A DNA stretch of 64,000 nucleotides from Chara braunii. Its lineage: Eukaryota; Plantae; Charophyceae. Position numbers and translations under genes: made by a program. This document shows, piece after piece, positions 1 through 64,000 of the stretch (position 1 is the first letter of the stretch; every line of letters begins with the position of its first letter). The notes beneath the pieces are model-generated. The model was given only the letters and a program-made list of their open reading frames with translations, made no database searches and was not told the origin of the DNA. The stretch lies in assembly GCA_003427395.1 (NCBI GenBank), contig BFEA01000014.1, forward strand, positions 3,107,552 through 3,171,551, read 5' to 3'.

Positions 1-494
1 TGCCATAGGCAGACCGTCAGTCCCTGAAGTCTCCCCCTCCTGGCGTCGATCTAAGGGCACGTGTCGGGTCTGCCTCAGTCGTGTAACAACATCAGGCTCC
101 TCAAAAATAATCGACGCCTCTCTCAAACCGTACGTCCGCGGCGGATCCACTGCGCTCATCGTGGCACCGCCTGCACCCTCACGTCTGTCGTCACCGTCAC
201 CAACACTGCCACCGCCGCCACCCCCTCTACCGCCAAACCCTGCAGCTACAACATCTCGACGTCTCACGCTCATGGAAACCCCTATCAAACCTGGCTGACG
301 ACTGGCACTCGCCGTCGTCACCCGTCTCGTCTCACTCCATGGTCGATCTGTGCGACCGAACAACATGGTGTCCAGCAACTCCCGCGCACGCTGGGTAGTG
401 TCTCTCCGTCTACGGGCAACTGACCTCGGGGTGAGGCTGTCGCCCTCCCTCGGAGCTGCGCTCAAGGGTGACAAAGGGCCTGTGGCGCCTCTTG

Positions 495-630
495 ATGGCA
501 CTGCGACCGAACCTCCAGAAGGTAAGTCCCTTGCGACCCCGCCCCATGCCGCTGCGACGGAACCTCCAGAAGGTAAGCCCCCTGCAGCCCCGCCAGATGG
601 CGCTGCGACGGAACACCCTGAAGGTAAGCT
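495..630. repeat. 51-bp tandem repeat, about 2.6 copies
   Basis: The unit ATGGC(A/G)CTGCGAC(C/G)GAACCTCCAGAAGGTAAG recurs at ~495, 546 and 597. Confidence 0.8.
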
Positions 631-910
631 GGGGCTGGCTGGCCCCCAAGATAAGTCCTGCACGTGAGGCAGCTTCCCCTCCCCTAGGACTGACCTCAAA
701 ACGCGCTGGTCGATCTCCATCAAATCCCTCCTGCCGTGGTCCTCCAACTCCTCAGCGGTCATAAAACCAAAAGGGAGGCTGCCTCGAGGCGTAGCCACAT
801 GCCTAATCTCCGGCCTCGTCCGTGACGGCACAAAAGAAGGGACCGGGGGTATGCACGCGCCCCTGCCTACACGTCGCTCCTCGACCGGGCCACCGCCATG
901 TGCAGGACGC

Positions 911-3900
911 CTAAAACCCTCCAAAAACGGTGCCTGATGTGGCACCACTGGCCCCACAACAGTGCGAGCCACCAAAGTCTGTGACATGCCAACGGTCCCC
1001 GCTACGGCCCCGTCCCCCCCCGGTGGTCGGCGCTATCCCCTCCGCCTGTGCCGATGGGCGAATATCATCAACGCCCACTGACTGCTCCGTCGGTATGTCC
1101 TCCAGACCCGGGGACATATGCACGGCACCCTCGACTGAACCCGCAGGCAGAGGCACGTCCGCGACCTCTTTCAATGTCTCCTCTGGCCTCCGCTCCACGG
1201 CAGGATGCTGCGCCATCTCCGAACGTGGCTCCTCTGTCGGTGCCAACCCGCTCTCGTGCGTCTCCTGCTGGACATCCACTCCCGTACTCGAAACCTTTGC
1301 CGAAGCTGCCTCCCGCTGCGTCGTGTCGTGAACCTCTGCCGGAGTATCCGTGTAGGCAGCTGACCCCGCATCAACAGACGCCGGCGTAAATGTCCCCAGC
1401 TGCCTCTGTCGGTCCTCGGCCGCAAGACGGGCGAGCTCCTGCGTCCTGGGGTCCCTCTGTGCCATGAGGCACGCTCGACGACTATGAAGCCTATCCAGCC
1501 TCTCTGCAGATGTCTCTCCAGGGGGTGTCCGGTCCTCATCCCCCTCTGCCCCCAAGATCTTCTCTGCGCACATGGCAGGGGAGAAACTACTCGGGTCCGC
1601 GAAGCTGATCTGTCCCAATAAGTCCTGCATACCCTCACTGATGTCCCCACAGGACTCGCTCTCTCCTAGGGCCAGACCCACACTCTCTCCTGGGGGCATA
1701 CCCATATCGCCAAACTCACTGAAACCGCCTCCGCCGCCCATCGGTATCCCCTCAACCGCCGCATCAGCCTCGGCACCGCCTCCACCTTCGGCCAGCGCAC
1801 CACCATCTCCACCAACCAACCCCTGTCTGTCTCCGTCGTCACCCTGCACCGGCACAGGACCGCCCTCCAATCTGTCCTCCAATTGTTGTCTCAGGCCCCT
1901 CACCAATCTCTGCAATCGATCTGCAACGGTTGGCTGTCGATGAAGCTGGTCCATCGAAGTGGGAAGAGCAGTGGATGATGTCGTGCCAGATCGACCCAGA
2001 GGACGATGGCCAATCCCCGACTCTGCCCCCCTCGAAGGTGCAGACCCAGGATCTGTCTCCCGCTCAGTGGGAAGCGAAACGGTGGACGTAGGCCTCGGAC
2101 GCTCTAAAGGGATCCCATGACGACCCCCAGACTCCTCCTCCAAATCAACCTGAATGAAAAGGTCATCTCCGCCACTCCGTCTACGGACGTCCTCTAGGTC
2201 GCTCCACTCATCACGCTCATCCGCCGCAGGAGTGGTGCTAGCGGGGCCGGCCGACTCGTCCTCGTCCTCGTGACCCTCGGAATCACTGTCGTCTCGAGGG
2301 TACGGGTGCAATGTGGCGGCTCGAGTTCCGAAAACATCGCCCACATCACCCGGAGGAGCTCTGGACCCACATGGGTCTCGCAGCCATGAACGTCTCTGAT
2401 CCTCGACCTCCTCCCGCGTCCTACTCTCGTCCGTCCCCTTCCACGAGGGGTGAATCCCGATACCTCCCTCCATGTCCAACAACTACTCATCTAGAGTCCA
2501 CGGCAGCGCGAACCCGCGACCTGCTCGCTGATGAGATAGAAGGCGGACGTTGGCTGAGATCTCAACCAACTTCGCGACCTTCTCGAACTCAAGTCGGTTA
2601 CGCTTCTTCGTCAGTACACCCTCGTGGACGGCCCAATTCCTCTTCGCAGGAGAGGAGCACATCCACATGTACATCACACGAAGAGCAATAACCTGCAACT
2701 GCGGGGCGCACTGCCCGTACCTCGACCACCAACACCCGGAATCGTACGTCTTCGCATCGCCCCTGCACCTATGTGCATCTCTGTCTCCGTCTCTCCCCCC
2801 CCAAGCAATCGTCCCCCTCCGTGTGTGGAAGTCACGTAACTGTGCACATGCGGTCTCGTAGTCGAGGCTCGCCACACTCAACCCTGTCTGCGACAAGATG
2901 TAAGTTTCTGCCTCCCTCACCCAGCTCGCGTCATAGTCGCTGACCACGCCCTCGAAGTACCGCAAGTCCCGCCGGCTGGGACAGAGGAGGTGAGCAGCGG
3001 AGTGCGCCGGCTCCAGCATGTGAGCGCATCGAGCCTGCACCCTCTGCACAATGTAGTGTGCAAGATCTGGCGGAAGTGCACAAACCTCCTCTGCCACCTG
3101 GCGGGCCAGATCCTNCNTCCACTCAACCANCCGCGACATGTNCANCCCTCNNNGGTCCAACCTGCGCAGCAGGTCGTACACAGGCTCCATGATACGGAGC
3201 AAGATGCCCATGGAATCCCACCAACTGCCATGTCGCACCTGCCACCTGACCCACCTAGCCAAATGACGAACTGAATGGTCCCAAGGGACCATACCCCAAC
3301 TATCGCCATCCACCGTCCTCTCCAAAGCTGACCTCACTGCCAGCAAACGCTCCACCATCATGAACACGGATGCGAAACGTGTCTCGCAAGGATAGATGAG
3401 GCCCATCTGACTGCTCTCCCCCCGGAAGATATGGAGAGCGGCGCCGTGCTCCTTAATGAAGCGCACCACCGCTCTCCCCCTCACAATGATGTCCTTGGAC
3501 CACGGGCCCGAACAGCCAATGTCTGACAACATCTTGTTGCAGACATACACTGCGCATGGGAGCCACGTGATCCGTCGATGCTCCGGCCTCTGCTGGGGCC
3601 CCTGGAGCATGTTCGCCGCAGTGACGTACGCCGAGGCGGAGTCGGTGCAGATGGCATTCACCCACTTAGGGGGGAAGTCATCGAACACCTTGATCCACCG
3701 CGCCAACACATTAGGCGCCCGATCCCGCTCACCCTCCCTGTTCATCATCCAGACGAGCATCACCCCACGCGACCCGCCGGCAAGGAAGTTAACGATGGGT
3801 CTAGCATCGCGTGACTTCCTTCTGTCTGACATAATGGTGGCCCCCGTGACATAGAAAGGAGCCCTGACCTCCGCGAGATCAGCTCCCACATCGTCCGCTG

Positions 3901-4725
3901 TGTGGACAATGGTCTCTATGTCCGCGATCTCAATCTTTGAAGGCCACAACACCTTCACTGGCCCCGGCAAGTCCCTGAAGTGTCGGGCGACGTCCAACCA
4001 TGGCTCGCTTCGGAAGACGTTGAACGCCAGGCGCTGACTGTACACAAACCGCAGCCACTTCTTCTTGAACTCCATCTGCCACTTTGAAGTGAACGACTTC
4101 GTGATCGTGTTCTGTCTCATCCTCTTCTGTGCTGCGGCTGCTGCCGTCGGTCTGTCCCCCTCCTCTCTCTCCTTCCTCTTCCCCGCAGACGCACTTGCCT
4201 TAGGCGTATCCGCACCTGCCCGTGTACGAACCGACACGTGCGCCGACGCAAAGTACTGGCCCTGTTGCCCCCCCGGCTCGCTGACAACGCCCTTCCCTCG
4301 CTCCCTCCTTGACGACCCCGCCCGTGCAACCTCCTCGTCGTCGTCGCCCACATTGATCTGCTCCCCTGCGTCCCTCATCTCTCCCTCCCCCCCTCGTCCC
4401 GTTGCGGATCCACCGCAGGCGCCGCACCGTGAAGCTCCTCAAATCGCTGTATCCGCTCTAGGAACTTCTCAGACATCTTGTACTCACTGTTATAGTGGAT
4501 GTCGACAAGTGCCTCGTCTGTCACTTCCGGACATCCCTTGCCCTGGCGGAAATGGCGCGCTGCCACGAACTGGTTGCCCTGGAACTTGTGGCCGCAGAAA
4601 ACGAACTTCAACATGCGATTGCCGCGGAATCTCTCGCCGAGACTCTGTCCCACGTGGATGTACTTGTACACGCAGCACTTCTTCTGCGCCTTCAGATTCT
4701 CGTCCTCCCCCCCATCCTCAAACAC
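911..4725 (-). pseudogene. hAT transposase pseudogene: BED-like Zn finger, DUF659/RNase-H-like core, hAT dimerisation domain, low-complexity C-terminal tail
   Basis: 4375-4725 has a degenerate BED-like motif (FVFCGHKF..AARHF..CP). 2483-4378 has TIMSDxR, AICTDSAS, WLPCAV, CETRFAS and SSPAKRNW..KKRNRLEFEKVAKLV. There is a frameshift near 4378 and an in-frame TAG at 2483-2485 directly followed by the 911-2482 ORF. Confidence 0.85.
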
Positions 4726-5161
4726 CCGAGATTGACTTCGCGGCGTCGTGCCTGCTCGCCGATGGGTTCATAGAAGCGGTCCGCCCCTAGCCTGTCCCAC
4801 GAAGCCCCAACTCCCGCCGGCGTCCCTCCCCGCCGCAGGCCTCGTCGGGCCCACCCCTAGCTGCCCCCCCCCGTGTCGCCCCCCCCCCCCAAACCACCCC
4901 CCCAATGGTCTCGAATCCCCGTCGCTCGCCGGAAATGCGACACGGAATGCGCAAAGGCCGCACCCTGCAGCGTCCGTTCAAAGATATTGAACGCGCGTCC
5001 AAACAATTGAACGCGCGTTCGATAAATTGAACGTGCGTTGAATGCGCGTTCAATTTTTAGTCGCGTTGCACGCCGATGCCGTCCTCGTCGCCCGCCGCCT
5101 CGCTGTGCCGTAGACGTCCCCGCGCGCCTCCACGTCGTCGTCGCTCTCCACGCGCTGCGCC

Positions 5162-5163
<2 letters not shown>

Positions 5164-5223
<60 letters not shown>

Positions 5224-5439
5224 NNNNNNNNNNNNNNNNNNNNNNNNNNNNNNNNNNNNNNNNNNNNNNNNNNNNNNNNNNNNNNNNNNNNNNNNNNNNN
5301 NNNNNNNNNNNNNNNNNNNNNNNNNNNNNNNNNNNNNNNNNNNNNNNNNNNNNNNNNNNNNNNNNNNNNNNNNNNNNNNNNNNNNNNNNNNNNNNNNNNN
5401 NNNNNNNNNNNNNNNNNNNNNNNNNNNNNNNNNNNNNNN

Positions 5440-5486
<47 letters not shown>

Positions 5487-5505
5487 GCGTGCACACGCTA
5501 TGGCG

Positions 5506-5568
<63 letters not shown>
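5164..5568. repeat. (CT)n microsatellite with assembly gap
   Basis: Directly visible; N run at 5224-5439. Confidence 0.95.
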
Positions 5569-5571
<3 letters not shown>

Positions 5572-5959
5572 CGTGCGTTCTGTCGTTCACATGAACGTTC
5601 GACGCGCAATGCACGACTGTGTCACGTGCGAACGCTCCCCCCGCTATATATCGCCCTACGACGAAACGCGTTTTTTTTTTTTTTCTTTTCTTTTCCGGGA
5701 CCAAAACCTCCCGGCACGCTCCCCTGAACACCGCCGACACTCCAGCGCCCTCAGAGGCACCCCCCCAGCCCTGACAGACCCCTGCGCAAACGCGTGAACT
5801 GCGTCTAGGGGCGTTCATTGAATGCGCGTTCACATCGTTCAAAAACTGAACGCCAAACGGGCGTTCAATGAACGCCAAAGGCGCGTTCAATAAACGCGTG
5901 GTAACATAGCTCAGAGGGAACAACTTTCTTCGGCCAGAATAGACATCGAGCAGCAAGGA

Positions 5960-6802
5960 ATGCATCACCAGATGGGAAGACCCCCAGTGGCAACATCGGC
6001 ATCAGGAGGAAGACAAGAGGCGACAACTCCGGACATATTGACTCCACGTTCGAGAGCAAATGCCTTAGGCAAGCAAAGGCGCCTAGAAGGCAGCCCATCG
6101 GCTTCCTTCCTGAGGAATGACGAATGGATCTCTCCACCAGGATCGAAAAGCTCACAAAATGTGATTGGGGGCATATTGGGTACGAAGACAACAAGGAGAA
6201 GAACACCAGTGGCATTGCAAAGAGGTCAAATTCAAGACCTCGAGGTAAGAATCGTACCCCTGTTCTGCACCTATGCCCGCAATAGCTTCTGGATTGTATC
6301 CTTCACCAATATGGAAGGAACTCAAGCGCTAGTCAATATTGCGGTGCCTGAGCAACTGATGCCGTCGTCAATTTTGAGTCTGATTAGAACAGCAATTCGA
6401 AACAAATTTCAGTTCCGGTGGATTGGAGATGAACTGATGGTTAGGTTAATCACAGATCATCCGGATCAACGTGGAAAGAAACTGAAATTCTTCGTTCCGC
6501 TTTTTGATGCAAGATTCGAACTTGGACAGCTAGAAGCGTTGGAAACAGAAGGATTGTGATTGCTTCCGTTTATGTGGTTGGTTGAAAAACGTCGACAAGA
6601 GTTAACCAGGGTTAGAATTCCTCTACTGTGTTCCGCGGAAATTTTGGCTCAGGTGGAAGGAAGGCTGCCTAACTCAAAGAAAATGAACTCACAATTGGTT
6701 AAGAATTGTCTCACTTCTCCGTGGGAAGTGATACCTAGTGAGACCCTGCAACCAACCTCCTGTATCCAACCTTCATCAGGTGGACCGGTAGGGAATGTCT
6801 AA
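5960..6802 (+). pseudogene. LINE-A ORF1 C-terminal remnant
   Basis: Two abutting same-frame ORFs (5960-6559 and 6560-6802) are separated by a TGA. The stop overlaps the ORF2 ATG at 6795. Confidence 0.65.
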
Positions 6803-9800
6803 GTTGAACCTGACCACGTGGAACTTAAGTGGACTTTGTGATACAACGAGAAGGGATAAACGGAGTAGGTTAAAGACTTGGCTTCATGATAACAAATGTC
6901 ATATCGCTTGTTTACAGGAAACTAAACTTAACGAAGATAAGATAAACGAATTGGGCCATTGGTGGGATGGACCACAAATTTGGTCCCCCGCCAAGGGCAA
7001 CGGAGGTGGCACAACGATTTTGATCCATCGTGATGCCAATATAGAAATTATAGATTACTACCCGGATTTATGGGGGAAGTGGTGTTGGGTGAAGTTTGCT
7101 AAGGATGATGTGAAATTTGTTGTAGCCTCTATTTATGCCCCGATTGACCGGCCAGAGGGAACAACATTCTTTGATGAGTTGCTGTATGTAATTCCAGATT
7201 GCGATAGGAATGTACTAGCCGCAAATTGGAATACTTCGCTAGATTCTACTTCTTCCTTTGTATCAAATGCATGCGATAAAGATTCCTTGTTAACCCTGAT
7301 GAATGAGCTTAATTTAATTGATCCATATCGCCTGACACATCCCGACCTGCCAGGGCACACGTGGTTCTCCAATAGCAATGAGAAAACATGTATGATTGTC
7401 CGTAGACTGGACTATTTCCTCATTTCTACGCAGCTGTGGGAGGTAATAAATGAAGTAGAAGAAGTTTTTCACCCTCTCTCTGACCATAAGCCAATGTGCC
7501 TATCCCTAAACATTTCAACCCCAAATCGGGGAAAATGACTCTTCCGGTTCAATGTACAGAACCTGGAAGATCCAAGATTAGTGGAGTGGATGAGGAATTT
7601 CTGGACGTCTTGGGAAACCACGCGCCCAGACTTTCCTTCTAGAGAACAGTGGTGGAATTCGGGATCGAAATTGTTTTCGAATCTGCTGAATGTGTTTTCT
7701 AGACTCATGGCCACACACCGTACTAGAATGGGAGAAGGAATCAAGAAAAGGATAATGTACGCTGAGCAGCGCATGGCCGAGCACCCAGTCTCCAACCTGG
7801 TTTGGGGGAAGGAAATAGTAAAGTTAAAGAACGAATGGGAGGAGCTTCAGAAGAGAAATTCAGAAGTTTGGTCGGAAAGACTGATTGTCAAAGGCATAGC
7901 AGTTTATGATCGTATGACTTAAGAATTTTTTCAGAAACTACTACTGAGACGTTCATTGGTTCCAATGAGTGAACTTCAACACCCCTTCGATTCATCTGCA
8001 CCAAAAGCCAAAGAACTCACGCACCTATGTGAATATGCAGTGATCTATTATCAGGACATTTTAACGCCAAGACTGCAAGGAGCGGAAGTGGTAAATAATC
8101 TGGATGAGGAGACAGACCATTGGAACAACACGACAGTTAGAATCTCACAAACGGGTCGGCTCGACTTGGATCGTCCAATTACGACACAGGAAGCATGGGA
8201 AGCACTACAGGCTATGGCCAAAGGAAAGGCACCTGGGGATGATGGACTCCCGGTGGAACAGTACCTGGCTATTTGGAGCAAGGTGGGGGATAGTTTGGTA
8301 GAGATTTATAACGACAGTTTGATGGGGGCAAAGCTAGCAGAGAATATGCGTCATGGTGTTATATCAATAATGTTTAAAAAAGGGGACCGGGCAGAAATTG
8401 GAAATTGGAGGCCGATTTCTGTGCTAAATGTCTTCTATAAATTGCTAGCGAAAATCCTGGTTAGAAGGCTTGAAAAATATCTCCCATCACTGGTTGTTAA
8501 CGACCAAGCAGCCTTCGTACAGGGCAGATCCATTTTTGACAACATAGTCACCGCTATTGAGACATTGGAGATTGTACAGAATGACTCCCTTAACATAGCA
8601 GTTCTGCTGTTGGATTTAGAAAAGGCATATGACAGGGTAAACTGGTCGTATGTCCTTACAACGCTGAAAGTAATAGGGTTTGGGAAAAACTTATGTAAAT
8701 GGATTACTGCCATGTACACCCTTTCTACAGCATCAGTGATAATTAATGGCCATGTGTCAAAATCCTTCAGTCTTACCCGTTCGTTGCGAGAGGGATGTCC
8801 CCTTGCACCGCTATTATTTGCAGTCCAAATGGAAGTATTACTGAACAACATTCGTGCCCAAATGCGTATCAAAGGTCTCCAAATAGGTGTATCCCAATGC
8901 AAAGTCAAGGCATTGGCAGACGACCTATTTGCGATATCGGAGAATACAGTGGAATCATTGGGAGCTTTGAAACAGGAGCTCGATGTGTATTTTAATCTCT
9001 CGGAGGCTTCGGTTAATTGGCATAAGTCAGCCTATCTGCTCCCAATGGTGTACACCATTATATGTGAATGGGGAATGAAACGTGTACATGACAATCAATC
9101 TGAACGTTTCCTAGGAGTTCAAATATCACTTTTGGACTGCAATGGAGATCAAGATGATCTTCTACTGTAGAAATCAATGCATCGAATGATGACAGGGGGT
9201 AAGGCTCCTCATTTATCGTTTTTCGGCAGGGCATTGGTAGTAAATGGAGCCCTGTTCACACTGCTCTGGTTCGTGGGAACGGTGAGGGTTCTTGGTAAGC
9301 GATTGTACTCTCTAACTAAGAGAAGGGCCGCAAAGTTCATTTGGAAACCATATGCCAAGGAGGAAGAGTCTTTTATTTCAAAAGTGGCATGGGAAATGAT
9401 ATGTAACTCTAGATCTAAGGGCGGTCTGGGATTGTTAGACCGAGCAAAGCAAAATAATGCGATGCTGGTCAAGTGGTTGATTCGAGCAAGTATGGAAAAC
9501 CCAGTCCCACATTGGGTGGAAATGGCTGAGTACATCCTTGCGTCAGAATGAAACTTGGTTAGATCTCACGATGTATGGACGTGTATGATGTTATACTCAT
9601 TTCAACGCAGACAGATCAAGTCGCCTTTCTTGAAGGCCATCATCTCATCGTGGAAAAAACTCAGGCCGGATGTTTGGGTAGAACCAGTGACGAAAGCTGA
9701 GATTTTGGCCCAACCACTATTTGAGAATCCGAAAATACGCCTACCGGGCCATGATTGGATCAAAGCTGATAGCACCAGCTTTGGTCGCAAATGGATTGAG

Positions 9801-11015
9801 AAGGGCGTAATGAGAATAAACGATATCTGGGACTCTTTTCGGAGTACATGGAAGACGGAGCCAGACTTACAAGATTCTTAAGGATAGATGAGGAATGTGG
9901 CCAATAAACTTGCTATGCTGATAACGGCCATCCCTCAACACTAGAAGGAACAATTAGAACCGGCTGCGGTTGAGCCCCTGAACACATGGTTTACCTGTAA
10001 AGGGGAAGAATCCAGATTGTGAAAGTTAATAGAATACCGTCCAGATGGAAACAGAGTGTTCCAAGGTTGGGAAAATAAAGACGATAATGTACTGTTGAAA
10101 TTGGAAGACGATGAACACCCGACAGTGGGCTCTACTTTTTCTCATATCATAGTGATAGAATCAGTATCATCAGAGGGAGAGCAATTATGCACACTACCAT
10201 TGGGAGGTGTGCCCGTTGAGTCCCTGAAACTTGATCCATGTATGTGGGAATGACTTGCTATGGGCAAAGAGGGCAGCAATGTTCAACTTATGGACTATAC
10301 ACATAAAATTGGATATAAAGCGATTATTCCATCGAAAGATCCTCTAGTTGTGACCCGAACTAGATGGCAGGTAATGTTAAATGGTGATCCAAATGAGACT
10401 GGAAAAGCACTGGAGAACTGCTGGGCACAACTTAAGTTTATTCCGTGCCAACGTCAGGCTTATATTTTGTGGCTGCTTTCAATGCTGGCCACCCCCTCAG
10501 CGGTGTGGCTAGCAGAAAGACGGATGGAGGTGGACTTGAAGTGCCTGAGATGTGAATGGGCGTTCGAGTCGACAATCCATCTTTGGTGGGATTGTCCGGC
10601 TTCAGCCAAAATTTAAAAATGGTGGATAAATATTTGGAGGACCTTACCAGGCCAGGAATTGGAGTGGGACAGAACATGGACGTTGCTTGGGGGTATCCCA
10701 GATAAGCTATCCCTCACGAAGGGGTGGGGATACACAACACAGCCCACAAGGGCAGTTTTGTGCGCAGTAATTTGGCAGAATAGAAACGATCAGGTTTTCG
10801 AGGACAAGCAATGGACCAACGCACAGATTAGAAACACTGTCAAGCAAAGTCTGAGAAGAGTGATTCAAGCCGATTGGCGGAGGAATGTCGTTAAATCAAT
10901 CAACAGTGGCAGTGGTAAGCCTTGATTTCGGGAAACATGGTGCCTTAACAGTTCCTTCGTGGTGATAGACGAAGAAGGGAAGCTATCATTGGCTTCATGG
11001 CTATTCAAACAGTAG
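6795..11015 (+). pseudogene. LINE-A ORF2: APE endonuclease, reverse transcriptase, zf-RVT (many in-frame stops)
   Basis: EN motifs TWNLSGL, CLQETK, SIYAP, RRLDYFL, SDHKP. RT motifs KAPGDDG, WRPISVLN, LDLEKAYDRV, REGCPLAPLLF, LADD. Cys/His knuckle CLRC..ESTIHLWWDC. All ORF pieces are in one frame. Confidence 0.93.
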
Positions 11016-12328
11016 GATTAAGTGTTCAACCTGGGTGCTTGGTTGCTGATAGTCGCAGGAGACTGGCAGCAGGTTCAGTAAGAGGAAGGAGCGCCATGGT
11101 AATAATGCCATCCCTCTACGTCGTGTTAGACAAGTGAGGGAAGCTACTTAGGACAATGCTGGTAGTAGTTGGTAAGGAGTACTGTTAAGAGTAGATATTT
11201 GCTGGTTTGTTGTCTGAGTAATTAGAGTTAGGATTGGAGTTGTTTTTGGACTTGGAGGTTTTGTGGGTATATTTTACACCTTTTTATGTTTCCCCCTTTA
11301 TTTTGGTTTTGCTATTTCTTTTTCTTCCTTTTCTTTTTTTCCAGGGTTGGGATGAGTCAGGGCAGAGGTCTAGAATTGGTCATTCTGCTCCTGGACCACA
11401 GTGTCCCAAGGCCTGCACCTAAGTTGGGTAATGGTCCCAGTATTGTTTTTTTTTCATTCCTTCTTCGGGTTGTTGTGGAGGGTTCCCAGCCTCTGTTTTT
11501 CATCAGTGATAATAAAGAGCTGAGTTTTTTTGTGAAAAAAAAAAAAAAAAAAAAAAACTTTTTCGAGAGTGAATCTTTTTTTTTTTTTTTTTTTTTTTTT
11601 TTGAAAGGCCCTTGTGCAAGGCCTCTATCCCAGCGGTGGTAAGAGAACCACCAGGATTGAGGCTTTTTGCCTAGTGGGCCGGTCCGTCTATTGATGGGGA
11701 GCGTCACCTGCTGGAAACCGGGTCCAGCGTCCCATAAATACATCCTTGAGTACATCAATGCTTGAATGTCATCAATTGGAGCTTTTGGGGCCCTGCCAGC
11801 ATCGATTGCCCTGGGTCGCAGGGGATTAACTCTGCAGGGTTGATTTCCTTAGGAAAAGTATTAGTTCTCGGAAGCCTGGGAGAGAAAAAACAGATTGCCA
11901 TCTTGGGCCCAGGGGGGACCGGGACTCCTGGCTATCTCCCCGCCTTCCGATCGTCTCCAGCTGACTGTGTCTATTGTCAATCATAACTGTACTTAATAAG
12001 TCTGTGCTATGAAAATACTCAGGGATAGATGAGCGGATGAGCGGATGAATCCAGACGTACTTAGATGATTAGATACCGTCCCACAGACGTTCCTCCAGGG
12101 ACAGTGGATGGGGGGGGGAAGGGATCATTGAATTCTCCCACAGACTTTCCTCAAGGGACAGTGGATGGCGGGGGGGAAGGGATCATTGAATTACTGGGCA
12201 GGTCGTAGCGGCTCCCTGAGGTCCACCTTTGTCCATTCATGGAACTGCGGCGAATAATCCCTTTCCAATTCTACCCTTTGCCCCCCTCGCAGCCCTGTCG
12301 CTTCTTCCCGTTGGTGCTCCGGGTGATT

Positions 12329-12373
<45 letters not shown>

Positions 12374-12431
12374 CCCTACAGATCAGGTTCTGTTTAAGTA
12401 CAGTTGTGACCGGGTGATCTTCTTGTCGTGG

Positions 12432-15400
12432 TGTGACGAACTATTTTCTGTAATCGCACGACTTTCTGCACGAAGTGGCTTCGAGGGTTGGGAACTGGTT
12501 GGTCGGGTGGAATGCATAGATAGGGGTTGGCCGGACAAGTTGCATGGATACCCTCGCTTCTTTCTTTTTTTTTGCTGTCGGGACCAGGGTCGCGAAAGTC
12601 CCGCGACGACGATTGAGTGACCTCGCCTTAGTGAGCGCGATAAATAACGGTTGCCATAGCTTCTTTCTTGTTCTGCTGTGGGAGAAGAAAAATTTGGCGC
12701 GATTAGCGCGAGGAAATGTCGTTTTCAAATTTACAACGGATGACAGGCTCTTGAAATCGTTTCTTTTAAGCTTTTCGAAATTTCTTTTTGCAAATAGGAT
12801 TTAGGCTAGGAATTTAGGTGCTCTGAAATCTTGTTGCGCCTCGCTTCTTGCTCGTGCACCTCTCACCGCAGTGGGAACTGGGCTCTGACTGTATCTCGCC
12901 CTTAATCCTGCATGTAACTGTAATTTTTGGCGGGCACGATTGTAACTAATACTTCTTCTTCGTGATTCTCTCATGTTTCCCCGCCTTGTTCCCCTTTGTC
13001 GTGCATATCTCGTCCTCCACTCTAATTGGCTTAGCGACTGCATGACCGATCAATGCGTGAAGTGTGGCTGCGTCCCCCACGCCACGGTTTGGCCATGCAG
13101 GCGTAGGCACTTCCTTCTCTTCCCCTTCCCCTCACTTAGGCATAATCCCGGGTTCATCGCGCAAGCATGCACGCTATAAATTTCGCAAGCACGATTAGTT
13201 TGCTCTCTCATAATTTGAAAGTTAGCGCGGTAAGTGAGGATCGGCTAACAAGTAAGTGAGAAGATAAGTAGAAGTGAGTCGGGCGACGTGACGAGCTGGT
13301 GCCAGGTAGGCGGGGTTGACGTGCAGGCCACAACGGACTGTGACATACGGGCGAACTTGGCTTGCGTACTCGGACTAAGCGGGGTGATGACTTGGTGTTG
13401 GTGCAAGGCGACGGACTGCCCGCAACGGAGATGATGTAGCGTGGAGAAAAGAGAGAGAGAGAGAGAGATGGGTGTGTGGGATGATGCCTTTCTCTAACCC
13501 TCTGTATAAATTTTGATTTCAACCTTGGTCGATCTTGTTACGGCCGTTTCGGATCTTCTTGCGAATCATTTTGGATTTTCTGCTTATGGTGTGTGTGGAA
13601 TGAACTCGCGCGCTTCCCTCACCCCTCCTTGCGCAATCCGTGGATGACCAGTTTAGCTCAAATTTCGTCACTTTCTAGTCCTTATTATGCGCTCGGGTTG
13701 GATGCGTTCCCCGTGCATATTACGGAATTGCCAACCTTTGGATCTTGTGTGTGGGATGGTGTCCTTCTTTTTCTTGTTTATGTAGTCTCGATAAGTGTCG
13801 TCAGTCCTCTTTTACTCATTTTCTTAGAGGTCGGTTTGATTTTCTCTCCCCCCCCCCCCCTTTACTCCTGTTTCATTACAGTATGGTGAGATCGTCACGA
13901 TGATTGTCTGCGCGTGACCCCGGTGAACTTGGGTTATGATGACGTAGGCCTCCTCGGTGACAAGGCTTGATACACAAACCTTTGTCGATCTGTCGTTTAT
14001 GCTTTTTTGGAGATTCGCACGGCCCTCGAGTTTGATTGCTGCATGAGTCCGGTTTATGCCTGAGTATGCATGTCAGTTTTATGTCCCCTTTTGGACAGAA
14101 AGGAGAATCAAACGAACACTCGGCGGTCCCGGCTGATGTATGCTCTGGTGGATAAGTGGATGGCTGATTCAAATGTGTGATTGCCCGCTGATTGCCTTTC
14201 TAATGTTTGTTTCTTGACACGCGCACGCGCTAGCACGGTGACGGATCAAACGATCTCTCGACCAAAGGGATAGCTAGTAAATCCAATCCAACTGATCGCA
14301 AACGCGGTCTCGTGCAGATGCGTGCAGGCTCGATCAAAATGAGCATCGCCTACACGCGGTTCTACAAAACCCACGCTCGAGTCCATGTCTAAACACGCAA
14401 AATTTCGATAGCATGGATGATGAGACTCCCTTCCACGTCACCGATCGTGAAAGTTTGAGACACCGACGGTTCCGAGAATACTAGGAGTATGCCTGTCTTC
14501 TCGCACTACCCTGCCCCTGCGTAGCATCGCGCTCGGGCTTGGTGACCGAACCCGAACGCTCGGTATCGAGCCCGAACCTGACCCAAAATTGACCGAGCCC
14601 GAACATTTTTATTTTTTTTTATTTTTTTATTTATTTTTTATATATATAGGGGTTGGGGGGCCCTGGGGGGCATCGCTCATGACTCCTAAACATACACACA
14701 CACACACACCATACACACGCAACCCTCGACATCCCACAAACACCCCACAAACACCCCACACACCACACACACATGAGGACGCGCTCGACATCCCTCTAAT
14801 TTGCGCTCGGCCGAACATGTTCGGTTCGCGTTCGGTCGAGCGCCCGAACACGTCCGGCTGCTTGGTGGGGCGCCAAACATGTTCGGTGTGCTACATAGCC
14901 CTGCCTCAACCCTTCAAAATTCCCCTTTCGGACGGGAAACGAACGTGTCTGTGAGTGGGACATTGAACGGGCCTTAAGCGCGATCCCTTTTCCCTCCCAG
15001 TTCCCCAGCTCATACGTAAGCCATGTCATCGCCGAACCCGGTGTCGTCATCCTTGGGACAGACTTCGCTCCCTACCGCCTCGTGTTGCCTTTTCATTGCC
15101 TGACGGCGGCCCCGTGGCACGTGCTTGCCCCCTACTGGCCTCGAACCCCGTGCTCCGAGTGCCAGCAGGACAGTGAGTACTGAGCCACGGGGTTCGTTCG
15201 ACGAACCAGGACTGAGGCCGAACAGCAAGCACACAGCCTGCGCCTGAGGCCCGCTTCGTCCGACTCGGAGGCTTATCACGAGCGACGTTGGCGATTGGTC
15301 AGGGAACATGACACACACAGCGTTCCACCAGTGCACCACATCCGAGCTCGGCCTCGACAGCGAAGCTCGCGGAGATGCCAATGACATCCCCCAAGGCATA

Positions 15401-15581
15401 AAAGTCGGATGCGATTCGTGCTTGCTATCTTGCATAATTGTTCCTAAGGCTTGCCAAAGGAGATTTCAGTTTTGACCTGGAACTCCACCCCCCCACTATC
15501 CTAAAATCCTTCGTACACCCCTTTTTCGCACTTTCGGGCCCCCATCCCACTCCGATCAGGAAGTCGCGCTGGGTGTGAGGT
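12432..15581 (+). repeat. Gypsy 5' LTR (contains MITE 14517-14898)
   Basis: Collinear with 23694-29659 and, more distantly, with 57380-59731. Confidence 0.9.
14517..14898. mobile_element. Non-autonomous hAT MITE (382 bp)
   Basis: Absent from the 3' LTR. TIRs CTGCGTAGCA / TGCTACATAG. 8-bp TSD CCCTGCCC (14509-14516) / CCCTGCCT (14899-14906). CCGAAC/GTTCGG subterminal repeats. Confidence 0.82.
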
Positions 15582-15594
15582 TGGTATCGGAGTC
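15582..15594 (+). promoter_or_regulatory. Primer binding site, tRNA-iMet type
   Basis: TGGTATCGGAGTC versus canonical TGGTATCAGAGC, located where LTR homology ends. Confidence 0.8.
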
Positions 15595-15825
15595 GACACG
15601 TGGCAAGCTCGCTGGGTGACAGGCAGATAGGCCCACTAGTTAAGCGACTTGGCGAACCGAGGGCGACCTAGGCAAAGGAACGCGCCTAGACGCGACCCAA
15701 TATTGACCCGGAGTAGGTCGGCGGGTCGACGGGCCTCCAACATGAACGCCAATGCAGTGCAAAACGCTACTGTACAGCTAGGTGGGGTACCTGTTCCCGC
15801 GCCACCAATCTGAGCTCGCGCACCA

Positions 15826-16998
15826 GTGGCTCCACCTGATTTGTATCTTTTTGACCCCACACATCACCTAGCCAGAACATCGCTGACCACATTGCGTGCG
15901 CAGCAATACGACAATGACGAGGCTCGAATCAACATCCCCGTCAGGCTAGGAGGAGATGCGCACCACTGGTTCAGCACTTACGTTTGGGAGAATCTCCCAA
16001 CCTTCGAGCGGGACTTTTTAAATCGATTGGACTATATCCATCCGGAGTAGGTCCTTTTTATGATCAAAGATCGGGTTCAGAAACCACTCAAATCCGTTAC
16101 TAAATATCGTAATAGGTTTTATAGGATGTTCATCAAAATACAGAGAGAGGAAGAGGTCAAGAGATATCTATTCATCGACGGGGTCCATAGCCGAACAATG
16201 AGGGTGAAACTGCGAAAGCAGTTTTCCCGAATCAATCATACCCTACAACAGATCATGACCACGACGGAAGAGATGGAACGAAAATTTGCCGTCAGTTTCC
16301 TGGACGAGAAGGATTACACCAGGGAAAAGGATTCCTCAGAACTGGCGAGAGCAAAGGCCGAGCTAGGTGCACTTCAAAACAAATTTGAAAAGATGGGTCT
16401 CATCTTGGGCCCTGTCACCTATCTAGAACAAATCGCAGCCAAGAGGCCAGTACCGAATACATCTACGGGATTGCCTACGCCGGTTATGGTCGCCTCAGCT
16501 CCTTCCCCGGACTCCTCGGCAAGGCCGAGTGAATCGAATGCCATACTGAAACTAACCCGAACATTAGTTAACTTGATACAAAAAAGTAAGAAGGAACAAC
16601 GTGAGCACAATGCCCAGATAAAATCGTTAATGAGGTCGATGCTCCCCATTGCCGTCAGAGCTGCACCATCGGTGCTAGGAATCGCCCCCGCTCAGACCAG
16701 GGGCGGAGCAAAGACAAATATGAGCGTTTGTTACACGTGCCACCAGTCGGGCCACATAGCCCGAGACTGTCAGCTCCGACCTGCACCAGCTCGAGTTGGA
16801 ACCGCCCTCGTGCCCGCTGCGCCCATGGCCAATGGGCCAGGGAGGGTGGGCACGATGATTGGAGAAATAAGAGGAGCAGGGAGTGCGGTGACCACCATTG
16901 AAGAAGTTGTGGAACTTATCCCGTTCGACCAATACGTGGTGTTGGGTTACCCAGGATTGGGAATCATCGGAACCATCCGACCCGCCAATGAACAGTAA
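15826..16998 (+). pseudogene. gag: Gypsy gag with CCHC zinc knuckle
   Basis: LGGDAHHWF..FERDFL retrotransposon-gag motif and CYTCHQSGHIARDC. Internal TAG at 16048-16050. Confidence 0.85.
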
Positions 16999-17339
16999 GA
17001 GATAGCCGAAAGGACATCTTCTCCGAGAGAAATGGAGTCGGGCGGTCCTACCTTCGTTAGTGGAGAGATCGAGGTATTGGTCATCGTTTGAGTTCTAGAT
17101 CACCGAATTCCTTTGCCTATCTAACAACAGATGTCCATATCGGAGCAAGCTAATGAGCGCATGCTACAGCATTGCAAAGCAAATAGAAAACGATTTGCTC
17201 TCGCAAAATCGACGGCTCAAAAGGGAAAAGCCCCTGCCCTCGGAGATGGGCTGGACGTTCCTAGTACTACGGACCCAATACGGTTAGGAATACTCCAAAA
17301 AGTTAATCATTTTTTGCGAATTCAAGTCATTCCGTGAAA

Positions 17340-20300
17340 ATCAGCAAAATGTGATATCGAGGTATGGGGAATCCCCTACAGCGTTGTTATCGATTCGAGA
17401 GCCAAGGTACTGACTATTTCATTGAGATTCGTAGAACGAGTCGGAAGAAGGAAGGATCTGATCACCTTGATGGAAGGAGATCATCTCGTCTCAGCGGACA
17501 GAGAGAAAATCAAAGCGGTAGGAAAAATGACGAACGTCGAGTTTCGATTAGGAAACGTTCACCGCACTAGGAGACGTTATAGTACTGGATGTGAACACCT
17601 ATGATGTCGTTCTGGGATTACCAGCCCTCACAACACTGCGGGCCAACCTGGATTTTGAGAGGCGATCCGTCATCCTTAGAAACATGGGCGGCAAACCGTA
17701 CGTTGCTCCGATGCGGCTGACTCTTCGGACCACGCCGCCCTGGACTCAGAAACCCATGCCGGTATTTAGAGGACCCCTCCGGGTGATCACCTGGAAGAGT
17801 CCTGGTGAAACTATCGAGTGACTCTGACAGCGGAGACGAAGCTAATCCTGTGATACACGATATGGCTCAACAACTGATTCGTTACACCATCCAACAGAAG
17901 ATCACAAAAACATTTGTCCTTACGGAAAAAAATCTACAACGAACGCGTGCATTAATCTTAGTGGAACCACTCGTACAAATATTGGATGCTCGACTATTCG
18001 GAACCCCCTCGGACTGAATCAGTTGTACGCGTCTAGGGGGTTCCGAAGGCGAAGCTTTGGAACCCCCTAGACGCGACGACTCTACACCCTATGAGCTTGG
18101 AATCAAAATCGTTGAGAAACCAGTGTGCTGATAGGATACCGGCGATGGCGTGACCCCGGAAGAACACGTGGCTATCCGAGAGGAAGATGCTTAGATGGTC
18201 GCCACCGTCACGGTGTTTTCCTGGCGGTCTGACAACTCCTTCATCCCTGCTCCCCTTGCGGAGAGCAGGCCCAAAGCAGGCACGAAGCACGTGGCGGTTA
18301 CCATACATAGACAACACTACGAGCTACATATGCCTCAGTTTGTACCTGATGAAACTCATCGATTGATTGCGGATATTTTAACCGAATACCAAGGAGCGAT
18401 CAACGTAACACATACGGATATCGGACTGTCCATAGTCATTCAACATGAAATTCAGACCAGAACGCACCCGCCGATCCACTATAAACCATACCGATATTCT
18501 CTCGCGGAACGAAAAGTGTTATTACAAAGAATTTGAGAATTTGAAGCTAACGGATGGATCGAACCGGCAACCGGACCCTGGTCATTTCCCATAGTCTTAG
18601 TCCTGAAGAAAAATGGGTTGATTCGCATTTGCTTTGATTACAGGAAGCTGAATTATATCACGATTAAGGATGTGTACCCCCTTCCCCGGATTGATGATCT
18701 GTTGGATGTAATTGAGTGTGCTAAGTACTTCTGTAAGTTTGACATTCGCTATTGATTTCGTCATATTCTGGTCAAGGAGGAGGACTGACCGAAGGCGGCC
18801 TTTGTGTTATTCGAGGGCACCTGGCAGTGGGTCCGTTGCCCAATACGAATTTGCAATACGCCAGCTACTTTTCAAAGAGCGATGAACGTCACATTTTAAA
18901 ATTTCGTCAACAAGACCAGGCTAACTCAGGGCATGGTTAATTTTTGCGTCATTGTGTACATGGACGACATCCTGATCTTCTTGGAATCAGTTCACGGGCA
19001 TGCACAGCATGTCGAATGGACACTTGGGGCATTGCAGGATTCTGGCTTCAAGATTGCGTTGGAGAAAATTAAGTTTTTCCTTTCGAAAATCTCGTTCCTA
19101 GGGTACGTGGTGACTCAGGGAGGCTTACGACCGGATTTGAGAAAGGTCGCGACCGTTCGGGATGCCCCTACACCTACAACGTTGACACAAGTCCGGGCCT
19201 TTTTGGGACTGGCCTCGTACTATCGTCGATTTATCAAGGGTTTTGCAGCAATCGTCCGACCTCTAACGAATCTTCTACGAAAGAACCAACCGCTGAGTTG
19301 AGACGCCGAGTGTGAAGGGGCCTTTGTCACGTTAAAGGAGAAGCAATTCATACTCATTACTGAATGGCAGCCCGAAACAATCTCCGCTATTTTGGCTCAG
19401 AAGGGGAAAGACAGCCGCGAACACTTCATCGAGTACACTTTGCAAACGGTACCGGACGAGAGAAAAAACAAGTCGGCTCTTCAGGGAGAGTGCTACGCGG
19501 TTGTCTGGGGGATTCAACACTTCCATTCGTATTTGTACGGATATAAGTTCGTCCTCGTTACGAACCATGAGCCCCTACTGGCTCTCAAGAGGTTTACCAA
19601 CTACACGGACATGATCAATGGGTTGTGCAACTGCAAGAATACGATTTCGATATCGTCCACTGGAAGACAGAGAAACACGGTAACGCCGACGGACTGACAC
19701 GATTGTACCGGCCTAGCAGGGTGGCCAAGGGTGAAAAGATCACACCGTGGAAGAAACTGGAACCAACAAGCGAGCCTTCGTACAGCCAGGTGGCCATCCT
19801 CCCTCGGACCTCCAAGAAGTGACCGGCAGACACGATGGCGATGGAGCATGGAGGTAATCCCGAAGGTGGATATGGCGAGTGGGTAGACTGTCAGCGATGT
19901 GTCTCCCGAGCTCACGGTTCCTACATCCAATATAGAATTGCGGGTAAATCCTTGTTATGTCCCTTGTGCCGCACTGATAAAATTCCGACAGAAGCTCGAT
20001 TTCTCGAAGCCACGTCGGAAGGGTTGGAAAAGACACGATGATTTAGAAGGGCCGAAGTATGGACAAATGTCGTTTGATAGCTACGGTGGTTGGGAACTCC
20101 CTCCAAGACTTTACTAAGGGGGACCGGAGGAGGGCCAATAAGAGGGCACGGGACCACCGATGGAATGAGGAAAAAAACGGAAGACGGATGGTAGTGGGAT
20201 TTGGATGTTTGTGCCTCATCCGTTCATGAGATCTGACTAGGTTAAGTCGACCTATGAGGAAACGGTAGCCCACTTCGCCGTTCGAATCACGGAGGCGGCA

Positions 20301-21310
20301 ATCAATACAAACGAGTGGTATTGGTCCAATATTCACGACGATGTTCAATTCATCGTCTGAAACTGTCCCATCTATGTCGCCGACTCAGCCGCGTAGATCG
20401 ATAGTGCCCACTGTAGTTGAACGGCCGTTCGAAAGGGTCAGCATGGATACCACAGATATTGTCGCCGCCCCTGGACCAAATAGATGCGAATATTCACTTC
20501 CTTTGGTATTTGTGGACCAGTTTTCAAAATGGATAGAGGCGTATCCTTGTAAGACGCGACAAGCGACAAAAATCGTGCGGTATGTTAACCATTTTCTCGA
20601 GATGCATCAGGACACCGAGGAAATCCTAACTGACAACAGGGCAGAATTCCGAGGGGAAGTCTTGAGGAGTCTGGTTCTACACGGTGTCTCGATTCGCACT
20701 ACCGCTCCCCATATGTCGCAATCGAACGGACTAGTAGAAAACGTCAACCGGGTAATCAAAACAGCGTTACGGCGTAATATCGCGGCCAAAGATGCCAGGC
20801 CTTGGCCCGATATCGTTGACCATGGCCTAACTTTTCATCAAGGGACACCCCAAGAGTCCACCGGCCTATCCCCCTTCCAATTACGGACCGATAGTGTGGC
20901 CTATGTAGCCCTACCGAGCCTAAATGGTGAAACGGCCCTTCTGCGACGGAACACTAGAGCAACGGTCAAAGACAAGGCCCAACACCACCTGGAATTAATG
21001 GAAAAGGCCCTCCCCTGGCTAAGCCCGAAAACAGCAAAGAATGACTGAAATGGCCCACGGACGACAAGTCCGGAGCTACGAGGCCCGAAATGGGAATGCT
21101 GGACCACGGCCCTAGTATAAGTTAGGGGACATAGTGCAAGTAAGGAAATGTGCTCGCGATGGTAAGCTAGCGCCACGATTCTTCAGGCGATTTCGCGTGG
21201 TCGAGATCGGTCCTAGCAGAGTAAATACTGTGCGGCTCGCACCGGAGGTGTCGAGAAGTCGATCGGCTCGTCCGATCATTCGACACGTGTCCTACCTTCA
21301 CCCTCTCCCA
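17340..21310 (+). pseudogene. pol: Gypsy pol: aspartic protease, RT, RNase H, PHD-like finger, integrase (frameshifted, with stops)
   Basis: PR: VVIDSRA and YDVVLGLP. RT: PWSFPIVLV, DYRKLN..KDVYPLPRIDDLLD, YMDD, FLGLASYYRRFI. RH: ECYAVVWGIQHF. IN: HFAVRIT..WYW..NCP, FERVSMD, VDQFSKW, ILTDNRAEF, SNGLVE, KLAPRF. Confidence 0.92.
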
Positions 21311-21423
21311 TCTTTTCCTTCTCTTCCATCCTCCATGTTGTCCCTCGACAGCGAGGAGGAAGACGATCACCTCAACTACCTTGATCCTTCTTCTTCTCAA
21401 CCCTCATCTCCCTCACCACCGCC

Positions 21424-22823
21424 ATGAGTTTTTCCACCGAACAGGTCATCAGCGAGCGCCTAATGGTACCCAGGGGAGCCATCTCTGCAATCCTGCAAGT
21501 ACAGCGTCCTCGACTGAGTCCAGACCTTCTTTGCTTCGCGACCTTCTTTAGCACAGTGGCCATTCACGTGGAGGCGGAGTTCAGATTCACGCAGTCCGAG
21601 GCAGCACGGGTATTGGCCGAGGTGTCGGCCTTCTTACGCAGGTCCCCACCCGGCGAGAGCCACGTATCAGTCATTGTCATCTTTATAGGTGACATCACGA
21701 CACTGCATCCAGCAAGGCACACCGCAATCCTCCGACAGCTGCGGGACCGGGCAACTTGCATCACGACTGCATGGGTGCGATTACTGGCTCGGCCGCGCGA
21801 TCGCATCGCAACAGCCAACGACATCGATCTCCAACTTCAATTTTCCTCCACCTTGCCAGAGGTCCTCCTCCCGGAGATTCGTCCTTTCGCCCGGCCTCAA
21901 TAAACTGCCACCGCCTCTCTAGAGTCTCCACGTCCGGCCTTCCCTCCGACACTCCCGCGTTTTGGCAGTCTGCAATGGACCCCGCTCCGAGTCTATCTTT
22001 CAGAATCAGGCAGTTGGACGTTCCGATTCTGGACGTGGCCAAGTGGGCAAAGTGGTGGTACACTTACGTGGCACTCAACTTCTGCCTCCTCCTTCTCGCA
22101 GTCGTTTTCCATTGGGTGGAACCTGCTGACAGGAGCGAGGAGGATGAGATCCCAGATGAAGAGTCAAAGTTATTGATTGTCCAGGCCTGGAGGGCGGACA
22201 CGGAGGGTGAGCTTCTGGGGATCTTGTTTGGGGAAGTACGTGACGGCCACTTGGATTCGATCACAAACAAAGTGCTGGTGTTCTTGACCCAACTGCGGGA
22301 CGACCTACCTTTGGAGATCCTCTCGCGCTGCGATGAAACGCCCGGGACTGCCACACTTGCCTGTACCTGGATCCCCCATCTCCTGTGGTCTACGTGCACG
22401 GAGCTGGACGGGGATCCTTGCTATTATCCCTCCGAAGGCGCTTACCTGGTCATCAACGTCACTAATCTCTCCTTCTGGGATCCTCTCATCCGACGAGTGA
22501 ATGTAGGAGAAACCAGCGAGGAAGCCGGAGAGGAGGAAGGGGAAGTAGTTGAGGAAGAGATCGAGGAGGACGATCATCTTCAGTACACGGAAGGAGAGGA
22601 AACGCCAGAGGAGGAAGAATCGGAGGCTGAATCGGACGATTCCGATTATCACGAATCGGAGGACGCCGAGTTGGAAGAGGTCATCTCGGAGCGGGAGGAA
22701 TCGGAAGAAGAAGGCGGATCGGGTGAGTCGAGTGGTCCTGACGAACTAAGCAAGGAAGAGAAAGAGGTCGTGGCACAGAGAAGACGGGCAGCGACAGAAG
22801 GCAAGCGGGCGATCGAGGAATGA
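21424..22823 (+). CDS. Extra ORF(s) of unknown function between integrase and 3' LTR, with acidic E-rich tail; probably disrupted
   Basis: ORFs 21424-21903 (ATG start, 159 aa) and 21756-22823 have protein-like composition. No env-like or chromodomain motif was recognised. Confidence 0.5.
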
Positions 22824-23693
22824 GGAGGGCCACCGCCGCAATTGCTACAGGGGGATCCGACGCTCAATCCGGAATGGCCACAAGAAGAGGCTGAGAGAAA
22901 TGGAAGCGCCACGGCAGAGGGATCAGGAAGCCGGCGCCGCCGGACAAATGAATCCATGGCCCAATCCTCTCCCCAGCCCAAGCGTCGCCTACGTCGACAT
23001 GAGGGCGCCCGGACTTAGTCCCCGATCATTATACCGCCCTCCGTGTGACTTCCTCACTCTTCAGCAGCTCATAGGCCGACCCCCATTCCCTGACAGATGA
23101 CACCCCTTCCTGCCTTCCCGCTTCCACCATCTCTACTCCACACGCCTCCTAATCACGATCTTCCCACACGCTACTACTCACTCGCTCGCCACCTCTTTCC
23201 CCATCCACGTCCTTCTCTTTAGAATAGATTCAATTTGGCAGGGATTCAATAATATAGAGTTGTATTGTATCATCGAGGGCACGATCTCAACGTGCGAAGA
23301 GTATGACGATTTCCTCACTGTTATCCACCGTACCCTCTGCATGCTCCATCCCGAAAACCCCGCTTCCCTTCCCCACCAACGTCGACACCCGCGTCTTCCC
23401 CGCATCCACCACACGATTCATTACACCTAACTCCCCACTAGAGATCGATAAATCCGTCGCTTCATGCCTCCCCTTCCCCAAGTCCACCACCTTCTCCGCC
23501 CGTAATCAGACTGGCTTTTCCGGGTAATGTTTAGAATGGAGCACACGAATGCCATGTTGGATGACTTCCACACTCAGATCTTACGGTAAGTGGCACGTAG
23601 AAGCTCCGCCTCGATCCTCGGATCGCCGGTCGATACCTGATGAGAGAGCAAGCAGGACCTTGCTCAAGATTGGAACCCCCTGGGCGTTACATA

Positions 23694-24658
23694 TGTGACA
23701 GACTATTTTCTGTAATCGCACGACTTTCTGCGCGAAGTGGCTTCGGGGGTTGGGAACAGGTTGGTCGGGTGGAAAGCATAGATAGGGGTTGGTCGAACAA
23801 GTTGCATGGATACCCTTGGGTCTTTATTTTTTTTTGCTGTCAGGACCAGGGCCGGGAAAGTCCCGCGACAACAATTGGGTGACCGCACCTTAGTGAGCGC
23901 GATAAATAACGGTTGCCATAACTTCTTTCTTGTTCTGATGTGGGAGATGGGAATTTTGGCGCGATTCGCGCGCGGGAATATCGTTTTCAAATTTACAACG
24001 GATGACGGGCTCTTGAAATTGTTTTTTTTAAGTTTTTTTTAATTTCTTTTTGCAAATAGGATTTAGACTAGGAATTTAGGTGCTCTGAAATCTTGTTGCA
24101 CCACGCTTCTTCTTCGTGCACCTCTCACCGCAGTGGGAACTGGCCTCAGATTGTATCACGCCCTTAATCCTGCATATAACTGTAATATTTGGCGGACGCG
24201 ATTGTAACGATACTCCTTGATTCTCTCGTGTTTCCCCGCCTTATTCCCCTCTGTCGTTTATACCTCGTCCTTCACTCTAATTGGCTTAGCGACTGCATGA
24301 CCAGATCGATGCGTGGTGTGGTTGTGTCCCCCACGACGCGGCTTGGCCATGCAGGCATAGGCACTTTCTTTTCGTTCCCTTCCCCTTACTTAGGCATAAT
24401 CCCAGGTTCATTGCGCAAGCATGCACGCTATAAATTTCGCAAGCGCGATTAGTTTGCTCTCTCACAATTTGGAAGTTAGTGTCGTCAGTGAGGATCGGCT
24501 AACAAGTAAGTGAGAAGATGAGCAGAAGTAAGTCGGGCGACCCAACGAGCTGGTGCCGGGTAGGCGGGGTTGACGTGGGGGCCACGACGGACTGTGACGC
24601 ACGGTGTTGGTGCGAGGAGACGGACTACCCTCATCGGAGGTGATGTAGCGTGGGGAAA

Positions 24659-24747
<89 letters not shown>

Positions 24748-24762
24748 NNNNNNNNNNNNNNN

Positions 24763-24816
<54 letters not shown>

Positions 24817-27800
24817 CAGAGAGAGAGAGAGAGAGAGATGTGTGTGGGATGATGCCTTTCTCTAACCCTCTGTATAAATTTTAATTTCAACCTTGGTCGA
24901 TCTTGTTACAGTCGTTTCGGATCTTCTAGCGAATTATTTCGGATATTTTGCTTATGGTGTGTGTGGAATGAACTCGCGCGCTTCCCTCACCCCTCCTCGC
25001 GCAATTCGTGGATGACCAGTTTAGCTCAAATTTTGTCACTTTCTAGTCCCTATTCTGCGCTCGGGTTGGATGCGTTCCCCATGCATATTACGGAATTGAC
25101 AACCTTTGGATCTTGTGTGTGGGATGGTGTCCTTCTTTTTCTCGTTTACGTAGTCTCCATAAGTGGCGTCGGTCCTCTTTTACTCATGATTACCCCTGGT
25201 TCGTGTTTTTCTTAGAGATCGGTTTGTGCCCCCTCCCCCCCACTCACCTCACTCCTGTTTCATTGCAATATGGTGAGATTGGCACGACGATTGTCTGCGC
25301 GCGACCCCGGTGAACTTGGGTTATGATGACGTAGGCCTCCTCGGTGACATGGTTTGATGCGCAAACCTTTGTCGATCTCTCGTTTGTGCTTTTCCGAAAA
25401 TTTGCACGGCCGCTGAGTTTGATTGATGCATGAGTTCGATCGATGCCTGAGTATGCATGTCAGTTTTTCGTCACCTTTTGAACAGAAACGGGAATTTAAT
25501 GATAACTCGGCGGTCCCGGTTGATGTATGCTCTGGTGGATAGGTGGATGGCTAATTCAAATATGTGATTGTCCGCTGATTGCCTTTCTTATGTCTTTTTC
25601 TTGACACGCGCACGGGCTAGCACGACGACGGATCAGACGATCTCCCGACCAAAGGGATAGCTACTCGATCCGATCCAACTGATCGCAAAGTTTAACGAGG
25701 TCTCCTGCGGATATGTGCACGCTCGATCAAAACTGACATCGCCTGCATGCGCGTCTACAAAACCCGCGCTCGAGTCCATTTCTAAACCTGCAAAATTCTG
25801 ATAGCATGGATGACGGGACTCCCTTCCACATCATTGATCGGGAAAGCCCGAGACACTGACGGTTGCGAGAATACTGGGAGTATGTATGTCTTCTCGCACT
25901 ACCCCGCCCCAACCCTCCAAAATTCCCCTTTCGGACGGGAAACGAACGTGTCTGTGAGTGAAACATTGAACGAGCCTTAAGCGCGATCCCTTTTCCCTCC
26001 GCGTTCCCCAGCTCACACGTAAGTCATGTCATCGTCGAACTCGGTGTTGTCATCATTGGGACAGACTTCGCTCCCTACCGCCTCGTGTTGCCTTTTCACT
26101 GCCTGACGGCGGCCCCGTGGCACGTGCTCGCCCCCTACTGGCCTCGAACCCCGTGCCCCGAGTGCTTGCAGGATAGTGAGTACCGAGCCTCGGGGTTCGT
26201 TCGACGAACCAGGACTGAGGCCGAACAACAAGCACACAGCATGTGCCTGAGGCCCGCTTCGTCCGACTCGGAGGCTTGTCACGAGAGACGCTGGCGATTG
26301 GTCAGGCAACACGACACACATAGCATTCCGCCGGATCACCAAATCCGAGCTCGGCCTCGACAACGAAGTTTGCGGGGACGACGATGACATCCCTCAAGTA
26401 CAAGCGGTTATTGCACGCCTGAAAACTCGCATATGAAAACTATGAAGTGGGAAAAATGATGCTGGTTTGTGCATCCTAAAAATAGTTTCCCTATCATGAA
26501 ATCAAGAGGAGGGTTAGTTTGTTCATGGTGAAACCACATAACAAACTGAGTTTTCAACTTTTCATATCAAACACGATCTTGAAACACATGTGTATTAAGC
26601 TACCCGAAAATCGTGAAGCATCCCCAAGAAGCTTGAACAGTCGCCACAAGAGTGGCTTTCATGGTCCTCGGGACGTTCATCACTTTTGGATGCTTCATGG
26701 TTTTCGGTTATTTGAACAAATGGTCATAATCGTTGCTTTCATGGTCTTCGAGACGTTCGTCACTTCGGGACGCTTCATGATTTTTGAGTATTTTGAACAG
26801 ATGACCATAAGGGTTGCTTTCATGGTCTTCGGGACGTTCACCACTTCGAGATGCTTCATGATTTCCAGGTAACAACTCTTATGGTATCCTGAAACTACCC
26901 AAAAATCATGAAGCATCCCGAAGTGACGAACGTCCCGAAGACCATGCCTGCAATCTTTATGACTATCTGTTCAAGCTACCCGAAAATCATGAAACATCCC
27001 GAAGTGATGAACGTCCCGAAGACCATGAAAGCAACCCTTATGACCATCTGTTCCACCTACCCGAAAATCATGAAGCAACCCAAAGTGATGAACGTCCCGA
27101 ACACCATTGAAGCAACGCTTATGACTATTGGTTCTAACTCTCAAAAAATCATGAAGCATGCCGAAGTGATGAACATTCCGAAGATCATGAAGCAACCCTT
27201 ATGGCCATCTGTTGGAGCTACATGAAAATCATGAAGCATCCCGAAGTGGCGAACGTCCCGAAGTCCATAAAAACAACCTTTATCACCATCTGTTCAAGCT
27301 ACCCGAAAATAGTCATAAGAGTTGCTTTCATGGTCTTCGAGATGTTCATCACTTCTGGACGCTTCATTATTTTTGGGTATTTTGAACAGATGGCCATAAG
27401 GTTGCTTTCATGGTTTTCGAAACGTTCATCACTTCGAGATGCTTCATGATTTTCAGGTAGCAACCCTTATGGTATCCTGAAGCTACCCGAAAATCATAAA
27501 GCATCCCGAAGTGACGAACGTCCGGAAGACCATGCAGCAATCCTTATGACCATTTGTTCAAGCTACCCGAAAATCATGAAGCATCCCGAAGTGATGAACG
27601 TCCCGAAGACCATGAAAGCAACCCTTATGACCATCTGTTCCACCTACCCGAAAATCATGAAGCAACCCAAAGTGATAAACGTCCCGAAGACCATTGAAAC
27701 AACCCCTATGACTATCGGTTCTAGCTCCCAAAAAATCATGACAATCCCGAAATGATGAACGTTCCGAAGATCGTGAAAGCAACCCTTATGACCATCTTTT

Positions 27801-29659
27801 GGAGCTACATAAAAATCATGAAGCATCTCGAAGTGGTGAACGTCCCGAAGTTCATGAAAGCAATCTTTATGACCATCTGTTCAAGCTGCCCGAAAATGGT
27901 TATAAGAGTTGTTTTCATGGTCTTAAAGACGTTCATCACTTCAGGACACTTCATGATTTTCGAGTATTTTGAACAGATGGTCATAAGGGTTGCTTTCATT
28001 GTCTTCGGGACGTTCATCACTTTGATATGCTTCATGATTTTCAGGTAGCAAACCTTCTGGCATCCCGAAGCTACCCGAAAATCATGAAGCATCCCGAAGT
28101 GACGAAAGTCCCGAAGACCATGAAAGCAATCTTCATGACCATCTGTTCAAACTACCCGAAAATCATGAAGTATCCTTAAGTGATGAACGTCCCAAACACA
28201 ACGAAAGCAACCCTTATGACCATCTGTTCAAGCTACCCAAAAATCATGAAGCAACCCGAAGTGATGAACATCCCGAAGACCATGAAAACAACCCTTATGA
28301 CCATTTGTTCTAACTACCCGAAAATCGTGAAGCATCCCGAAGTGATGAACGTCCCGAAGATCATGAAAGCAACCCTTATGGCCATCCGTTCAAGCTACCT
28401 GAAAATCATGAAAAATCCCAACGTGATGAACATCCCGAAGTCCATGAAAACAACCTTTATGACCATCTGTTCAAGCTACCTGAAAATCATGAAGCATCCC
28501 GGAGTGATGAACGTTCCGAAGACCATGAAAGCAACCCTTATGACCATCTGTTTTAGCTATCCGAAAATCATGAAGGAACCCGAAGTGATGAACATTCCGA
28601 AGACCATGAAAACAATCCTTATGACTATTTGTTCTAGCTACCTGAAAATCATGAAGCATCCCGAAGTGATGAACGTCCCAAAGTCCATGAAAGTAACATT
28701 TATGACCATCTGTTCAAGCTACCCGAAAATCATGAAGCACCCCGAAGTGATGAACGTCCCGAAGTCCACGAAAGCAACTCTTATGGACATTTGTTCAAGC
28801 CACCAAAAAATCATGAAGCATTCCGAAGTGGTGAACGCCCCGAAGACCATGAAAGCAACCCTTACGATAATTTGTTCAAACTACCCGAAAATCATGAAGC
28901 ATCCCGAAGTGATGAACGTCCCGAAGGCCATGAAAACAACCCTTATGGTCATCTTTTCAAGCTACCCGAAAATCATGAAGCTTCTCGAAGTGATGAACAT
29001 CCTGAAGACCGTGAAAACAAACCTTATGGCCATCTGTTCAAGATACCTGAAAATCATGAAGCATCATGAAATAATGAACGTCTCAAAGACAATGAAAGAA
29101 ACCTTTATGACTATTTTTTCAAGCGACCCGAAAATCATAAAGCATCCCGAATCGGTGAACGTTCCGAAGACCATGAAAGCAACCCTTATGACCATCTGTT
29201 CAAACAATCTGAAAATCATGAAGCATCACGAAGTGATGAACGCCCCGAAGATCATGAAAGCAACCCGTATAGCTATTTCTCTGGGCAAGCAACCAATAAC
29301 TATGATGACAACAACATGGGCGATGAGAAATCCGCACCTTTTCAAATGTGTCCTGAAAATTGAGAATAAGAGTGAAGAAAACATGAGCAATGAAAAAGAA
29401 TTGGGTCTAAGTTGCATATATAATATATGTATGACGGAAATTATACGTGTTGTTAACTTTCTCTCCCTTAAGGCATAAAAGTCAGATGTGGTTCGCGCTT
29501 GCTACAGTCCCTAAGGCTTGCCAAAATAGATTTTAGTTATGACCTGAAACTCCACCCCCCGACAATCCTAAAATCCTTAGCACCACCTTTTTTTGCACTT
29601 TCGGGCCCCCATCCCACTCCGATCAGGAAATCACGCTGGGCGTGAGGTTGGCCGTCACG
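23694..29659 (+). repeat. Gypsy 3' LTR (contains 3.07-kb insertion)
   Basis: Starts TGTGACAGACTATTTTCTGTAATCGCACG and ends GGCCGTCAC(G). Collinear with the 5' LTR. Confidence 0.9.
26399..29463. mobile_element. Insertion made mostly of 81-bp tandem/inverted repeats; putative non-autonomous DNA transposon
   Basis: Absent from the 5' LTR. Flanked by TCCCTCAAG (26390-26398) / TCCCTTAAG (29464-29472). Unit period is 81 bp (26908 to 26989). Confidence 0.7.
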
Positions 29660-30487
29660 GATCTATAGTTGATCTCTCCTGTCTCGTGTCCAACTCACTT
29701 CTGCCACCCAGCTTCCTTGTTGTCTTCCCAACCATTCTCCGCAGAACCGGGAGATGATTTTGTCAATGTCTACTGTGGTGCATGCCTTGTTAAGTTTTTC
29801 CTTCATTGTCCATCATTGGGTCATAATCTCATGTTGTACCAGTAGTTGTAGTTGCTCTGTGACCTCCCCCTCTTCCACCCCGGCCCCTTCAATTCCAGAA
29901 TGCATCTCTTCCAGCGTATTACGCACAGGACGGAGTGCCTACCCAAGCTGTACATGTTCTCCTCAAAGGTGTTTCCTCGATACTAGGGGCAGTGTCCCTG
30001 TAGCGTGGCCCTCCAATCCTATGGCCATGAGGAACCAAGTACAATGTGCCGCCAAATCTTGTCTCATCAACGCCACAGTAGTACGGCTGCAGGACACTTT
30101 AGGAAAATGTGTTCCCCTGTTTCGGGACGCTTTTTGCTAGGAAAGTTCTGGAGGCATCTTCGGCACCAAGGAAGCGTCCATCCCTGCTGTTCCAACTGCG
30201 TGTGGTCAATCAGCCAGTCATTGGTCGGTAGGCATCGGTGGGTAATTTGCCACTGCAGGGCAGAGATTTTGGTCGGCCTCATTCCATACTCTCTAAACCA
30301 CTGGACGGGCTTGAGTAGATTCTTCTCTATGTTGAGATTACGTTACCATCTGTCCTCTTCTACATTTTTCATCCTGCGCCTTGGTCTTAGCATTCGGTGT
30401 ACAGTCTTAGTCTTTAGAATGGCTAGTGCTACCGGTTTTACCTTTCCCCCTGTTTTCATCGTTGTTTGATTTTTCCATGACCACCGT
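29660..30487 (-). pseudogene. LINE-B ORF2 C-terminus (zf-RVT)
   Basis: WQITHRCLPT..WCRRC..ETGEHIFLKCPAAVLLW. Confidence 0.8.
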
Positions 30488-31232
30488 TGTTGGACCAAAT
30501 ACCCTTACCCTTACAAGGGTATTTGGCCATGTTTTACAATCGACACATCGATTGCACTGACCACCATGACGGGGCCGGTCTGAAAGGAAGAGGGTGTGAG
30601 CATTTAGCGTGATACTTGAAACGATTTTCCTAGCCGATGAGGCCGGGGCGAATCGCTGAGAGAAAATTTTCGAGAATATGTGTGCGCGTTGTCATGATGC
30701 GCACTGTGATGGTTAGAATCGGTAATGATACCCTCTGGACGAAAAGGTCGAGGGGTTGATTAGGTTAGTGATGTGTCAGGTAGAGATCTACGACACACAC
30801 TGAGACTTGGCCTGGTACCTGTCTACCTACTAGTACAGGGCGTCTGAAAATACCGACCTTTGTCTTCCTTTACTCGGCATCTCGAGTACCCAGCGCATCT
30901 ATCTCTACTTGGTGTGGTACCGGGCCACCTGTTACTTAAGTGTTTTCCACGACTCTTAAGTGTCGCGGACCTCTTTCCCCGCTACATGAGTGTTTTCCCC
31001 GCCGCGACCCTCAATATCGCGGCCACAACTAAGTACCGGCCTTTGGGCCTTCCGACCTACCAAGCACCCTCGCGGGTCACACCCACACTCAAACCGACAA
31101 GCGCTCAGACAGGCATGTAAGCCAGCGGGTGTGCATACGTGCAAACTTAGGAAACGGGCTCAGGCCACTAGGCGGACTAAGCCTCACTCCACTACTACAT
31201 ACATACTGACTTGCTTCCTTTCTACTCGAAGT

Positions 31233-31319
31233 GGGAGTTAGCTCAGTAGGTTTCGGTGATGCTTGACAAGCGGGGGATACGGGGATCGAGGCCTACCGCC
31301 CTCTGAGCTAATCTTTCTT
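31233..31319 (+). ncRNA. Putative Pol III (A/B-box) structured small RNA in LTR, copy 1
   Basis: A-box-like TTAGCTCAGTAGG and B-box-like GGATCGAGGCC. The 5' TTAGCTCAG pairs with the 3' CTGAGCTAA, followed by a T-rich end. Confidence 0.5.
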
Positions 31320-31821
31320 GGGAGCAGTTAGTGCCCGTTGTGACAGTTGGCACGACGGGGTGGCTAGTAGTTAGATTCTTTTGTTTTCCTTTTATTTTTA
31401 TTTTTTGTTTTGTTGGTTAGATTATTTTTTATTAAGATTATTTTATTTTATTTTATTTTATTTTATTCCTATTTTCTTTCGATTCCCGTGATTGCTTTTT
31501 ATTAATATGCCTTTATGAATCTGCCTCTGAACCCGGGCAGATTCGGTTCAGCCATGTGGCAGGGTTCTCAGACTGGCCGAAGTCACAAAAGACTGGCTGC
31601 CTGTCGTGAGAACTCGTTAAGCTGCAGGGTGTAGCAAGAAGCGGGAGAGTTGCGCAGATATGTAGGAGATTACCGCGCGGAGGATGGATAAAGCCATCGC
31701 GGAGGAAAAGGGAGTAGGACCGCGCAGAAGAAGGTGGCGCGGGCAAAGGGAGGTGAGATGAGTAGCGAGAGGGAGAAAGTATGATAAGTAGAAGAAGAGG
31801 AAGAAAAAGAAGAAAAAGAAG

Positions 31822-31886
<65 letters not shown>

Positions 31887-32160
31887 AAAAGAAGAAGAAG
31901 GAAGGAGAAGGAGAGGGAGAAGAAGGAGAAGGAGGGAGGAGGAGAGCACTTACCTGACCGTGCGGTCAGATGATTGCGGCGACGACGACGATAAAAACGA
32001 CGAGAGGAGAGCGAGAAAAAGGTTAGTCTTCAATATCGTGACTCACTTCATAGTACTCCTATCATTCAGATGAGCTAAATAAGAATGAATCTACCGCTAT
32101 AACAAGGAAATTTATACTTAGTCTATTACTACGTGTGTATGTGTGTGTGTCTGTGTATGT

Positions 32161-32303
<143 letters not shown>

Positions 32304-32477
32304 TAGGCGAAACACACACATGCGCAGAATGTAAGAGAGAGTTTTCCACTGAAGGGACGAGCAAATCGTATGGATATTCGGCAGCTACGACCTTGCGCAG
32401 CTTCCATCGAAGGATGAATGAAATCAATCGAATCTTTGGCTAGAACGTTGAAACGTTCTCTACCATGTGTGTGTGTT

Positions 32478-32508
<31 letters not shown>

Positions 32509-32642
32509 AGAAAAAGAAGTAAAGGAGAGAGACTTACCAGATTGACCGTTGATCGGCGCGGAATCGGACGACCAACCCCGAATATAACGTGCCCTCACTT
32601 TATATGCATTTGATGAAAACTATGATCTGCTGCATCTGCATA

Positions 32643-32722
<80 letters not shown>

Positions 32723-33525
32723 GTGTCATTATTATTATTATTAATTATTAATATTATTACTACTATTATTACTACTATTATTATTATATAGATTTTGCCT
32801 TAAATTACGAACATACGAACGAGAGGAGCACTGCGGGAAAAGAAGAAAGACATCGCGTGAAAGAAGAAGACCATGCTGAGGTGAAGAAAGCGTGAGGGAG
32901 ACGAGAATCATGGGATATAAAAAAAGGGTAATCCGATGGTCTTCAGGGAAGGAGAAGAGTGTGTGGGTTATCAAGGTCTGATGAGGGTGACGAGATACGT
33001 ACCTGGTGCATGAAGAGAGGTCGGCGATGGTTTTGGCAGTTATGTACGTTGGTCTTCGAGAGTCGAAACAAGACTGCTGTGTGAACACAGCTGTAGGTAG
33101 GATAGTCGGTTAGAGTAGGCTAGATGGACCGCATGCTAGTCCTTGGGGACACGTGGCATCTGTGAGTGGGGAACGAGGTAGTGAGTGATACGAGAGATAT
33201 ACCTGGTGCTTGAGGCGAACGACATGGGCTGAGATCTGCTCGTACTTCGGGGAGTTGTTGACATCATCAGTGGCATTGTAGTATAGGCTAGATAGGATCT
33301 GCCATACGTAGACTGGGCATCGAGCGCGCGATAGGATATCAACAATGGTTCTTCGTTGATGATAATGAGATTATTTCAACATTGTCAATTATGAGCTTTT
33401 GTTATGCTCTTATTTGGTGAAACTCGTGATGCAATCCTACTGTTGGTTCGAGATCACGACTATCTGGTCTTGTGTATATGATGTTGTTTGATTGCTGAAG
33501 TTCGCTATTTCTCATCTTTCTTGCA

Positions 33526-33572
<47 letters not shown>

Positions 33573-34015
33573 GGTGCAGGGTAATCTGGGTGCAAGTGAC
33601 ATCTGTGTGTTGGGGATCGTGGTTGTGAGTGATACGGGAGACATACCTGGTGATTGAGGCGTGCGGCATTGGCCGAGAAATCTGCTCGTACTTGGGAAGT
33701 TGTTGTCGTTAGCATTCGGCATTGTAGCATAGGCTATATAGGATCTGCCATTCGTAGACTGGGCATCAAGCGCCAGATAGGATATCAACAATGGTTCTTC
33801 ATGGATGATGATGAGACTGTTTCAGCATTGTCAATTATGAGTTTTTGCTGTGCTCTTATTTGGTGAAACTCGTGATGCAATCCTGCTGTTGATCCGAAGT
33901 CACGACTATCTGGTCTTGTGTATATGATGTTGTTTGGTTTCTGAAGTTCGTTATCGCTATTTTTCTTACTTGCAATTATCATTATTATTATTATTATTAT
34001 TAATATTATTATTAA

Positions 34016-34057
<42 letters not shown>

Positions 34058-34620
34058 AATTATTATTGCAATCAGACTCGCTTTCGATCACACTTCTCAT
34101 GCATGCAAACATGAGCACAGCGAACTGGCGAAAAGCGCCTACTCGAACTCGGAGATATGGTAGCCGAGAACACAGTTCAGGTACAAGTTTATTTCACTGG
34201 CTAGGGTGACGCGGCGCCCCCACAACTCTGTTCGAACACCGGATCACCCTGGGTACCTCACATACAACATTCTGCATACTTGGACAGACACATGCAACTG
34301 CACTACATCTACGAAGAGCCACGACTAACAGACAGACAAACAGACAGACAAACCGGACGGACCGACAGATTGGAGAGATAGACAGACAGACTGGGCGCCA
34401 GACAGAGAGGAGCGACTTGGATACTGTGTTGGTGTAACCTACGGGTTTGGGCATTGGCTCATTACTTCATTGTATTGCTCTAAATGGATGGGTTCTTGAT
34501 GCATTTGTACTCTCTGCTTGTACACGACTACTTTGACAAGTGTGTGATTTCGCAAACTTGGTTTTCTATATACTGTGCACACTCATATTTCTTGCAGTTA
34601 CTATTATTATTATATTTATA

Positions 34621-34674
<54 letters not shown>

Positions 34675-34859
34675 CTTCTTCAACATCCAACAGGCATACA
34701 AACAGATGATGATCACACTGGCACATGGCGCCCACATAAAGCTCAGAGATAAACGTAGCCGGGAACACAACTCAGATTCAAACTTGTCCCGAAATGGCTA
34801 TGGCGTTGGGCGTCAGACGACGACTCTTATCCGATCGAATGTACTCACCGGCAACTTGT

Positions 34860-36245
34860 TACATACACACACAGACAAAGTGACATACAGTGACATTGTG
34901 ACACACAATAAACACGAACAGGCTTACGCTGACACAGCGCCCTACACACTGTGATGCAGACACGGTGAAAAGGGCACACAGTGCACAGTCACATAGTCAC
35001 AATGACACACGCGTGCACAGACATGGTGATAGTCACACAATGACAGAAACACAGCGACACACAGGAATGGTATGACACACACACAGAATACCGTAGCAGG
35101 CACACAGTCACACACACAGTGCACATCGATGTGACAGTCACACTGTGACACATACACTGTGACAAACACATAGTCACGCAGTGACAGTCACACTGTCACA
35201 CGGTGACAATTATACAGCGAAACATACACTGTGGCACATACACAGTATCACATAACATAGACACAGTGTCACACTCACTATGATGCAGATACTGAGTCAC
35301 TTTGATGTATTGTGACACATACACACTGTCACATAACACAGACACAATGCCGTACACATTGTGACACAGATACAGAGTCACGCAGTGACGCGGGCACAAT
35401 CACACAATGACGCGGACACAGTCACACGGTCATATAGTGCACGGTGACACACGATGGACAAACATATACAGGGTGAAAACAGAGCAGCCACTGAGGCATA
35501 CATGGTAACACACAGACAAAGTCACGCTGTGACAAACATACATACACAGTGAAAACACTATGACACACAAATGAAAACACAGCCACACACGCAGTGAAGA
35601 CAAACACACAGACATGGTGAACTGTGACACACAGATACTGTGACAAACACACAGATATTGTGACAGTCACATAGATACTGAAAACACACATATAGGTACT
35701 GACATAGTGACGGCGACACTGTGATGCACGTAAACACAGTGGAGCAGACACATTGAAACACGGAGACACACACAACACTGTGACATATACAGTGACACAG
35801 ACTGTGACATACACAGTGACACAAACTATGACATACACAGTGACACAGACTCACTGTCACATACCTTATGACACATATGTACAGTCACACACACATAGAT
35901 TTAGTATCACGAACGCTGTAACACATACATAGGGTCACACACACAGACGTAGGATCACATACATTGTGACATAAATATACAGCCACACGCGTACACGGTG
36001 TCGCACGACACAGACACAGTGTCACGCACACAGTGATTCAGATACGCGGTCACACCGTGACGCACAGTCATACGGTGACACACAGTCACAATATGTCAAA
36101 CACGCACGAGGTCGCGCGGTGACACGTACGCAAGTGATACGGTCACTGTGATAGAAACAGTGTCACACATTGTGACACACGTACAAACACCATGATACAT
36201 ACACAAATATAGTGATACACAGTCACACAGTGACACTCAGACACA
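34860..36245. repeat. Degenerate CA-rich minisatellite (GTGACAC/AGTCAC motifs); counterparts at ~51770-52200 and ~52910-53180
   Basis: Directly visible. Confidence 0.85.
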
Positions 36246-36269
36246 GGGTTTCTTCTAAGGGAAATAAAC

Positions 36270-37135
36270 TATTAGTGTGGTAACAGGAGCGAGGCTCTTA
36301 GAAGCCTGCCTTACCACTATAGTAACTAAGATTAGTGTGGTAAGAGGCATGCCTTACCACTATAGTAACTAAGATTAGTGTGATAAGAGGAGTGGGACTC
36401 CGAGAAGCCTGCCTTACAATTATAGTAACTAAGATTAGTGTGGTNNNNNNNNNNNNNNNNNNNNNNNNNNNNNNNNNNNNNNNNNNNNNNNNNNNNNNNN
36501 NNNNNNNNNNNNNNNNNNNNNNNNNNNNNNNNNNNNNNNNNNNNNNNNNNNNNNNNNNNNNNNNNNNNNNNNNNNNNNNNNNNNNNNNNNNNNNNNNNNN
36601 NNNNNNNNNNNNNNNNNNNNNNNNNNNNNNNNNNNNNNNNNNNNNNNNNNNNNNNNNNNNNNNNNNNNNNNNNNNNNNNNNNNNNNNNNNNNNNNNNNNN
36701 NNNNNNNNNNNNNNNNNNNNNNNNNNNNNNNNNNNNNNNNNNNNNNNNNNNNNNNNNNNNNNNNNNNNNNNNNNNNNNNNNNNNNNNNNNNNNNNNNNNN
36801 NNNNNNNNNNNNNNNNNNNNNNNNNNNNNNNNNNNNNNNNNNNNNNNNNNNNNNNNNNNNNNNNNNNNNNNNNNNNNNNNNNNNNNNNNNNNNNNNNNNN
36901 NNNNNNNNNNNNNNNNNNNNNNNNNNNNNNNNNNNNNNNNNNNNNNNNNNNNNNNNNNNNNNNNNNNNNNNNNNNNNNNNNNNNNNNNNNNNNNNNNNNN
37001 NNNCTTACCACTATAGTAACTAAGATTACTGTGGTAAGAGGAGCAAGGCTCCGAGAAGCCTACCTTACCACTATAGTAACTACGATTAGTCTGGTAAGAG
37101 GAGCGAAGCTCCGAGAAGCCTGGCTTATCACTATC
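36270..37135. repeat. 60-bp tandem array (with gap) in 5' LTR
   Basis: Unit CTTACCACTATAGTAACTAAGATTAGTGTGGTAAGAGGAGCGAGGCTCCGAGAAGCCTGC. Confidence 0.9.
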
Positions 37136-38929
37136 TGACCTGATCTAATGCAAGACAGTAGATAGGAGGAGCAAGGTCTCGAGGTCTGCCCTATCACAAA
37201 CAGACGCCAATAAAAAGGGTGGGTAGATACCGAGTGGTCTATCATACTGTTACTAATCTTCTCGATAGACGGGGAACAGTAAAAGCCCTGAGAAGAGATT
37301 GATTCATTATTGACAGACCGCTTCCTGATTCTACTGAGGTGGGGGTAGAAGAAATGGGACCCTGTGTGACATGTCCTGCTACCTTAACCTATTGATTGAT
37401 GTCAATCTTATGATTCCGCTCCATATGAGATGGATAATATTTTGTGTATGTATGTCTGAAGGGGGAAGTTTTTGCGACGTTAGCTCTATACTTCTCTTCC
37501 TTCAGACGACTATCCCTAGAAGCCGATCTGATAAGAGATTAGACAGGGTATATAGAGAGAGTTATATCTACGTAGTATTATTCTCAACTATAATGAAGTT
37601 GGCTATATTGAACTTCATATGGGATCATATCGATGGTAGAGAGGTGTTGAGACCGTGTTGACCTGTATGTGATTGCGGGTCATCCTGATGAAGAAGACTC
37701 ATTATGAGTCTATACAAGACTATATGATGTAACAGTTGCCTTATGATAACAAGTCGGTTATCCAACTCAACCCTCGCTCACCCTCGACACCCACACTTTG
37801 CATCGACCTTTGCACTAAACGGCATTTCCGTTTCAGGTCATTTGTCTAAAGGGTCTGTGTTTGGTCAAAAGAGGTCTTTGAATGACTAAGTCGAAAGGGG
37901 AATGTTTGTTAAAAGGTTTGGAAGCGTAAGTGTGATGTGTGTGAAAGTGAATGAATGGTTGACTCTGCTAGGATTGTGTAATGTGATTGACTTTGTCTGC
38001 AGGTCAGTAAAACGACCAGCCACATGCTATTCACGGCAACCCATTGAGAAACTTATGTTGTCCTGGGCCTTGATCCAGATGTTCCATCAGTGCGCGATTG
38101 GTTTGAGTATCCAGCCTTGCGCCCTTTTACCCTGATTGTTAAACAGATTATGATTATTGCTAAGGCTACGAGCCTTATTCATTTTATGTTCATTTCATCT
38201 ACACATGTTTGAAAGGTCAATGACCTATGTTTTCCCTGATGAATTCAGACTGTTTATGTGAATGTGTTACGTGTATATAACATATCCTCGCCTAATTACT
38301 CAGCCTTACCTCACTTCACATGTATGTATGCTATGGTTAAAGGGTTCTCATAGAGAGATATGTTGAATGGACTTAATCACTAGGTAGGATGGGAATATGT
38401 CTTATACGCAACCCTTGATAATTTGAGTATTGAGAAGGATCATGCTTTGAAAATGGGATAGGTTATAAGTCATACCTATAGAAACTATTTATAAGCAAAG
38501 CGTAGTATGCGCGAACGTTCGTCAGTCGAGTCGACCTGATTTGTAAGTCGGTCCGGGAGATCAGCGCCCCGATGCCTGACGTGTATACGAGTCAGTCTTA
38601 GGCGTTCAACCGCACGTATGCCTATGCTACGGCGATCGAGCAAACACCCTCGGTTCGCTTACCTCTGCGATTGCAAGTAAAAACATTCGCACGTGAGTCA
38701 ATAGCTCAGCAGGGATACGCCCACCTAAGGGATGGTGACAGCTTCCGCAGGTGGAGGTGAGTTGTACCTCACAGGATCTCTGTCCTGTCGCAGGGAGCTG
38801 CAGGAGGTATAGTTGGCGCGCACGGTCGAGTTGGCTGAAACACTTTTAAAACTCCTGCCTGATGCGACGGTGAGGTCCGACACCAAAAATTATTTTACGT
38901 CTGGGTGTGGGACCGCCACGCCCGACAGG

Positions 38930-38947
38930 TGGCGCCCTTGCCGGGGA
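38930..38947 (+). promoter_or_regulatory. Primer binding site, tRNA-Asp (Athila-like) type
   Basis: TGGCGCCCTTGCCGGGGA lies 2 nt after the LTR-terminal CA and is one mismatch from TGGCGCCGTTGCCGGGGA. Confidence 0.8.
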
Positions 38948-41515
38948 TCTCGCTTTCCAGCCAAGGTCCTCAGTGAACGAACTCGGGTATCCTAAGACGA
39001 TGATCGCGACAAAACGACAATCTTTAATCAAACTAATATAGTTTGTGATATGTGGGTAGAAATTGTGTCGAATAGATGATGTGATGCGTCTGAAAAGGGG
39101 TGCAATTATATCGATAGTACCTAGAAGAGTCATGTTGTTAGGGATTTCGACTACCTACCAATATCCTTAGAAGAACGAACTAAGGTATAAGGTAGTTAGA
39201 AATCTCTGTCAACTAATAAAGGTGATACTTTTATATAGTAGTTAGAAGTTAGGTTAATGAACGACTTCAGGGAAGTATCTGTGTATGTTGGATCCTTCCT
39301 TCAGTTTACATACTCGAGGCATTCGTCCGTATAACCGCTTGTGTTGACTTGAGTAGTTAAGAAATTAACGACTGCATTGATACTCTTAAAAATTATCAAG
39401 GGTCAAGGAAAGGTAGGCGCGTGACTATCTATTCTATTTATCTTTAGGTTAGTGTAGACTGATTTAGTCAGCCTTACTTTTCACGACTTTCTTTTCTGTA
39501 TAGCTTTAGTCATATCTAAGTTGAAAGAGTTATGACGGAATTTTGTTCCTTGTCTAATTGAACTATCTATTCAGTGCATTGCTTACCACCTTACAGGGAA
39601 GAGAACCCTCTACATCCTTGGTTTGTACCGATACTAGGGTCAACGAGATAACGTGTATACTGTAAGGCTCATGGGCCCCCGTGCATGATTCTTTTCACGC
39701 TTAACTATTTAGAAGGGATCGCTACGAGTAGCCTAATTGTCTTCTCCTTGAGTTTATGTACGAAATAAGGAGCACTCGGTCATATGATTATTTTACGCTC
39801 TTATGCCTTATGACCCATTGTGATCTGTTGGTGTCAAGCGAGTCAGTAGCAAAGAGTGAGATTGAGGATGCAAGGATGAAAGGAGGGAACCTTTAAAAGA
39901 GGGTGGCATGGTGGTCATCAAAACATGATATGAGAGATGTCGCAACTATGAGATGACGCATAATTCTTTATATTATTAAGTCATGTTGTTCAACACATCG
40001 TGTGATTTCTACGTCTTTATCCACCTCTGTTTAAATCATCAGTTGAACGTCCATGTTAGCAGTAAGCTGTTATACTATATTCCTATTAGACTATATGCAG
40101 CATTGTCAGTTCCGACGGAGGATGATCTTTGTAATATTACGTTTATATGTTTTCAAACCACCCATATGCAAGTTTACTTATCATCTTTGAGGTTATCTCT
40201 TGCCTTGATCTGAGTCTTGTTACCTGTTTGAATTATTATCTTGATAGGTATTTTATCAATTGCTTAATCTAGAATGTCATTGACGGATCTCCAAGTAGGA
40301 TGACACTATATCTCCTGCTCACTATCCTAGGTATATCCTCAATGCGCTTTAAATCTATTTTGATAATTGCAGCATCGTGATTGTTCCTAATAAGTCGAGA
40401 CTATTAGAGTAAATTGGAGTACTATATCGTAACGTCTACCTCTCGTGAGCACGTCCTATCTCCTCGAACTTTGGTTATGAGCGACCCGATGACTAACCAC
40501 AATGCCTCAACTTCGAACATAGTAAGTTCAGATGTTGCTTGCCCTCAGCTAGTCTCACTGAAGCGCTTGTTCTAATAAGACTAGAACCCGTGATCTGGGT
40601 CGCTGTCAGAAGTATAAGAGGGACTGAATCTCCTCAATGTCTCGTCATTATAGTACCTCTTTCTGAGCGACGATAAGGGAACCTGCTAAGGTAGGGGAAA
40701 GAAGATGATGTGTACTGTTAAAATTCCTTCTTAGACTTTGATGATAGACCTCTTGAACCCTGGACAAAATATAGTTGTTAGGCTACCTACTTGAAGACTA
40801 TGTGCGTTGGCGAGGTCATTGGTCATATAGATTGTGTATAAGGTTATAGATTAAACTAACCTTATTAGCCATTGCCTACATAGTCTAACTAGATTGTCAG
40901 AATTCTTGAAGTTATATGATATACGTCTTAATGGTAGCCTAAAAGGTTAGCTGATTCGTGAAGTTCTAATGATAAAAAGAGGTCATGCGCTTCTGTATGA
41001 TAGGTGCATTTTGGGGTAGTAAACGACGGTATACTAGGGTCTATCAAAATACGAAGGAGTCTTGAAGTTCAACGTCCATTTTCGAAAGTCGAGCTTGAGA
41101 TATAAGACATTGTAGTCTTAGAAACCTGATTACATTCATATTATTGGTAGGTAAATAGAATAAGGTGGGTCATATTATGCTTAGTTGTCATGACAGTTAG
41201 GAACCAACTATTTACTAAAGATCTGATTATAATATTATGCTAGTATGACACAAATTCTGATTTGATTATTGAAAATAGATTTCAACCCTTGGAAGATCAT
41301 GAGATATGAGTTAATTATCTGCTTAGGGACTCGCTAATCATGAGGGGCAAATAGTATAGTAAACGTAATATTAGGTCATTTACTTGAAGAATAAGCTACG
41401 TGAGTAGACTAGGATTATTACCGATTGGTTACTCAATATAATTAGAGTATGAGAGGGTCCACTTGAGGGTTACCCGACTCCTTAAATTATAGTGTTATAT
41501 AAGGAGTGATAAAAC

Positions 41516-41999
41516 CATGGTTACGTTCCGGACGTCCGGACCGACTTCCAGATAGTCCGGAGTACAATGTCCGTGCAGACGTACGGTCCGCAGGGTTCGG
41601 AAGGTGCCAAATCCAGACAATTTTTTTTTCAAAAACGGGTCGGCCTGGACCCTTGGTTGGGTCGAGGCCGACCCCAAAAAATTGACCCTGGTATTTTTTC
41701 GACCCGTTGGGCCTCTGCAGACATGGCCGAACGCGCGCTTCTTAGGTTTTAGATTTTTTTTTTTTTCGTTCACTGCAGTCTTGGTGTGGCCTCGATTTCG
41801 GAGGGAAACGAGGGTCTGTTCGAATCGAAAACCCTCTCGCCCGCCATTCAGCCGCTGGTACGTTGTCGAGACTCTCATCGCCCTCCACTCGCCCCGCTGG
41901 ATGTTGACGTCATCGTTGCAGCGCTTCCCCCATCGCCGTCGCCGTGGCTGCTCTGCACGTGGTCGCCGTCATCGAGCCAACGTTGCCATCAAACACACA

Positions 42000-42083
<84 letters not shown>

Positions 42084-42425
42084 AGTCGTGGAGGAGAGAG
42101 GAGTTGTGGATGACGCAGGAGACGCAGAGGAGGGACGACGATGGCGGCTTAGAGGAGGGAGGATCTTGAAGACAAAGTAACGTTAAAAAGTGTTCTGTTT
42201 TTGTTTGTTGAGCTGAGTTTGGATCGGTGAAATCACTAAAAAGTTGGATACATTTACGGAAGAATGTCACCCCCCCTGGCAGTTTTTTTTTTTTTTTTTC
42301 GGACCGTTTTTTTTTCCGGACCGTCCGCGTCCGCTATGTCCGGAATTCCAGACGTCCGGACCGGTCCGGACGTGCGTCCAGTTTCGGGTACGGTCCGGTC
42401 CGGGTCCGGGTCTGGCGTAACCATG
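41516..42425. mobile_element. Non-autonomous hAT MITE (910 bp)
   Basis: Perfect TIR CATGGTTACG / CGTAACCATG. Perfect 8-bp TSD GATAAAAC (41508-41515 and 42426-42433). TCCGGA/GGTCCG subterminal repeats and an internal (CA)n. Confidence 0.93.
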
Positions 42426-45400
42426 GATAAAACTACTTATTCCCACAATGATAAATGTATATGACTTGGTATGAATGAATGTGTGTGGGAATGAATGATA
42501 TGTGTTTCAAGTGACATATCATTGTATGTTTTGTTCTTGGTTGAGAGAAGTTTGAACTTGTTATGTATATAGTTATTGATTGCTTGACGAATGTTTGTGT
42601 CTGCCAGTATATGTTGATGAATTGCTTTCTTCAATAAGGATAGACAAACTTTGTGAAATCCACGTTCGGCATGGGACCGAAGGTGAATGGAGTGACTAAC
42701 CTTTGAAGAGAAGAAATTCTCTCAAGGAAGGTCAGCATGCAGAACCTGTCCTTTTGGGCGATTGCAGCATTGATTGATACCTTTGTATGAGAGGTTTGAA
42801 GAGTGTATAGTTAAGTCATGTAAACGGTAAAGAAACTCACACCGGAACAATGTTCCTGGTCCATAGTGGGGTGTTGTCATTTTTCCTTGTACAGGAGAGA
42901 TGACTACATTACCGTTGAAAGGGAGGAAGGTGTTGTGATCATATCAAGACGCTGCTTATAGAAAAGGTGACTGTTGTTCGCCACAAGGGAAGGAGTAGTG
43001 ACCTAACCGCGTGTCGAGCAGAGTCATCTCACGTTCTTAGTCGATGTTTCACTAACCTCGGTTATGGGAGGTGAGGTTGTCCTACTCTATTAAGTAGCCG
43101 ATTGATGGGGTCGCAACATCAGAATCGGAGCGAGATGTGGTGAGGCTAAGTCCTAGAAGCGGGACTCGGGATCTGGGATGTTATACTTTGATCGGATTAC
43201 ACCACCCCTCGGCACGATATACCCCTATTAAGCCTAAATGAGTAGTATATTTTATGTCATCGCAGTGATTTTTTTTCTCGTGCAGTCTCAATTGTAACGG
43301 TTGTTTTCATTGTTAATGAAGTTATCAGTTGCTGTTTTGTTTAAATTAGTACGGTTGATTGTATTGGAATTCTATGAATAATGATTTATTTTCCTTACAG
43401 TCTCAAACATTTCTTCTACTATGATAAGTTTATATTCTTTTTTTACGGCAGGAGAATGTCATTTACACTTGGTTCGTGAGAACAGGGGTAAAACCCTGCG
43501 TACAGTAACGAGTTATTTTGACATGTTTCTTCATTGATGATATCGATCTGAGTGAATGAATGTGGTTGAGTTTTGATAAGTGTCGTCGAAAAGGTTTAAT
43601 CATTTTTGGGGCAGCTTAGCTTAATACTCAGATCTGAGTATTATGCGAACCTTCATGCAATGCATTATTGAAGGCGAAGCCTCAGGAGTCAGTATGACGG
43701 CGACTTAAACTAAGTTTTTGAATCTTGAAATTATTTTTAGGCAGCCGCGATATGTGTCCTGCTTGCGAAGACATCAAAGGTATGTCTTGAAAAGTCGCCG
43801 CTCATTACTCTATAGGGTTAGTCTGAGATAAGTTTGTGAGATCCAAACGAGGTACTCGTTCGAATATGTCGACGCTTTGAGAGATATCTTTGCATCAATG
43901 ATAACGTGAAAACCAACATTTTCATGAAACAATTTTTTGTATATTTTGAAAGATCCCCGAGACGCGTGTCTGACCGAGCTGTGATCGAGACTTGGAGGAC
44001 ACGACCCCTGAGTGACAACCTGACAATGATCCTTGTTCATCCACAGAGTGGCAACCTGACAAGGATTAAAATATTTTTTATGATGATTTTTTGATATATA
44101 TTGAATTGAACATCGTTCATCCACTTCAGGAGGTCAGCCTGAGGGACTGAATTACCAAGCCTATGGTGAAAAATTGGCATCGTTGGGACGTAACTCCCAG
44201 CCTGGGCTACTGACCAAGTATAACCAGGTAGCGGACCTTCTAATTTTGGCCTTGAGTTGAGACCTGAGGGGTGACCACATGATGAAGGAATTAACTCAGG
44301 TAGTTATCAAAGGGGTCGAATATATTCTTTGAACTATATGTGAAAATTTTGATGATAGGACTTACCCGTCATTGCGCAACCAATACGGGAACTACCGTTA
44401 ATATAACAAACACGGTAGGCCGCAGCTCCGACCTGATCAACAGGACTGTGGTGGGTCAAGATGTAGACTGTTTGTCCTCCTATATTACGCTTCGGGCAGG
44501 ACAGCTGGCAACTTTGGATATTAATATCGAAAGTTGGACATCCAAGGTCTCGGTTAGGACCCGCGTTTGAGGGGTTGAGTTCGCATGCGGACGAAAGACC
44601 CTGAAGACAACCAACGATGACCTGGCCAAAAGTCTAAGGGTGAGGGGAAGAAGGAAACATTGTCATACTTGACTATTTCATGTACTTTAGTACGGATAAA
44701 GTATCCCCACTTCATGTCATTGGATTTATTTTGCAATGTGGGAGATCCGGGTTAAAGTCCCGACAGTTATAATGAAAAATGAGGTGACGATGTCAATCTT
44801 GAACCACACTTCCAGGGAATCGGAAAGGAACTTACGTTCTCTTCCAAGCAGAAAGAGAGGTACATGTTTTGTTTTGTATTGTATCATCTGTGTGGTGATG
44901 TTATCAATCATGTCATATTTTATCAGTTGATTTGATTTTGGGGAACGATCAAAAGGGGAATTGTATGAACGATCGTCATCAACGTCCCTAGCGACGGGGA
45001 CGTCGCTTAATAGGGTCTGGGATACTATCGGACCAAATACCCTTACAAGGGTATTTTAAAATACCCTTACAAGGGTATTTGACCATGTTTTTACAATCGA
45101 CACACTGATCGCACCGACCACCATGACGGAGTCGGTTTGAACTTAAAAGTGTACGCGTTTTTTGCGGGACACTTTGAAACAATTTCCTCGACCACTGAGG
45201 TCGAGGCAAATGGGGGTAAAAATTTTGTTAAGTATGCGCGCGCATCATGATGACGCGCGTTCTGATGGTTAGAATCAGTGGTAATACCCCTCGACAGAAG
45301 AGGTCGAGGGGTCAGTTGGGTTAATATTGTGTCAGTAAGATCTATGACACCCATTGAGACTTAATTGTCGGTACGTCAGTCTTGATAAATTATTATACGG

Positions 45401-46101
45401 CCCGACCATACGGTCGCAGCAATTATTAGTGTGTGATCATCAGACTTGCAATAACGCCCGGATTACTAACGATTGCTCGAGCGGCACCTCTGTCCTTACT
45501 CATATACCGCGGTGAGGTTGAGGCTCTCGCTCGGCCGTCCGTATGAAGAGAAGCACTTGCCTTTCGGACGGTGACTTCCTGACCTATTGGCCATTCAAGC
45601 AAAACTGGTGTCGTCGTCCCTTTGCCGAGGGAGACACCGTTGCAAACTCTGATATTGTCTGCACAAGGTCTAGACTCAGGCTACTTGAACTGGTACCCAC
45701 CCACCTACCGGTACTGGGCCTCTAAAAATGCCAACTTCTGTCTTCTTCTACTCGGCCTCGAGTACGCGGCACGTCTGCCTTTACTAGGTTTGAAACCAGC
45801 CTACCTGCTACTTGAGTGTTTTCCCCGTTGTTCTAAGTGTGCAGGTTTACCCCGCTACCTTATAACTTTTCCGCCACGTCCTTCAAAGCCACGACTACAG
45901 GTAAGTACCGGGCCTTCGGGCCTTCTAGCGACCAAGTGCCCTTGAGGGTCACGCACACACTCAAGCCGACAAGCACTCAGACACGCACGCAGACCAGCAC
46001 GCGTGCACACACGCGCAGACTTAGAATTGGGCTCGGACTATTAGGCGGACCGAACCTCATTCTTGTACTTATACCGGGACTACTCCTATCTTACTCGAAG
46101 T

Positions 46102-46188
46102 AGGAGCTAGCCCGGTAGGTTTCAGGGTGGAGTGACAAGTAACAGACTCGAGGATCGAGTCCACTTGCCGGCGGGTTAGCTCTTTTTT
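46102..46188 (+). ncRNA. Putative Pol III structured small RNA in LTR, copy 2
   Basis: CTAGCCCGGTAGG and GGATCGAGTCC boxes. GAGCTAGCCCG pairs with CGGGTTAGCTC, followed by TTTTTT. Confidence 0.5.
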
Positions 46189-46217
46189 AACAAGGAGCCC
46201 CGTATCATTTCGCCCTT

Positions 46218-46272
46218 GTTCCCGGTAGGCGGGGCTTGAACCCACGACCTCACTATTACAGTTAGTTGTCGT
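46218..46272 (-). pseudogene. tRNA 3'-half-like sequence (anticodon arm, variable loop, T-arm)
   Basis: Revcomp reads ACTAACTGTAATAGTG-AGGTC-GTGGG-TTCAAGC-CCCGC. No D-arm or 5' acceptor strand was found. Confidence 0.55.
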
Positions 46273-47665
46273 TGCCCCGTTGAAACGGGGTCCGACACTT
46301 GGCAAGCTGGGGTGGTAAGACGTTAGATTCTTTTATTTCTTTCGTTGTTTTCTTTTATTTATTTCTAACAATTAGATTTCCCTTTTCTATTTTATTATCG
46401 TTTTTTTCCTTTTCACACGTAGTTTTCAGATAGTTTGTTCTTATGAATATGTCGCGGGATCCACGACAGATTCGTTGACGAAATACCTCGGCACTACACG
46501 GATCTCGACTTCGGAGTCAAGAAGGTGGCGTGACGGAGTCGCGACCGACCACTACGGGAATAGGCTGTGGGAAAGGCTATCGACAGAACTAATGCGGTAG
46601 TAGCAGGAGGAGAACTGCGCAGAGGTAGGAGGACACGAGGAGGTAGGAGAAGACCGCGCAAAGGAAGAAGAAAGCGCAAAGAAGAAGAAGAAGAAGAAGA
46701 AGAAGAAGAAGAAGAAGAAGAAGAAGAAGAAGAAGAGCGAGACGAGAGAAGGAAGTCCGCGCAAAGGAGGAAGAAAGCGCGACGACGAAGAAGTAAGAGC
46801 GGAGAAGTAGTGATAGAAGAAAAAGAAGAAGAAGAAGAAGAAGAAGAAGAAGAAGAAGAAAACGAAAAAGAAGAAAAAGAAGGGAAGAAGAAGAAGAAGA
46901 AGAAGAAGAAGATGAGGGAGAGGAGAGGGGAGATGGGCGGTCAGCAGGTAGAGTCGCGCAGGCAGTAGCGGAGATGGCCGCGCAGGAGGAGGAGGTGCGC
47001 GGGGAGGGAAGAAGTGAAGGAGGAAGACAATCACGCGGGGAGTAAAGGGAGATGGTTGCACAGAGAGGGAGAGATCGCCGCACGGGAAAGGAGATGGTCG
47101 CACGGTGCAAACAGCAGGATGAAGTGCGCGGAGGAAGAAGAGAATCGCAGGAAATCGCGCGAAGGTAGCGCAACTCGGGGGAGAAATGTGCGCACACAGA
47201 AAAGCGAGAAGGGGGCGGAAGTGGCCGCGCGCAACAGTGAATAGAAAGAGGTAGCAAGAGGAATAGCAGTAGTTGGAGAAGAAGAAGAAGGAGGAGGAGG
47301 AGAAGAAGAAGAAGAAGAAAGAGAAAAAGAAGGAGGAGAGAGACGAAGGAAAAGGGGGTGGCTTACCTGTTGTCCGCCAAGAGCTTGGAAGGCTCACGTG
47401 TGCCGATCAAGCTCCCCGTGTGATGGTCACGGTATGTTGCACATCGTTTAGGATCGGGGAGTGTCGAGCCGACGACAACGACGACGATGGCAACGGCGAG
47501 GGAGCGAGAGAGAGAAAACGGGTAAGTCTCCTACCCCACGACTAGCCTAACGCTACTCCCATCGATAGCATGATTAAATAAATAAATAAATAAAGCAAAT
47601 GAATCTAACGCTACAACGTGGGAATATACATCACATGTGTGTGTGTGTATGTGTGCGTGTGTGTG

Positions 47666-47717
<52 letters not shown>

Positions 47718-48540
47718 TGTGTGTGTGTGTGTGTAGAATGCATATTGCAACCATAGCAACCCATTATAGGAACCTCCTCGTACCTTGTAATTGACAGTCC
47801 ATTCGTAGCACTTGGTTAGGAGAGCTCACCTTGCTGCCATTATGTTGTGTCCTTTGGTCCCTGCATTCACCGACGGTATGAAACAATGGCAAGGGGAGAG
47901 AGAAGAAGAGAGAGAGATATGGAAGGAGAAGGAGAGGGTAGCGACAAGAGGGGAGCATGATGGACAATGCCATCAGACACTAGCTGTATTTGCTAGCGGA
48001 GGAGGGGGGGCGCATCCCCTAAAGCGCTTTTCGCCGCTTGCGCTTATCACGGCTCATCAGAGGGTGAGGATCCTCTGGCTCCCAGTGGTAGTGAGAGGGC
48101 AAGTGGTAGGGATTGGAGCAGTCGGAGTTCTGTAACGAACTTACCACATGCTCGTTGGCTTCAGCTTCAGCAAGGTACTCGTCCATAGCTGCCATTCCAC
48201 ACCACGTACTCTATCAGAGATGGCCCAATGTGACCGCAGTATGAGGCTTCACCGCCTGTGTCCTGCCGATCAGATCTCACCGCAGTTGCGTTTGTCCACG
48301 TACGTGGAGTATTAGCAACTGCTCAGGATATAGGAGAGTGGAAGGTAGAGAACCTCCTTTCTCAGTTAGCTATGGAGGGTATTGTCGTTCCACCCGTAGT
48401 ACCGAGTCTGAGGTAGAAGAGGAGAGAGGAGGGAGAGGAGATGGTGAAGCAGGAAGAAGGCAGTGCATCCAACAGTGGGTAGCCCCCGCTGTAGCTACAA
48501 GGGAACCCATTGGTTGCTTTTATGTAGGCGTAGCAAGGTA

Positions 48541-48900
48541 ATTGTGCAACTTGGGATAGTGTGAATGGTGTGTGCGGGCGTATGAGTATGCTGGGTGCGA
48601 TAGTATGCGCTTGCTCGCAGGGTTAGTGGGGTTGAATGACGTGTGGTAGGGGTAGCAGGGCGATTGTGCGACTGAGAAAACGTGAATGGCGTGTGTGGGC
48701 GTATGAGTATGCCGGGTGCGATAGTATGCTTTTGCTCGCAGGGTCAGTGGGGTTGAAAGGAGTGTGGTAGGGGTAGCATGGTGATTGTGCCACTAAGCTA
48801 GTGTGAATGGCGTGTTTGGGGGTATGGGTATGTTGGGTGCGATAGTGTGCACTTGCTCGCAAGATCAGTGAGGTTGAATGGAATGTGGTAGGGGTAGCAG
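48541..48900. repeat. ~121-bp tandem repeat x3
   Basis: ATTGTGC starts at 48541, 48663 and 48784. Confidence 0.85.
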
Positions 48901-49721
48901 GTTTTGGGCATGGTGGCGGTGAATAGCAGTTTCTTTTGGATTCATATTGTCGTGGGTGTTGGCTATGGGGTTCTGTGGGTTCTGTCTTTTGTGATATGAG
49001 TGATGGATGTGCAGCTCTCGCTGGAACGTGCATGCATTTTTTCGTGAGTTGTATTTTGGGTAAGTCTACAGATGTTAATTGTTTGTTTGTGTAATGCTGG
49101 TTGAGTTGGCTCCTGTAGTGACCGTTCGAGCTTGCAGGTTTTTGTTCTTAGTGGTGTCTGCGTTGAGATGAGTCGTCATGTTTTTGTTTGTTTTTGCTAT
49201 GTCAGTAGCAGGAGGAAAGGTGCCTTTTTTTTAGGGAGGTGAGTCTGTAGGACATATGTGGGTGGGTTTCTAGTATCTTTGTCCTGAAGTCAGTCATACG
49301 TTGTTTATCTGTATGTATACATTGTTGTTTCTGTTCTTGTTTTTGTTCTCCGTTCGTTCGGCATATTTTTTGTTTTTTCTGTTGTTGTTTTATATGCGTA
49401 AGTCGTCCGGGAAGTGTGTGGGTGTGTTCATATTTGCTGGGGGTGAGAGTTTGGGGAAGGTGGGTCGGCAGGTGATCTAGGCTTAATTTGGTGTTGTCCT
49501 CTGTATGTGTGGGATTTTTTCGTCCTATGTTCTTAGTTCTTCTTTGCATACGATAAGCAGGTAGTGTGTGCGTGTGATTATGTTTTATTGGGGGTGTGAA
49601 ATTGGGGATGGTGGGCGGGCAAGTGGTCTTGTTTTTATTTTTATTATTATTTTATTATTATTTTTTATTTTTTATCGTTTATTTGTATATATATCTCTCT
49701 GGGCCAGTGTATGGGTCTCTT

Positions 49722-49770
<49 letters not shown>

Positions 49771-49904
49771 AAGAGTTACCATTGTTTTGTCGGTGAGAGG
49801 TGTGTGTCTGTAGTGCTGTGCAACGGGGTTCTTTTGTTTTTGGTTTCTTGTGGCTATAGAGGTGTGTAGTAGGTACTGATATTGGTTAGGCCTGTTGGTG
49901 GTGA

Positions 49905-49945
<41 letters not shown>

Positions 49946-50119
49946 TACGCGTGTGTGTGTATGTGTGGGTGAGAGAGAGAGAGAGGGAGAGAGTTGCTGC
50001 CTCCGCATCTCCTTTACACTCTGGTGGGCTGCCACCCGCTGTCATCGATCCACCGCTCCCCTTTGCCTGCCACTATCTGCTATGCGCCCATGCGCCTGCC
50101 CCGCATCCCCTGCTCGCTC

Positions 50120-50211
<92 letters not shown>

Positions 50212-50352
50212 NNNNNNNNNNNNNNNNNNNNNNNNNNNNNNNNNNNNNNNNNNNNNNNNNNNNNNNNNNNNNNNNNNNNNNNNNNNNNNNNNNNNNNNNN
50301 NNNNNNNNNNNNNNNNNNNNNNNNNNNNNNNNNNNNNNNNNNNNNNNNNNNN

Positions 50353-50386
<34 letters not shown>

Positions 50387-50952
50387 TCTTCTTCTTCCTC
50401 CTCTAAGTCCGCCATCTCTCCCTCACCCTCTCGCTACCTGACCTCTCGGGATCTACAGACTATGAGAGAGAGAGTGAGAAAGAGAGAGAGAGAGAGAGAG
50501 AAGGAGATCGTGTGTGAAAGTGAGGAAGACTGAGAGAGAGGGAAGGAGAGGAGGCGTGATGGTCCTTGGGTGCATGTGGCATCTGTGAGTTGGGGATCGG
50601 GTTGTGAGTGATACGGGAGACATACCTGGTGCTTGAGGCGAACGACACCATGATGGGCTGAGATCTGCTCGTACTTCGGGGAGCTGTTGACGTCATCAGT
50701 GACATCGTAGTCTAGGCTAGGTAGGATTTGTCGTCTGTAGTCTGGGCGCCGAGCGCCAAATAGGACATCAACATTGGTTCTTCGTCGATAATGATGATGA
50801 GACTTTACCATCATCGTCAAGTTTGAGCTCTTGGTGTCTTCTTATTTGGTGAAACTCGTGATGCAATTTTGTTGTTGGTTCAAGGTCACGACTATCTGGT
50901 CTTGTGTATATGATGTTGTTTGATTACTGAAGTTCGCTATTGCGCATCTTTC

Positions 50953-51014
<62 letters not shown>

Positions 51015-51429
51015 GTTATTTCCGATTGATAATCAGACCGCTCTATTTCTTACTTACACGTGCAATCCGTCTTGGGGAACGAGGTTATGAGTGATGAGAG
51101 AGACATACCTGGTGCTGGACGCGTGCGGCATTGACCGAAATCTACTCATACTTGGGAAGTTGTTGTCCTCATCTTCACCATTGTAGTCTAGTCTAGGTAG
51201 GATCTGCCATATGTAGTCTGGGTGTCGGGCGCCAGATAGGATATCAACATTAGTTCTTCGTTGATGATGATGAGACTATGCCGACATTGGCAATTATGAG
51301 TTTTTGTTGTACTCTTATTTGGTGAAACTCGTGATGCAATTCTGCTGTTGGTTCGAGATCACGACTATCTAGTCTGTGTATGTGATGTTGTTTGATTGCT
51401 GAAGTTTGCTATTACTCCTCTTCCTTGCA

Positions 51430-51472
<43 letters not shown>

Positions 51473-51483
51473 TTTTATTTTTA

Positions 51484-51550
<67 letters not shown>

Positions 51551-52600
51551 GAAATTAGAATTGCTATCTTTCACACTTCACATGTATGGAAACATGTGCG
51601 CAGCAAACCAGCGACAATCGCCCACATAAACTTAGAGATATGGTAGTTGAGAACACAGTTCAAGAACAAGTTCACTTTAGATGGCTATGGCGCAACAGCG
51701 CCCACACAACTCTATGTTCACACGCGTGCCACTCTGGATCCCGCCGGATGTCCCATACTCACACATAGACAGTTGCGTGTACACAGACAGACACACACGC
51801 AGTGACACAGACACAGAGACACACACACTGAGAAACACTCGGGGACACAGTGACAAGTACACAGTGAACCACACAGTACACAGTAAACCACACATACACA
51901 GCTACACAGCGATACTTACATGCGGAAACACAAAAACACAGTCACATAGTGACACGTACACCAGTGACAAAGTGACACACACAGATACACACACACACAG
52001 AAAACAGTGACATACATACACATACACGGTGAATACACAGATACACGATGGTACACAGCAACCCACTGTGGAACAGACATAGACACTGTGACACACACAG
52101 TCACAGTGGAACAGACAGTGACACGCACACACAGACGAACAGACAAAGGCAGATGGACAAACATATGAACAGACAGACAAACAAACATACATATACAGTG
52201 AGAGAGAGGAAGAGGGAAAGGAGAGAAAGAAAGATGATGATGTTGTGAGGGCACGTACCTGGTGTTGGCGAAGGTCTGCGTGGGTCGACGTTGTCCATTA
52301 CTTCAGTTTTGCTGCTAATGCCAGCAATTGCATTGACAATTCGTAGACTGGTAGTAGCTGCGTGATCGAAGGATGGGCGCCGAGCGCCAAGTTGGGAGAT
52401 AGGGCCTAGACACTCATGATGGTGGTGGCAAGGATAAGCTCTCATTGACATTGGTCTTCAGTGCTACGACTCTTCATTGGTGTTATATTGGTGCATTTCT
52501 GTTTTCTGGACACTATGATACTATCTGGCCTTCAATGTGATTGTGCATTTTTGGACATTGACATCTCGCTATTTGTTCATTTCCCTTGCACTATTGCAAC

Positions 52601-52640
<40 letters not shown>

Positions 52641-53654
52641 GTTGTTGTTGTTGTTGTTGTTGTTCTTGCCGTTGTTGTTGTTGTTCAATTATTGTTTACT
52701 AGTTGATTTAATCCTACCTGCATCCGCTAATTACCGTATGCAAGGGTGGGGACTTGTCGAATGCTTGAGGCATCCGCCGACGGCGTCGTGGGGATGGTCC
52801 GTCATCAACCGACTGTTGGAATGCGAGTTTGTGCCTGTCGAGCCCCTTTGTTGTGGTCTCAGTATGCTATGCATACTGCTTCGCTGCGTTTCCATAAAGA
52901 GACTGGCAGACAGACAGACAGTGAAACGGACACACAAATATTGTGACAGTCACACACACAAATACTTTGACATTGACACACACACATAGACTAGGTGTCA
53001 CATACACTGTGACACAGATACATAGGGTCACACACACAGACTAAGTGTCACATACACTGTGACGCAGATGTGCAGTCACACAGTCTCATACACACAATTA
53101 CACGTTGACACACAAGTGCACAGTGACACACACAGACACTGTGACAATCACACAAACGCAATAAACACAGTGACACTGAGAGTCAGGGGTTCTTCATAGC
53201 TAAACCTAAGAAAGAAAGGCAGACAATAATGCTTGAGTAAAAGTAGAAAAGCATGATCTTACGGGGTGTATCTAACTGTTGTTGGAAAACGTAGCGAGAA
53301 CGAGAAGTGTTGAGTCACTGTCTCGCTACGTGAATGTTTCTTTTGGGATATGATGGCCTAGGGGATGGACTTCTGGCAGTCTTCCCTCGCTTATAAGTCA
53401 CCTGACCGTAAGATATAAGAGGGGGATCATAAGTGTATTGCCGAACTTATGAATGATATGATCAGATATTGAGACGTTGGATTGCTTCAACAAACCCTTA
53501 CCGTATGACTGACTTATGCCTACGTAACCTCAAAAGTCCAAACTAACCCAGTCGGGGATCAGGCGGATGATTTTAAGACATAAGGTACAAGTCTAGTATA
53601 ACATACCCGCATGATCTTAAAGGCTTCCGGACGGTCCAAGACTTAAAGGGGCGT

Positions 53655-54410
53655 CAAGCATAATAATAATAACTAGGTGGTAAGAGTGAGTGAGGCTCCG
53701 AGAAGTCTGCCTTATCACCACAATAATAATAACTAGGTGATAAGAGTGAGCGAGACTCCGAGAAGCTTGCCTTATCACCACAATAATAATAACTATGTGA
53801 TNNNNNNNNNNNNNNNNNNNNNNNNNNNNNNNNNNNNNNNNNNNNNNNNNNNNNNNNNNNNNNNNNNNNNNNNNNNNNNNNNNNNNNNNNNNNNNNNNNN
53901 NNNNNNNNNNNNNNNNNNNNNNNNNNNNNNNNNNNNNNNNNNNNNNNNNNNNNNNNNNNNNNNNNNNNNNNNNNNNNNNNNNNNNNNNNNNNNNNNNNNN
54001 NNNNNNNNNNNNNNNNNNNNNNNNNNNNNNNNNNNNNNNNNNNNNNNNNNNNNNNNNNNNNNNNNNNNNNNNNNNNNNNNNNNNNNNNNNNNNNNNNNNN
54101 NNNNNNNNNNNNNNNNNNNNNNNNNNNNNNNNNNNNNNNNNNNNNNNNNNNNNNNNNNNNCTGCCTTACCACTATATAGTAACTAAGATTAGTGCAGTAA
54201 GAGGAGCGAGGCTCCGAGAAGCTTGCCTTACCACTATAGTAACTAAGATTAGTGTGGTAAGAGGAGCGAGGCTCCGNTGCCTTACCACTATAGTAACTAA
54301 GATTAGTGTGGTAAGAGGAGCGAGGCTCCGAGAAGCCTGCCTTACCACTATAGTAACTAAGATAAGTGTAGTAAGAGGAGCGAGGCTCCAAGAAGCCTGC
54401 CTTATTACCT
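53655..54410. repeat. 60-bp tandem array (two variants, with gap) in 3' LTR
   Basis: Period is 60 bp (54281 to 54341; 53711 to 53771). Confidence 0.9.
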
Positions 54411-55516
54411 CCTGACCTTGATCTAATGAAGGACAATGAATAGGAAGAGCAAGACCCTCGAGGTCTGCCCTATCTCAAACAGACGTCAGTGAAGATGAGT
54501 AGATCCCGAGTGGTCTACCATACTGTTACTAATCTTCTCGATAGACAGGAAACAGTGAAAGCTCTGAAAAGAAATCGATCCATTATTGACAAACCGCTTC
54601 CTGATTCTGCTGAGATTGAGGTAGAAGGAATATGGCCCCGTGTGACCCGTCCTGCTACCTTAACCTCTTGATTGATGACAATCTTATGATTCTATTCCAA
54701 ATAAGATTGATGAAGTTTTGCCTGTGCATGTCTTAAGTGGGGAATCGTATGGTAAAGCAAAAAATATTAGTGATGTTAGCTTTATATTTCTCTTCCTTCA
54801 GGCGACTATCTCTAGTGATTGGTCTGAGAAGAGGTTGGAGAGGCTACCTAGAGGTAGTTATGTCGATGTACTATTATTCCCGACTAAAATGAAGTTCGCT
54901 ATATTGAACTTCATATGGGATCATGTCGATGACAGAGAGGTGTTGAGACCTTGTTGACCTGTATGTGATTGAAGGTCATCCTCATGAAGAAGACTCATTA
55001 TGAGTCTATACAAGACTACACGCTATTGCCTTATGGTAACAGGTTGGTTATCCAACTCAACCCTCACTCACCCTGGACACCCACACTTTGCATCGACCTT
55101 TGCACTAAACGGCATTTTCGTTTTGGGTCATTTGTCCAAAGGGTCTGTGTTTGGTCAAAAGAGGTCCTTGAATAAGCGTCAGTGTGATGTGTGTGAAAGT
55201 GAATGAATGGTTGACTCTATTAGGATTGTGTAATGTGATTGACTTTGTCTGCAGGTCAATAAAACGACCAGCCACGCTATTCACTACTACCCATGGAGAA
55301 GCCTATGCTATCCTGGACCTTGATCCAGATGTTTCGTCAACACGCGATTTATACATTTGGTTTGAATATCCAGCCTTGTGCTTCTCCCTGATTGTTAAGC
55401 AGATTACGATTATTGCTAAGGCTATGAACCTTATTCATTTCATATTCATTTCATCTATATTGTTTGAAAGGCCAATGACCTATGTTTTCTTTGATGAATT
55501 CAGAATGTTCTTGTAA
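54401..55516 (+). pseudogene. Intron-containing ORF remnant inside LTR (paralogous copy at ~37125-38265)
   Basis: Protein-like frames are shared by both LTRs. A 77-nt intron GT(A/C)AGT...TTTGTCTGCAG lies at 37926-38002 and 55178-55254. A second acceptor TTCTCTTCCTTCAG lies at 37505 and ~54821. Confidence 0.5.
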
Positions 55517-56190
55517 ATGTGCTATGTGTATGTGACATCTCCTTGCCTAATTACCCAGCCTTTTGTCTCACCTCACATGTATGTATGCTATGGTTAAAGG
55601 GTTTTCACAGAGAGAGATGTCGATTGGACTTAATCACTAGGTAGATAGGTATGTGTCTTATGCGCAACCCCTGATGATTCAAGTATTGAGGGGATCCTGC
55701 TTTAGAAAAAGGAGCTAGGTTATGAGTCATACCTAAAAAGACTATTTATAGGCAAAGCGTAGTATGCGTGGATGTTCGTCAATCGAGTCGACCTGATTTG
55801 TAAGTCGGTCCGGGAGATCAGTGTCCCAATCCGACGCGTATACGAGTCAGTCTTAGGCGTTCAACTGCGCGTATGCCTATGCTACGACGATCGAGCAAAC
55901 GCCCTCGGCTGACTTACCTTTGCGACTGCAAGTAAAAGTCTTCGCATGTGAGTCAGTAGCTCAGCAAGGATACGCCCACCTAAGGGATGGTGACAGCTCC
56001 CGCAGGTGGAGGTGAGTTGTACCTCGCGGGGTCTCTGTCCTGTCGCAGGGAGTCGCGAGAGGTATAGCTGGCGCGCACGGTCGGAGTTGGTCTTTCGTTG
56101 AAACTCTTATAAAACTCCTGCGTGATACGACCGTGAGGTTCAACACTTAAATTTACTTTACGTCTGGGTGTGGGACCACCTTGCGCGACA

Positions 56191-57379
56191 CCGCCACTCG
56201 TCGGGATCAAAGGTGAGGTCCTCAATCGGGGTCAATGGCCTGTAAGCCTTCCAGCCCCTCTCCTCTTCTATCATTCTAATGCGGTAGACCTCCCTTCTCT
56301 CTTTCCATATAAAAGTCTGACGGCTCCCTCGTAGTTGATCTTTCCCTGTGGCGGCAAAACATTCGATCAGTACTTAAGTTTGGTCCACCATGTGCACACG
56401 ACCTACTTGTGCTCCATGACCGGGTAGTTCTACCCAGTCCCCTTCCTCTAGGCAAGGACCCTTTCTAAGAATGGCGTACCATTGAAGGGGAAAACTTTCA
56501 ATAAGATCTTCCATGCCGACTCTGTTAAGTGGCAATACTGCAGGCATCCTCGCATTCTTTCTCCACTCTTCCACTCTACATCTGCCACATCCCAGAGGTC
56601 ACCCACCCTCCGGACACCGTGCTTCACCCTACGCCTCCATGGGGGGTCTGAGTTGCACCTCACTAGGCCAAGGGAGTCCGTGATTAGCTGATTACCAAAC
56701 AAGGGTTGCCTGAACACTTCCTCCCACCTTTTCGGCAGGGAACGGTTAGGGATTGAGAGTTTCCTCCATGTTTGAAGAAGGCGTAACCAATGCTTGTCCA
56801 CCGGGTCACCATTCTTGTATTTCCATGGTAGTTTTCAATATTTGTCCTCAAGCCATACCTGACGGTCTATCTCTGGTGGAGCCTCCGGGGCCAAGGCCGC
56901 GATCTGTGCTAAAATGAGGGGAACCCAGGGGGAGGCCTGTGCGAAAATAAGCTAATGGAACCGGCGGAGGCTAAGGGCATGAAATTGCATGGAGGGGTCC
57001 ACAATTCCGATCCCTCCTTCGGCCTTGGGCTGGATCACTGATTCTCATGCTACTCGACTGATGAAATGGGGGTTATCTCCCCTCCATAGAAAGACTGCCA
57101 ATTGCTGCTCCAGCGCCTTTCGCCCCCCTTTGCTCATGGACCCATATGATGGTTTTGTACCAAAGGGTGGCCAGTACCACGTTATTGATCACAAGGGTCC
57201 TCCCGAAAATTGATGTGTGCTTATTGTTCCAGCTCGTTAGCTTGGTCTGTGCTGGTTTCACCAGCCACTCGTCGTTAGTCTCGGACTTTTTCTTTGGTGT
57301 ATACAACGTTCTAAGAGGGTTGTCTGGGGGTAACCAAGTAATTTGCAGGTTCTCAGGGGGCCTTCCCCACTGGTGGTGT
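56191..57379 (-). pseudogene. LINE-B ORF2 post-RT fragment
   Basis: SIFGRTLVINNVVLATLWY, a GGIGIVDP-type motif, QPLFGNQLI and GVRRVGDLWD are collinear with LINE-A ORF2 at 9200-9840. Confidence 0.85.
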
Positions 57380-58362
57380 TATGACGGATTGTTTTCTGCA
57401 ACCGCACGATTTTTTGCGCAAAGCCACTTCGAGAGTTGAATCGGGAGGGCCCACTTGATGGCATGGGTGCCCTTGCTTTTTTTGTTTTTCGGAATCGAGG
57501 CCGAAGTAATCTTGTGATGGTTGGTAGCTGATCGCACCTTAGCGAGTGCGAAAGATAACTATTTCATAGTTTCTTTCTTGTTCTGTTGTGGGGAATGAAA
57601 ATTTTGGTGAGATCATCGTGCGGGAAAATCTTTCTGAATTTTCAACTTATGTCGAGCCCCCGTCGTTGGGCCGTCGGCTCTCGAAATTTGCTTCGTTCGG
57701 AATTTTTTTTTACAATTACGATTTAGATTAGGAATTTGGGCACATCTCAATTTCACTTGCATGGCGCTTCTTGCTTGCGCATGCCTTGCCGCGACAGGAT
57801 CTATGCTCTGACTTCTATGCGCCTTAATCTTGCGTGTAACTGTAAATTTTATTTTGACGGGCGTGATTGCAACCATAATCCCCTCGTTCTTGATATCTTT
57901 TATGGCGCCCCTGCGCGCATGTACTTCTCCCCCTGTTCTATTCGTCTGAATGCTTGCATGACCGGATCGATGTATGGAGTGAGGCTACGTCCCCCACGCC
58001 GCGGCCTGGCCATCCAGTCGTAGGCACTTCCTTCCTTTTCCTTTCTTCCCACTCAAACACAACCTCGGGTATCGCGCGCACACATGCATGCTATAAATTT
58101 CGCAAATGCGATTAACTCCCTCTCTAAGAATTTTGGAGTTAGCGTCGTCAAGACTCAAGAGGATCGGCTAACGAGCAAGAGTTGGAAGGTGAGTAGAGAG
58201 TTGGGCGATCTGACAGGCTGGTTTTGGGCTTGGGGGGTTGACGTGGGGCCGCGATGGACTGTGGCGCACAGGCGAACCTGGCTTGCATGCTCGAACTAAA
58301 AGGGGTGCCAACTCTATGTGGGTGAGAGGTGACAGACTGCCTGCATCGGTATGTTGTGAAGC

Positions 58363-58398
<36 letters not shown>

Positions 58399-59731
58399 AA
58401 GAGAGAGAGGTGTTGTGATGGTGTTTCTCTTCTATCCTTCTGAGCAATTTTGGTATTCGGCACAAGTCCCCCTTGTCCTTTTTTTTTTATCGGCATCTCG
58501 GATTTTTTCTTCATTCCTTCTCAAAGACTGATGTGTGATTGTCTCCCCAACTTCCATTCTTTTTTTTTTGCTTGAATGGGCAATCCGATTGGTTGGTAAT
58601 CTGTGATCGAATTTTGTGTGATCCCCGGGCCAATGGCCAAATAATTGATCAACTCCTTTTGAGTGTGCATGTTTGAAGTTGTACGCATGAATGTTTGATG
58701 TCTGGGTATGACTGGATGGGCATGCTAAGCGATTAGATGTCAGCCTCACGACCGGATTGCCCGCCTTTACGGTAACAAGCCTGTGCGTATCAGTTAAGAG
58801 TTGCTGGCCGCTATCCCACCCGGCCGACGAACAGGTCTTGTGCACGCACGTGTAAGCCCGATCGAGGAAGGTCGCTACTTACACGCGTGTCTGCAAATCC
58901 TGTACTCGACCTACTTCCCGAATGTATGAATTTCTACCTATTCTGCAGTATGAATATCGAGATCCCCTTTCGTATCACTGATCACGAATGTTTGAGGGAT
59001 CGGGAATTCCGAGAATATTGGGAACACTCTTGCTTGTCATCGCGATCAAGGGAGGAACGCCCGAATTTCCCTTAACTAGGAACGAATGTGTTTGCGAGTG
59101 GGACATCGATTAGGCCTTGGGACGTATCACCCATCTCCCAAGCTGCCCTAGCCCATACACGTGTCACGTTGTCACGGAACCCGGAATCTTTATCCTGGGG
59201 ACCACATTCCCTTCGTATCACCACCTCCTACCCTATCACTCCCTAACCATCGTCCCTTGGCACACAATCGCTCCTTATTGGCCTCAACCCCCATGCTTGG
59301 AGTGTCTGCAGGGCCACGAGTACCAAGCCTCCAGCTTCATCCGATATACTTGCTCGAAGGAAGAATGATGGGCACGCAACCTTCGATTGAGGTCGGTCGC
59401 GTCGGATTCTAAGACTTGCGACGTTCGACGTCGGCAGGTGACCAGCCAGCGGGACAGCCATAGCGTTTCGACGGTGCACCAGATACGAGCCCGACCCAGA
59501 CGACGGAAATAACAAACGCGGTAGCTCTGCTTCCGGAAGCACAAAACCAGACTCCAATCTGCGCCTACCCTCCTGCATTCGTATCCCTGAACTTGCCACA
59601 AGAGATCTCAATTCCGACCCGGGACTCCATCCCCACTTTCCTAAAATCCTTGGCACACCCCCTTGCGCACTTCCAGGCCCACTCACACTCCGATCAGGAA
59701 GTCACGCCGGGCGTGCGGTTTGGGCGTCATA
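57380..59731 (+). mobile_element. Solo LTR of a family related to the Gypsy at 12432
   Basis: Termini TATGACG...CGTCATA. Collinear with the Gypsy LTRs. TSD GTGT/GTGC. The LINE-B frame is restored across it (WLH|HQWGRPP). Confidence 0.87.
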
Positions 59732-60055
59732 GTGCAGCCACTAGCCCACATTCTTTTGCCCCCAGTAAACCGTCATATGAGAGATCCTACAAAATCAGTT
59801 TATGAGAGCCCGGATTTCTTCCATGTTTTGTGCCTTTGCCTCCACCATAATGGTGAGGTCAACCCCAAACAGGGAGCAGACGGGCACAACTTCCTCCGGT
59901 ATGTCAGCGATCCTGATCCGGGTGAGATCCTTCTTGTGTCTCAGATTAGCAGATAGTGCCTTCATTATGACCAGAAAAAGGTAGGGGGCAATGGGGTCTC
60001 CTTGCCTGACCGACCGCTGGAGCTCAAAAGGAGGTGTCACTGATCCGTTAACCTA
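59732..60055 (-). pseudogene. LINE-B reverse transcriptase fragment
   Basis: VNGSVTPPFELQRSVRQGDPIAPYLFLV...SLFGVDLT (degenerate FADD). Confidence 0.85.
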
Positions 60056-60799
60056 GAATTAAACTTAGCGCCCTGCTGGTCTCGCTTCTGTCGTTCCTTC
60101 AAATCTCCTATGTCTCTGGGCCATTTCGAGAGTGAATCTGACAGCTCTTGAATGAAAATTCCGGATGCGGCATCAAGAGTTAGTGCAACAGTGATGAACT
60201 CTTGATTTCTCAAGATTCAAGAGTAGTGCAACGAGGCCCTTTGTTGTCTCCCTCCAGCCATCGGAGGGGATGTTTTCTTTTCTTTCCTCGTTTCACTATC
60301 ATTCCTTGATTTAAAAAAAAATAAATGAAGAAAATGACAGAAAAAGGAAAACGGAAACAAACTGTCGGTAGTCACCACGGAGGTGAACACCGATAAAGAA
60401 AAACAGACGTCGCCCTCCGCCTGCCTGACGACGCTGCCAACCCTGCCAATCTTGGTCCAACCCTTCAAGAGGTGTCAGAAATGACCCATTGGACGAGCTC
60501 TTGAAGCTTCCAAAGTTCCCACCTGCAGGGGCATTTTTTTCAAACGAGGCCGACCGGACCCTTCGTGCAGTTTGCAAATTCAAGACTTGGCCTCCAGTCT
60601 CGGTGGACAAATCGTTGTTGCCCTGCCGTGTAATATCTTTTCATTTTTTTCCTACAGTCAAGAATGCTCACGAGAGTCGAGAGTCTGGAGAAAGTGCAGC
60701 GACGACAACACTTCATGCCAATCCAGGATTCTAATAACGCTAGACTTACTCTTGAAATTTTTTATGTGTCTAGCGTAGTGCAGCGACGCCCAACGCTAT

Positions 60800-61500
60800 G
60801 GGTCTCGCTCCACTACTCTAGACTCCCAAAGATTTCTTTATTTTTTGTTCTTTTTTGGAAAGCTTGAAACTTTGTATTGCAATATCATAGAAGGAGGTCG
60901 GGGACCTCACAATTCAACCCGGAGTCATCCTGGCTGCATCAGCTAGTTTAGCACCTCAATTCTAGAAACCGGGTCTGGAGTCCCACTCCTATTAGAATAC
61001 TTCCCAAAACATTTCGAGAGTGAGTCTAGAGTTGTTAGACTCTAGAAACGGTCGAAAAAACGTTGCACTTTCTCTACACTGTCGAACTCGAGAAGGCCTC
61101 TTGGATGTCAGACCGCTTTTCGAGAGAGCTACACGGCACGGCCAGCACGTGTTGTCCACCCAGACTCCTGGTGCACTCTCAAAAAAGTGCTTAACTTTCT
61201 AAGGTCCTGGATGCCTCCCTTGAAATTCCCATTGTCGCAGGCGAGCGCTCTTGAAGAGTGTCATGGGAGAGAAGGTTCTGAGAACTCAAGAACAACATTT
61301 TTTTAAGTGCATTTCATGCGGTAGTGGAGCAATGATGTATTTTCGTCATTTTACTTATGCATTTATTTTGTTGATTTTCGCCATTTTCGTGAGTGCAGAC
61401 TTATAGCTCAAGAACCCAAATTCCACACCAGGCTCTTGAGTGAGTGGAGTGGTGTCGCGCTCAAGAAATGGCCTGTTTCTAGAGTAGTGGAGCGAAACCC
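60800..61500. mobile_element. MITE with 23-bp TIRs starting GGG (possibly PIF/Harbinger-like)
   Basis: GGGTCTCGCTCCACTACTCTAGA (60800-60822) matches the revcomp of 61478-61500 with 1 mismatch. Flanks TAT/CAT are imperfect. The interior is rich in TCTAGA/TCAAGA/TCGAGA. Confidence 0.7.
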
Positions 61501-61677
61501 CATGTTTGCAGGGGTCCCCTATCTAAGCCTTAGGAGTAGTGGTAGGTAGGTAGCGAAGGTGAATTCAAAGAATTTGAAAAGAAAAAGTGGGTAGGTAGGG
61601 GGAGAGAACTCGAAGCCTCTTGGGAGGTTTTGGTCGGGCTCGATAGTAGTCTGGGATTAGGGAAGGGGTTCTATCAG

Positions 61678-62843
61678 TTTTTTTTGTTTTTTTTTTGTAA
61701 ATCCATTTAAAGACATCACTTGAAACGAGGTCGGGGACCTCACAATTCAACCCGGAGTTATCCCCGCAATATCAGTCGGGTTCGCTTCTGAGTCTCAAGA
61801 ACCCAATAGTGTCTAAGCTAACTACTGCAGGATGCATACCCAACTCCTCTCCAACTTCAGTCTAATGCTCTTAAAGACTTAACCTTTACTCATCTAGAAA
61901 TTTCTTTAAAACAACCACTGGGGAGTCTATCTACCAAACAACCCTGAATCTAATTGTTTCTATAAAAAAGGAAGAACCCTGGTCGAAGTTGGGGCGATTC
62001 GTGTTGCTCTGTAACCTAGTCGAGTGGGAGTGTGAGGCCTGGGAGAGCCCGACAGGGAATAAGACAATGTTGGATAGTTTTAGAGAGTTTTGTTTGGGAG
62101 TCTAGGGGTTTTGAGCATTTGAAAAGAGGTCAACAGTCAGTCATAGGTTTTCAACCTTCTTAATTCTCTTGAATTTCTTCAATAGTTATCAATAGTTCTC
62201 AGATTGATTCTCAGTCGAAGCCGGGTAATGGCCCCGATATCTTAAATGATTTGTGTAACTCTATATGGGACCCGGTACCCAGCACGTGTTGCTCCCCACG
62301 AATAGACTAGAGCATTTGTCCCAAAAAAAAAAAAAAAAAAAAAAAAAAGGAAGAACCCTTGATGCAAAGCATATCATTACCTGACTGAAGCTATCTATTT
62401 CATCAACATAGTCAAATAGAAACCCCCACATCTAGCTGATCTAAAAGTTCCCGGACATCATCGCATTGAGAAAGTAGACCCTGCTCTGTCTTAGGAAGTT
62501 CAGGGAGTTCAGGGCCCATGAAGTTGGCCCTCACCCAGCACCGTTACCCTAAAGCCGGCCATAACACACTGTCCAATAAGGTCTCTAATATTGTTCCCCA
62601 AGCTAGTTTCTGTCTGAGCGTAACCAGTCAGCAAAAGAAAATGTATCCTCCGGAGAGGTAAAGACTATCTTATTGTTCTGAAGCTATGTCTGGGAAAACC
62701 AATAGCGTCCTTTGCGCGGGTGGGCCCGGGCATTGTGCCAATCCAGAGTGATAGCCTGTCTAATCAAAGCCTTAATAGCGCCGACCTGTGTTTAAAAGGG
62801 GATAGTTTCTTGATTGAAAGTAACCTTATTTCAGAAATGACAA
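61678..62843 (-). mobile_element. LINE-C 3' end (ORF2 C-terminus, 3'UTR, A-rich tail)
   Basis: Revcomp of 62640-62840 gives NKVTFNQE..IKALIRQAITLDW..RYWFSQT, resembling the LINE-A C-terminus (RRVIQADW..FRETW). T-tract at 61678-61697. Confidence 0.6.
61981..62342 (+). mobile_element. Short poly(A) retroposon (SINE or truncated LINE tail)
   Basis: Poly(A) starts at 62323. TSD AAAAAAGGAAGAACCCT at 61964-61980 and 62343-62359. Confidence 0.85.
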
Positions 62844-64000
62844 TGTGACGCTCCGCAAGTGTTTCGGTGTTCCTGTCGTCCGAAGGAATCTCACTCGTCA
62901 TTTCATGTTTGGCACAAACAAGCTCTTCATGGATGTCCAGAACAGATGACGCACATCGGGGGGGGCAGCGCTACCGAGAGCGTTGCACCCAAACATTTCC
63001 AAGGCGCGAAACCGGGTCAGCACGATGGGCCGATTGTGACGAGTGGCGGGGTCGATACACGATGGTGGCGGCACAAAGATGTCGAATCATGGAGTGAAGC
63101 GGTCGGGGAAGCTGATGATGGGGAGGAAGAAGGTGTGTGAGGGGTGAAAGCGATAACGATGGATCAAGTGTGGGCAGGGCGGACTTCTGTTGAGGTATTG
63201 GGGACAGTGGAAGGTGGTTGTTGGGGTTTGGTTTGGTGGGTTGTTTCCGAGCTTCCTGATGTATGGAGATGTAATCTGCTGCTGCTGCTTATTTCTACGA
63301 GAAGGTGCAATACTTTGTAAGGTCACGAGTTATCCTCTTCTGGGACTGCCTGTGGGAAACTGTTGGCGGGTTCAATAGCCTGGTTCCACAATGTGGCGTG
63401 GATAGTTTTCATAAACGTGTTGCGGTCCGTTGTTGTCACCGTTCGGCTTTGACTGACCAGAGTGGTCGAATGACGGCCGAGATGCCTTAAGGTCGGTGAC
63501 GTATGGAGGTGAGGTTCGGGAAGGGAGGGTCGTGTGTTGGGTACTCGTAGGTTTCTGCGCTATTTTCAGGATTTTCTGATTTCCCGGTTGACTGGGTATG
63601 ATCTTGTATTTGTTTTCGCCTGATTATCAACATGTTTTTGCTGACTACGTTTCTCGAGAGTATTTCGATAGTATTTCTTGTATGAATTAGATTCTCTCTA
63701 ACTGGTGTTTTTCTGATATTGCTCGCAGTGATTTTTTGTGCAATTCCTATTCATGAGTATGTTCTTTGGTACATAGTTGCTTCCCTTAACGATGACCTTA
63801 ACTACGATCAGGATTACTTTCTTGATGTTATATATTCGTGAGTCTAATATTTGACATCTCAGATAAATTTCTTAAATTTGGTTTTTAAATTTTAATTTTC
63901 AAAAGATGTTTTTGACAGATTTCCTAATTTTGTTTATAATTTTCAATATCTAAAAGTATTGTTCCGAAATATTTTTCTATTTGAAAAAATTTACGTTTGC
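62844..64000 (+). mobile_element. Possible start of another LTR
   Basis: TGTGACG occurs where LINE-C similarity stops. The other end is not in the window. Confidence 0.3.

Follow-up and report, generated by a model that had tools for sequence, protein, structure and literature searches.

What purpose does a tRNA-sized unit with Pol III-type promoter boxes serve inside the long terminal repeats of a retrotransposon? We addressed this question in a 64,000-nt stretch of the Chara braunii genome (GenBank assembly GCA_003427395.1, contig BFEA01000014.1, positions 3,107,552 to 3,171,551), hereafter the window. The initial annotation of this DNA had proposed two 87-nt units at 31233..31319 and 46102-46188, borne by LTRs, with A-box-like and B-box-like motifs and with 5' and 3' ends that pair in both copies. 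All of this was borne out: the two units lie in giant LTR-like repeats, carry type-2 boxes at tRNA spacing, and pair end to end over 9 bp in copy 1 and 8 bp in copy 2 with the arms originally quoted. Only these two units matched a combined A and B box pattern when both strands of the window were searched. The coordinates of the units and of their host element are given in Table 1.

Table 1. Features of the tRNA-derived units and of the element that carries them (window coordinates)
Feature	Position	Strand	Remarks
tRNA-derived unit, copy 1	31232..31319	+	tRNA position 1 = 31232; boxes near the commonest family form; 3' end decayed
A box, copy 1	31239..31250	+	shared with the 5' arm of the terminal stem; free of variant rows at ≥8%
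B box, copy 1	31283..31293	+	no variant row, no indel
3' tail (panhandle 3' arm), copy 1	31300..31316	+	complementary to tRNA positions ~2-19
Site of TATA-like run (-35 to -28), copy 1	31197..31204	+	run present in family members; decayed in copy 1
Site of TATA-like run, copy 2	46066..46073	+	decayed
tRNA-derived unit, copy 2	46101..46188	+	A box 46108-46119; B box 46152-46162; 3' arm 46168-46184; T6 46183-46188
tRNA 3'-half-like piece, opposite-facing	46218..46262	-	B box 46242-46232; absent in copy 1; in other family copies
Giant LTR-like repeat 1	30494..38927	+	~8.4 kb; 5' end uncertain; 3' end ACA
PBS-like sequence	38930..38949	+	starts 2 nt past repeat 1
Internal region	38950..44950	+	~6 kb; MITE-like insert ~41500-42440
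Polypurine tract (PPT)	44951..44960	+	10 purines; directly before repeat 2
Giant LTR-like repeat 2	44962..56190	+	~11.2 kb; TG...ACA; 3' end homologous to repeat 1 end

Comparison of the window with itself showed that both units are held by one long direct repeat, the main blocks of which are 71-86% identical between its two copies. Repeat 1, the PBS-like sequence (which we take to be of the tRNA-Asp/Athila type), the internal region, the PPT and repeat 2 are arranged as expected of a single LTR element whose LTRs are giant. This host element is most likely a decayed member of the Ty3/gypsy type, a label that derives from the PBS type and from a neighbouring element rather than from a coding match. 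Three forward frames of two stretches of the internal region yielded no significant Pfam match, only a sub-threshold one to CRM1_C. An apparent likeness to decayed pol, noticed by eye, found no confirmation and carries no weight here. An integrase ORF at 20269-21045 had 11 homologues at E ≤ 0.001, and 10 of these 11 were named Chara braunii proteins. The K2P distance between the repeats falls from 0.24-0.30 in their 5' part to 0.145 at the 3' end, which indicates that the repeats are mosaic and not a clean LTR pair. Their first ~60 nt do not align; the 5' end of repeat 1 has no homology to repeat 2, and no TSD was found beside it. A TATAAAA motif lies 82 nt before the 3' end of repeat 2, and a smaller LTR may end at 46298.

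The giant repeats and the surrounding DNA contain several further features. Tandem subrepeats of ~450 bp and 60 bp and many microsatellites occupy 33131-34229 and 36271-37134, with counterparts at 50554-51713 and 53677-54404, and their copy numbers differ between repeat 1 and repeat 2. A palindrome lies at 30494-30532, in the 5'-terminal part of the giant repeat, and recurs, partly duplicated, at 45030-45084 in copy 2. The MITE-like insert in the internal region is bounded by terminal inverted repeats and encloses a CA microsatellite. A short LTR motif at 45960-46012 reached a summed contig depth of up to ~149,000, and oligo-dT reads of diverged copies matched it in the hundreds, on both strands; it is common to a far larger, transcribed repeat family. 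A weaker A-box/B-box-like unit is found on the minus strand in the LTRs of a neighbouring Ty3/gypsy element (15105-15200 and 26108-26203), with a third, degenerate copy at ~59270-59360. Its A box lacks GG, its box spacing is 41, it has no T-run, and its tail pairs with its 5' end (z-scores of -3.81 and -1.77); it is possibly a second independent case, or chance. The motif ACA-NN-TGGCA.. occurs at 46293-46316, 31341-31362 and ~15592-15615, the last just after the iMet-type PBS of an unrelated element, element A, and may be the remnant of a PBS or an RNA signal common to both. An 81-bp satellite containing inverted blocks (26400-29460), inserted in the 3' LTR of element A, forms long hairpins that gave rise to sub-threshold miRNA matches. 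Elsewhere, the window holds a hAT-type ORF with DUF659 and a dimerisation domain (911-4438, minus strand) and a LINE with endonuclease and RT (6792-9170, plus strand).

To classify the unit, we compared it with known Pol III genes. Numbered from 31232 and 46101, copy 1 matched 17 and copy 2 matched 16 of 19 invariant tRNA positions at standard spacing, and T8 is followed by G53 at 45 nt, as in a standard tRNA. A collinearity score of 16 was reached by only one other of ~128,000 scored windows; a minus-strand match of 16/19 at 40100 was set aside as chance, with no stem or T-run seen by eye. The T loop is of the A54 type and presumably resembles those of eukaryotic Ala or initiator Met tRNAs. 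We rejected the unit as a tRNA gene, since the acceptor and D stems are lost (3/7 and 1/7 acceptor pairs, 1/4 and 0/4 D-arm pairs in copies 1 and 2), ARAGORN predicted 0 tRNA genes, RF00005 gave no match at E ≤ 10 on the short stretches around the units, and the anticodon letters vary across family contigs. The absence of a cloverleaf had also been noted initially. Judged from its sequence, the unit is a tRNA gene refolded into a panhandle. Self-priming of the element was likewise rejected, the unit being complementary to the PBS over 4-5 nt at most.

Other classes were considered in turn. The initial annotation had likened the unit to vault, VA and Y RNAs, had pointed to Cassandra elements, and had proposed an Rfam search; at E ≤ 5 over the window this search returned 23 matches, none of them on either unit, and the short stretches returned one irrelevant match and none. 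Conserved pairing between box A and box B is a feature of vault RNA; in the Chara unit 7/12 of these pairs are kept in copy 2, and we rejected this class on both grounds. A Cassandra-type unit was rejected on the lack of a 5S match in Rfam. The inner architecture once suggested found no support either, as the A-box/B-box stem is kept neither in copy 2 nor in the family, where the partner letters vary on one side only. An ordinary tRNA-SINE head with its own TSD, which the annotation had named as the case that would overturn its reading, was also examined. The loose ends of family contigs agree on both sides of the unit (0.63-0.73), and joints connect the A box to the upstream LTR motif; because of these shared flanks and joints we rejected an independent tRNA-derived SINE, although a SINE may be the ancestral origin of the unit. 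At the level of the family, the features of a type-2 Pol III gene are all present (A box, B box, T4 or longer, and a plant-type TATA near -30), whereas the individual copies are less complete. Copy 1 ends in TTTCTT (31314-31319) without a T4 run, so that the T-run reported earlier holds for copy 2 only; the TATA is decayed in both window copies, and no CAA motif was found upstream of the unit. The opposite-facing tRNA 3'-half-like piece behind copy 2 showed a depth bump over its flanks and joints at 46230 in family contigs; it could be captured primer read-through or a second TFIIIC site.

Next, we assessed the terminal stem. Downstream of the T arm, the unit matches tRNA positions ~2-19 in inverted orientation, which pairs the A box over its full length with the tail, at pair probabilities of 0.83-1.0 in copy 1; copy 2 reaches 13 consecutive pairs including G-U. 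The fold z-scores were -2.43 for copy 1 (3 of 200 shuffles were as good) and -3.97 for copy 2 (0 of 200), and end-to-end stems of at least 10 pairs were found in 7 of 713 tiled 87-nt windows. Three pairs differ between the copies by double changes: 31238/31311 is T-A where 46107/46179 is C-G, 31243/31306 is T-A where 46112/46174 is C-G, and 31245/31304 is A-T where 46114/46172 is G-C. All three are transitions; one further pair changes on a single side (G-C to G-U), and none of the 8 pairs is broken. In a neutral two-lineage simulation at K = 0.3 (200,000 runs), which leaves out template switching and was applied to a stem picked post hoc, 8/8 pairs were kept together with at least three double changes at a frequency of ~2 × 10−5, and with at least two at ~6 × 10−4.

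The three covarying pairs that had been claimed are thus all real, but they do not carry equal weight. T31238 is a minority letter, with C in 92-93% of the depth there in family contigs, and the copy 1 tail is eroded; we therefore discounted the pair 31238/31311 as a rare variant in a decayed copy. In mapping to copy 2, C46112 was kept in 38% and 46% of the depth and G46114 in 29% and 33% (two runs), and no variant at their partners 46174 and 46172 was present among the 40 listed of 147 variant rows. Double changes 2 and 3 therefore look like differences between subfamilies, with copy 2 apparently representing the second subfamily; the linkage of 5' and 3' changes inside single copies comes from the two window copies only and amounts to one subfamily split. 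Common variants in copy-2-like contigs improve pairing, namely T46183>C (81% and 52% of depth) and G46170>T (92% and 96%). The inner stems mentioned by the initial annotation do exist, each in one copy, and are not conserved: 7/12 pairs of the copy 1 inner stem are kept in copy 2, at 3.4 kcal/mol above the best fold, and 6/7 pairs of the copy 2 inner stem are kept in copy 1, three only as G-U and outside the best fold of that copy.

To determine which parts of the unit are constant across its family, we aligned public contigs from two DNA runs of one study, possibly the one that the window itself comes from, at ≥80% identity and recorded variants at 8% or more of the depth; such contigs show other genomic copies, not other populations. 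This yielded 289 and 321 contigs on copy 1, and 840 and 879 on copy 2, the latter mostly at the upstream high-copy motif. On copy 1, variants were found at 22 of 29 positions in the middle, 1 of 33 in the A-box block (31221-31253) and 0 of 28 in the B box and tail (31283-31310), without indels. Fisher tests of the middle against the A-box block (p ~6 × 10−10) and against the B box and tail (p ~9 × 10−10) give values that are too small, since sites on a tree are not independent. The pattern was the same at G/C sites only (16/18 in the middle, 0/15 in the A-box block, 0/18 in the B box and tail). Constancy of the B box and tail is overstated because local alignment favours matching ends; depth drops from ~925 to 470 along the tail in one run, where clipping affects roughly half of the contigs. 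Where a contig is clipped in the middle, the B-box word nonetheless stays in register, and past 31310 the sequence of 18 and 20 contigs goes on to form a perfect 14-bp stem with the 5' arm, followed by T4. Loose ends before 31212 and 31220 contain the TATA-like run with an agreement of 0.63-0.70, and this position fits the TATA at -34 to -29 of plant tRNA genes, as far as the accessible text of PMC3082873 describes them. Summed depth over the A-box block was 10,000-14,000, against 6-17 in the private flank, and is not a copy number. With constant boxes and tail around a drifting middle, the unit is a real feature and probably selected across the family, as the initial annotation had supposed.

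We also searched for transcripts and relatives. Oligo-dT reads of 101 nt gave no depth on the unit in 6% of one run and, in 12% of the other, 3-5 reads over the A box only and 0 on the B box and tail; this library type is blind to an 85-nt non-polyadenylated RNA, and the reads were given no weight in either direction. Among possible RNA contigs, which were likewise given no weight, one covered 31207-31252 in one set and none did so in another. Box-pattern scans gave 0 matches in metagenome contigs (two scans) and 0 in viral contigs. No description of such a unit was found in the open-access literature searched.

The explanation that we favour, at roughly even confidence, is that the LTR-borne tRNA-derived cassette is a self-contained Pol III mini-gene giving a predicted ~85-nt panhandle RNA, with a benefit that would likely be local, in cis. 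Its starting point is the tRNA-type boxes at fixed spacing, to which family members add an upstream TATA-like run and a downstream T4; boxes and tail hold constant against a drifting middle, and paired changes between what appear to be two subfamilies preserve the stem. It is this combination of boxes, spacing, TATA, T4, a drifting middle and a stem beside a short T-run that favours a self-terminating unit acting in cis. TFIIIC and TFIIIB would load onto it and Pol III would produce the short RNA; transcription of the whole element by Pol III is implausible because the element spans >25 kb. The tail might then stand in for the lost acceptor stem, as a hairpin that lets a weak T4 release Pol III, and also keep the RNA from tRNA-like folding or processing. 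In yeast assays, as given in the accessible part of the report, a hairpin directly before T4 makes a working terminator (PMC9278858). The same assays found that T6, as in copy 2, needed no hairpin, which counts against stem-aided termination (PMC9278858). In the weakest step of the proposal, the bound machinery might shield the 5' part of the LTR from silencing, by keeping it open or by bounding it; this step leans on general insulator literature, none of it on Chara (available text of PMC11346459). The decayed TATA in both window copies and the lack of an upstream CAA motif count against the mini-gene.

Alternatively, the RNA may act in trans, in the style of VA RNA or of foamy-virus cassettes, as a stable and abundant panhandle that is exported and that occupies Dicer-like or defence proteins or is cut into small RNAs. 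We consider this unlikely. The terminal stem of 14 bp plus three further pairs exceeds what termination needs, yet it is kept, and its paired 5' end with an oligo-U overhang fits what we take to be the VA-type export motif. A typical plant Dicer-like substrate, however, is longer than the stem of the unit. Moreover, the middle 29 nt drift with no inner structure conserved, unlike in VA RNA, and this drift makes it less likely that the RNA body has a sequence-specific role. Precedents for action in trans are described in the accessible portions of PMC4378190 and PMC3993851, and the great abundance of the A-box block, while Chara braunii has 373 tRNA genes (PMC13578239), is also in its favour. 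A broader proposal, which we regard as similarly improbable, is that a streptophyte alga hosts a Ty3/gypsy-type family of full-size elements which encodes its own VA-like Pol III RNA, made from a captured tRNA gene refolded into a panhandle and present in hundreds of copies, with anti-silencing in trans or competition with tRNA genes for TFIIIC as its effect.

It is distinctly unlikely that the cassette is a relic of the Helenus type, selected as a promoter in a smaller ancestor (an LTR of ~1.3 kb, or a TRIM) and now a passenger in a giant LTR. The ACA followed by the TGGCA.. motif lies ~27 nt past the unit in copy 1 and 110 nt past it in copy 2, and with such an end the unit would sit close to the terminus of a small LTR, the arrangement seen in Helenus; T-runs follow the tRNA-like unit in Helenus LTRs too, and the mosaic divergence of the repeats agrees with such a history. 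Nevertheless, homology continues for 7.6-10 kb beyond this motif and stops exactly at the ACA before the PBS-like site, there is no depth step at 46298 (near the edge of the mapped stretch), and the subfamilies with paired changes share LTR flanks. The TGGCA.. motif is not necessarily a PBS, since it also occurs behind the iMet-type PBS of the unrelated element A.

We see a slim chance that the hairpin serves the element through its Pol II transcript, either as a TAR-like leader located 30 nt past the TATA run or in packaging or strand transfer, and that the boxes are kept only as stem parts or flanks. The TATA run at -35 would fit Pol II equally well, and pairing alone could conserve the A box, which is the 5' arm. 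The B box, on the other hand, lies outside the conserved stem and is still invariant at fixed tRNA spacing, T4 follows directly after the stem, and the TATAAAA near the end of repeat 2 would be a better-placed candidate for a Pol II promoter. Finally, we give very little credence to a dead fragment of a tRNA or SINE in which template switching, during replication or reverse transcription, maintains the palindrome without selection: the double changes are all transitions and the copy 1 pair is C>T/G>A in an otherwise eroded tail, but this mechanism fails to account for the constant boxes, the fixed spacing, the TATA and the T4, all of them around a middle that drifts, and copy 2 keeps G-U pairs and shows changes towards G-C, against methyl-C decay.

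Returning to the cis-acting mini-gene, we compared the unit with systems already described. Since the unit is collinear with a tRNA gene, its nearest known counterpart is Helenus and not Cassandra or vault RNA, to which the initial annotation had looked. As set out in the accessible text of Kojima 2024 (PMC10886601), Helenus/TRIMp3 elements share with it a tRNA-derived LTR sequence that is conserved around boxes A and B and contains no functional tRNA, the lack of PBS complementarity, and, by eye, a T-run behind the unit; the terminator as such is therefore not new. Like Helenus, the Chara element has a PBS-like site behind its 5' LTR and a PPT in front of its 3' LTR; TSDs of 4-5 bp are also described for Helenus. 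However, Helenus elements measure 311-1263 bp with LTRs of up to 323 bp, a size linked to Pol III transcription of the element (PMC10886601). By eye, the Helenus LTRs inspected mostly appear to keep the acceptor and D stems, whereas the Chara unit has lost both and instead pairs its 5' and 3' ends in a panhandle that shows paired changes. Among plants, Selaginella is the sole host listed, and "Chara" was absent from its supplement by term search (PMC10886601). The unit appears to work like a Helenus cassette without being a member of Helenus.

Other systems resemble the unit in part. Paired ends, as in the Chara unit, are found in VA RNA and vault RNA. Adenovirus VA RNA and vault RNA (excerpts of PMC4378190 and PMC7904556) also share a type-2 promoter and a short structured RNA ending in U, which is predicted here, but the Chara unit has no sequence or Rfam match to them, lacks a conserved central or apical domain, and is retrotransposon-borne. 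Cassandra TRIMs are green-lineage elements with a Pol III internal promoter in their LTRs; in the available description they are short and use 5S-derived boxes A and C, in contrast to the tRNA-type A and B boxes found here (PMC7215508). The Pol III miRNA cassettes of foamy-virus LTRs combine a short A/B-box unit, a terminator and a stem-loop in a long LTR; unlike the algal unit, which is known from sequence alone, they have been shown to be transcribed and cut into miRNAs, and in the accessible text they are apparently not tRNA-collinear (PMC3993851). In rodents, the RNA of BC1 and ID SINEs is a tRNA-derived Pol III RNA that, like the one predicted for the Chara unit, is refolded away from the cloverleaf; its own fold is rod-like. 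BC1 belongs to the host genes and carries an A-rich tail, while the Chara unit has no tail and moves with the LTR. BC1 is described as the ID master gene (excerpt of PMC8143547).

In the accessible text of PMC10886601, tRNA cassettes in LTRs are read as Pol III promoters for short elements. The Chara cassette is apparently selected in an element far too long for this role, and it ends in what is predicted to be a stem-assisted terminator. The many natural variants of the family and the published Chara assembly make the proposal testable. If it is confirmed, such cassettes would serve a job other than producing the RNA of the element, be it a chromatin boundary or a small RNA, and the function of the Helenus units, many of which have T-runs, would be reopened.
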